Under the pieces are notes generated by a model that did not search any database, had not been told where the DNA came from, and saw only the letters and a program-made list of their open reading frames with translations. A stretch of 64,000 nucleotides of DNA from Squalus acanthias. Taxonomy: Eukaryota. The first letter of the stretch is position 1. Each line of letters opens with the position of its first letter. The position numbers were made by a program, and so were the translations under genes. Positions 1 to 64,000 of the stretch are shown here, piece by piece. The stretch lies in NCBI GenBank assembly GCA_030390025.1, contig CM059428.1, forward strand, positions 100,564,001 to 100,628,000. The letters run 5' to 3'.

Positions 1-112
1 CAGTGGTTCAAGAAGGCGGTTCACCACCACCTTCTCAAGGGCAATTAGGGATGGGCAATAAATGTTGGCCTTGCCAGCGATGCCCAGATCCCATCAACGA
101 ATAAAAAAAAAA
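1..112 (+). mobile_element. 3' end of LINE (same family as 56492-58662)
   Basis: caccaccttctcaagggcaattagggatgggcaataaatg...gaat+poly(A), matching 58550-58662. Confidence 0.85.
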
Positions 113-524
113 GTTGGGGAGAGAGGTAAGCAGGGCCTCTTAGGGACAAGGTGGCTCCATGATGACATATCTGGTGACAGAAAATCAACCCTTTGTGGCT
201 GTTCTGGTAATCAAATACCTGAACCAGGCTGATGCGCAGTACTCCAGGGCAGTACTGATGATTGACCAACCAAGCTAGCTCACCAGAAGCTGGAATTCCT
301 CCCTTTCAGATCTTAGTTAACCCTGCAAGCTAATGACCTGTGGATAGAGTGGTTTGGATGGATAAGCAGTGGGGAGAGGCTTAGTCCTGACGGATGTGAT
401 TTTAGCTGGTGAAACTCCAGCAGTACCCATGTGTACAACTCAGGGTTCCCATCCCTTAACCTTGTCAACCTGTGCCTAAGTCCTCTCATGTGTCCTTATG
501 GGAAAGTGTGTGTACTCTAAATTG

Positions 525-1580
525 GGCAAACAGAAACTTTGGCCGCGGGATTGCGGCAGGAGAGGTGGTTGGCGGGTTCCAGTCCCATTCCCGGCTGCAG
601 CCGCAGTGTAAAAAGGATTTTCTGTTAATAGGTCTTGTTAAGCCCACCCTGTGAGATTCCCAGCCAATTAAAATGAAGCAGGTCTGATGACGTCATTTGA
701 TGACGCGTCATCAGCCGATTTCCTTAAAGGGACCATGGCCACATTCATTTTGACATTTGTTCTGTCAGTGTTCTACAGCATTGAGGTGCTGCAAACACTG
801 ACAAGCACTGCACAAAGGTGCACGGCTGCACCCAGGCTCTCCAAATGACTCCCTCCATTTGCTTATGGAGGGAGTCACAGCACGCAGGGAGGTTCTCTTT
901 CCTTCCAAGGGCGGAAGAGACCTCCCCAGGAGACCAACACAGCCTGGTTGCACATTGCACAGGAAGGCAAAAGCAGAGATGTTGTCAGGAGGACCAGGCT
1001 GCAGTGGCGCAAACCTTTCAATGATCTCAGTAGATCACGAAACTTTACTGCAAAGCCACACTCAACCTCATCCTGCTGTGCCTCTCATCACATCGCCATA
1101 ACTCTGCCTTCCCCACCCTACTCCTGCACATCACACCAACTTACCATGCACCTCCACCCATCCCTCTCTATCTACATTATCACTTCCACATCTCACTAGC
1201 CACCCCTCACACTTACCCTCATTCTAGTACAATCATACCAACTAACAACACACAAAAGTAGGCACTTGGGTGTTTTATGCAATGTTCATGTAAAGTTTCT
1301 GTTAATGTGTTGTCAAACATTGAAATCTTTATTTTCAACACTTTGCCTTATTGTACAGATCTGTGCTCACCTTTGGGAGTGTCTTAGTGAGTTGCAGTGA
1401 ATGGTGAGACATAATGGTATCCCCGCAATGGTGATGAGTGTGAAATGAATGGCTTGGTCATTGTCGGAATGCTTTATGGTGCTGGTGTGGGATGGTGTTA
1501 ACCTGGCGCATCATATGGCAGCCAGGGTGTACAGCGTCAAGTGAAGTAAATCTGGCCATGGTGACACCATCGCTGGCCTC
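525..1580 (+). mobile_element. Degenerate PIF/Harbinger-derived element with Myb/SANT-like ORF remnant
   Basis: Frameshifted LLMEGVTARREVLFP...LHIAQEGKSRDVVRRTRLQWRKPFNDL resembles the Harbinger Myb/SANT domain; subterminal gttaagcccaccctg shared with the 60727 element; boundaries approximate. Confidence 0.6.
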
Positions 1581-1915
1581 CAGTTGCGGTTCAAGCCTTG
1601 CTCACAGGACTTCAGTGTATAAACTAGGCTGACTGAGGGAATGATAAGTTGTTGGAAGTACTGTCCTTTGGATGCGATGTTAAACTGAGGATGTTAAAGA
1701 TCCCATGCCACTACCTGAATCAGAGCAGAGTTTCCTATTGTTCTGGTATTAATTACTCCCTCAACCAATACCATCAAAAATAACAGACCAACTGGACAGT
1801 CATCTTTTTTGTGGGATCTTGCTCTGTGTAAAATGGCTGCCATGCACATTTCAAGTAAGTGATTTAAGATGTTCCTGAGAGATGCGAGAAGAAACAATTT
1901 AAGTACAAGTTTTCT
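1580..1915 (+). mobile_element. Degenerate Deu-domain-type SINE
   Basis: gatcccatgccacta...tgtgggatcttgctctgtgtaaaatggctgcc; reverse-complement similar to 42520-42960. Confidence 0.55.
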
Positions 1916-2369
1916 TTTTCTTCGCTTAGATCGAGTATTAAAACAGCCTGGTTATATGAACAATCAGAACAAAAACTATCATTTCTAACAGGGAATCTGG
2001 AGGTCATTAATATTTAAATATTCATTCAGATTGCATTTTTCACTTCAGTTTCCTCCCCTTACACTCCAGTGGGTGTGGGTTCTCTTGCCAAATATCCATT
2101 CTTCTATATGGACAATAAGTGGCCATTCTTCAAGTGTGAGCCTGGACAGCGATTCAGTGGCTATTTAATTATGAGGGCCTCACAGTCATGCTTAATCCTG
2201 TTGTCACCCAACAGCCATGCGCAAGCCACTTTGCAGCAGGGATCACTGGACCTGGTGTAGGGTTCAATGTCACATTTCATTATGCCATTGAAGCATGAAG
2301 GAGGAGGCCCTTGTATTGCATATAAAACGGAAAAAATATATAGTCATCTGATTATAAATTTCAACTTAC

Positions 2370-2477
2370 GGAAGGACCATGATCACCAGGACGCCCACGA
2401 TGACCAACAGGACCCATAGCACCAGAATGTCCGGATACACCATCTTTGCCAGAAGGTCCAGCAGGACCAGATGGACC
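2370..2477 (-). CDS. COL1A2: COL1A2 exon 48
   Basis: 108 nt, [36 protein letters not shown]. Confidence 0.93.
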
Positions 2478-5400
2478 CTGGAAGCAATGGATACAGCAGT
2501 TTATTTTACTGTTAGTGTATTTGTTCTCTATTACAAATGACTGATCAGTAGAATCATGAAACAGATATTTCCTTACTTACCCTTGGGCCAGAAGGACCAG
2601 CAGGACCATGAGAACCAGGTTCACCAGAAATACCCTATTAAGGTAAGGAAATCAATTAGGAATTTTGTCACCGAGAACAATATAAAACAGGTTGGGGGTG
2701 GGGAAAGCAAGAATCATAAAGATTACTTACAGAAAGACCAGGAAGACCCTGCAAGCCACCAGGTCCTCTTAATCCTTTCAGACCTCTGACACCTGCATCA
2801 CCAGCGTTACCCTTTTCTCCACGTGGACCTTGTGGGCCCTATAAAATGAATAATAGAAATACTTAATTGTTGATATCATATGAAAAAGAAATAGAATAAA
2901 ATTACAAAGAAAAAAAACCAATTGACCAAAAAGACCCCCAGTAGGGCCCCACTTCTAGAATTAGGGGGTGGAAACAGGAGCGTCATTAAAGGCCTGAGAA
3001 GCCTATAGCTGTGGGCCTAGCTGCTAGGCTCTGAGCCTTCAGGCTGCTGTTGAAGAACAGCAGAAAAAGGTCTTGAGGCTCAATCCAATCGCACCTACCA
3101 TAAAAAGGACACTTATCTGTTGACCCTTCTTTGCCTTTCTGCCTTACCCCCTTCAATCTGAGAGGGATCCTGGTGCAAAGCCTAGTGGCAGATTCTTGGG
3201 GCACAATTGTAAGTGGGTATTTCTTGAAAATTAGCAGAGAAAATTGAGGTGGGAGAGCTGGAAACGCCCCTTCCCGCATCATTATCATGCCAATGCTGGA
3301 CCTGCGACATATTGCAGATGCAGATCCAGCTCTGTTTCTCTGGGGAAACCCCAGAAATCTGCATGCAACATAAACCCCAACATATCAGGTTCTCTGCCCC
3401 TTTTCCTCTCCATAGCACTTGTTTAATGATCATTCCCCAGGCATAGGGGGAGACATAGTGAAGCCTAAATCATCTAACCTTTCTCTATAAATATGAATGA
3501 TATACAGCTGCTTGAACATGTACTCACAGGAAGGCCTCTTGGACCCAATGGACCAAGTGCGCCAGTTGCACCTGTTGGACCCTGTTGTTAAAGGAAACAA
3601 ATAATTACTTTTCTTGATAAATTACAAAATGTAAGACTTAAATCTACTACTACACATCTCCTGGTTTTAAAGAAAAATAAAACTGTAAACTTACAGGCTC
3701 ACCACGGTTGCCAGACTTGCCAACTGGACCTGCATGACCATGGGAACCAGGTTGACCTCCTGAACCAGGTGCGCCTACCCTACCACCTTCACCACGTTCA
3801 CCCTGAATACAAGAGAGAGAGAAAGAAAAATAACTCAGTTAATTGTTAAAGAAGCGATGTGGTATTAGGTCAAAAAACTATAACCTTTTTGATGGTAGCT
3901 CTTAGGACTGCACATACCTTAGGTCCAGCGCCTCCGGCACGACCAGGAGCACCATCATTACCATGATTTCCCTTAAAAGCAAAACAGAAAGGAAGAAAAA
4001 GGATTACGTAATGTTGTGCAGTATATTATTTACCCGTTTAGGATATCATGTATGCAATAACAGCCCTGGTAATAGTGATTTGTTCATTCACTTACATCAC
4101 GACCAGCTTCACCATGTTGGCCAGTCAGACCACCAGGACCAACTGCACCAGCTGCACCACGGGCACCATGAGGACCTGCAGGACCTGATGGACCAGGTAG
4201 ACCCTAGAAATAAATAACAAAGAAATAAGATTAAATACAGAAGAAGTATCTTAGTGGGAACGTCTCAAACAGAAAGCAAAATATTTCAAAAACATAGGCA
4301 GTATTCCAGCACTCAACTCTAGCGGAAAGGTTCTATAGAAATTCCGCAGAGGTTCTAGCATAACTCCAGCAAGAAACTGGAACCTCAGGGAAACGACATA
4401 TGTAGCTGAAAACAACTGTTTCCACTGTTCCTGGGGGCTCTGCCACTCCTCTGTTGGAGTTATGGTGAGAGACCAGTAGCACCTCCATGGAATTTCAGGC
4501 TATTTTGTCTTAAAAGGGGTAAATATGCTCATTAGTGAAAGATTGAATACTGTATATTACTGAAAAACCTATCCCTTGATGGCTAAATTGTGGAATATTG
4601 TTTTTAATATACCATTTAATTACAACTTCAAATGCTACCATATATGGGAAGCCCCTAGAAAGCAGCTTACTGACCTTTGATATTGAGACTTCAGTGCGAT
4701 TGTTGTTATTTTTACACATTTATTCCAGAATAGTTCAAAACATATAAAAAACAGTGGGTCTTTTGTTGTTGATAATAATAGTAATGGTAGTATATTTGAA
4801 ATAAATATTCTAGAGGGAGTAAACATAAAGGCTGATTCCATATTTAGGAATTCCTGGAGAGAAACGCAGGGCGTGTTGTTCAAGGAATTACAGGCCTGCA
4901 GCCCCTAATTTTCCATCTATTTAAAATGAACGAACAGAAAATCGGGGCTGCAGGTTCATAATTTCCTGACTAGGGCTACATACTGTTACTCGCTGGAAAA
5001 TCAGCCCCATATTCCCAACTTAAACATTTAAGAATCATATAATAGGTGTTCTAGTTGCACTGGTTGGTAATTCTCCCCCTTAAAAGAGCTAACCAGCGTG
5101 ACCAGAAAGTGAAAGAGCAACAACCCACCCCGAAACCCCACAGTGGGGAACAACCCAACCTGGAACAATCACCTAACACCACTTGCTCTGCCTCAATAGC
5201 CTAAATCAATAACCTCCCACAAAGTCTTGCTAGCACACTTGAGGGATAATTTTCCATGTCCAATTTCTTGGTGGGAATCCTCGGTTGTCGCGAGCACATG
5301 ACAAAAAAAGACTTGCATTTATATAGCACCTTTTGCATTCTAAGAATGTCCCAGTGTGCTTCACAAATTAATTTAGGTGTAGTTGCTGTTGGTTTTGTAG

Positions 5401-8400
5401 GGAAATGTGGCAGTGAAGGGGGAGAATTACCAACCAGTGCAACATTCTACAAATAGCAAATGAGACAAATGACCAGTTAATCTGTTTTTTGGTGGTGTTG
5501 GCTGAGAGAGAATGTTGGTCAGGACACCGGAAGAGCACCAATGAAAAAATGCCACAAGGTCTTTTACAGCCTCCTGTACAAGGAATGGGACATCGGTTTA
5601 ATGGCACCTCAAACAGTGCAGCACTCCCTCAGTACTGCACTGAAGTATCAGCCTAGATTATGCGCACATTTCAAAAATTCAGGCTTGCACAAATTTCCAA
5701 CCATTTAAACAAACACGTTTCCAATATGCTCTCCTGTTGAGTGAGGCTCTTTGCTGGGAATCAGACTCAGAAAATTACTCCTTTAATGTACATGTGTAAA
5801 GTATTAATGTAGCAAATGTCACTTAAACAATTGTAAACTGACTAAAACTGATACATAAATGCAATTTCTTGTTCTTTATTTCAAACTAATTTGTATTGTC
5901 ATTGAGCATAGTAGAAATCCTTCTCCAAATCTTTCCTCTCTCTTACAATCTACATACTTTTAAAACCCAAATTTGTGAGCACCTAATCATAGCTTCTTGA
6001 TTTATCTGGTTTCCTCTATTATTTTCAACCTTTACCTAAGTTTCTGAATAACAAAAACATTAAACAACATTAAAGTTGTCACCTCATAATATTTCTAAAA
6101 GTTAGGTTTAAGCTGATAATACTGTATATTGTATTTGTTCCAAACAGATGCATGGAAGCTATGAACATACCATGGTACTACTTATCTTTAACTATTTCAG
6201 ATGTTACTGTTTGATAAAAGTGTTATACTTACGTTTGGACCTGAGACACCTGGGAGACCATGCTCGCCTCTTGTACCTGGGAGACCGAGTAAACCTGACG
6301 AACCAAGAAAACCTTGAGGTCCAGGAGAGCCTGGAGCACCCTGTACAGAAATATCCACATAAGTGCATAAGTAAAAACTGTGTCTAAGTAGGAAGTAATG
6401 GAAATTCAAAATTTTGTATCCATTAAAAAAATCTATACTACAAGTTCGAAGTAACTTACAGTAGGACCTGATTCACCTGCTGGACCCTTATCTCCAGGGA
6501 AACCATGTGGACCAGAAGGACCTGGTCCACCTGAACGACCTTGTGCACCTGAATCACCTCTTGGACCTTGTGGGCCAGAATTACCAAATGGACCAGCGGG
6601 ACCTATTGGACCTTGAGGACCCTATAAAAGCACAAATGCATTAATCACATATATTTATATTCTTGATTACACCTTCTGATGCCTGCTGATATAACATATT
6701 GGCCCAGATTTTCCGGGGTCTATGACCGCGTACGCACGCCATTGTAAGTGCCCCGCAGGTTCTGGGTTTCCGCATGCGATGCATGTGCTTGACAGATCGT
6801 ATGAATCCGCAGGAAGCGGACATTTGCTGGCGCAGAGTTGGGCTATTTGCCCAACTACTGTCCAGGGAATGCCCACAAAACCCTTACACCTGGTAAAAGC
6901 AGGCATAAGGCCTTCTTTTATCAGCGTAAGGTTTTAAATAAATATTAAAACAACATTTTTTTTAATGATTTAACTATATAAAAACCATTAAAATTAGTTT
7001 AGGTTATTTTTGGCCCCTTGAAAAATGTTTAAATTTATTTTTCAAAAAATTACATTTTTGTTTTAAATGTTTAATTAAATTGTATTTTAATTAATTTTGA
7101 CCATGTGATGATTTATTTCGATTTCAGAGCTATGAAAGTGCGTTTTTTAGGGGATTCCTATTATGCTTATGGGGATTCCGTATGGAATCCCCATAAGCAT
7201 AATGGGAATCCCCCTTTGTGATTGGTTGGGCCGGCCCACATGATCCCAGGGACGCTTACGAACCGCACACGCTCCTGGGATATGTGAGCCTTTACGCAGG
7301 CATATGCCTGCAGGCCCAGGAGCACGAGTCTTCGAAGGTAGGGAGGCAGCAGGTAGGTGTGGAGTTTTCTTGCGGTTCAGAGGCATTCACCCGCGGGAAG
7401 CCTCCAACCGCAATTTACAGCTCAATTTCTATTGTTCCCTCCCTAATAGAAAACCTGTATTAAACATACTTTTTGCCTTGCCGCCAAAACAAATCTCAAA
7501 AGGGTGTATTATATGATGTACATATAGAACATTAGCAAATGGAGGAACATGTATTCCAGAAAACACACACGGGCCTCCTCTGCTATTGTGTGAACTTTCG
7601 TGGGATATATTCAAATAAAAGTCTCCACGTATATAATAATCTCAAAAGATAAACGTCAGAGGTTTTTATAATGTAGTCTTGAGACAATCTTAAATCTGCA
7701 TGGTCAACCCCATGATTATTCAGCAAAAGGAATAATTCAAGCAGGGGACAATAAACATGAAATAAAAACTGCAGGTAGGGCTAATGTTTCAGGTTTATGA
7801 CCCTTCATCAGAATTGACAAAAGGTCATAGAACTGAAATGTTAACCCTCCCTTCCTTTCTCCACAGATGCTGCCTGACCTGCTGAGTATTTCCAGCATTT
7901 TTTGTTTTCGTTTCAGATTTCCAGCATCCACAGTATTTTGCTTTTTGACAAGAAACATGATATTGGCATCATGCTCCTCGTTTACTTTTTCCTCCTCCTT
8001 CCACTCTGAAGCAGCAGCTTCTTTCTTTGTGGTAATTAAGCTAGCTGTCTAGCCCAAGATTGACACAATTCACTAGAGGTAAGTGAGTTTTATAACAAAC
8101 ATCTGTGTGACATTAACTCACCCCCTATTGGTTGGGAGTTGAGATACTGGCAAGTTAAGTGAACACATAAGGTTGAGGATAGCTGCAAGTAGTGGAATAT
8201 TCTATCAACTTATCTTTCCTAACTATCCTCAGATCTAATCTTTAGTAATTAAACACAGAAATACCATCTATGTATTGAGGTATGATGGATACTAGTATTG
8301 AACTTGCACCATAAACCTTCATTCTGGATTTGCTATTCATAGCACCAAACCCAGAAGTTATCACTATACAAAGAAAAAACATATTGCCCTATACATATTA

Positions 8401-11400
8401 TTGCTAACATTAGCTCTAGAACCTTGAATGCTGTGCATCAGACTCATCATAATGTCAAATTAATTACTAAACATATAAAAAAAATACTTACTGCTGGGCC
8501 TGGAGCGCCTGCTCTACCAGCAGGACCTGGGAAACCTGTCATACCCTAGAAAAAGTAAAGCAGTTGTTGAAATTAGTTATTTATATTCCACGTCGCATTA
8601 GTCAGGTTGAACACAAGAACTAGGAGCAGGAGTAGGCCATATGGCCCATTGAGCCTGCTCCGCCATTCAATAAGATCATGGCTGACATCAACTCCACTTT
8701 CCCGTCCTATCTCCATATCCTTTCATTCCCTTAGAGCCCAAAAATCTATCGATCTCTGCCTTGATTATCTGTCATTGACTGAGCCTCCACAGCCCTCTGG
8801 GGTAGAGAATTCCAAAGATTTACAACCCTTTGAGTGAAAAAATTCTTCCTCATCTCAGTCCTAAATGGCCGACCCCTTACCCTGAGCCTATGAGCTCTAG
8901 ACTCTCCAGCCGGGGTAAACGGCCTCTCAGCATCTACCCTGTCAAGTCCTTTAAGAATTTTATACATTTCAATGAGATCACCTCTCATTCTTCTTAACTT
9001 CAGAGAATTATAGGCCCATTCTACTCAATGAAGTATTTATAGTACAATTATTATTCAACTTACTGATGGACCAGAAGAACCAATAACTCCTTGTAGACCA
9101 GGAACTCCAGCAACTCCCTAAGGAGAGGAATGCAAATAATTATGAATATAGAAATAGCTGTTGTGATAACTATTAATGTGCATGATATTTGCAGGTGAGT
9201 CATTTTCCAAGTGCTGTAGAGTGCACATTTTACTTGACTTTATTGTATGTTACAAAATGACTCCCAGCATAAAGTGACCAGTAGGTATTATAGTGCTAAA
9301 TCCTTGCAGTGGTATTGTTTAGGATGTAAAGTTTGCATAATTGCTATTTAAATCCAATTTGTACAATTTTGCAATGTTATTGCTTTGCATATGTGATGGA
9401 TTGAATGATGATTTTCGTAACAGCTTTGCTCAGAACAAATCAGATTAGACAAGTGAGCAATGACTTTGAAAGTACTGAAGCAACAAGTGAAACTGTATTC
9501 AGTGTGCCACTCACATTACAACTGGCCGAGGAGGACCAGAGAAAAATGGCAGTGGGTAGCCTGTGTGCTAAGGTGGTACAGAAGGCAGAACCTGAAGCAT
9601 CAAGTATATTGTTCTTTGCAGAGCTGAAGCTAAACTGCAAGGTTCTTACAGATCTCTGTCAGCTGCTGAATGAAGGCCTGCAGTACATTTGGATACAGCC
9701 CTGCCAGTGATGGTAAAAGTCACCACAATTTAAGGCAAGCACTGCTGATATATTCAGTGTGGACCAATTTGCTGTGCTCAGATCCATCACCACGATGACA
9801 GATGTTTTAATCTGCCTTGCCAACAATTTCATTCTTTTCTCAATGGACCAACAGCACCAATAGGATAGGGCAACATATTTCCCAAGGATGCAGGAGTCAC
9901 TGCATGCATGTTGTCATTCATGCCCCCGTGCAATGTAATGCTCCACATGAACCGCAAGGGATTTTACTGAATAAATATGCAGCTGGTATGCCACCACCAG
10001 CTCAGATTAATACAATGGCCACTTCCCAGGGAACTTGCACAGCACCTTTATTTTAAGGAAGTCCTCTGTATCATCGTTCTTTGAAAGGAGAGGAAGACTG
10101 GAATGTTAGCTGCGGATGTGCCTTCTACAGCCATAGCTCATGGCACTTTTGCATTAACCACAGACAAAAGTAGAGTGTAGGCTGATATGAAATGAGGAAG
10201 AATGTTTAAATGTCCACAGCAGCAACTTTAGTGGAGAGAAGGATGTTCAATCTTATGTTCCTTATTAATGAAATTTGCATTTCTGAGTGGAGGCAGCTGC
10301 ATGCCAATAGTTGGGATATTGCCTGGCCCTTTAAACTGCTATAGGTATTGCAATACTGCAGCAGCAATTATTTCCTGCCCCCTCCCAATGACAAACTCCC
10401 AATAACAGATGACAATGCCATAGGGGGACCACCTAATATATTTCAATTAAGTTAACTCTAGAAAGTTCATTGGGGTCAGCGCTGAGTCCAACAGTCAGGT
10501 GGAAATTCAGTCCCACCACACTTCTGCTAATGATTACGCTGGAGAGGAAAACCTAGCCTCAACAGTTTATAGCAGTAATTCCATGCCTGTGACATGCATC
10601 ACTAAGGGTTCCACTACAGATACCAATATTGTTCACTTATCTCTCCCCTGCCTGGCAAACCAGGCACTTCTGTGGGAGGGTACCGTTCTGTCTGGTAGGT
10701 AGTATCCATCTGTTCTCTCAATCCCTTTATCAGAGCCTCAAGTGCTTGATTGTCCCAATGAAGTTGCTCAGGAAACAGCTGCACTGAGGTGGCATGTTCA
10801 ATTTTCATAGCCTAAGTGGGTGCTTAACATTTTACACAGGTGTGCGATAGGATTAATCCATTGCCTGCTCTGTTGTGTTCTCATTATAGTGCACAGAATT
10901 GTGTACTAAATAAAACAAGTAAAATTGTAGGTTCAAAGTGTGAAAAATAATGTTGAAACAATAAGCAATGCCCACTTAACCCTTCTTTATTGCCAAAAGA
11001 GTCAATTCTAAGTTCATATCACAAATTCTTTAAGCCATGTTAGTCTAAGTATGACCTGATAAATGACATGGATAAAGCATTAGAAAATTAAATGTTTGTC
11101 AGGATATTAACCTAAATCATTTGCTGCACAAGTATACTGTCATTAAAGTGGTGCCCTTCTGCATCTCAACAATTTATTTCAATGTAAACTAGTCCTTAGG
11201 ATCACAATCCAAGCTAATATTTCATTCCAAGATTTCATTCACAACCATGTGTATCTCAAAGATGACCAAAATGGTCCTGGAGTTTGGACAGTTCAGGCAG
11301 GACTTTCCTCTTATTTACCACTGCTTTAGTTACAGTAATGGGAGTGGGTGGCGGCAGAAATTTGAGTAGGGACCTATTACACCAAATTTCTCCCCATTTT

Positions 11401-14400
11401 TACGCCAGATGATATAGAATTCTTTAAACTATGATCTACATGTAAAAAGAGAAATATTCTACAATGAACTGTCAATTAATTATGATAAAATTACTCTTTA
11501 CTCTAATAACTTCAGATCAGGATACTTACCGGATGACCAGAGGCACCAGCAAGACCAATGGAACCAGCAGGACCGACCTCTCCTTTGGAACCAGCAACAC
11601 CGGTCTCACCTTTAGCTCCAGGCTGTCCATCTGCACCCTATATAATAAGAAAAGAATAAGCAAAATAAAAAAGTAGGCTCATGTTTTTAAAAGAAATGAA
11701 AATAATTAAAATAAGGTAAAAGAAAGTTTTGAAACATACGGGTGGACCAGCAAATCCAGTAGGACCAGCACGACCAGCTTCACCACGCTCACCCTAGGCA
11801 GAGGAAAATCAAACCAAATAACTTTACTGTCCATGCTCCTTCTCGCATAATAGCCCGATTCAAATGTCATTATATTACTGTTAATTACAACAGACTTTCA
11901 ATTCATTGTACTATCAGCAATTGATAAAATATTTGGAAGAATATAAAACAAAATAATAAAGGAACTCAGTCTAAATTCAATTTAACATTTGTTCCTTTTT
12001 TAAAACTTACTGGAGTACCACGAGCACCAGCTGCACCAGAGTGACCAGCAGAACCAGATTCACCCTGAAGAATAAAATGTCAGTCAGCTGATGATGGCAA
12101 TAAAATGTTATAGACATGAAAAATATTATGACAGGGAACTCTCAATTGTGACACTAATAAGAACAATGATGATATTTATATCAGTAATAAAATGACAAGA
12201 ATTAATTTAGTAATGGTGGTATTAATAGAAATAACAGTAATTCTGATAATTGTGTGGAGTCTGTAATTGTTCTGTTATCATTGGTGATGAAGGTAATATA
12301 AAGAGCCCTACATTCCTCAATACACAAGAACAGGTATGAAGCATGCTTTTTTTCAAACTTTGAACAGATACATTACTGAAATCGCTGTAGCACACAAAAG
12401 GCACGGTTTTCATGCGACCCCTTTCATTCAGTGAGAGGTGGGTCGAGCACTACAGTCAGAGGCCAAAACCATTTTCATGGTTGTGCCTCATTACCATATT
12501 CCTGCTGAGCTGCCCCATGCTTGCTGATTGGAGTGGGGAGGAAATCAAGCAGCTTGTCCGTGGAGTTGATTGGGGAGGTGGTGCTGGGGGAGGGTCATGA
12601 AAAGCTAGGCATCAGACGGGGCCAGGCATTTAAGCTCCTGCTGGCCCCACACAAATCGCCAAAAAACCTACCTGCCCCATTTTTGTAGCGGCCTCCAGCA
12701 ATCCCCTTAAGGACCACTGGTTGGGCTACTCTAAACCCAATACCACTATTTACCACATGTTGTTATATTGCACCTTTGTGTTAATGCAAGGCCATCTCAC
12801 ACTGCTTGAGGTTTACACTAATTGCAACATAAAGCTACATTTTAAAAGTGCCTAGGCAGTCCATTGTGTCTCTTGGTAACTTTTAAGACTCTGTATTGTA
12901 TCTTCCTAATGTTAGGATAAAGTGGATGCTCCCACTGTTCTCTTCTAACCTTAAAGGAGTAATGTTTCAACTTTCTGCTGCTGAAGGGGAGACTTGCCCT
13001 TCTGGAGCACATACTGGAAATTCAGGTGCGCACTGCAAATAGTTTTCCGATCATTTAAATTAATGGCCAGGAAATCATGTGCATTGTGCCGAACTTTCAG
13101 TAAGCTTTGTCAGGGGGTGAGACTCCTTGATAGCAGCACAAAATCGGATAAAATTGCAGACACCAGCAACAAGTTCTAACTGTGGTGACAGAGTTCCCTG
13201 TAGTTATAGTGATTGTTTGATATGTTATTTAATACTATACAATATCATGATAATTGTAATACAAGAACAGTAGTGGTCTGTTAGACAGCTGGAGTGTCAT
13301 GGTGATGCCCTTTGAATACCAGAGATGTGCTGTAAATTTCTATGATTCTATACTAATCAGAATTTCAGCCATGTTAGCATGGAAAGAGTTCAAATACATT
13401 CATAGCACATAATAGTTTGGATTTTCTTAATAACTGAAAAAGTAATATGATATTATTAACATTGGAAGTACTGAGTTTAGGAGAAGAAAATGAAACATTG
13501 GTAACTGTTTTGGCTGATGATCTCAAGCACTGGTCTCACCATTAATTCATCACACAGGGAGCTGTTTATTGCTAGGTAAACACAGGCTCCTCAATTGGCT
13601 GTTAATAGTTATTCTATCAATGACAAAAATAATGCCAATGACAATGTTACAGCAATTAACATAAGGATAAATGGCTGCGAATAAAGGCATTGGTGTCTGG
13701 AGCCGAAATCATCCTATTGGTGAGAAGCCCACTTAATCTCATAAAAACCTTGCGCTAAAGCAACTATCATGCTTGGAAGTTGTATGAGAACTTGAGAAAA
13801 AAAATGTCACAGTGAGGGATTTATAAGAGGGGGATTAATGTAAGCTTTCAGAAACTTACCCTATCACCAGAAGGGCCACTGGGACCAGGAGCACCAGCAG
13901 AACCAGGAGCACCCTATAAAATAGGAGTATGGTAATGTTAAGATAGAGGTTATATTGGTGTGTATTCACAGATACAGTGGTACTAAAGGCTTAAGTTTAA
14001 TGCAGAAGATAATTGTGGGACACTTACCCGTGGTCCATCGATGCCTGTATTTCCTTGAGGACCCACTGGACCGTGATCACCCTATAAAACATGCATGATG
14101 AGTTAGACTGAAAATAGGAGAGTGTAGAAATAGGAGACAACAACACATATTGTTGTTTTTTAATATCTCTACGAATTCTTCAAAGCATTACTTTCAAAAC
14201 TGCTAATAGTTATATACTTTTTTTGTAGAATAGATATTGCTCTGGCCATGAGCTGAAGTTGCTCTGCTTTACACTTCCACCATAGTACATCCTTTAAATC
14301 GTTAAAAAAAATACTAAATGATAGAAACATAATGAGCTATCATTGTAAAGCTCCTAATATGAAGCATAGAACATATGAGTGAGTTTCAACTGTTTTTAAA

Positions 14401-17400
14401 TGGATTGGTAGATAACAGATAAAAGATGCATGATCACTCGAGTGCTACAGAAGCCAACACTATTAATCAACTAAGAAGCTAGGGGTCTTTAAAAAGGGAA
14501 AAAGAAAATGGAGAAAATTATGAATAGTTTAAAAAAAGATTCACAATATAAAAAACAACTTACCTTTTCACCTTTGGGACCAGGCGTACCAGCACCACCT
14601 TGCTCACCTGACATGCCCATTGAACCTTGAGGACCTTGATGCCCAGGAATACCAGCAACACCAACTTCACCCTAATAAGGAAGTGGTAACAACTGATTAA
14701 GGTTGCTGAGAGTTAGTTAATACAACACCATACTTAAGGCACTAAAAGCCCCTTTGCTACCTCTTCCCAAGAAATTCGAGTTGCAGTGTAGGACCCCAAT
14801 TTAAGGAGCCTAGCGCCAGTTTCCGATGTGTGCCCTGGGCAACTAAAAGTCACCCAAGTCAATATGGCATCCGGCACATTACCGGCGCAGTTTCTTACGC
14901 CGGAAAAATGGGGAGAATGTGAATTTGTCCCCCTCTGTATCCATATTAATACCACATAAGATGTGTGTAAATGATTTCAAAGAAATACAATAAGAGATCA
15001 AGGAGGAGACACCAAAGCATAGGCTGAATGTTGATAATAAGACTCCTAAAAATATTCCTAATAACTACTGTAAAAATGTTTTAGGAACTCGAGTTAAATT
15101 GTGAGAAATATTAAAAGCAACTAGGGAGAATGTATCATTTATGACTGGCTTTGATTAGAATTTCCCGCTGGAAATGAAGGGTGCAATCACGGTGTAATGG
15201 TGTGTGGGTAGTGCAAACTGGTTTCCCTTCACATTGACACAGCAATGGGACTGCAGTATGAATCCAATGTCGGGCTAAGCTGACACCAGAACAAAGTGGA
15301 GTGCGGCACACTGTGTTATACAGGAGACAAACTATCAACTTGTAAAAGTGTTCTGATATAATTTAAAAAGAGCCACCAGAAATTCACTAATTAACTGCTG
15401 AATGAATTTGGGTGGCACCAACTGTACATTTGTGATGTCTATAATTAGATTTTAAGATACAAATTAAACACCTTCCTTGTTTTCAAAGAACTTTTAGAAG
15501 GCAGGTGTCAGTCGTTCAATAGAGTTGTTTGCTTTCAACATACCTTTCCACCATCAGAACCAGGAGCACCTTGGGCACCACGTGAACCAGTAAGACCCTG
15601 GGAACCTGCAGCACCTCGTTCACCTGGGAGACCTCGTTCACCCTAAATGGAAAAATGTGAAGCGCACTACTTTAATCATGATCTTATGACATTAAACAAA
15701 CTGAAAGTGCAAAACCACAGAAGAGACTTAAACATACTCTTGAGCCGGAGGCACCTGGAGTTCCAGAATCACCTCGGATACCCTGTAGAGAAATGAGAGG
15801 GTAATAAGTAAGATGTACAAATTAAAAATTAAAAAGAAACAAAGATGCTAACTTTGGCTATTATGGTGAAGACTTGCTCTGAGTGCTATTGTAATGATTT
15901 CAGAAGCCCTTTGGGTTTATGATTTCATTTCACACACCTCAAAAAGGGAACCATACCCTTATAGGTTTATAATGAAGAAAAATAAAAGAAGCTTTCCATT
16001 GGCTAGTAAGAATGCTGGTATGAACACATCATTCACTTGTATATTCTATAGTTTTTTCAAAATTCATTATTTGCATAATTTTGCACCATACCGTTCAGAT
16101 TATTCAAGTTCAAACATATGGATCATACTCTGTTTCTCTCTCTACAGATGCTGCCTGACCTGCTGAGTATTTCCAGCGTTTTCTGTTTTTATTTTATATG
16201 GATCATACAAGCTATTTCTCATATTTTGTCCCTCATTATTGTTTGCCTTACCCGATCACCTGGTTTACCAAGTTCTCCAACCGCACCAGAAGGACCAGGG
16301 ACGCCCTATAATAACAGAAAAAAATAAGCCCAACATTAGCACATTATGATTGCAATACCAGATACCTGTAAAAGGGAATTTAATGGGTGAAAAATCATGT
16401 GCAGTTGGCAGACAAATCGCACATTTATAAAATGTTTTTATTGTCTTTTCACTTAAGAATCAAAACATTTTTTGGAAAATTACTTCATACTACATCCTTC
16501 TCAGTAACTACACCAAATTTTAAAAATATTAAATTGTATAAATTATTGCTGGAGATGTTAATGTATGAGTTGCTTAACTTGCTTATACTAACTTCCTCCC
16601 TCTACTATTTTAACAGAGGAATTAATCTGTTTAATTTAACCCATTTAATTTAAACAAAGGGAGGAACTTGGTATGAGTATGTTAAATGTTTGTAGAATAA
16701 TATCATTGACAGTAATTCTACCCTTAAGACTTGAAATTAGTGCATGCTGCTTATGATTAGTGTTAATGAAATGAGAAATCTTTCAAATCTATCTTTTTAG
16801 CTAAGAGAAGACTATGTCATCACTCACAGACATTCGACCTTCAGCAATATTTAACAGTTAGTAAATCACCCTTTATTGTCACTTCAAAAACAAACTGCTT
16901 TAATACAAGAATTACATGTATCAGTAAAACACCTGTTTTATTTAATGGGAAAAACACGTACTACATCCTGGTGGAACTAAGATTTAGTTAATGGGTTTTA
17001 AACAAACTCCAGGTAGATAGAAGTGGTTATCGTTGGCTAACTACAGCCTGCAAACACTTGCAGTAGGTTCAACCCAATACCGGCTCTTTTATCTCCACCA
17101 GTGATGGGATATTTGTAATTTCTTAATTCAGTGCTTGCAAGGTAATTCTGATACAGTAGAATTAATATTATTAACAAAGTGATTGTAACAACTTCCAGTC
17201 AGCCATAACGTAACATTTGGAAAAGATGATTAAAATGCAATTGCTAGAAGGACATTTTTGCATTGAAATCAAGCCGTGTGCTATTAGTACGACACACATT
17301 AACACATATGTATGAACATTCATTGTCTGCTAATTATACAAAGATGTTAACCCATTTATTTTAAATATATTTTCATTAGAACAGTACACCAGCCAATTGC

Positions 17401-20400
17401 AACCCATTTGTGTTTTATAGTAAAATGTACAGTATTACTTTACTCATTTTTATGTCCCATTTTACTGTGCTGTTATATATAAAAGTATTATAATTCAACA
17501 AGCTTATACTATTGTACCTAGTACAAAAAAATATTCAATTTCAGAGACATACCTGGAAACCAGAACTGCCAGCTGGACCCGATTCACCTCTCGCTCCAAC
17601 AGCACCCTAATGAATAACAACACTGAAATTGTTCATCAGGTCAAATTGCTGAGTGCTAACTATATTTAACTTGTCAAATTTGTATATACAATATATATGG
17701 TAGTCAAAAGTAAATTAATTTATTCTGTAATAATATTATCATTTAAAAATTTCTATTGCATAAATGTTAATATGTCCATTACATACATTTATTATTAGTT
17801 TAGCTACTATATAACATCTACCAGTATAAAGTATACATACCTGATAAAGTTGCATGAAGAAAACGTTTTTCAGATTTCAAAATAATAGCCGTGATAAAAA
17901 TTTTGAAATTAAACTGTGTGAATAGCAGCATGCAAACACTTTAATACACCTATATCCAATTCCTCTATCCATCATTTAAATCTAGACATTAACCCATTTA
18001 TTTTAAATTGGTTAAAGCTTTTGTTAAAGTAAAGGAAAAGGAATTGCATATGAATGTATTAAGCGTTCATCAATTCATATTCATACGGCATCATTTTAAG
18101 GCCTATGCTTGTATCTACAAACATCTGATCTACTTACAGAAACACCACCAGGACCTTGTGCTCCAACTTCACCATCTTTGCCAGCTGCACCCTGAAGGAC
18201 AAAAGCATCAGAGGAAAATCTTGTCAGTTCTATTACTTACATCAATAAACGCTACTTACTGTCATGTCTGTATTCTTCATACTGCATTTAACATTCAGAA
18301 CAAATAGGTCAATTGCATTTTGTGTCTGCTGTTTTTGGAGATTCCTGTGATTCTATATCCTATACAGTGGCCTGCTCTATTACTGACTTTACTGGAGACA
18401 TGGGAATGATTGCTACATGTTTCTCCAGAAATGGAGAATTATCTACAGATTTATGCATTTTTGTAAATGCCAAATTCTGCCTTTATTATATTTTATTCTT
18501 TGCTTTGTGTAATTCCCATAGAAACTTTATTTAATAAGAGCAACAGATCAGAAAATATTAACAATAATTGCTCTTTCTCCCACACATTGGGAGGCGATTT
18601 TCAACTGTTGGCCGCCCTTTTCTCGCCTGAAAAACAGGTGACCAGCAGAGGAAAATCTGAAGGGCACCTTGCCCACCTGATTCCATTTTCAGGCAGGTCT
18701 TTAAATAGGTGTCCAGCCTCTCTCATCCAAAATGGGTGAGAGGTTATTTAAATATGTAAATTAGGGTCATAGGATGCTGATTGTAATATTAATTTAATTA
18801 TGGGTGGAGTATGTGCCATGCATACTAGTCCCAGCTGTACCAGACGTTTAGCAGTCTAACCAACAGTCCATAGAAAGACCAGGAAAAGGTATTATTTTTA
18901 TTTTTAAGCTTTTTGTGAGATCCAGAGGACCAGACCCTACCTGCCAGCCACTCTGTGTGGAAGCCGGCAATTTTCCACAGTCTGAATCCGGCAACCTGTG
19001 CCCATTTTGCTCCTGCAGCTTGCCGGTAAGGTTTAAATAAGGCCCGAACCTGAAAATGATTCAGGGCTCGTGACTGTAGCCTTAGGCGTGTGCCGCGGGC
19101 TCACTCACGACTTCAATGTCCGTTTTGGGTCGAAATTGAAAATCCTCCAAATTATTTTGTAACCTCTCACCCAGTCTGCATCCAATCATTCCTTATCTTA
19201 AGTTCCCACTTAATGTGCATGACTTTTGTGAGTAATTGAAGGAAGGTAGGCTCCTGGAATGTAGCTTCTTGTATATGAAAAAAATAATGTTCAGATTGCC
19301 TCACAGAACAGCAGACTGACATTTGTCTGCAATAAATATTCTCCATGATGTGGAGATGCTGGTGTTGGACTGGGGTGGACAAATGTGAGAAGTCGCACAA
19401 CACCAGGTTATAGTCCAACAGCTTTATTTGAAATCACAAGCTTTCGAAGCGCTGCTCCAAGGAGCAGCGCTCCGAAAGCTTGTGATTTCAAATAAAGCTG
19501 TTGGACTATAACCTGGTGTTGTGCGACTTCTCACATAAATATTCTCAGTTCTCCTCAAGTACAGTACTGTTGAAGGTCCACTTCGGTTTTTACTATGGCT
19601 TTTAGACTAGTTACCTGTTTTTGGACATAGCATTTTTTGATTGTCTAAGAGGTCTAATGTTGAGGCAAAGTTTTCCTTTTTAGAAAAATAGGACCATAGC
19701 CTTGAATTTTGCCATGAAACATTGCATATGAATGCTAATGCAATTGTCTGAAATTCATCCTTCTACCATTTTAGTGGAGCTATGAACCCATTTGAAATAA
19801 ATCAGTTAATGCCTCCGCTAAAATAGTGGAGCAAGGAATTTCAGAAGATACAATAAAGTTTGAATACTTGAATTTCATGGCTGAATTTCAACACCTAGGG
19901 GGTAATGTAACCTAACCCACCCACCGGGGAACTCTTGGGATTGGATTGCCCGCCTGTTTTACAACCTGCTCAATTTTACTTTCCGTTGAAGTCAATGTAT
20001 AATAATTCCTACATAGAAAATGTGGTTAAATTATCTTTAAGTGACAGGCATTAATATTGGAGGAATTTGTGACATAGTCAACATAGATCAGACACTAAAA
20101 GCTGGAAGTTACTATTATCAATATTCGCAGATTAACACTTAACTGTTCCATGCAATGGTCCTGTGTTATTTTAATGTAGGAATTAACCCTTTTATTTAAA
20201 ATGTGTTAACCCTCTGTTAAAATAATGGACAGAGGAACATTATGCAAACAAGTTAAGTGTTTATCTGCTAATATCACAATAATAGCTTCTACCCGTAAAT
20301 GGTTCTAAAAAGCACCACTCTTACTGTAAGTGAAATAGACCATTGATGCTTGAGTGTATTATGTATTGACTTTATACAGAGCATTAAATAAGCAATACTG

Positions 20401-23400
20401 TTGAAACTATTGCAGAAGTACTAATGACATTAAACATACCCTAGCACCACTAGGACCGACACCTCCTCTGTCTCCAGGCTTACCAAGTGCACCCTGGGAA
20501 ATAAAGCAGATATTGTAATAAGAATAAGCTATGACTCCGTTACAAGGGTATTTTTTAATCTTTGGCATTTTGAAGAATCATGTTTGAACTCTTATCTAAA
20601 TGAAGGAATATTCCAACTAGCTCATATTTTACTTAACGTGACTAACAGGGTTTATTTCTGAGTTAAAATTTGGGGGCTTAATTACTAGACAATATATGGT
20701 TGCAGAGCTAGTGCAGAACAAGCAAAAGGCGCTTTCACATTTAGAACTTCTGTAGTTGAGACCGTGGGAGTTGGCACCCATATTATTAGCTCCCTGCATT
20801 TACATTGCTAAAACTATCAATGCTGCCATTCGGATATGAGAGCTGGTTTTAGTTATGTAAATGCAGGAAGCCGGCACATGAACATCACTCAGCCACAATC
20901 CAAACAGCTGATGCATCAAGTGTATAAGCTCCTAAAGAATAACACTTTCACCAGCTGTTTAAGAGCAGAATCAATCTCCAATCACTTCTTATTGCTTGTC
21001 TAACTAAAGCTGTATTTTGAGTGTCAAAGCTACAATTCAGAATACACAAAGGAATTGGCTGTAATATAAATCATTTTGCTTAAGTTCATAGAATATTAAA
21101 AGTTTTTAAAGGAAAAATTTATTTTAAACAAACTTAACATTTAAATAATTTCAGTTTGGAAAAATGATATTTATAGATCAACGGTAAAGGCTACTCAGAT
21201 AATGTTAAAACAAAATATTTTGAATTTTAGAATTTATTTACTGGTAAAAATTTAATTGTGTTACTTACAGTAGCGCCCTTTGGACCAGGGAAGCCCATCA
21301 TACCAGCCTGACCTCTTGGGCCAGCAGAACCAGCGGCACCAGAACGTCCTTCTTCACCAACTGCGCCCTACAATGTATGATCTTAGACAATGAAACAATG
21401 TTCTTCACAAGTTACTGTAGCATATCTTACATATAGCTCAATTAATTGTACTTTGGTTTATTGTTTTACTTCCATGCATATTATTGCTAGTTGCAAAAAC
21501 ATTTGAGCGAATACTTTGCATTTGTTATTCATTTGTAATTTCATAGTAGTTGGTATTGCAGCATAAGGTACAATGCACAAAATCTAACACATTAGTAGGC
21601 TTTAGTATTTTAAGGATCACATTGTAGAAAGTTGTGGTATGGACAACAAAAAGTGAAAATCAATTGAGGAAGATATCCATGGTTACTAATTATCCTATGA
21701 TATTATCTCCAGTGATATGTAAATTGCAGCAGGATTTGTATCTTTAATCTGCTGGTCTACATATTGGTTTGAAATACGACTGAGATTTAGTTCAGGATAC
21801 TATAATATTACTAACACTCTAATTATGACCAGACAGTAATACATAAAACAGCTGCAACCAAATCAAAGTAAACAGCTGCAGTTGAATTGAGATAGTGAAT
21901 ACCTTTAATCAATATGGCTCAGAATTCTGTGTTCAAGGCATAGTTAGGATCTAATATAACATTCAAAATGTTGCCGTATGGACGCTCCTTTCTAATAGCC
22001 TAAATGCCAATACTTTCTCAAGAAGGTTATTCTGATAATTTGACTTTTGTTTAGCTAAAAATTATTTTATTACATTTTAGTACACTCCTTGTGTACTGCT
22101 AGTCTTGGATACTTTCTCCATATAAATGTCACTGCAAAGCTATATTTAAGCAACTGTATCTGGAATTCCTATATATGGATATGGGTTCATGACATTTTTA
22201 GGTAATAAGTAACTGATAATACAATTATATATTTGCTTTAATGTAGCTAATTGTGAAGTGCAGTTTTTGTGTAGGAGGCAGATTTTGTGTACAATATTAA
22301 AAGAAAATATTATTTCACGTTACTGGGGTATAGGACATAGCTTTTGTTAAGTAATAATGATTATGCAATGTTATTGCATCATAAATATGTAATTGTTAGT
22401 ATCACTAAATGGCACAGTGTTTGCAGTTACTGTACCTACATTAATAAATTATTTGAAATGCTTTTTAATATAAAAAGTTGTTACCTTAAAGGTTAGCAAA
22501 ACCTAATGTTTGAAGCCTATTAATTATTTAAACGTTCTGTAACATTTGTAATGTAGTATCCCCATGCAATTTGCCATGCTTGATTCAAACCTACTCTTAG
22601 ATTGAATAAGCTTTCAAGAATGGGGAGCAGAAAACCTCAAAATCAACTTACAGCAGGACCTGACTTGCCTGGAGCACCTATATTGCCAGTACTACCTACG
22701 AGACCCTGAAAAATAACACATTACTGCAAGGTAAGAAAACTTACTGTAACACCTTGATTTCCAATAGCACCAGTTCTACCAGGTTGTCCAATATGACCCT
22801 ATAAATATTGAGGAAAGCAAAAAAGTTTTACATCTCATTCTATCATGTGTTCAACTAAGATATCTGATTTTAGATTTCCACTGAACTTGTCTATTCATTT
22901 TCATATAGTCTTTAAAAAAACTCTCAAGGATTAATAGTAATTAGGAATGATGACAATCCCATCTGTGAAAATGGAAGTGTGTTGCTCCTAAAAGTCCTCA
23001 ACAGATATAGATAGAAAAACCAATCGAACACCAGCTCCAAGTTAAGAAATAAGAAAAACAAAATCAGTAACATTTCATTTTTTTGAAGACATATTTATGA
23101 AAAAAATCAGGAAATAAGTTAAAATGTCTAAACTCCTTGGTAGAATTTAATAAAGAGATATTTTCTATTGTCTACAATATAATTCTGAGAGCTTCTACTA
23201 AAATGTTATTTACTATTATTTAGCATTATAAACTACAGCAGTACATCTGAGTAAGAATGTAGTTATTTGTTATAAACATTATATGAAGTTTAAAAGTATA
23301 TAAGTAAAAGGTAAATATTACTCAACAAACTTTTAATTATATGCAATACAACTAAGCCTATTACTATTCTAGTTGTTTCAATTTTACTCACCCGTGCACC

Positions 23401-26400
23401 AGGGATACCACTTTCACCAGGACGTCCAATGTCACCAGGAGGTCCTTTGGCACCAAAAGAACCAGATTCACCACGTCTGCCAGGAAGACCCTAGAAATGA
23501 AATAGAAAGTAAGATAGCAACATTCTGAACGTTACATATAAATGTATCATTCTAGTTATTTAATGCGAAGAAAAGAAATATCACAGTTTGTACAAAATAT
23601 AACCACATGTTTCTTATTTTTTACTTGATGCATTAATCTTAATAAAGCAAAGTTTACCATGCCACCAGCTCGTCCATTGGAACCTGGGATACCACGGTTA
23701 CCATGGGAACCCTGCAAATCAAATGAGAGAAAAGGTTGAAAATCTCTTTACGCATGGGACTCAATGAACTGTGCATGTGTTAATCTTAAACAATTGTAAC
23801 TCAGAATTAATATTTTCTCATTTATCATAATGTTGTTGTTTTACTGTACTACTAATTTTTTTATATATATATAATTATTATGAAGTACATAGACTAATGT
23901 TATGCAGGCAAAACTGTTATGGTTCATTCTGTATGTATATGATTGTCACACACAAATTCTTGTGATCAGCACATTAGAACTTCATAAAAATTATCCTAAT
24001 AAGTTATAATTATAATTAAAATGTTCAATAGTATTCAGACAGAAATGCATTTGTGAGTATACTGAATCCCTTTTAATAATCTCAGATTCATTAGACCAGA
24101 AATATCTTGCTAGGACTTTATAATTACAAAAAATAGATATAAGCTTTCCTATTTCATTAAATATCTGTAAATATTATTACAAAAAAGTAGTTATTGATTT
24201 GTTTTAAAAAACTGAAGATCTGTAAATATAATTCAGTAATATGTCAGTGCAATTTTTACAATTTAAAATTAACCTTACCCTTTCGCCAGAAATTCCTATA
24301 AGTCCCTGAGAACCAACTTCACCACGAGGACCTTGCTTGCCTTCTTCACCACGAGGACCAGCAACACCTGAAGGGCCGGCATCACCCTGGTTTTGGAACA
24401 AAAAGATGCAGACATGAGCAATGGTTGACAGAAAATCTCATGGCAATCAAAAATATGGAAGAAAATGTGCAAATAAAATATAACATGCATATCAAATAAA
24501 AAGTCCTTACAGGCTCGCCTTTGGAACCGGTCTCACCCTTGATACCAATAGCGCCTGGTTCACCCTGGGCAGGAAGTTTACAAAAGAAAAGGTTTATTAG
24601 AAATTTAGTCATAACTTTAGTAAAATGACATTGTTTCATTCCATGAAAGGATTATTTATGGTAATTGCTTTACTATAGGATTGTGTATTTTACTTACAGA
24701 GAGTCCCCGAAGACCTGCAGGACCAAGTGTTCCATGTTGGCCAGCGAGACCAGTTGGCCCTGGAAAACCAGGAGCACCTGCGATACCTGGAGTACCCTAT
24801 GTAAAACAAGCACAAGACAAACATTTGTTATTTTAAAATATAAGTGGACTTATCAATGAGACAGTTTATGAAAGCACTACATAGGTGTGCCAAAAATACT
24901 TACAACTGCACCCTTTGATCCAGTGATACCATTTGCACCTGCATTACCCTAGGATTAAAAAAAAGTATGAATATAGTAGATGCAATATTTCCAGTTTGAT
25001 CAAATAATATCGCAAAATGCCATAATATTGTTACCACAAGTACTTACCAGAAGACCCAATGGACCAACTGGACCACTAGCACCAGGCTCACCTCTAGAGC
25101 CCTGAGCACCAGACGGACCACGAGCACCATGTGGTCCAAGCTCACCCTATGTTATACAGAAATAAAAGAAAGTCAAATTGTGTATTTGACATAAGTTATC
25201 ACAGGTATGTTGTATTTATTAATGTGCTAACAGCTCATTGATACAGTATCAAGCACATCCAGCACAAAACTAACTTTCTTTATAACCTTCAACTAACTGA
25301 ACATTACACATTGAGATAGTCTGATTTTGCTTAGCTGTGGCCTATTTTACTTCTCGTTGTTTTTAATTCTGTTGTTTTTATAAGGACGTTAAAACAAGTG
25401 GAATGGTCACTATAGTAGATCCCATCTAACAAAAATATTAAAATACTATTTATGAATCATTTCAATTGATATACAGTGAAGAGAACATAGTATTAATAGA
25501 TATTTAATTAAAAAACTTTTGGTACTAGAATAAATAAATTATAACTTTATTGTTTTTATCTATATTCAGTTTGTGGAGAAATTTTTAGACTTTTTACCAC
25601 CAAACTGTAACTTTTAAAACATCTGAATTACTGTCAATGCAGTCCAAAATCAAATAAAAAATCAAATGGCTGTGCTTTTGACTTTATTCTGTGGTATAAA
25701 TTAAATGATATCGAATGATCAAGCCAATGGCAGGAAGTTATATAACGATATTGCTCAAGTTCATTTGTTGGATCTAATTATAGGATGTTATTTAGAATAA
25801 AAATGAAAAACAGAGTACTTTTAATTTTCTTCATTCCCACAAATAATGCACACTGACATTTCTTTAAAATCATATGTTAATACATACACTTCTTTGACTA
25901 AAAGCCATTCTGAGTACTGACAGATCAAATCTGTGGTAGTATGAAAACAAAACCGTGACTTTCACAGGGACTAGCTGAGAAACACACCATTCTTATGGAG
26001 ACCTCACTAAATAATCAATAATTTAATTTTGATGGTATTATTTCACTTTCTGAAATAAGCTATGGATGCAACATTCTCCTGGTAGGCAGAATGTCCTAAG
26101 ATAGTCATGACAATTAATTTAGTTATAAATAACCCAACATAATTTTAGTTTGAATAATAATCAAGATACTTCTACCCTTTGCCACAGCATCGACATGTTT
26201 TCTCAGGAATGTTGTAAAATTGTGAGTTATTTGCCATTAATATCACTGAGTTTCAGAACTCTTGTGACATCAGAAGTGTCCAAATAGGAAGCACAAAAAA
26301 ATGACAGGATACAGATGAGAAATCCAGTTAATAAATAGATGCCTATAGTTACAGCTACCAATCATTACACCCTCAGGTTTGTGGAAGCGTAAGTTAAAAT

Positions 26401-29400
26401 GGTCCCTATGTGGCTAGCATGAAGATAAAATTAAACGCAATGATTATTCTTGTTGTTTGCACTGCCTTATCTAGAGTTAAACCTGTAACTATAGATAAAA
26501 GCTACAGAATTATATTAATTTGTAACTCTATTATACAATATTTACTTTAATGTAATATTGAATACAATAAATGTGACATTTGTGTATCAAAAAGTTAAAC
26601 GTTTGATCTGTGTAGAATTATGGTCAAACAATAAAACAATTTTTGCAATTGGTTATGAAACACCTGTGCTACAACTGGGGTCTGTGAATGGGAATCATGG
26701 CTAGACTTTAAGCATTTTTAAATTATATGCTAATATAATCAGAAATTTGAACACTGAATTGTGACGGGTTACAATAAATTGGTAAATAGCTTATTTAAAG
26801 CATTTTCATAATTTCTAATAGTTAGAGTCAAAGGGTTATAAAAATGTAAGAATATCCCACATCGCAAATAAAATTGTTTGTGTGATATTACATGTTCACT
26901 TTTAAATATCGCCCTGTGTTCACTTTTTGTAACATTACAAAATGTCAGCTGTTACCTTGAGTCCAGGACTGCCTGGGAAGCCTGGGGGACCACCTGTACC
27001 CATGGGTCCCTATAAAGAAAAGAAATTGCAAATAGTAAGATTGCTTTTTGTGATTTTTTTATACCACAATTTACCATGCAGCTCCATGTTATATCAAATG
27101 TCTGCAGGAACAACTTTGATGCTAATGCTGATGAAGACGATAGTAAACAGTGAAATAGTTAAAATCTCCACCAAAATCAATTCAATGGTATTGCAGTGGA
27201 CCTGTGTTTCTGCTTATTACAGGTTAGGAGTCAGTACCTGGAGAGATACTGTTCTAGTATTTGTACCTGTCTACTCACATTATAATTATACATCCTTTAC
27301 AGGAGTTACACCATGGACAGTAACTTTAATGGAAGTCACGTAATATAAACTAACTTTTCATTTATGTGGAATTTTTTTCATATTATTGCATAGTGCCAGA
27401 CTAACAGTAATATACAAAAGTACATGGTGATGCAATGATGATAATATATCTCGTATCTGACTGAATAGAAGCTGTATGAGATATTGCCTACTATTCTTGA
27501 GGATGCATGAGAACATTATTTATAAGGAATGATTCCACAATCTCATACTCCAATTCGGGAGGCTCCACTCACAGGATGTGTGTTGAAAACATGGCTATAA
27601 CATTATAGCCTTGATTCTCCGACCCATACTCCCAGAGAGCATGGCTGCCCATTGGGAGCATCAGATTGCAGAATCACTCTTATAACTTGTTAATAATTGC
27701 ACATTTGCCTATTAAAGATGGATTAAGATTAATTTAACATTATGCAAGTGGCATACTTACAGGAGGGCCAGAAGGTCCTGACATACCATCACTGCCTCGG
27801 GGACCCTTAAAGGAAACACAAAACTTGTATTAATAAACTTACTAAAACCTAAGAATGCTCAATGCTACAAGAGAGACCATCAATAGACATCAAATTGATA
27901 ATAAAAAATAAACACTGAAATAAATGCTTTCATCAAAATGCCAGAATGGAATATTATAATATAACATTACAAAGAGGCAAAACACTTATTCATTAGCAAT
28001 ATTTTAAAAATCATCTTAAAGATCTATTTTTAATGGCATATATTTAATTTTGTTCAAAAATATTATTGGTGACCTTAGTACAGGGCCTCATTCAATGGGA
28101 AGGCAGATCCGCCAATTCATAACTGAAAAATTGGGTGGGCTGTGAATTAGGTGCGCTGACCATCAAGCCCAATTGTCTGATCTCCTTCTTGTTAAGCAAG
28201 GCTCCATGCTGGCAGCACTAAGAGTAAAATTGAGAAAGTATTAGAAACTTGAAACTCACAGATGGGCCAGCACCTCCAACACGGCCTCGCTCACCTGGAC
28301 CACCACGAAGACCCTGATAGCAAAAGGAAAAATGTATGTTTATTTTCGCTCAGGCCATTTATTTTTTAACCTAATATACGACATTTTGTACAAAGCTGAC
28401 TTTAAGGATTACGCAGTGTGTGACTAAAACTATTCTTACATTTAGAATTAATAAACACGTACCAAGAGTCCAGGGCTACCATTTGATCCTGAGTTACCAG
28501 TCTCACCCTGGGAAAGAAATGAAAACAATCTTTAGTTTTTTAGTTGCTTTTTACAATGTTAATAACACAGGAAAATATGTGCAACAATTAAACTTGAACA
28601 GGTGATATATTCTAACCTTACTTGATGACAAAGACCCTATTGTTTAATTTGTGCAAAAAGACATGTAAAATACTTCATCACCTGATGACTGACTGGCCAG
28701 CTTGAAACAAACATAATCAAGAAAACTTTGTTTTGCTCAGTGCTTTCTTCCAGCTATTGAGAAGTGTAAATGCTCACTGTTCTCATAGCAGTGGAAACAC
28801 TACCAGTGATGAATGACCTAGGCTCTGTTTATAGTTTACAGTGGTTGCTAAGTGTTCCACATGCTTAGTAGCAGAGGTACAGTCTCCTCCTGATAAATTT
28901 AATGTAATTTTTTGACGGGAAAAAATTGGAATTAGCTAATAATTTGAATGAAGCAATGTAAATAGCACAGTAAAGTGTAAATTTAGTACAAAAAAGGAAT
29001 TGTCAGATAATTTGAATTAAACAACTTTGAATGAAGAGGAGTAGGACTGTACACCATTTCCTCACTAGCTGACAAGGTGACGTTAAATGGTAATGATATT
29101 ATTCCAGTTATGTCTGCTGCCAGGTAACAGCAGGATATAACAGAGTAGAGAATTCTGATATGCATTTGGGAAGCAATTTACTACTTTTACTTTCCATACC
29201 GTGTATATCGCCATATTTACAAAACTTAAAGATGGAGATGAGAGTTTTTCTGGCCTGACTTTGATGACATACTGTAGCAATTGTTTCAAGTTTTACTCCA
29301 GACCTCTGGGTTAAACGAATAAAGCCTGATAAAAATGTTTACCAAAATAAACCCAAAAAGCTTTCTTTTACTTTTAACATCACTGGATTAAGTTTCTGAC

Positions 29401-32400
29401 TTTCTTGCAAATTAATAAAAAGAGAAAATTACTACACAGGATCGATACTTGCATGAGGATTATTGGCTGCCAATTCGCAGGTGTTTCAACTGAACACAGC
29501 CAATCTTGCGAGAAGTGAAGTTAAAATATTTGCTCTGATTTTTACTTAATCACGAGCACCACAAACTTGTGGACTTGAATTACAAATTACTTTTCAAATA
29601 TTGTCAGGATAGATATTCGCCTTGTAATGTAATTACTTTTCTAGGTAAACAAAATTTAAATTAAATTTCAAAATATGAAGATGTAAAACTGTAGGTTGTC
29701 CCACTTCAAGGTAGTGCATTGTGGGTAACTCTGTTATCAGTTTAACAGTCCTATGCCTCAAAGGAGCAACAGATGCACTAGAGACAACACTGCAATAATA
29801 AGCACCAGAAAGACGTGAAGAAAAACCAAGTGGAAAAAAATGGCCAAAATAAAGACCAAAAATAAAAGCTGAAAATGAGAAAGCTTAATCATACTCAATG
29901 GATAACTCTGGAAGATCAGTTTTCTCCCATGTGGGAAAGGCATATAATAAAGTGACAATGTCTTTACCAAGTGCTTTAAGTATGTTTATAATACCAGAAG
30001 CATACATTATAATTAAGACTGCTGAATTGTTGTAGTGATTACTAAGTAATTTAGTGTTTGTCAAAAATTTCTGCGTGAGGGAGCCCTGCAAATATTAGCA
30101 CACACCTCAGGATCACTTGCAATTACTGACATGTTCCTGGAGCTTTGTCTCAACTTCTGATGTCAGTTGCCTAAAGGAAAACTGACATCAGAAGTTATAT
30201 TGATAAAAAAATAGTACTGGAGAAATTAATGCGACTGAAAGCTTACATCCTAGGGTTTTGAAAGAGGTGGCTATAGAGATAGTGGATGCATTGGTTGTCA
30301 TTTCCAAAATTCCATAGATTCTAGAACAGTTCCCACAGATTGGATGGTAGCAAATGTAACCCCACTATTTAAGAAAGGAGGGAGAGAGAAAACGGGGACC
30401 AGTTAGCCTGACATCAGTAGTAGGGAAAATGCTAGAATCTATTATTAAGGACGTGGTAACAGGACGCTTAGAAAATAATAATAGGATTGGGCAGAGTCAA
30501 CACGGATTTATGAAAGGGAAATCGTGTTTGACGAATCTGTTAGAATTTTTTGAGGTTGTAACTAGCAGAATAGATAAGGGAGAACCAGTGGATGTGGTGT
30601 ATTTGGATTTTCAGAAGGCATTCGATAAGGTGCCACACAAGAGGTTATTAAACAAAATTAGGGCTCATGGGATTGGGGGTAATATACTAGCATGGATTGA
30701 TGATTGGTTAACAGACAGAAAACAGAGAGTAGGAATAAACGAGTCATTTTCGGGTTGGCAGGCTGTAACTAGTGGGGAGCCGCAAGGATCAGTGCTTGGG
30801 CCTCAGCTATTTACAATCTATATCAATGATTTGGATGAGAGGACCAAATGTAATATATCCAAGTTTACTGATGATACAAAGCTGGGTGGGAATGTAAGTT
30901 GTGAGGAGGATGCAAAGAGGCTTCAAGGGGATATAGACAAGCTAAGTGAGTGGGCAAGAACATGGCAAATCGAATATAATGTGGAGAAATGTGAAGTTAT
31001 GCACTTTGGTAGGAAAAATAGAAAAGCAGAGTATTTTTTAAATGGTGAGAGATTGGGAAATGTTGGTGTTCAGAGGGATCTGGGTGTCCTTGTACACAAA
31101 TCACTGAAAGTTAACATGCAAGTACAGCAAGCAATTAGGAAAGCAAATGGTATGTTGGCCTTTAGTACAAGAAGATTTGAGTATAATAGTAAAAACATCT
31201 TACTGCAATTATATAGGGCCCTGGTGAGACCACACCTGGAGTACGGTGTACAGTTTTGGTCTCCTTACCTAAGGAAGGATATACTTGCCATAGAGGGAGT
31301 GCAACAAAGGTTCACCAGACTGATTCCTGGGATGGGGGGGGATTGTCTTATGAGGAGAGATTGAGTAGACTAGGCCTATATTCTCTAGAGTTTAGAAGAA
31401 TGAGAGGTGATCTCATTGAAACATACAAAATTCTTACAGGGCTTGAGAGGTTAGATGCAGGGAGGATGTTTCCCCTGGCTGGGGAGTCTAGAACCAGGGG
31501 TCACAGTCTCAGAATAAGGAGTCAGCCATTTAGTACTGAGATGAGGAGAAATTTCTTCACTCAGAGGGTGATGAATGTTTGGAATTCTCTACCCCAGAGG
31601 GTTGTGGAGGCTCAGTCGTTGAGTATATTCAAGACAGAGATAGATCGATTTTTGAATATTAAGGGAATCAAGGGATATGGGGATAGTGCAGGAAAGTGGA
31701 GATGAGGTAGAAAATCAGCCATGATCTTATTGAATGGCAGAGCAGGCTCGAAGAGCCAAATGGCCTACTCCTGCTCCTATTTCTTATATTCTTATGAAAA
31801 CAGTGCTATCATTGTAAAAAATATGTTTTATTAGTATATACAACAACAAAAATAACATGCTGCTACTTTGACAAATAATGAAATCTGATTACAGATGAAC
31901 CAAAATCTGATGGCATCAGGGACCTGCTGGAAACCCCTTGCAGACTCCCTAAGTTGTGGGAAGCGGTTTCAAAACCTCATGTTTTGATTTCAAAAGGCTC
32001 GTTCTAGATCATAATTAAAAATAAATTCCCCAATTTGTTCCTACTAAGTGGTTATTAGAGGAAGACAGAGGTCTGAAAGCAGACCAATCATCTGCCCTCT
32101 CAGCCATCATTGGGGTTGGTGGGATAGGAAGACTCAAGGTGGGGGAGAAAAAGAGGATTGTCCTTATCAAACAAAAGCAGAGAAAAGTGCAAGTTTATAG
32201 AGGTTTATTTGGATGTTGTCTTAATGAACATTCGTCTCTGCAGACTGTCAGAAATACGATTCCGTATAAAGATAATGCCAGATCCATATTTTCTGCCATG
32301 ATCTTCGATACAGCTCCATTCTCTGGGGACTGTTCAATGGAATCATGATACTCAAACTTTGTAACTGGTCTGAGATGTGCTTACAATAGAAAAGAAGCAG

Positions 32401-35400
32401 TTTTGGTTCTCGTGGGATGAGCCTATATGTATAACATCTAGATATCTGGCAGAAATCATCAAATACAGAGAGTTATGAAACACCTCATACGTGCCCAGAA
32501 ACAACATTTGGCATGTCTGTTGTAGAACTGTTTTGGATGTTTTGTGATGAACTTGAAAATCTACTTAAAATATGTCCAGGCATGTTACGAGGAAGTCTGT
32601 CATTTGACTGTTCACTGCAGTTTCAAAAACCTAAAGCAGCTTTCCTTTCCTTAAAGATATGATGAGGCAGCCAACAGTTGATTTGTATAATTTCTCTTGT
32701 GTTCTGCCATGGAAACAATTATTGGCCCCAAAGTTATAAATCTGTTTCTAATTTCTGCACTGGGATATGCATGGCTATGTAGCTGAAATGTGTTTTTTTG
32801 ACAAAAAATGAGTCATTGCCCTCATAAAACGGTAACTTTTTACATATGGTCTGTAGATAGAACATTTGGCATATCAATTAATGACTGTGATGAATAACAA
32901 AACAAATTCAGCAGTTTCTGAGCACATTTGGTGCTGTATTTTTTTGCAAGTGTTATAGCCACATAATAGTTTATTCTGTTTAACTATTCCTCTTGTATGT
33001 GCATTGTTCGTGAAATCCTCCAACCAGGCTCCAACTCCTGGGAGATACAAATATTAGGCAATATCATGATTATTTATTGCTGTTTCATTTGTATAACTAT
33101 AGGTTGACACTAATCAGTCTTGTATAGACCTCATGGACAGCTTTGCACTTGGGAACCATAAATTCCTTAATTCTAGGACTGGCGTGGAAAATAAAGAGCA
33201 ATGGTGCTGAACCAGGTGCTTTGTGAACTCTTGCTGTGATGATGTTAGCTGCAAGTGGCTGCTTTTGACTCTGATTATTTATAGCATGTTTTGGTATAAC
33301 GCACATTTAATGGAACGCTGTGGTTGCTTACTAGGATGCTGTGACATACGATAGGCTAGTTGGTCACAGTACAATAGCATCGCTAACAAAATGGACTGAA
33401 AAGGTGAATCTCAGAAATTTAGGAGAGAAACCACAAAAAATACCTGAGATAAGAACTTAGATTTCCATTGAAAACCCATACAGTAACAGCGAAGTATATG
33501 TGTCAGTATTATGACATGGAAATAGGCTGCAGTGAAAAATTTGGCAAAGTGAAGACAAAAAAGGGGTGAACTACTTCCCTTCAACATTTTTAGCATAAAG
33601 GTCAGTGCAGGAAGATTTCCACTGTGGGGAAAGTGTAACAAAATTCTAAACCTGCTCTTTGCAAGGGAGCGTATGATTTCAGTATACTGGGACCCCCTAA
33701 ATGGACTGCAATGGTATTTTCTCGTCCTGTACATTCTAATTTCCCAGTGAAATCTTCCCCCAGCATGAGTACAAAATGGGATTTCCAGTTTTGTACTCAT
33801 GTTCAGTTTTCACTAAAATTCAAAATTGCAGAAATTTCACCCAAAATGGATAAATTACATAGAAAAATATGAATATGAAGTTCTCTACATCTGAACATAA
33901 TTAGAAAAGACTAAAGGTTTCTGTTCAATTTTCTGATATGAAATCTAAGTATATTGCTTGTAAAATGAAAGTCAGCAAATGGTACAAAGGGCTAGAAATT
34001 CACCTCCATAGCGCCCGGTTTTTCAATGCTATGGGTGCCATTTTGTGTCCAAAATGGCATGCGCGCTGTGCACGCACAATTCTGGTGTGGGCCGCGCCAG
34101 ACACCATCTTGGGAAAGGTCAAATAAGAAGCATACTTTACCCAAGTCTGAAGCAGGCGTCAGGCTATTAACATATGCCAATAAGGGTCCTAACGCCTGCT
34201 TCTGCTCCCTCTTGCAACTTTGGTTTGCGTCTGAGGCAGCCAGCACCAGTGCCGATTGTCTCCGGGAAAACCAACGCTAAATAGCACGGAATTAAAAAAA
34301 GGTAAGTACTTACCATAATCACTGCCGCTCCTGATCCAGTGATCTCTGACCTCACTCCCGATTCCGACCTCCAGGCCCCCTAGATCTCCCCCTGGCCCCA
34401 ACCTCCTAGCACCCCCCACCACCACAGCACTCCCGACCCTCCAATAATACTCCAGACCCCTGCGATCTTCTTCCCCAAACCCTGACAGCTCTCCGATCGC
34501 ACTCCGAGGCCCAACCAATCCTCCTCCAGATCCCTGCAATCTTACCCAATTACTTACCTGAAGACTGGCGCACGAACATGTGCGGGCTCCTGTCGCTGCG
34601 CCATTTACATGATAGAGGTCCGAGGCCCAAAATCCCGGGCTCCTCGGACCTTCCCATTTGAGCGCAGGCTGTTAGCACTCTGCAAGTAAGGCGCCCAAAA
34701 ATGGATGCTACCGAATTTCTAGGCCAAAGAATATTCCTTTGTTTACTGTATAAATAGCATACTCCCTAACTCATGCTTAACAGCTCAGCATACTGTAACT
34801 TGATCGTGGCTGCATGTCTTACCTTCATACCGGCGATACCCACATCTCCCTTAATTCCATCCAAACCATTGTAACCCTGTAAGGGAATGGAAGATATTAT
34901 AAAATATCAGTTAAACGGTGTAGCACTAATTATTTACTGCAGTAGAACAAAGATATAAAAAGTATCAAAAATAAAATGTCTAACTCACTCGGTGTCCTTT
35001 CCTGCCAGAGAGACCAGAAGTTCCTGGGAAACCACGAGCACCCTATGAAGAGGAAGCGGAAATACAACTGAATCATCAAAATGAAAAGATCTGGCATTGT
35101 TGTTATGGCTGTTTGGTAAAGAAAGTATATAATAAACATTTGCATTCAACAGAAGTATCACTGCCTTCAAGTCAGATAGTTCAAAACCAGATGTTATTAT
35201 TAGATTATATAAACCTCATGCTGCATCATCTCTTACCTGAGGTCCAACAAATCCACGGTCACCAGTTTTGCCAGCTTTGCCATTTGAGCCCTGTTAAGAG
35301 AAAAGTAAATACTTAGTACTAATACAATGTTAATTAAAGAGGTTTTGCACATAAATTTATACTATTAGGTAGATTATATTACTATTTACGTATGTGAGAC

Positions 35401-38400
35401 ATGCTCTACTTTTCTATACCTGCTAAAATATATTGTTAATTTTTACTTCTGGTATATTAACAACTACCAATGTAAGTAGAATGTTCATACATTAGACACT
35501 TCCAAATTGTTTAATATCCAATAGGTGAATGGATTTTCAGTAGTGTGCCAAAATGATAACATCATTTACAGAAACCTGGTAGATTCAATGCATACTTGGC
35601 CCTCCAGATCAAGTAACAGTTGTATTTATCTTTTTGGAGGCAGAATGGGTTAGATTGTTAAAACTATACTCTGGACAGATAGGGCTCAGATTAGCCACTG
35701 GGTCATTTCTGACCTCACCCAGACCCATTTGCAGAGATGCAGAGAGGAACTAAGGTTGTTCCCCCCACAATTGGAAATTTGACTTGAATCCATCAAGTAC
35801 TCATATTATACTGGTTACAGAATGGCATTGACAGGAACTGGGAGCAGATGGCTAGCTGTCCTCTTGGTCGGGGTAACATGAGGGAAGACTGCCTCAGAAA
35901 CATGGACTAATATGGCAAAAATAAAAACTTAATATTAAGTAATTAATTATTCATTAAATGGATAGTTTTTTATTGTACATCATGAAATATCAGAAAGCTA
36001 ATGTTGTTTTATAATGTGTAACAATAAGCAAACTTTCACCTGAATGAACAGGCCTGATGGCAAATGTAGTCAGGATGTCTATGGAGGGCTTATCTGGCCC
36101 AATTCTGAGAAGGCGCTAAATACATAGAAACCTACTAATGTAGGTCCCCTATAGGCACCTAGTACATATGATTGGACACTGAATCCAGGATTTTCTCATC
36201 CTTAATGTTGTGCATTTTAGTAATCGATATTAGTAATATTATATTACATTACGAAACACATTGCATTGTTATTTAGTGCACAGTTGCATATCTGTGACAT
36301 TATTTGTTTAATTGGATAAGAATTAAAAGAACTAGAATAACTTGTTGGCAAGTTGTTGTTGGCTGCCCAAAGAACATGCAACCTACATTGTGTTTTGAAG
36401 TAATGGATGAGATTGGCCTTGATTTTGAAACATCCAGAACTACAAAACTACAGCAGGAGAATTGTTTCACAAAGGATAGGACTCCATTAGCATTTAACGG
36501 TCAAAGCTGTTTATTCTGACCATCATGGCAAGTATATAATCAGATTCTAAGAAGTCAGATGCTTGCCAACAGTAGCATCAATCACAGAAGGGGAAAATTA
36601 TGTGCGTGTTGGTAATACTTTCAAACTATCTCATTGTGAATCATCTGGACCCTGCCTTATACTCCAGGGCAAGCTTTGGCACTAAAGAGAAAAGGAAACT
36701 CAAGAAGTTGCAGAAGCCCTATGCAACTATCTCCAAGCCAAAACTCTGGGGTGTCTTGACAACTAATTAATTCTTTGAAATATGTAGTTTATTACAATAA
36801 AATATCATTGTGATAGGACTAATTTCTAAACTCTGGTGATTCAGAAATATTTTCTCCCTTCATATTCACTCATCTCAATTTTGGACTAGGGATTCAGACA
36901 AATTCCTATCTTAGTGAGGGGCTGCGTGAGGTTCTCAATTTGCAGGTAAAAATGATCTGAATGCCCAGCTCTAGTATGTAGACATTACTTTCAATTATTC
37001 AGAACATAACGGTAATTTATTTTCTCTAGATATTGCCTTTGCTAGGTACAATATGAAGCATCTCAACGAGTGTTATTATCTGATTGATGCATAAAGTAGT
37101 TGTGATTCAAGGAGCTGACAACATTTAAAAATGCTGTCACGATTCATATTTTACTTCTTCATAATGTATACTTACATCTTCACCAGGTTTTCCGGGTGAA
37201 CCTTGAGGACCACGAGGACCCATTGGACCCTAGTGAATAAAAAGACAAAAAGAAAATCAGAATCAATATGAAATAAAAGATTCACAAATTCTTTAATTTG
37301 CCACAAAATGAAAATTCTGCTTTGAAGTGTACTTACAGTTGAACCACCTTCGCCTGAAATGCCTGGAAGTCCTCGGGGGCCGGGAGAACCCTGAAAATGA
37401 ACACATGCATTTGATTCACGTTATTCATGTCTGAAGTATCTAAAATAAATTGTAATCATGGTCATTTCAAATGGAGGTAGTACAATGTGTTGCATAGTTT
37501 CAATTATAAATGGGCAAGAGTAAAATACCAAGAAGTTGTAACACTTACAGGAGCACCGGCGGCTCCTTGTGGGCCTTTCATTCCCATTGCTCCCTAAAAA
37601 AAAAGAGATTATATCAGAATTAGTACACAATATGCTAATCTGTATTAAAGCAACAAGACAATCTTTGGAAACATAAACACAGTATAGATGAATACAAGGC
37701 AGATAAGGTTGGAGTGATTGAAGATATAATGAACTCACAAATAATCTACATGTACCGTTATGTTTTTGACTGTTTTAGGCTTAGTCTTTATAAACAAGTG
37801 GCCACTTAATAAAACTTTAATCCACAAATACTATACTATAAGTGAATCTGGCTTTAGGTGATCAGTATAACTGAATTGATAGCATTTTAACCGGTTTATG
37901 TTTCAATCAATTTAATCTATGTTTACATATTGAATTCTCTACCAATTAAAGGTAAATATAAAGATTTGAATTTATATAGGGTTTTACCATGTCTCGCAAG
38001 TGTCTCAAAGAGCCACACAATGAATTACTTTGAAGTGCAGTGAGTTTTGAAATGGGTAAAAGTCTCAGCCAATTATCCTCTCAAAAATCAGCAGTGAGAT
38101 GAATGACCAGTTAATCTATTTTTGGTGGTGTTGGTTGAGGAACACTGGAAGAGCTCTCGGTTCTTCTTTAAATAGTGCCATGGAATTTAAACTGAACCAA
38201 AGAAACAAGCAGATGGGACTCGTCTGAAGGACAGGTCCTTCAACAATGTAACACTCCATCAGTACTGCACCAAATGTGAGCTTAGATTTTTTGCTGAAAT
38301 ACTGGAATGGGGCTCAAACCCACTACAGAAGCAGCTACCAACTAACCAAGCTTACAATGATAAGTGTATATCAAAAGGAACATGTCTGCTAAATAGAACT

Positions 38401-41400
38401 AAAGTGAAAAAGCAAAACTTTCTCATCTGTTCTATAGTTATAATGACCATAAGTTCTTCCACTGTTGCAATTCGAGTTGCCCATCAGAGTAGAAGCAAAT
38501 CTTCTGGTAACAATTAGGGGTCAAGTTACATGAGATACTTCCATTCATACTCACCTTATTTATCTTTATTTTACCAGTAATTTCTTCATCATTGACAAGA
38601 TTTGATTTAAACTATGTAATTTTGCTAAACTGACCTTACTGGAGAAAACAAAAGGAGTGAAAATACTCAACATATTTCTTATTGGTCACTGTCTTCTGTC
38701 TTATCTTGGAATGGGAATGATGGGATATGATGTGTTATAAGTGCTTGGAGAGATTTAGCAAAACACTCTCCTCACCCATACAATTTCAAAAAAATATAAA
38801 TTCACACATAGTTTATTCTTACATTTTCAGGCAATGAAGACCTGCAATTTGGATTTCTTCTTGTATCCTGAGATGAGAAAATCTAGTATTTTCTTTGCTC
38901 AGGTACCACTGAATTAGCATCCAACCAGGTTCAAATTCTGAATTATACTATGGAGCAGTCCTTGGAGACATATGTAACCTATTTCATTGGACCAGCTACA
39001 TAGAGTGGAGCTCAATTATGAGTGGAGAACAAAACGGTGGATGTGCATGTGAGGATGATACAGCAACAAAAATGATGGTATCTCCTGCAAGGTGGAAGAT
39101 CTTTTCTTCATGCCTTGAAATAATATAGCTTGGGGAATACTTCATACTGAAAGTGTTCCCTTACAGTATACTTGTTCTTTAAGATGTTATTTTAAAGTGA
39201 CTTAGTTATACAGAACATCTGGCAGAGAAGCAATAATGTTCCTAGATAATATATGGGGCAACTATAACTTGTATAATAACAAGGTAGTGTAACAGTTTCA
39301 AAGATTTAAGATCACATGTTCAGCTATATTCTGGTGTTTCACAGATACATCTTGGTGTTTCTAACAGTTTCTTATGAAAATTAATCCTCCAGCATTTAAA
39401 AGTGGTGAGCGGTTTCTGTTATATTTTTAATGGTAGCTTTTAAATAATACATGATTCATTTTCAGGACATTTGGTGCGAAAAATGAGAACATTCAAATAC
39501 AAAATTACATAAAGGCTAATTCTGTGATTCCACAATCCCAGTAGGCAGCCATACTTGCAGGAAATGAGTTGGATAATCATAGCTACAATCTTGTAGTTCT
39601 ACCTAGGCCCCATACTCCCTTCAAGTGTGGCTTCCCTGTTGGGAGAACTGGATCAGGAAATTTAGCCTACAGTGTTGTGGGATTATTGAAGAAGGGGTTG
39701 TAAATGCATACCATGATTCCTGGTGTCATTTCGTCCCGTTTAAAGTACTGAGCAGCAAAGCTCTGAAAACAAAAACAGAGACACGTTATTACTTTAGGAG
39801 AGGCCTCAACTGATTATCAACTTATTTGCAGTCATGGAAATATTTGTTATGATAAAAGCACCAAGACTACACTAATTGAAGAATATTGCAAACACATGCA
39901 TATCTGTTCGTACATCTTTAGAAACAACAACAGAAATATAAATAACAGCAACCTACACAAAATACTTTCATATACATAGTAAAGCTAACTTCCCTATTAA
40001 CCAGTTGCCTTCTATTTTTATTCAATCATGGGATGTCGGCATCGCTGGCAAGGCCAGCATTTATTGCCCATCCCTAATTGCCCTTGAGAAGGTGGTGGTG
40101 AGCCGCCTTCTGGAACCACTGCCATCCGTGAGGTGAAGATACTCCCACAGTGCTGTTAGGGAGGGAGTTCCAAGATTTTGACCCAGCGACGATGAAGGAT
40201 CGGTGATATATTTCCAAGTCAGGATGGTGTGTGACTTGGAGGGGAACTTGGAGGTGGTGGTGTTCCCATACGCCTGTGGCCCTTGTCCTTCTAGGTGGAA
40301 GAGGTCGCGGGTTTGGGAGGTGCTGCCGAAGAAGCCTTGGCGAGTTGCTGCAGTGCATCTTGTAGATGGTACACACTGCAGCCACGGTGCACAGGTGGTG
40401 GAGGGAGTGAATGTTTAAGGTGGTAGATGGGGTGCCAATCAAGCAGGTTGCTTTGTCCTTCATGGTGTTGAGCTTCCTGTGTGTTGTTGGAGCTGCACTC
40501 ATCCAGGAAAGTGGAGAGTATTCCATCACACTCCTGACTTGTGCCTTGTAGATGGTGGAAAGGCTTTGGGGAGTCAGGAGGTGAGTCACTCGGCGCAGAA
40601 TACCCAGCCTCTGACCTGCTCTTGTAGCCACAGTATTTATGTGGCTGGTCCAGTTAAGTTTGTGGTCAATGGTGACCCCCCAGGATGTTGATGATGGGGG
40701 ATTCAGCGATGGTAATCCCGTTGAATGTAATGGGGAGGTGCCTAGACTCTCTCTTGTTGGAGATGGTCATTGCCTGGCACTTGTGTGGCGCGAATGTTAT
40801 TGTCATTTATCAGCCCAAGCTTGAATGTTGTCCAGGTCTTGCTGCATGCGGGCACGGACTGCTTCATTATCTGAGGAGTTGCGAATGGAACTGAGGGCAG
40901 GAGTGGGAGTAAGGGAATGAGAAGGGACAGAGAAATCAAACTATATTCTTAAGCTCTCCTGCTTTCTATCCTATCACTGACCTTCCCTTTTGTTCTTTCA
41001 TCCCCTGCCCCTTTTCCCAGCCCCTAAACTTGCTTTAAAATCTATTCCATTTCCTGCTTTTTTCCAGTTCTAACGAAAGGTCTTCGACCTGAAACGTTAA
41101 CTCTGTTTCTCTCTCCACGGATGCTGCCTGGCCTGCTGAGTTTTTCCAGCGTTTTCTGTTGTTATTTCGGATTTCCAGCATCCGCAGTATTTTGCTATTG
41201 TATATTCTTAAGCTCTTCACTCTTCCTGTTTTCCTTTTAGTCAGTCTTTAAATATTTAGTTGTTATCACTCAAAATCAAACAAAAATACTGGGCTGACTG
41301 AAAATCCTTCCTTATTGTTGCCATACGGAGAAGGAAAGTCCCAGTTTCAATCCTTGGTCTGTGTTGAGCAGTTAACTGAACTCAGCTAAGGTGAATATGA

Positions 41401-44400
41401 GGGAACACTCAAATTAGTTTCAACATCCGCGAGTCAAGCAAGAGAAAAAAAATCAAACAGGATTCCAGTTTCTTTTCACTGGCCTGTGACTCACCCAGCT
41501 GAAAATCTGTGCCTGTGTGCATATTGGGTGAAGTCAGGGTTGGGCTTGGCTGTGATGCTGCCACTTTGTATAATATCCTTCTGACACTCACTACCTCTAG
41601 AAGATAGAAGAGTGGATGCCTGGATAAGGCACTGGACAATTGTAAATGCATCCCAGTTTTTTTTTTTGTCATTAATAAGTTTTGATTTAAAGAATGTAAT
41701 TTTACTAAACTGACTGTACAGGAAAAAAACTGAAAGAGTGAATATACTGAATATATTTCTTATTGCTGATCCCCTTCGGCTATTGGAAGAAGGGAGAACA
41801 TTGGGAGGTAGGAAAAAATGCTTACTGTTGCTTGGTGCCATTTATATTATATGCATTAAGTCATGGGAACTGAGGTTGGGCTAAATAATTGGTCCAATAC
41901 CTGATCGTAATTCAAAAGCTACCATTCCTCTGAATAGAATCAGCTAATTTTGCATTCATAACTTACTATGCCAGGTTGGCCAGGTTGTCCGGCTCGGCCT
42001 GACTTGCCTGGTGTTCCATCTCTACCGTCTTGTCCTTGAGGACCCTATGATAGAAAGAATGTAGATTGTGACTATGCACCATAAGGCATAATTGAAAAAA
42101 TGGAAATGCTTTGGTTTGACAATTTAATTAATATAGTATATAGCACAATGTGACTGTTCATAAACCAATTTGATATTATCAACAGAAAACAAAACTAGGA
42201 AATATTCTATGGGAACAACATTTTCTCTAAAACAAGTTAAATTCAACTTTTTAATTAAAAAAAACACTGGTTGAAGAAAACTAATCTAATTCAAGCATAA
42301 ATACCCTGTCTCCTGATGGACCTCGATTGCCAGGGGGTCCTTGTGGTCCCTAAAAATGTAAATATTTGGATCAGGTTAGATATGCAAAGCTGTAACACAA
42401 TTCCAAAAGTTCCAGTTTATATGATACTGTCAAATGATTACAAGATCGATCCATTATCCTTCCCCTAGTCTTATGTCTGATTGGATCCTATTATAGATAT
42501 GTTCAAGAAGAAAAACGGAAAAAAGAACTTGCATTTATATAGTGCCTTTCATAACCTCAGGACATCCCAAAGCACTTCCCAGCCAATTAAGTATTTTTAA
42601 AGTGTAGTCACTGTTGTAATGTAAGGGAACAAGGCAGCCAATTTGTGCAGCTTAAGGTCCCACAAACAGCAATGAGATAAATGATCAGATAATCTATTTT
42701 TGGTGATATTAGTTGTGCGATAATGCTGGCCAGGACACCTGGGGAATTCCTCTGATTTTCTTTGAATAGTGCCATGAAATCTTTTGCATTCACCTGAGAG
42801 GGCAGTTGGGCCTAGGTTTAACATTATTCAAAAGACGGCACCTCTGATAGTCCAACACTCCTTCAGTACTGCACTGAAGTGCCAGCCTGGAGTGGGGCTT
42901 GAACTTACAACCTTCTGACTTAGAGGCAAAAGTGGTACCACTGAACCAAGGCTGATACATAACCTAAAGCCTACAAGATTACCAGAAGATGCAAAAGTGT
43001 TTTGCAAAGGATTTCCTCAGAGAGACTTGGGGAAAGAGAATTAACATAAACACTTAAAAAAGCAAGGGTGGATCATTATTTTAGAATGAAACAGCATATA
43101 CACTGAAAATGCTGAATGTTGAAAGTCATTGAGAGACAATGCAAGATTTTTTTTTGCTGACTTGTCTCCTTCACCTAAAAAAGAAACACACCATTTACAT
43201 TAGAATGCTGCTTCCAATCTTCCTTTTCATCTTTGCCCATTGCCACTCCCAATCAATGTATGAAGATACTGTGACAAGTGACAGAATGAAAAGCTGCCTA
43301 AGTAAAAGATAGACAAATAGGATAAGTGTGATAATGTAGTTCTTTGCATGCTTGCTTCACAGTAGCCCAGCAGCCAAATGCTTAATCAGGGCTGCTTGAT
43401 ACTGGAGCTTGCTTACTGCACCAGAACATAAGGAGGAAGGAATGGGGAAAGATCATGCAGCACATCAGCTTGTTTCATCATCTTAATTCTGTTTCAGAGC
43501 CTCATTGAACCATTTTTGTTGAGTTTTGTCAGTTCTGAACCATGTTGCTAGATCGAGCTCTGTCTTTAAACAAAGAGTTCTATTTCACGGATGCAAAGTG
43601 ATATCATCCAGTTGGTTTGCAACCCCTGCAAGACAATCAAGTCTGTGCTTCAGACCATCCTGCAATCAAGACTGGAGAAGGACGTGTGGTGGCAGCTGCC
43701 CACACAGACAGAGGTTCCACAGGAAATGTGAAGGAACAAAAATAAGCAAATGAAAGCATGTAAAGATCACACTTTACATCATTGTGCTTATTGGACAGAA
43801 TTCCAGTGCTGCTGATACCATGGGTCAGCTCTCAAAAGGGTAACAGATGGGAAGCAGAGGTGGAGTGGCTTCGCTTGTGGGGGAGGGGAGGGGAAGTGTG
43901 AGAAATGGACTCCAGCTGTCTCGTCCCACGCACAGCACACCTTAAACATTAGCTGGCCGTCAATGCTCATGTCTAAAGAGAAAACTGTATTATTGTGTGC
44001 TGATTTTTTGTCATTTAATTTTTTGATGCATCTTTGTTTTTAATCAAGCTAGCGGAACACAATGTAGACAACAAACTATAAAAACCTATGGCATATTATT
44101 TATGCCACATGAATGGACTTGTGTAACTCATGAGTGACACAGATTACATAAGCTATGGAGCACCATGAGCAAGGTATTAATCATGCCCCATGGATCGATA
44201 TGAAATATTTTGTTTATATCATGCATTAAAGACTGAATTAAAAATTGTTTAAATTTGTTTAATGGTGCACTGTATTCCTTTGTAATTACATATAGAGCAC
44301 TGGACATACTACAGTACAGATGCAGCACAGCACTTCCCCCAATAAACTGTCTTAACAACAACCTCAGAAGAGCACCTCTTACTGGAACAGTGTGGCAATT

Positions 44401-47400
44401 TCCAACTGACATGTGGAATGTTTTATGGTGTCTGAGGAGCTTTGTCCAATTAGTACTGAAGTGTGGGCAAGTGTGTGCTGGGAGTGGGTTGAGACTATTC
44501 AAGGTTGTCTCACTGCATTTGTATTTCAGTAGTTTGTAGAAATAGCCCATGCTATAGAGTGCACAGTCAGACAAAGAAAACAATTCATTATACGCACCAT
44601 TAGTTCATCTTGGTAAGCCTGCAACAAGCAAGAGAAAACAAAATTACTTAATTATCTTTCGACAAAAATCAAAATACAATGGAATTTCTAAGAGTAGCAC
44701 CATAATGACTGTCAACACTTACATCACTTCCATATGCGTCTGCAGAAAAAGAACAGAAAATAAGATGTTAGTTATGAATTTTCCATATCTGTAACTGTAG
44801 AATTAACAATATATTCTGCATACATGACATGCCATATATAAAACATCACTGTAAACTGTTGTAAAACTCTCCTGGTTGATTCAGTGGTATACAGTAGTTA
44901 TCACTAAATGATATAGTGAAAATGAGGGAATATTTCCTGTGTTCACTATTTGTAGGAAATCGTAATGGCATTCTACACTTGATTTGTGATTTTGCTAGAA
45001 ATAGCAAACAGAGTAAAATCTTCCACCAATATTTGAAAGGCTGTCTGATGTTTTTCAAAATTTATAAAATGAAGCTGATGCTTCAGGCTCAGTAAATAAA
45101 AAATTCCTTCTTACTCTTACATTGGCCAGGAAATTTATGACCTTAAATATTTTTCGGTAATAAATAAACCCTGGTGGAACTGCGTTGTGTCTCAACTTGG
45201 AGCTGTGATTTGGACAAAAGTAAATTTAACTCTTAATAATTGCTGTACTTCATAATTGTAATAATCATAAGTATGTTTTTACTAATTTGATAATGTATTT
45301 TTTTGGTGAATTTTGTGTTCATAGAGGAATGGAACACTTTCTCATTTCAGGCATCAAGTTCTCACAGATCAGGCACATCATTGCCAGATTTAGAGTAGCT
45401 TTACTCTGCCCAACAATATGGCTGAATCCAAACACCCAGAAAGTCAGAAGTGAACACCCCTTTCCTATAACTAGTTGTGCTTGTGACTTCGCTGAGCAAG
45501 ATTTCTATTTATTGGCAAAATATGACAATTGTTCTCCTTGCATCCTGACAACTAGGTTGAGACTGTCCAAACTCAGTTCACATAGAATCCTTTCTGCCGC
45601 TAAAGCTAAAAGACTTTCATCCCATCATGCTAGGCTGGATTTCACCCTAGGTCCCCGAAGAACAAAAATACAATATCTATCCCACTACACTACCCAATGT
45701 AACTTGTGAAAAAAGTTGAAAGGGAATGGACACGCAGCGATAGTTCTTTTGACTGCATTAGGAACTCACTGTGCTAAATCCGAAAGTAGTGGCTAAAAGT
45801 ATGACTTATTTATCCCCTTCCTCATCTGAGCTGGAAAGTGGTAAAACAGATTCCTATTAGTTCTTATTATATGTAGGATCCAGACCAGGCATGAATAGAG
45901 ATAACCTGTGTAGGTTAGAAGAGAAACTCATCTTCAGCTGAAGGAGAGTGAAGTAGATATCCATTGTTGTCACTGTGTCAGTCAGCGAGCATGTTTTGGA
46001 CCAAATTTGCAGAGAGTTATTTTTTGGAATCTATTTAAATAATTATTCCTATCTGCTCCTATTCTTTAACACCAATTAATTACATGGTGTATATCCATCT
46101 TGGTCATGAATCTAATGGGTCTAAATAAGTTAAATGTTTAAAAAGATTTACATGTTTGTTTTTAATGTTTAAAAACTCTTCACTTTAAAACTGTCGCTAG
46201 ATTCCTTTGCTTTCTGAAATGCACACAATCATTTGACATTTAAAAAATGTTGGTAATTTAATTTTTTTTTCATAAATGCCAGTTTTAGTAAAGCAAACAT
46301 TTTATATTGGTCAGTGTACATTAATTATCAAATATTTATTATAGAAATGTGAAGACATTTTAAATGGATGACTTAATCATTGATTATTTTTATTAATTGT
46401 TTAATTAGATTAGCACACTTCCTTTATAGTACATAAACATTAAAAACAAACATGTAAATCTGTTTAAGGTAGATAATTATCTTATCAGATTTCAGGTCAG
46501 CAATAAATGCTGGCCTTGCCAGCAATGCCCACATTCCATGAATGAATAAAAAAAGTTTGGAGTCCAGTTATATATTAACATTAATAGTTCTAATGAGTCG
46601 GAAGAAAATGGGAATGTAGAAGTGTGTGGTCTGGAGGACCAGCTAAGGCTAGTGGTGTTGGGATCAGGTTGGCACTCAGGCGACATTTCCTCCCCCATGA
46701 CTCTGGTAGCCACCCTGCCGACTCTCTGATGATATCATCAGGAACGAAGGGCTGCTGTCACACAAACACGGCCAACAAGGCTGAGGTTTCCACACCTCCT
46801 TGCTTTTAATTTCCTGCACTTTGATTCACCCTACACCGTTACCTAGCCCTGCCGCAATAGGGAGATGATGGCAAGTGGCCACAAACCACAAGTCATGTAT
46901 ATATACAAATGCTTTCAATGTACTGAAACCAAGTTATTCATAAAAAGCTGAACAGCACAATCTGCTTGCTATTTTACTGTGTATACCTGCTAGCTTGTTG
47001 GTGGGAGTGATATTTGACTATCAAACTATACACTTGTAACAATGCCAGATGGTATTTAAAAAAGGGTTTCCATCACGTTTATCAGGATGCATGATGGTTC
47101 TAACATCGGTCATGTTACATATAGATAGAAATTACTTGATTAATAATTTACCCTTACACGAGTACAAGTCAAGCATATTCTGGAAATCGCAGATAGGCTT
47201 TGCACTTCCATTAGATGCAGGTGAACATCACTTTAATATGACAATACTTTGTGATGTGCAAAACTATCCAGCCACCTTGCACACCAGAAAGCTATTAATA
47301 TAGTACCAAAAATAAAGATGGGATAAAAATTACAACCGCTCTCACAAAATAAAGCAGTGCAAGAAATTCCTTGCACTGTTGAAATGTGAGGCATTAACAC

Positions 47401-48952
47401 ATCAAACACCTGGGGAGGGATCCTCATCTGCTTAAAAACAAAAATGGGAAAAAATGTTTCCTGTGAAATATCCAAAATTTGTAATGTTGCATCTATCTAT
47501 CTATGTCGTAACTATACTAATTACTTTCCTTTTGGCGAAGTGAAGAAGACTCATCTTCTCCCTCCTCAAACCCTGCTTTCGCCACGGCCAAATCGGCACC
47601 TACTTCGAATTACCAGCAGGAGGCTCCAAAGTTCTTGTGTTGGTTTCAGTTAATTCCATTGCCAGTGTGTATAGGTGTGCGTGTATGTACATATATGCAT
47701 ATATATTTATATACATATATAATTAAACATTAAATTACATTATAGATGATATATAAATATGCAATCTGTCGAATACGTTACACGATCCGAAACGCATTTG
47801 TTATAAACGAGAAAAACGTCATTACATATGTTCTGCGTCTGGCTACTTGTGGGAATGGATAAAGTGGAGCTGGACTAAGATTCTGCTGATGTGCCCTCAT
47901 TCCCACCAATGGTCAAACCTGCCGATCTCTCCCACATTCTCACCAATTCGTCCGCTCAAAGAGACCACGCCTTCTTTGGGTTTAACCTAAGTACTATTTG
48001 AAACGAAAACTTCAGAAGCTGCCTCTCAACTGGACACATCCTCAGTTGCTGTGTATTTGCTCCAAGGGGCAATGTAACCACATCAGATGGGCGGAGGCAT
48101 AAAAAAAATCCACGCGCGCAAAACATACATTTGCTCATTTGAGAAATTAGTACTTTGGACCTTGTAAACAGATGTCCTTAAAAACTCTTTCTAAAATAGA
48201 CTACTTTAGTCTCCACTACAGTCTGCCTCGACAGAAGGCTGAGGTAAAGCGCCGTATTAAAGTGGAAGGACTGCCGCAAGGTGGCGACATCGCAAAATAC
48301 TCGCCGCCTTCTCTCTGCCCAGCCCAGCATTGTCATGGAAAACATTACTTCTATAAATTAACATGAAGTCCCCCGCCTCAGATTAGATATTTTCCTATTT
48401 CTTGATTATTTTTCTATCTAAAGGCTAACGACTGGTATCGTCTGGGCTCAATGAAACAGAATAATTTAAACTGACGCCCACAATATTCGTTCAATGCGAA
48501 GCAACTTAGCTACACCCGCGCTAGTTTTCGTCATAATTTCAACGTTTGTGCGACTACACCTTTACGTACTTATATACACATTAATTTTAAGCAAATATAT
48601 ACCTATATATTTTACGAAATAAGCGTTTGACGAATCCTTTGCTATTGTATTGCATTACTTGTTTCGAAAGGTTTTTCGTTGCAAATTACTGGATTTATAA
48701 CGGGTCACAAAATATGATTTTATACTTTTATTATTCTTGTTTCACTGCTATACTTTTTGATAAGTTTGAACTTAGGGTTTCTGAAAGAATCTGGCATGCC
48801 TTATCTTACTGGGCTGCAGCCTCCAAGCAAACATACACATTACATTGTCAGATTTAAAAGGGGCACTTACATTCGTCTTCATATTGGCCTCTTGCAACGA
48901 ACGTCGTTACTGCAAGCAGCAACAAAATCCGTGTATCCACAAAGCTGAGCAT
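2370..48952 (-). CDS. COL1A2: Collagen type I alpha-2 chain gene, spliced CDS exons 1-48 (3'-incomplete; continues past window start)
   Basis: Starts [15 protein letters not shown] (human COL1A2 [15 protein letters not shown]). No VWC exon found. FAAQY N-proteinase site present. Exon 7 [15 protein letters not shown] and exon 39 GMTGFPG are alpha2-type; exons 33 and 34 are separate. Exons 7-48 (counting one exon 24) sum to 2988 nt = 332 Gly-X-Y triplets, the canonical fibrillar count. Confidence 0.95.
2581..2634 (-). CDS. COL1A2: COL1A2 exon 47
   Basis: 54 nt, [18 protein letters not shown]. Confidence 0.93.
2731..2838 (-). CDS. COL1A2: COL1A2 exon 46
   Basis: 108 nt, [36 protein letters not shown]. 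Confidence 0.93.
3528..3581 (-). CDS. COL1A2: COL1A2 exon 45
   Basis: 54 nt, [18 protein letters not shown]. Confidence 0.93.
3695..3802 (-). CDS. COL1A2: COL1A2 exon 44
   Basis: 108 nt, [36 protein letters not shown]. Confidence 0.93.
3918..3971 (-). CDS. COL1A2: COL1A2 exon 43
   Basis: 54 nt, [18 protein letters not shown]. Confidence 0.93.
4096..4203 (-). CDS. COL1A2: COL1A2 exon 42
   Basis: 108 nt, [36 protein letters not shown]. Confidence 0.93.
5302..5665 (-). mobile_element. Deu-domain-type SINE
   Basis: acttgcatttatatagcacc...cagtactgcactgaagtatcagcctagattatg; homologous to 37960-38350 and 42520-42960. Confidence 0.65.
6233..6340 (-). CDS. COL1A2: COL1A2 exon 41 (collagenase site)
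   Basis: 108 nt, [36 protein letters not shown]. Confidence 0.93.
6460..6621 (-). CDS. COL1A2: COL1A2 exon 40
   Basis: 162 nt, [54 protein letters not shown]. Confidence 0.93.
6681..7424. mobile_element. Putative non-autonomous DNA transposon/MITE with GC-rich ends, AT-rich core and internal palindrome
   Basis: CpG-rich ends starting ggcccagattttcc in an AT-rich intron; 30-bp-arm palindrome at 7150-7213; boundaries approximate. Confidence 0.45.
7761..7946 (+). mobile_element. Penelope-like terminal-repeat fragment with inverted 5' part and hammerhead-like motifs
   Basis: gatgctgcctgacctgctgag core; TSD gacaa(t/g)aaacatga at 7747-7760 and 7947-7960; CTGATGA..GAAA on the minus strand at 7783-7813. 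Confidence 0.6.
8492..8545 (-). CDS. COL1A2: COL1A2 exon 39
   Basis: 54 nt, [18 protein letters not shown]. Confidence 0.93.
8612..9028 (-). mobile_element. CR1-type LINE 3' fragment
   Basis: [22 protein letters not shown]...[18 protein letters not shown] and ctactcctgctcct tail. Confidence 0.9.
9064..9117 (-). CDS. COL1A2: COL1A2 exon 38
   Basis: 54 nt, [18 protein letters not shown]. Confidence 0.92.
9540..10830. mobile_element. Ancient PIF/Harbinger relic (transposase on +, Myb/SANT remnant on -)
   Basis: [15 protein letters not shown] and [14 protein letters not shown] resemble the transposase at 62184-62920; [15 protein letters not shown] on the minus strand. Confidence 0.5.
11530..11637 (-). 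CDS. COL1A2: COL1A2 exon 37
   Basis: 108 nt, [36 protein letters not shown]. Confidence 0.93.
11740..11793 (-). CDS. COL1A2: COL1A2 exon 36
   Basis: 54 nt, [18 protein letters not shown]. Confidence 0.93.
12011..12064 (-). CDS. COL1A2: COL1A2 exon 35
   Basis: 54 nt, [18 protein letters not shown]. Confidence 0.93.
13860..13913 (-). CDS. COL1A2: COL1A2 exon 34
   Basis: 54 nt, [18 protein letters not shown]. Confidence 0.93.
14028..14081 (-). CDS. COL1A2: COL1A2 exon 33
   Basis: 54 nt, [18 protein letters not shown]. Confidence 0.93.
14564..14671 (-). CDS. COL1A2: COL1A2 exon 32
   Basis: 108 nt, [36 protein letters not shown]. Confidence 0.93.
15544..15642 (-). CDS. COL1A2: COL1A2 exon 31
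   Basis: 99 nt, [33 protein letters not shown]. Confidence 0.93.
15738..15782 (-). CDS. COL1A2: COL1A2 exon 30
   Basis: 45 nt, [15 protein letters not shown]. Confidence 0.93.
16129..16195 (+). mobile_element. 67-bp Penelope-like terminal-repeat fragment
   Basis: Same core as 7761 and 40958; TSD atatggatcatac at 16116-16128 and 16196-16208. Confidence 0.7.
16252..16305 (-). CDS. COL1A2: COL1A2 exon 29
   Basis: 54 nt, [18 protein letters not shown]. Confidence 0.93.
17553..17606 (-). CDS. COL1A2: COL1A2 exon 28
   Basis: 54 nt, [18 protein letters not shown]. Confidence 0.93.
18138..18191 (-). CDS. COL1A2: COL1A2 exon 27
   Basis: 54 nt, [18 protein letters not shown]. Confidence 0.93.
18589..19148. 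mobile_element. Putative MITE
   Basis: Imperfect TIRs ggaggcgattttcaa / ttgaaaatcctcc; GC-richer than flanks. Confidence 0.5.
19344..19534 (-). mobile_element. Palindromic Penelope-like insertion (76-bp arms)
   Basis: Inverted repeat 19383-19458/19461-19536 with one mismatch; TSD ataaatattctc at 19332-19343 and 19535-19546. Confidence 0.75.
20100..20293. repeat. AT-rich palindromic MITE-like repeat
   Basis: ~85-bp imperfect inverted arms; related copies near 16520-16722 and 59940-60080. Confidence 0.55.
20440..20493 (-). CDS. COL1A2: COL1A2 exon 26
   Basis: 54 nt, [18 protein letters not shown]. Confidence 0.93.
21269..21367 (-). CDS. COL1A2: COL1A2 exon 25
   Basis: 99 nt, [33 protein letters not shown]. 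Confidence 0.93.
22652..22705 (-). CDS. COL1A2: COL1A2 exon 24 ('24b', orthologous-looking copy)
   Basis: 54 nt, [18 protein letters not shown] (human GLPGSPGNIGPAGKEGPV); ttatttttcAG acceptor, GTAAGT donor. Confidence 0.9.
22745..22798 (-). CDS. COL1A2: Extra 54-nt Gly-X-Y exon '24a' (candidate mutually exclusive alternative to exon 24)
   Basis: [18 protein letters not shown]; acceptor ttttttgctttcctcaatatttatAG, donor GTAAGT; no counterpart in the canonical exon series. Confidence 0.7.
23392..23490 (-). CDS. COL1A2: COL1A2 exon 23
   Basis: 99 nt, [33 protein letters not shown]. Confidence 0.93.
23658..23711 (-). CDS. COL1A2: COL1A2 exon 22
   Basis: 54 nt, [18 protein letters not shown]. 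Confidence 0.93.
24279..24386 (-). CDS. COL1A2: COL1A2 exon 21
   Basis: 108 nt, [36 protein letters not shown]. Confidence 0.93.
24511..24564 (-). CDS. COL1A2: COL1A2 exon 20
   Basis: 54 nt, [18 protein letters not shown]. Confidence 0.93.
24698..24796 (-). CDS. COL1A2: COL1A2 exon 19
   Basis: 99 nt, [33 protein letters not shown]. Confidence 0.93.
24904..24948 (-). CDS. COL1A2: COL1A2 exon 18
   Basis: 45 nt, [15 protein letters not shown]. Confidence 0.93.
25048..25146 (-). CDS. COL1A2: COL1A2 exon 17
   Basis: 99 nt, [33 protein letters not shown]. Confidence 0.93.
26956..27009 (-). CDS. COL1A2: COL1A2 exon 16
   Basis: 54 nt, [18 protein letters not shown]. Confidence 0.93.
27761..27805 (-). 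CDS. COL1A2: COL1A2 exon 15
   Basis: 45 nt, [15 protein letters not shown]. Confidence 0.93.
28260..28313 (-). CDS. COL1A2: COL1A2 exon 14
   Basis: 54 nt, [18 protein letters not shown]. Confidence 0.93.
28463..28507 (-). CDS. COL1A2: COL1A2 exon 13
   Basis: 45 nt, [15 protein letters not shown]. Confidence 0.92.
30210..31796 (+). mobile_element. 5'-truncated CR1-type LINE in intron 12 (RT domain, frameshifted)
   Basis: ORF 30429-31364 with [39 protein letters not shown]; tail ttcttatattcttatg. Confidence 0.93.
33989..34725. mobile_element. Non-autonomous PIF/Harbinger element
   Basis: TIRs gggctagaaattc / gaatttctaggcc, 3-bp TSD AAA; left end homologous to the transposase-bearing element at 60631. 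Confidence 0.75.
34823..34876 (-). CDS. COL1A2: COL1A2 exon 12
   Basis: 54 nt, [18 protein letters not shown]. Confidence 0.93.
34989..35042 (-). CDS. COL1A2: COL1A2 exon 11 (helix Lys87)
   Basis: 54 nt, [18 protein letters not shown]. Confidence 0.93.
35237..35290 (-). CDS. COL1A2: COL1A2 exon 10
   Basis: 54 nt, [18 protein letters not shown]. Confidence 0.93.
37176..37229 (-). CDS. COL1A2: COL1A2 exon 9
   Basis: 54 nt, [18 protein letters not shown]. Confidence 0.93.
37337..37390 (-). CDS. COL1A2: COL1A2 exon 8
   Basis: 54 nt, [18 protein letters not shown]. Confidence 0.93.
37549..37593 (-). CDS. COL1A2: COL1A2 exon 7
   Basis: 45 nt, [15 protein letters not shown]. Confidence 0.93.
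37960..38350 (-). mobile_element. Degenerate Deu-domain-type SINE
   Basis: atgaccagttaatct..ttttggtggtgttgg..cagtactgcac shared with 5302-5665. Confidence 0.55.
39712..39762 (-). CDS. COL1A2: COL1A2 exon 6 (N-proteinase site, N-telopeptide, first helix triplet)
   Basis: 51 nt, [17 protein letters not shown] (human NFAAQYDGKGVGLGPGPM). Confidence 0.88.
40012..40893 (-). mobile_element. 5'-truncated LINE (same family as 56492-58662)
   Basis: ORF 40074-40631 [33 protein letters not shown], matching 58050-58600. Confidence 0.9.
40958..41200 (+). mobile_element. Penelope-like terminal-repeat fragment with minimal hammerhead motif
   Basis: 16-bp TSD tatattcttaagctct at 40942-40957 and 41201-41216; agtt-CTAACGA-a-AGGTC-ttc-GACCT-GAAAC-GTT-aact at 41066-41102. 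Confidence 0.7.
41967..42044 (-). CDS. COL1A2: COL1A2 exon 5 (minor helix)
   Basis: 78 nt, [32 protein letters not shown] donor. Confidence 0.9.
42305..42349 (-). CDS. COL1A2: COL1A2 exon 4 (N-propeptide minor helix)
   Basis: 45 nt, [19 protein letters not shown] ends. Confidence 0.9.
42520..42960 (-). mobile_element. Deu-domain-type SINE (best-preserved copy)
   Basis: ggcagccaatttgtgc..cccacaaacagcaatgagataaatga (Deu-like core) and tRNA-like head at 42890-42955. Confidence 0.7.
44598..44618 (-). CDS. COL1A2: COL1A2 exon 3 (21-nt microexon)
   Basis: tgttttctcttgcttgttgCAG acceptor, GTGCGT donor; AYQDELM, phase 0. Confidence 0.65.
44723..44739 (-). CDS. COL1A2: COL1A2 exon 2 (17-nt microexon)
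   Basis: Pyrimidine tract+CAG acceptor, GTAAGT donor; converts phase 1 to phase 0; (Y)AYGSD. Confidence 0.75.
46495..46554 (+). mobile_element. Isolated LINE 3' tail
   Basis: caataaatgctggccttgccagcaatgcccacattccatgaatgaataaaaaaa, matching the tail at 1-112. Confidence 0.7.
48871..48952 (-). CDS. COL1A2: COL1A2 exon 1 coding part (signal peptide)
   Basis: [27 protein letters not shown]+1 nt; GTAAGT donor at 48865-48870. Confidence 0.95.
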
Positions 48953-48983
48953 GTCTAAATGTTAGACATGCAGACTCCTTGTG
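48938..48983 (-). promoter_or_regulatory. Collagen 5' stem-loop (LARP6-binding element) spanning the start codon
   Basis: CACAAGGAGTCTGCATGTCTAACATTTAGACATGCTCAGCTTTGTG; CATGTCTA/TAGACATG top stem, internal loop and CACAA(G/A)G/CTTTGTG bottom stem, as in vertebrate COL1A1/COL1A2/COL3A1 mRNAs. Confidence 0.93.
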
Positions 48984-49015
48984 AAAAATAGACCAGCCTT
49001 TTACCCAGCAAGCAT
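48955..49015 (-). promoter_or_regulatory. Two 4-codon uORFs in 5' UTR (49001-49015 MLAG*, 48955-48969 MSNI*)
   Basis: ATG CTT GCT GGG TAA and ATG TCT AAC ATT TAG; the latter ends 2 nt before the main ATG. Confidence 0.8.
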
Positions 49016-49084
49016 AAAACAGAGGTGATGATAACTCCAGACTTTACAGAACCCTCCTGCCGTATCTCTAGCGTGATGTACCCT

Positions 49085-49200
49085 TCTTATAGTGCAGGAG
49101 GATCCCTGTCTGCGTGTCAGGACATCCCCTTAACCAATAGAAACCCAACGGCCCAATACTTTCAACCCCAACAGGTCCATTGGAGGAGCATGTTCCAATG
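49085..49200 (-). promoter_or_regulatory. COL1A2 core promoter: TATA box, CCAAT boxes, TCCTCC motif
   Basis: TATAAGA at 49085-49091; inverted CCAAT at 49134-49138 (~45 nt upstream of TATA); further CCAAT pentamers at 49153, 49179 and 49195; TCCTCC at 49182-49187; TSS inferred near 49060. Confidence 0.75.
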
Positions 49201-52200
49201 CGCCCAGCCTGCCAGAAGAATACTGGCACAGCATCACTGGAATGACGAATCCAGAAACACTTAATTGAATCCAGCCCTCTGCTTTGTCGGGTCGGTCTTC
49301 ATTTCGCGAGCTGTGCTGGGGTATTTAACATTTGTCCCACTTTCTAAAGTGGGACACCGTGTCAGCAAACTGCCAGCGCTAACAGTAACAAAACAGGACA
49401 AGGAAAAAGGGGCAACTTTGTGTGTGAACCCGAGGAACAGAACATTTCAATAGTTTGCTTTGGGTATAAATTACGTCTTTTCACCAACATGGCTAACGAC
49501 CGTCTCACTAACTTGCATCGGAAAGGAGTATTTGTGCTAACTGCTTGCTAGTCATTAAATTCCAATGGATTTGGTAGAAACTTCGACACTTATTTCAATA
49601 GGAAGAAAGAACAACGAAATCAAACGATGTCAATCTGAGGTCCACGCCCTTTCCCCAAGAGTTCACGCGGCTCCCTTGTCTCAATCTATGTAACGCGCAG
49701 TTTTAACAGGGTCTTAAAGCCCTCGATGTTTTAGTTCTTTAACCTGCTTCATTACCTGCTTATCAATAGCTGTTGTATACAATCCGTTTAACGGCAGGAG
49801 TTCAAATTACAAATCAACCCATCGTAAAGGAAAAGACCCAGTACAGGAAGAGTCCACCTAAAGATTTATTTATATGAATCGCAGGGAGAGATGCTCTCTG
49901 CCTCGCTGTCACAAAAGATGAGAGTTACCTATCTTGATAGGTAACCTGATAGTCACCCCTGAAGGATATTAGACATCAAAATAAGTGCATTTCTTTACAA
50001 TAAAATTAAAAAACTCTGACAAAATGAAACATCATCTATTATAAAAATACACACAGTGTTTTTTGAATCTGCATTTAATTTCCATCCATGTCATTTTGAT
50101 GGTAAGATTACACAGGACAATAATGCACAGGCACTGAGCGAACATGAATCCCCTCCATCAGGTACAATAGGATGAGGAAAGTTTCCTCCTTCTGTACAAA
50201 ATGTCGTTTGTTTTCAGCGATCAAGTGCTGCTGGTTTTCTCTGTAAACAAAGCGAATCATTCAGTAAGCTTGACCGCAAAAGTTCTTCTGAAAAGCTTAC
50301 AGAACTTTTGAACAATAATGTTGCTGTTAAAATTGTTTGTGTATCCTTTTCATTCGAAATTTAACGCCACTCGGAGTTGCTATAGTGGTGTTGCAAGTCT
50401 TATCTTTTAAGCTGCATTCGTAAACCAAAACGCTTTCATTCTCATCAGATCCCACCAGACAGGCTACATCTAAACTGTACTCGTGGCTGAGCGGAAGTGC
50501 ATTTAATTATGTCAGTTTCTTTAAAAAAAGATCGAATTGCGATTACAGTTCCAAATTCAAGTTTCATCATATGAACCCAATTATATTTGTGAGGGGGAAG
50601 GGGATCCTGTGTTACAGCAGGTTTGCGAGCATCTTCTGAAGGAGAGTGAATGCCCAAAATTATATATAAAAACGCACGTAACCTGTCTACTGCTTACTCC
50701 GCCGTGATTTCGTTAGCTATGCAAATTAGTTTCATAATTTCATATACATTCTATTTAGAGAAAACCGCTAATTACACTGCGACGTGTTTGAGATGGTGCT
50801 ATATATAAGTTGCGGTGTTAGCTGTAATCGTGGCTGAGGTTCCCCCCAAATGACCAGACACTGCGCTCTTATCTGGAGCTAAGGGCTACAAAAGATGCCA
50901 CATATTCAAATTCCTTTTCCGTCTATTGAAATATACATAAATCAGACAAATCACTCAAACATCAAACAAAAATGCTGCGTAACTGAGTAACTTAGTAATA
51001 TTACAACTGCACATTTCTGTATTGATAACCTTTTGCACATCTCTGGCACTGCATGTCTGATTTGAAAAGTGACAAGAAGCGATTTTTTTTCTAGCGATAA
51101 AGCTATTGTAGTATTTAAAATGGGGAGTCCTATGTCTCAGTTGCAGGAATGCAGCGTGGCTGTGATTTGGTGATGCCCGGTATTATCAGCGAATTCCGAG
51201 CACACGAACTTGAGCCTAAAGGGGACAACAACTCAGTGTTCTTATTTCACTTCAAAAAATGAGAAGCAGGGCAAGAAAAATCATGTCCAGACAAACAGAG
51301 CCGCAACAGGCGGCCCCGCCACCTCTTCCTTGTTGCAGGGGAGGTTTCTTATCTCTTCTGAAAAGAAATGTGAAGATGTCAGCCAGATGTGAAATTGGGT
51401 CATGGAGACATACTCGCTTTCACTGACGGCAGGGCACCGATTTCATCTTTAACAGACGGCGAGATAAAATAGTTTTAATTGCAGCTATTTCTTAAATAGA
51501 CGGTGTGACATATTTGAATCCTGGAGACAATGGGAATATCGGCTGTTTTTTTTTAGCCCTGCCCGGGTCAGCATTTCATTCTTTTTGTACATCTGGATAT
51601 GTTTTCAAAATGACTATGATCCACAGGGGAAGACAGTTTACCTCTCCTACCGCCCTCCAAAAGATGAATGAAAAATATAAGGAGGCAACTTCCATTTTGT
51701 ATGAAACAGCTCTTTAAAAAAATCAGCTGATCTCGAGAAGAAAGCAATGTAACTAATGCTGTTTGTGATCGCATTATGTAAAATCCCTTGAAGCGTCCAG
51801 CAGATCTTGGATGAAAAATTCTGATCAATAAGAACTTTTACAAGTCTATTTTTGAGTCATCCTATTGTTAGCAATGACAGTTGTAAGTGTGACACTATAG
51901 TAATGGTTGTGAATTTTATTACATCATGTTAATCTAATGCATCTTAACATCTTTTGGGTTGGCAGGCTGTAACTAGCGGGGTACTGCAAGGATCAGTGGT
52001 TGGGCCTCAGCTATTCACAATCTATATAATTTTTTTGGATGAGAGGACCAAATGTAATATATCCAAGTTTGTTGATGATACAAAGCTGGGTGGGAATGTA
52101 AGTTGTGAGGAGGATGCAAAGAGGCTTCAAGGGGATATGGACAAACTAACTGAGTGGGCAAGAACATGGCAAATGGAATATAATGTGGAGAAATGTGAAG

Positions 52201-52353
52201 TTATCCACTTTGGTAGGAAAAATAGAAAAGCAGAGTATTTTTTTAAATGGTGAGAGATTGGGAAATGTTGGTGTTCAGAGGGACCTGGGTGTCCTTGTAC
52301 ACAAATCACTGAAAGTTAACATGCAGGTACAACAAGCAATTAGGAAAGCAAAT

Positions 52354-52429
52354 AGAAACATTAACTCTGTTTCTCTCTCCACGGATGCTGCCTCGCCTGC
52401 TGAGTTTTTCCAGCGTTTTCTGTTGTTAT
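52354..52429 (+). mobile_element. 76-bp Penelope-like fragment inserted in CR1
   Basis: TSD ttaggaaagcaaat at 52340-52353 and 52430-52443. Confidence 0.75.
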
Positions 52430-54220
52430 TTAGGAAAGCAAATGGTGTGTTGGCCTTTATTACAAGAGGATTTGAGTGTAAGAGTAAAGACGTCCTACTC
52501 CAATTATATAGGGCCCTGGTGAGACCACACTGTATTGTGTACAGTTTTGGTCTCCTTACATAGAAACATAGAAGATAGGAGCAGGAGTAGGCCATTCGGC
52601 CCCTCGAGCCTGCTCCGCCATTCGATGAGATCATGGCTGATCATCCAAGCTCAGTACCCTGTACCTGCCTTCTCCCCATATCCCTTGATACCTTTAGCTT
52701 TAAGAAATATATCTAACTCATTCTTGAATATATTTAATGACTTGGCCTCAACTACCTTCTGTGGTAGAGAATTCCACAGGTTCACCACTCTCTGGGTGAA
52801 GAAATTCTTCCTCATTTCTGTCCTAAATGGCTTACCCCTTATCCTTAGATTATGACCCCTGGTTCTGGACTCTCCGACCATCGGGAACATTCTTCCTGCA
52901 TCTAGTTTGTCCAGACCTGTCAGAATTTTATATGTTTCGATGAGATCCCCTCTCATTCTTCTATACTCCAGCGAGTATAAGCCCAATCGACCCAATCTCT
53001 CCTTATATGTCATTCCTGCCATCCCAGGTATCAGCCTTGTGAATCTCCGCTGAACTCCTTCCATGGCAAGAACATCCTTCCTCAGATAAGGCGACCAAAA
53101 CTGCACACAGTACTCAAGGTGTGGTCTCACCAAGGCCCTGTACAACTGCAGCAGGACATCCCTGTTCCTATACTCAAACCCTTTCGCTATGAAGGCCAAC
53201 GTACCATTTGCCTTCTTCACCGCCTGCTGCACCTGCATGCTTACCTTCAGCGACTGGTGCACAAGGACACCCAGGTCTCGTTGCACTTCCCCTTCTCCCA
53301 ATCTATTGCCATTCAGATAATAGTCTGCCTTTCTGTTTTTGACACCAAAGTGGATAACCTCGCATGTTATATTGCATCTGCCACGCTTCAGCCCACTCAC
53401 CCAACCTGTCCAAATCATCCTGGAGTTTCTCGGCATCCTCCTCGCAGCACACACGCCCACCCAGCTTTGTGTCGTCTGCAAACTTGGAGATATTACATTT
53501 AGTTCCCTTATCTAGATCATTAATGTATATTGTGAATAGCTGGGGTCCAAGGACCGATCCCTGTGGTACCCCACTAGTCACTGCCTGCCACTCGGAAAAA
53601 GACCCATTAATTCCTACTCTCTGCTTTCTGTCCGCCAACCAGTTCTCTATCCAAGTCAATACCTTGCCCCCAATCCCATGTGCCTTAACTTTACATGCTA
53701 ATCTCTTATGCGGGACCTTATCGAAAGCCTTTTGAAAATCCAAATACACCACATCTACTGGTTCTCCCTTGTCTATTTTCCCAGTTACATCCTCAAAAAA
53801 TTCCAGTAGATTAGTCAAGCACGGTTTACCTTTTGTAAATCCATGTTTACTTTGTCCGATCCTGTCACTGTTTTTCAAGTGCTCAGCTATTATATCCTTT
53901 ATAATGGACTCTAGCATTTTCCCCACTACCGATGTCAGGCTTACCGGTCTGTAATTCCCTGCTTTCTCTCTACCACCCTTTTTGAATAGTGGGGTAACAT
54001 TAGCGACCCTCCAATCCATGGGTACAGTTCCAGATTCCATCGAATGTTGGAAGATGATCAGCAATGCATCTACTATTTCTAGGGCCACTTCCTTAAGTAC
54101 CCTAGGATGTAGATTATCAGGCCCTGGGGATTTATCGGCCTTCAATCCCGTCAATTTCCCTAACACCATTTCCCTGCAAATACTGATTTCTTTCAGTTCC
54201 TCCCTTTCATCAGACCCTAT

Positions 54221-55033
54221 GGGCTGGATTTTGAATGACCCATGGAGTCGGGTTTGGAGGCGTGTGGGGGGTTAAATTTGCGGGGTCGGGTGTCCCGACC
54301 CCATCCTGACTCCATCCCACCTTCACGCAATTTTGACAAAATCAGTCGCAGGGTTCCCGACTCCGTCCCGCCTCCAAGAGACGGGAGAGGCCATTAAAGC
54401 CCTTAACAAGCCCTAAATTGGCTCTGTAATGCCATTTTGAAATGTTTTAGCTAGTTTAACCCTTTTCTGATGTGAAGTACGCCTGGTGTGAAACACTCCA
54501 GTGAAACCTGGCGGGAGCACAAGTGGATAGCTGATTATGAGCTGCAGGTCCACTATTACAACGGAGATGTGATGAAGGTAGTAGTAGTATTAGGTCTGAA
54601 AGTCGCCTCTGATGCTGCTGCATTGAATGTCTTCAGAGACTGCCTGGCCTTTGCTGTGAGAGGACTTGGATGCAAAAAAATCTCTCAATCTCTCTCTCTC
54701 TCTCTCTCTCCCTTCCCTTCCACCCCCCATCCCCCCCACCATCCCCCCCACCCCCCCCATTTTTGCATCCAGGTCCACTCACATCAAAAGCAAGCCACGC
54801 AGGTCCTCTCTCACCAACAGTCTCTGAGACTAGGCAGTCAGCAATGATGACATCATCAGAGGCGACTTTCAGACTGAAAACACTAATTAGTTCTTGGGTT
54901 CCCACATGCTGGAACTCAATTGCCCAATTAAGTGAAAATTGCATCATTCATCCACATTAATCTGGAGTCGGGGGGGGAACCACGAAATGCGGATGACACG
55001 ACCCCAACCCGACCCCAAGACAAAATCCAGCCC
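54221..55033. mobile_element. Harbinger-type MITE nested in the minus-strand CR1
   Basis: Perfect 13-bp TIRs GGGCTGGATTTTG / CAAAATCCAGCCC; 3-bp TSD TAT. Confidence 0.8.
54683..54710 (+). repeat. (TC)n microsatellite followed by C-rich tract
   Basis: tctctctctc... inside the MITE. Confidence 0.85.
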
Positions 55034-56491
55034 TATGTTCTCCAACATCTCTGGGAGGTTATTTGTGTCCTCCTTTGTGGAGACAGGAATGATGTACTTG
55101 CCTAAGGAATGATGTACTTGCCACAGAGGGAGTGCAATGAAGGTTCACCAGACTGATTCCTGGGATGGGGGGATTGTCCTATGAGGAGACATTGAGTAGA
55201 CTAGGCCTATATTCTCTGGAGTTTAGAAGAATGAGAGGTGATCTCATTGAAACATACAACATTCTTACAGGGCTTGAGGGGGTAGATGCAGGGAGGATGT
55301 TTCCCCTGGCTGGGGGGGGGGGGGGGGGGTCTAGGGCCAGGGGTCACAGTCTCAGAAAAAGGGGTCGGCCATTTAGGACTGAGATGAGGAGGAATTTCTT
55401 CACTCAGAGGGTGGTGAATCTTTGGAATTCTCTACCCCAGAGGGCTGTGGAGGCTCAGTCGTTGAGTATATTCAAGACAGAGATAGCTCGATTTTTGGAT
55501 ATTAAGGGAATCAAGGGATATGGGGATAGTGCAGGAAAGTGGAGATGGGGTAGAAGCTCAGCCATGATCTTATTGAATGGCGGAGCAGGCTCGAGGGGCC
55601 AAATGGCCTACTCCTGCTCCTATTTCTTATGTTCTTATGTTCTAACTCAAAGTAAATGCTGAAAAAGAACTTAATTCCATTTGAAGTAAAGCAATTGCAA
55701 ACAACAAAAATTCTATTAACTTTAATATAAAAATGCAATGGCTAAGGTCAAGTCTACAAGATCAAGTCATGTTTAGATCACAAAATTTACAGTAACATTT
55801 TAGGCCATGATTAGATTATTCTCTGTGACTTCCCTTACTACAATAAGATGCTTATCAAATAATTGAGTGAAAAGGGACTTCCAGGTTGAAAACTTCTACA
55901 AATTCCTCTTCTGTCCCCAGGAATCCTTTGCAGTGCAGGAAGAAGTTTAATAACATCACGAAAGCAGCCAAGATAATCTATCTGCTCTCCTTGACCTTTC
56001 CTTATATGTGTGGCACCCCTTCATTTATCATCCTTACAGTGCCAGAGGAGTCTACTTGCTACAACCCCGCATCGCTCTGCAGCTTTTCCCTCATCTCCTC
56101 ATTGGTCCCCACCCACCTCCTGCACCCTTCATCTTCTACCAACGCAACTTGTGATCATATAATTACCCCTTCTTGGCCCAATGCTCATTGATGCTGTCAA
56201 TAGCTTTATCTCCTCAGGTTCTGTCCAAGACTTCTTTTATCAACCTCCTCCTTGAAAATCACCCTCAGTCCATCTACCAACTCCAACTATTGGTCCATTT
56301 CCTACCTCCCTTTCTTCCCTAAAGTCCTTGAATTTGCTGTTACTACCCAGCGTCATGCTCATTTCTCCCATTACACCCTCTTCAAATCCATTCAATCATT
56401 TTCTGCCTTGCCCACAGTATCCAACCTCATCTTCCTTCACATTCTGTGGTGGTTGACATAAGTGACCATTCCATCCTCTTTCCTCTGTGAT

Positions 56492-58662
56492 CAACTAAAT
56501 GGGATAGATTCAGAACAGATCTAGCAGCTCAAAACTGGGCATCCATGAGGCGCTGTGGGCCATCAGCAGCAGCAGAATTGTATTCCACCACAATCTGTAA
56601 TCTCATGGCCCAGCATATCCCTCACTCTACCTTTGCCATCAAGCCAGGGGACCAACCCTGGTTCAATAAGGAGTGCAGAAGAGCATGCCGGGAGCAGCAC
56701 CAGGTGTACCTCAAAATGAGGTGCCAACCTGGGGAAGCTGCAACACAGGACTACATGCATGCTAGAAAGCGGAAGCAGTATGCTATAGACAGGGCTAAGC
56801 GATCCCACAATCAACGGGTCAGATCAAAGCTCTGCAGTCCTGCCACATCCAGTTGTGAATGGTGGTGGACCATTAAACAATTAACGGGAGGAGGAGGCTC
56901 CATGAATATCCCCATCCTCAATGATGGTGGAGCCCAGCATGTGAGCGCAAAAGACAAGGCTGAAGCTTTTGCAACCATCTTCAGCCAGAAGTGCCGAGTG
57001 GATGATCCATATCGGCCTACTCCTGAGGTCCTCATCATCACAGAAGCCAGTCTTCAGCCAATTCGATTCAGTCCACGTGATATCAAGAAACGGCTGAGCG
57101 CACTGGATACAGCAAAGGCTATGGGCTCCGACAACATCCCGGCTATCGTGCTGAAGACTTGTGCTCCAGAATTAGCCGCGCTTCTAGCCAAGCTGTTCCA
57201 GTACAGCTACAGCACTGGCATCTACCCGGCAATGTGTAAAACGGCCCAGGCATGTCCTGTCCACAAAAAGCAGGACAAATCCAACCCAGCCAATTACCGC
57301 CCCATCAGTCTACTCTCAATCATCAGCAAAGTGATGGAAGGTGTCATCAACAGTGCTATCAAGCGGCACTTACTCACCAATAACCTACTCACTGATGCCC
57401 AGTTTGGGTTCTGCCAAGATCACTCAGCTCCCGACCTCATTACAGCCTTGGTCCAAACATGGACAAAGGAGCTGAATTCTAGAGGTGAGGTGAGAGTGAC
57501 TGCCCTTGACATCAAGGCAGCATTTGACCGAGTGTGGCATCAAGGAGCCCTAGTAAAACTGAAGTCAATGGGAATCAGGGGGAAAATGCTCCACTGGCTG
57601 GAGTCATACCTGCACAAAGGAAGATGGTTGTGGTGAAGGTCAATCATCACAGCCCCAGGACATCGCTGCAGGAGTTCCTCAGGGCAGTGTCCTGGGCCCA
57701 ACCATCTTCAGCTGTTTCATCAATGACCTTCCCTCCAACATAAGGTCAGAAATGGGGATGTTCGCTGCTGACTGCGCAGTATTCAGTGCCATTCACAACT
57801 CCTCAGACAATGAAGCAGTCCATGCCCGCATGCAACAAGACCTGGATGACATTCAGGCTTGGGCTGATAAGTGGCAGGTAACATTTGCGCCACAGAAGTG
57901 CCAGGCAATGACTATCTCCAACAAGCGAGAGTCTAACCACCTCCCCTTGACATTCAACAGCATTACCATCGCCGAATCCCCCATCATCAACATCCTGGGG
58001 GTCACCATTGACCAGAAACTTACCTGGACCAACCACATAAATGCTGTGGCAACAAGAGCATGTCAGAGGCTGGGTATTCTGCGTTGAGTGTCTCACCTCC
58101 TGACTCCCCAAAGCCTTTCCACCATCTACAAGGCACAAGTAAGGAGTGTGATGGAATACTCTCCACTTGCCTGGATGAGTGCAGCTCCAACAACACTCAA
58201 GAAGCTTGACACCATCCAGGACAAAGCAGCCCGTTTCATTGGCACCCCATCCACCACCTTAAACATTCACTCCCTCCACCACCAGCGTACCGTGGCTGCA
58301 GTGTGTACCATCTACAAGATGCACTGCAGTAACTCGCCAAGGCTTCTTCAACAGCACCTCCCAAACCCGTGACCTCTTCCACCTGGACAAGGGCAGCAGG
58401 CGCATGGGAACACCACCACCTCCAAGTTCCCCTCCAAGTCACACACCATCCTGACTTAGAAGTATATCGCTGATCCTTCATCGTCGCTGGGTCAAAATCC
58501 TGGGACTTACTACCTAACAGCACTGTGGGAGTACCTTCACCGCACGGACTGCAGCGGTTCAAGAAAGCGGCTCACCACCACCTTCTCAAGGGCAACTAGG
58601 GATGAACAATAAATGTTGGCCTTGCTTGCGACGCCCAGATCCCATAAGCGAATAAATAAAAA
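56492..58662 (+). mobile_element. 5'-truncated LINE (CR1/L2/Jockey-group RT, clade not determined), frameshifted
   Basis: ORF 56545-57636 with NYRPISLLSIISKVME, QFGF, LDIKAAFDRVWH; downstream FAAD motif; aataa tail. Confidence 0.92.
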
Positions 58663-58796
58663 CAACTCCTACTTTTCCTGCAATGGCTTCATTCTCCTGT
58701 CCCTGAACAGTTACCTTGGGTATATCCAGAAGCTCCATCCCTAGCTCACTTATATCTTTTTCATCTACATGTTACTCCTTGGTGATATCATTCATA

Positions 58797-58961
58797 TGTG
58801 AGAAGTTGCACAACACCAGGTTATAGTCCAACAGTTTTATTTGAAATCACAAGCTTTCGGAGCACTGCTTGTGATTTCAAATAAAACTGTTGGACTGTAA
58901 CCTGGTGTTGTGCGACTTCTCATATTTGTCCACCCCAGTCCAACACCGGCATCTCCACATC
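58797..58961 (+). mobile_element. Second palindromic Penelope-like insertion
   Basis: Same family as 19344, opposite orientation; TSD atatcattcata at 58785-58796 and 58962-58973. Confidence 0.75.
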
Positions 58962-60726
58962 ATATCATTCATAGGCATGAGGTCAGCTGAAAACACCCAA
59001 ATCCACCTATCTTCCACCATCTTTGATTCCTGGACCAGCTCATTGCTACCTGACTGCTCAGTTGAATCAAGTCCTGGATAAGCAAGAACGTACTTTAATT
59101 CAACATTGGCAAGACTGAAGCAATGGACTTAGAAATTGGATCACGCAACGCCTGTTTTACAGGCAGACGTCCATCTATTAATTTGAGTGGACGGAAAATC
59201 AGGCAGGCTCTGTTATGGGTGAGTGAGAATCCCTGTCCCATTTTCTTCTGTGCGTTACAGCTTTCTTCTGTGTTTTACAGCCAAGTGTTAAAGAGGAAGA
59301 TCTGCCCCTCTGTATCTGACACAGAGGAGTAGCCATTCTCTCCAGTCGCATTCAACTGAACATCCTACACCAAGCCCGTTCAATTTTTTCCCTACATTAT
59401 TTGGAGTTCTAGCATATTAAAATACGTGACATCCATACTTTCAAAGACCAAATTCTTTTTTAATTTCTAATTGTAGCCATCACCCCTTAAAAGAATCTGA
59501 AAACAGCCTCTATTCAATGGCCTCATTATAACTTCCTCTCATCTTCATAAGCAGACACATTACTACTGCAACAATCAATACTTTTAATAATTGCAAATGC
59601 TAAGTAAACTGCAGAAAAATAATAACTTTTCCACAAAGTAACAATAGATGTCTTTCACCATCTCATTTTCTCTTAATCAAGACCCACAAGCCAAAATTAT
59701 CCTCATGTCCCCGGCAATTTGTTTTGAAATGATGCATTTGTAAATTTTGTATTTTCATTAACAATATTTTCTATGTATTCATCATTACAATTCTACCTTG
59801 GTCCAGAATGTGGCACTGAACAGAGATTGTCAACTCTTGCAATAATTTTGTCAAATAGAAACATAGCATGCAATTCTCAAATGGTACATTAAAAAAAATT
59901 ACATGCTGTACGGTTTTAGTGTACTAATACTACTGCATTTGTATAAAATTCCTTTATCCACTATTTTAATAGAGGTACTAATCCATTTAAAATAAACTGG
60001 TTAGTGCCTCTGTTAAAATAACAGAGTGTGATACAAATGTGTTAAATGTTTGCATAATAATATTACGCAGTACAATTTTCAGGTTTATACCTCTTAAAAC
60101 ACATGCATTTCATACCTCATGCATTGTTACTGAAATATTTATGACTGGATCACAAGAGTTATCAAAAAGTAAGTCAATCTTTTGAATTGAAACAATAGAG
60201 GATATTTCTTCATAGCTATTGCGTTGCAAGTTAATTCAAGCCACATTTTAAATGGGGAGGCTTCTCCCTGAGCCATGCCAGGCTAACAGATTTTCTGGCC
60301 AAAGCTAACAAGACACTGGCCAATTTATTTTACCTCAGGCCCACCACATCCTCACAAGGAAGTCTCAGGAGGCAATGCAATGGCTCATGGAGAATATCTG
60401 CCTTGTTAAAGATTGTCTTAAGCATGCATGTGGGTCTGACTATAATTATTCCTGAGTGCGGGTAGTACTTACTGTGATGTAATTCCACCATGATAACACA
60501 ACACAAAATTATAGGAGAAAATAAATGTTACTTATTGCAAGTATTAGAAATGATGGTTACTTCTAAGGGTATATATATATACCTGGACAGACCAAGATTC
60601 ATGTACACTACACAAAATGTAAAACAATAGGGCCTAAAAATTCGGTTGCATAGTGCCCGTTGTTTAGGTGCTATGGGTGCTGAATTGGGTCCAAAATGGC
60701 GTCCAAGCAGTGTGCGCACACTTATG

Positions 60727-61571
60727 GAGCTGGATTTTGTGAATGGAGATGGGCTGGAGGTGGGACTGCTGCTTGCCGGGTTTCAGTCCCGCCTCCATCA
60801 GCCTCTGGCCAACCAGCGGGATTTTCCCCTGATTGACCTTGTTAAGCCCACCCTGCGGGCTCGGCAGGCCAATTAGGGGGAAGTCATTGACAGAGCACAT
60901 CAACGTCTGACGTGCCATCTGTCAAGACTTCTTGAAAGAAGAAATGTCAGCATTTGATAGCTCTGTGAAGCTGTCAAACACTGACATTCTGTGTAGTTTG
61001 ATGAGCCCTTGTGTTCAGGACTCATCAAACCTTTCTACTTTGTAGAAATCAGATGACTGTTGGTTCGGAGGATCCAACAGCCAGTCTGTGAAATCTACAA
61101 TGAAGATGTCGGGACTCCGGAACCACAGCGGCTGAAGGCTGTAGGCAGAAACAAAGGTAAGTGAACATTGTATAACACTTTACACTCACTTCACATACTT
61201 ACCACTCCACACTTGCACCCATCACTCACCTCTACATTGCACTTTCAGACCCCTCCGACACCCGCAGACCTCCTACTCGACTCCTCCAACCCGGTGGGGT
61301 TCTCCGAGGTCGGGAAGCCTGCACTTGAAAAGGTAAAATGGGACTAATCCTTTTTTCTGCCTGTTAACTACCTGTTAACAGGTAGTTAAAAGGATTTAAT
61401 CCCTTTCCCGCCTCGAGGAGACGGGACCGGGGTCAGGACAGCTTCCCGCCTTCCGGCAAAAGGGCACGGAGGCAGGATGGGGGCGGGTTTGCCAGCCGCC
61501 CCCACTTTCTGCAACTTTACCGGCAGTCCCGCCTCCATACCCGCCTCCTCGGGGCTGGCAAAATCCAGCCC
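60727..61571. mobile_element. Harbinger-type MITE nested in the Harbinger left end
   Basis: TIRs gagctggattttg / caaaatccagccc, TSD ATG; removing it restores collinearity with 33989-34110. Confidence 0.75.
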
Positions 61572-61991
61572 ATGGTGTGGGTCGCGCCAGACGCCATATT
61601 GGTGAGGGTGGTAGGGCGGCCATTAGGAGTGTGCGCTGGAAGTATGGTAAGTAGGCAGATCATGACATAAATCAGCATGCAACGCTGATTTGACGCCAGC
61701 GCTGCCATTTTTGTCGTCATCGCTGGAGCTAATGCCCTGTGTTAACCTCGCACAGCTGAACATGTGTTCAGCAGCAGGAAGGACCCCCCCACCAGCGCTA
61801 TTTAAAGCAATCATCACCAACTTTCAGGTAACTTGCTTTTTGATTTCTACTGGCTCTGTGTAAGTGTGTAGAAGTCTTTGGTGCTTTCCGCAGTTGTTTG
61901 AAGTTGGTGAGGTGACAGGGAGTGGTGCTGCAAGTGGAGAAGGCCTTGGTTCTGACTTCAAGGGTTCTGGTTAGACCACTTGCTCCCAGAC

Positions 61992-63130
61992 ATGGGTGCT
62001 CTAGTTGTCATCCCCCTTGGCCTGCAGCATGACAGGGAGATGGAGCAGAGGTAGTGAAGAAGACGACAAGCTGCTCTCAGAGGGAGGAGGAGGTGGGGGA
62101 GAAGGGCTCTCAGCAGGAGGCCTTACCCACCTAGGGTCTTCCGAGAGCAATTCACTTACCTCAGCCTGAGCCAGGAGCAGTGTGTGAGGTGTCTGCACTT
62201 TACAAAGGAGGTGCTCACAGAACTCTGCCACCTCTTGCAACCAGACCTGCAGCCTCACACCAGGGCAAGGACAGCGCTGCCAGTGGTGATTGTGCCACTA
62301 AATTTCTTCAAGTCGGGATCTTTCCAGGCTGGAGCAGACGACATCTGTAACAGCTCCCAGTTTGCCGTCCACTACTGCATTAGAGGTGACAGACGCTCTT
62401 TCTGCCAGGGAAGGGGACTTCATTGTCTTCTCCCTGAACAGAGAGAAGCAGGTGGAGCATGCACATGGCTTTGCCAGGATAGCAGCCTTCCCCATGGTGC
62501 AAGGCGCCACTTCTAAATGCTGAAATGAACCACAACCACAAAGGTTTCCACTCGCTGAATGTGCAGTTGGTGTGCGACCATGCTCAGCACATAACGTTGG
62601 TGAATGCCCAGTATCCTGGCAGCAGTCATGATGCTTTTATTCTGTGCCAGTCTTTGAGCAACCACGTCAAAGCAGAGATTGGCTACTGGGCGACAAGGGC
62701 TATCCCTTGACCACCTGGCTCATGACTCTGCAACCCAACCACATGTGGCCAGCATGCGTACAACGAGAGCCATGCTGCCACACATCATAGAGCAGGGTGC
62801 TGAAGCAACAGTTCCGCTGCCTGGACAGCTCTGGAGGAGCCCTACAGTACTCACCAGAGCGTGTGTCCCAATTCGTGGTGGTCTGCTGCATCCTCCACAA
62901 ACTGGCCATCATGAGGGCACAGCCCTTGTCACCAGGGATACGACCACCAGCTCAGGAGCAGGAGCAGAAGGAGGAGGAGGAGGAGGAGGAGGAGGAGGAG
63001 GAGGAAGAGGAGGAAATGGAAGAGGAGGAAGCGGAAGAGGAGGAGGAGGAAGCAGATGGAAGGAGGCAACCCAGACAGCCCTTTTCTGGCCAGATGTTGG
63101 GATCGAATCATCAGCCTGCGGTACCAGTGA
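61992..63130 (+). pseudogene. HARBI1-like DDE transposase, multiply frameshifted
   Basis: [74 protein letters not shown], then an acidic tail. Confidence 0.85.
62971..63050 (+). repeat. (GAG)n microsatellite encoding the poly-Glu transposase tail
   Basis: gaggaggag... run. Confidence 0.9.
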
Positions 63131-64000
63131 ACGCCACCCCAATTCCCCATTCAACATTAATCCCAAATTTTCCTTCCCTCTGTTATTGACCTTCACTGTA
63201 TCCTCTTGGCCACAATGCTGAAATAAAAGCCACCACAAAGCAAACGTTCCAATCCAACTTCATACATCTATCTATTCACTATTACATCAAAAAAATCAAC
63301 TAATCACCCTTGTGCATTCCATTAGTGCCTGTCTTGAGTGTTCCTTTGCCTATCCTAGTGCTCCTATGCAGTGCTACCCCAGTGGCTGCAGCATGGCTGG
63401 TGGAAGGCTGTTGACTTTCAGTGAGGGAGACTGCAGATGGCCTTGCAGGAGGACCTCGAGTAGCTCAGGGCCTAGTAGGCCCGGCTTCGGACTGTACCAC
63501 CTCGGCATGGGTGGCAACAATCTGGGCTGGCTGGCTGACAGGCAACAGCAAGGGCACTGGCGTAGTGGCAGTGCTGGGAGACGAATGCTGTCATCCTGAG
63601 AGAGGAAAGCAGGCTTGCCCTCCACGGAGCCACTGCCACTCCCCCGGGGCAGCGCCTCAGCAATCCTAGTAATCTGTTGGAGTACAGACTACTGGACTGC
63701 TGTGACACCCTGCAAGCTCCTTTCAACACTGGTAAACCCAGCTATGATGGCAGCAGTCTGAGCTTGCATGACTCCAGTCTGAGCTTCCATTGCAGCACTC
63801 AGACGTTGGGTGGCTTCTACTTGTGCTGCAATGGAAGTTGAGACTTCGGACAGCAGACGCGACATGATGGCTGGGTCCACAAGTGTGTTAATGGATCTGT
63901 CTACCTCTTCCACGCTGGAAAGGATGAGCTCCAAGCTCTGCCCAAAGCCCTGTGCAAGGCTGGAGCTGGACTCCTCCAGGCTCCTTAGACATTGCACTCA

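Follow-up and report, generated by a model that had tools for sequence, protein, structure and literature searches.

The window, a 64,000-nt stretch of the Squalus acanthias genome, carries on its minus strand a fibrillar collagen gene, col1a2, together with the features listed in Table 1; exons 49-52 of the gene lie beyond the window, in the adjoining segment L002. In a tree of 19 C-propeptide rows, which contains neither tetrapod COL1A2 nor named COL3A1 or COL5A2, the C-propeptide encoded by exons 50-52 falls in a clade with four ray-finned COL1A2 sequences (support 99/97). The same tree places the C13 gene with COL1A1 (100/98) and the C28 gene, weakly, with COL2A1. There is a single COL1A2-type C-propeptide locus in the genome. 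Exons 1-6, read by eye from genomic DNA, form one open frame that encodes a short N-propeptide with no VWC or thrombospondin domain, as expected of COL1A2 (a criterion taken from the accessible part of PMC9320522); exons 2 and 3 measure 17 and 21 nt, and a cysteine-rich exon is absent from exons 1-6. Judged by its sequence, the gene is the shark COL1A2 orthologue.

Every exon from 7 to 48 is canonical in size, lies in phase 0 and is bounded by AG/GT. An uninterrupted helix of about 338 triplets carried on phase-0 exons of 45, 54, 99, 108 or 162 nt is the pattern of fibrillar clade A; col1a2 shows this pattern, and six paralogues in the genome match it in exon size. With one of the two cassettes described below, exons 7-48 total 332 triplets, a count that agrees with the one first proposed for this locus, and with both they total 338. 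Exon 6 contributes one further triplet and exon 49 five, or six if the final Gly-Gly-Asn is counted, which brings the one-cassette helix to about 338. Proline is scarce in the part of the helix encoded in the window (2370-37593), at 131 of 996 residues, and serine is abundant, at 81; glycine occupies X or Y positions 15 times.

Table 1. Features of the col1a2 locus, in window coordinates
Feature	Position	Strand	Remarks
Host gene col1a2	2370..48952	-	Start codon at 48952; window stops at exon 48 (2370)
Exon 23, 99 nt, common upstream exon	23392..23490	-	Joins 24a and 24b; maps to rat alpha2(I) 3hqv_B residues 339-371
Exon 24a, 54 nt, phase 0, helix residues 361-378	22745..22798	-	Probable diverged duplicate; deeper form in 4/4 runs
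Spacer, 39 nt	22706..22744	-	24a donor, predicted branch A 22732, in-frame TAA 22723-22721, 24b acceptor
Exon 24b, 54 nt, phase 0	22652..22705	-	Probable ancestral-type exon 24; minor form
Exon 25, 99 nt, common downstream exon	21269..21367	-	Exon joints in RNA-type contigs
Conserved block, intron after 24b	22342..22651	-	Kept with 24b in organisms D and E; candidate regulatory element, putative function
UGCAUG	22568-22563	-	First intron block
GCAUG	22579-22575	-	First intron block
CUAAC	22496-22492	-	First intron block
ACUAAC	22400-22395	-	First intron block
Second intron block	21456..21609	-	Matched in organism E only; 24 substitutions in 154
UGCAUG	21478-21473	-	Second intron block
ACUAAU	21596-21591	-	Second intron block

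Other collagen genes occur in the same genome. Four clade A genes cluster at G000:C3:11.72-12.44 Mb (L045-L074, L006, L009-L011), three of which form one clade (100/99) and stand beside a col5a2-like gene. This arrangement suggests a triplicated col3a1, an identity drawn from linkage (accessible part of PMC8887668) in a tree with no named COL3A1. In one col3a1-like gene (G000:C3:11854001-11934000, L055-L062), a pattern search left the places of exons 27 and 33 without a 54-nt exon, which may be due to exon loss, imperfections in the helix or unusual splice sites. Downstream of col1a2, an open LINE reverse-transcriptase frame of 340 residues (L004:1844-2866) has three whale-shark proteins among its best matches, at 69-74% identity.

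Two exon 24 cassettes in the major helix

Recomputation bears out what the earlier note had described between exons 23 and 25, namely two intact 54-nt, phase-0 Gly-X-Y exons with AG/GT ends, separated by a 39-nt spacer with an in-frame TAA at its eighth codon. The copies share, as claimed, just one of 12 X/Y residues, and 29 of their 54 bases are identical. The 39 nt of the spacer compare with at least 95 nt in the other 41 introns measured in the gene; in the six paralogues, each of which has one exon 24, no gap between detected helix exons is shorter than 80 nt. When scored with a matrix built from the gene's own 41 constitutive exons, both acceptors lie at the median (above 20 of 41) and the donors lie above it (above 28 and 29 of 41). 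Both cassettes are multiples of 9 nt, such that frame and Gly register survive any combination of them.

Across 32,350 nt of intron sequence from the gene there is no run of four or more Gly-codon triplets, and the antisense strand offers no comparable exon-shaped match. The cassette region was found once in the 3.71-Gb genome. The observation of two cassettes is exact and is not a product of chance.

Usage in assembled transcripts

A word search with positions 22640-22810 returned 18 runs from 8 studies. Twelve of these are of RNA type, which is the search tool's own guess, and exon joints were read over 21200-23760 in four of the 12 (X1, X2, X11 and X12), one per organism, with X3-X10 left out. 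The runs consist of assembled contigs, from which rare variants are dropped, and are likely to represent spliced RNA because they contain exact exon-exon joints with GT-AG ends.

The order 23-24a-25 is present in all four runs. The 23-24a joint has a depth of 5175 in X1, 142.3 in X2 and 591.4 in X11, and the 24a-25 joint depths of 5329, 142.3 and 591.4, respectively; in X12 the order is seen by loose ends only, which flank a 110-nt 24a contig and resemble exons 23 and 25. Fully spliced 23-24b-25 occurs in one of the four, X2, where a second 110-nt contig carries both the 23-24b and 24b-25 joints at a depth of 51.9 (versus 142.3). In X1, the last 10 nt of exon 23 are joined to 24b, followed by the whole downstream intron (depth 28 versus 5329), and in X11 and X12 exon 24b is found on low-depth contigs that carry approximately 300 nt of that intron. 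The share of depth held by 24b is 0.5% in X1, 26.7% in X2, 1.4% in X11 and 3.5% in X12; this span of 0.5-27% covers four runs from four organisms without tissue labels, and the figures are rough, as contig depth cannot properly rank exons.

Neither a 24a-24b joint nor a 23-25 joint is listed in any of the four runs, all of them assembled contigs of the kind that drops rare variants. No contig covers the interior of the spacer in any run, which is a weak hint given that assemblers drop low-depth links, and in all four the depth in the bin over the spacer is that of the exon pieces alone. Each assembled transcript thus carries one cassette, although rare co-inclusion or spacer retention is possible among variants that contigs drop. 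The proposal of mutually exclusive use accords with these data: both arms are present in X2, mature joints in X1, X11 and X12 (there by loose ends) involve 24a only, and the abundant 24a-24b joints that the earlier note had named as fatal to its proposal do not appear among the contigs of the four runs. The other outcome that it had named as fatal, a dead exon 24a, is reversed, with 24a being the deeper form in four of four runs and kept in two organisms that are about 15% diverged.

Two further features of X1 deserve mention. Both introns flanking the cassettes are fully covered (21338-23420; depths 22 and 28), which is not the case for intron 22-23 or the spacer, and this weakly hints, from contigs only, at slow removal and a fixed splicing order. 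Exon 22 (23657-23709) is represented by two 60-nt contigs, one base apart, with depths of 713 and 833; these are probably two alleles.

Origin and conservation of the cassettes

Against 1911 Gly-aligned windows from the paralogues, the best protein match of 24b is exon 24 of col1a1, with six of 12 X/Y residues shared, where five are reached by 0.2% of windows. No specific protein match was obtained for 24a in the same set. At the DNA level, col1a1 exon 24 is the top window for both 24b and 24a (37 and 36 of 54 bases, respectively; mean 26-27, sd 2.9), with 24a's match only one base ahead of five other windows. The cassettes are therefore neighbouring homologous exons of the sort expected in a mutually exclusive pair, both being 54 nt long, in phase 0 and closest in DNA to the same exon, narrowly so for 24a. 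A Lys at position X of triplet 5 is shared by 24b and all six paralogues and is replaced by Asn in 24a. These comparisons, which draw on paralogues from the same genome, point to 24b as the ancestral-type exon and to 24a as an old, much-changed duplicate. A source for 24a in another col1a2 exon was considered, but the best window (36 of 54; mean 26.8, sd 2.7) is unconvincing and a duplication of exon 24 is preferred. It was unexpected that the diverged duplicate, and not the ancestral-type exon, holds most of the depth, weak as that measure is.

The sequences of X1 and X2 are at least 99% like that of the window. In X11 and X12 (organisms D and E), exons 23 and 25 differ from it by 13-16% and exon 24a by 15-16%, while 24b with the adjoining piece of intron (22342-22706) shows 12-14% substitutions and 10-15 gaps. 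The part of the intron following 24b is so about as conserved in D and E as the coding exons. Most of the remaining intron sequence has no match in either organism, for which divergence or lack of cover may account. Beyond these, organisms F, G and H are represented by six large DNA-like runs in which 67-80% of the sampled words are present (0.80 for F and G, 0.67 for H). Without spacer cover, X2 reaches four and X1 seven of 15 sampled words, so that approximately eight of 15 need the spacer, and the runs of F, G and H must hence hold some spacer words. These word matches suggest the same exon layout in three more organisms.

Protein-level searches covered other parts of the gene as well. A search of PDB with 24b gave no match. 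With exon 51, identity reached 83% (79% at full coverage) in a search with 157/169 matches, with no named cartilaginous fish among the 120 listed; with exon 49, two of 139 candidates passed a strict E-value cutoff of 1e-20. A representative protein library gave 109 matches, mostly short fragments.

Mechanism and alternatives

The explanation that we consider very probable overall is that exon 24 of col1a2 was duplicated in tandem long ago in cartilaginous fishes, giving rise to two 54-nt cassettes of which each transcript receives one under the constraint of the short spacer, with the derived exon 24a as the default and the ancestral-type 24b as the minor form. Pro-alpha2(I) would then exist, as seen at the level of RNA contigs, in two forms of equal helix length that differ at residues 361-378. 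The only branch-like pentamer before 24b has its predicted A 13 nt from the 24a donor and 27 nt before 24b. Steric interference is held to operate when donor and branch point are less than about 50 nt apart (PMC5740500, for 57 human clusters or 9%, and the accessible part of PMC7969005), and any branch point inside a 39-nt spacer falls within that distance. Because the predicted branch point is far under this limit, joint use of the 24a donor and the 24b acceptor should be blocked; double inclusion is probably prevented in this manner, by a spacer that is too short and a sole branch-like site so near the donor. Retention of the spacer would add a stop codon, and such RNAs would presumably be destroyed. 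For 24b, the partly spliced contig in X1 suggests a route in which the upstream intron is removed first. A reason to keep exactly one cassette may be found in human disease, where changes in helix length are dominant-negative (accessible part of PMC9320522).

A different reading of the same contigs is that of an exon replacement in progress, in which 24a has supplanted 24b, leaving the latter as a leaky vestige with RNAs that mostly remain unspliced downstream and yield little protein. It would account for the three runs in which 24b contigs make up 0.5, 1.4 and 3.5% of depth with the downstream intron kept, an intron whose third codon is a stop. However, X2 contains fully spliced 24b at 27% of depth, the 24b frame is intact with splice sites at the median or better, and 24b plus approximately 300 nt of intron is as conserved in D and E as coding exons; contig assembly, moreover, can lose low-depth spliced arms. 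We regard replacement as unlikely. We give still less weight to the idea that exclusivity arises mainly from RNA structure or decay, and not from spacer length, through a 24a donor that pairs with the spacer and hides either itself or the 24b branch site. Five bases of the donor are predicted to pair with 22730-22726 (probability 0.98-0.99), leaving the branch site in a loop, so that a weak hairpin may cover the donor. Nevertheless, the predicted hairpin amounts to only -6.3 kcal/mol, the predicted fold of the region is no more stable than that of shuffled sequences (z +1.27), and the structure would disfavour 24a, which is the deeper form. Such a hairpin could tune the ratio of the two forms without being needed for exclusivity.

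Ordinary cassettes, at times both included (18 extra residues) and at times both skipped, would also preserve frame and Gly register, their lengths being multiples of 9 nt, and contigs may hide rare forms. With 24a-24b or 23-25 joints listed in none of the four runs, and with a spacer below the steric limit, this seems highly improbable. Hardly credible at all is an assembly artefact that stitched together two alleles or paralogues. The copies, to be sure, resemble each other no better than random helix windows do (29 of 54), but the genome holds one DNA match and one COL1A2-type C-propeptide locus, both cassettes in X2 splice to the same exons 23 and 25, both exons are present in D and E, and most of the sampled words (67-80%) are also present in the six DNA-like runs of F, G and H. 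Tandem duplication followed by one-at-a-time splicing is the reading carried forward here.

Candidate regulatory elements and predicted consequences for the protein

Both intron blocks contain UGCAUG, the RBFOX motif. Six of seven motifs of this and the related kinds in Table 1 fall within the 36% of the intron that is matched in distant species (P ~0.01, noticed after the fact). Among the substitutions listed for D and E, none affects ACUAAC or CUAAC. According to the accessible part of PMC3875643, ACUAAC is the QKI core; the distance to the QKI half-site, 21 nt, exceeds the range published there (1-20) by one. A tentative and rather doubtful suggestion is that the conserved downstream intron serves to favour 24b in certain tissues or at certain stages, RBFOX- or QKI-type proteins being possible mediators. 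A broader hypothesis, to which we give somewhat less than even credence, is that cartilaginous fishes switch their type I helix by tissue or stage, with the Pro-poorer, Lys-free 24a used in most tissues and RBFOX/QKI-type factors restoring 24b, via the conserved intron, where fibril packing or ligand binding must differ. If true, the helix of a vertebrate fibrillar collagen would be subject to regulated swapping, with an architecture convergent with that of nematode let-2.

Replacing 24b by 24a removes the conserved X-position Lys, lowers Pro from two to one, and introduces His, Arg and two beta-branched residues. The swapped stretch, at helix residues 361-378, corresponds to 1.54-1.62 D. In exon 25, at helix residues 396-404, there is a GVMGFP-like stretch with Met for Val, where the col1a1 and col2a1 paralogues carry a GVMGFP-type receptor motif; a GVMGFO-type site is the DDR2/SPARC site (PMC2807035 and PMC3034869, accessible parts). 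The residue changes between 24b and 24a would be expected to affect both the surface charge and the stability of the helix locally, within the D2 gap zone and approximately 18 residues upstream of that type of site. Shark alpha2(I) gene models selected for their similarity to other vertebrates would probably take 24b, the minor form, and collagen proteomics would then miss peptides; a ZooMS paper (PMC8548793) contained no usable peptide. A natural, length-neutral swap of 18 residues also provides a ready pair for studying X/Y effects on helix stability, fibril packing and ligand binding.

Comparison with known systems

The two cassettes of col1a2 are a genuine and conserved pair of exons, mutually exclusive in the assembled transcripts, within the type I collagen helix, a region usually treated as one sequence per gene and in which length changes cause dominant human disease. 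The pair also shows a duplicated exon overtaking its ancestral counterpart with both retained. Automatic annotations may already list both isoforms without describing them.

Exons 64A and 64B of COL5A1 presumably lie in the C-propeptide and are removed with it, whereas the col1a2 swap stays in the mature fibril. Like the col1a2 exons, they are duplicated, equal in length, mutually exclusive and part of a vertebrate fibrillar collagen, but they are 69-nt, non-helical exons (PMC5740500). As a pair outside the helix, they contradict the earlier note's view that alternative splicing of fibrillar collagens is confined to the N-propeptide. In file 3 of the same human exon catalogue, the fibrillar entries among 28 'COL' rows are this pair and COL24A1 (a 42-nt candidate, not Gly-X-Y), and COL1A1, COL1A2, COL2A1 and COL3A1 are absent from its 10 supplementary files. 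The accessible part of PMC9320522 mentions natural splicing for no fibrillar collagens other than COL2A1, COL11A1 and COL11A2; these N-propeptide cassettes likewise represent natural alternative splicing of fibrillar procollagens, but through inclusion or skipping outside the major helix, whereas col1a2 swaps exons inside it. In a catshark collagen paper (PMC4584932), 'splic' and 'isoform' have no occurrences. The literature search, which had most subscription papers and bioRxiv supplements outside its coverage, returned no vertebrate exclusive exons within a major fibrillar helix.

With regard to mechanism, exons 2 and 3 of alpha-tropomyosin are a pair governed by steric interference. In OGDH exons 4a/4b (accessible part of PMC7969005), a branch point similarly lies less than about 50 nt from the upstream donor; OGDH differs in that its intron is longer and its distant branch points have been mapped experimentally, at 25-41 nt from the donor, whereas in col1a2 the whole intron is 39 nt and the distance of 13 nt is predicted.

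The closest parallel is let-2, the C. elegans alpha2(IV) gene, whose exons 9 and 10 are also homologous, mutually exclusive collagen exons with lengths divisible by three (PMC2119826 and PMC4165533, accessible part). The earlier note knew of no described case; the literature search likewise returned none from the interior of a vertebrate major fibrillar helix, but exclusive exons in a collagenous region are known from let-2, across a 30-nt spacer. The intervening intron is too short to excise in let-2 (30 nt) and probably so in col1a2 (39 nt). In let-2, the intron that follows the downstream exon is bound by the STAR protein ASD-2, and at the corresponding place col1a2 has its conserved block with ACUAAC and CUAAC. 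According to the same accessible sources, let-2 differs in encoding a network collagen, in exons of 108 and 111 nt that are 57% identical and differ mainly in a Gly-X-Y interruption, and in having a demonstrated embryo-to-adult switch, whereas the col1a2 pair is known from contigs without tissue labels. Unlike let-2, the col1a2 pair belongs to a fibrillar chain in a vertebrate host, with an uninterrupted helix, identical exon lengths and one of 12 X/Y residues shared. The two pairs probably arose independently.
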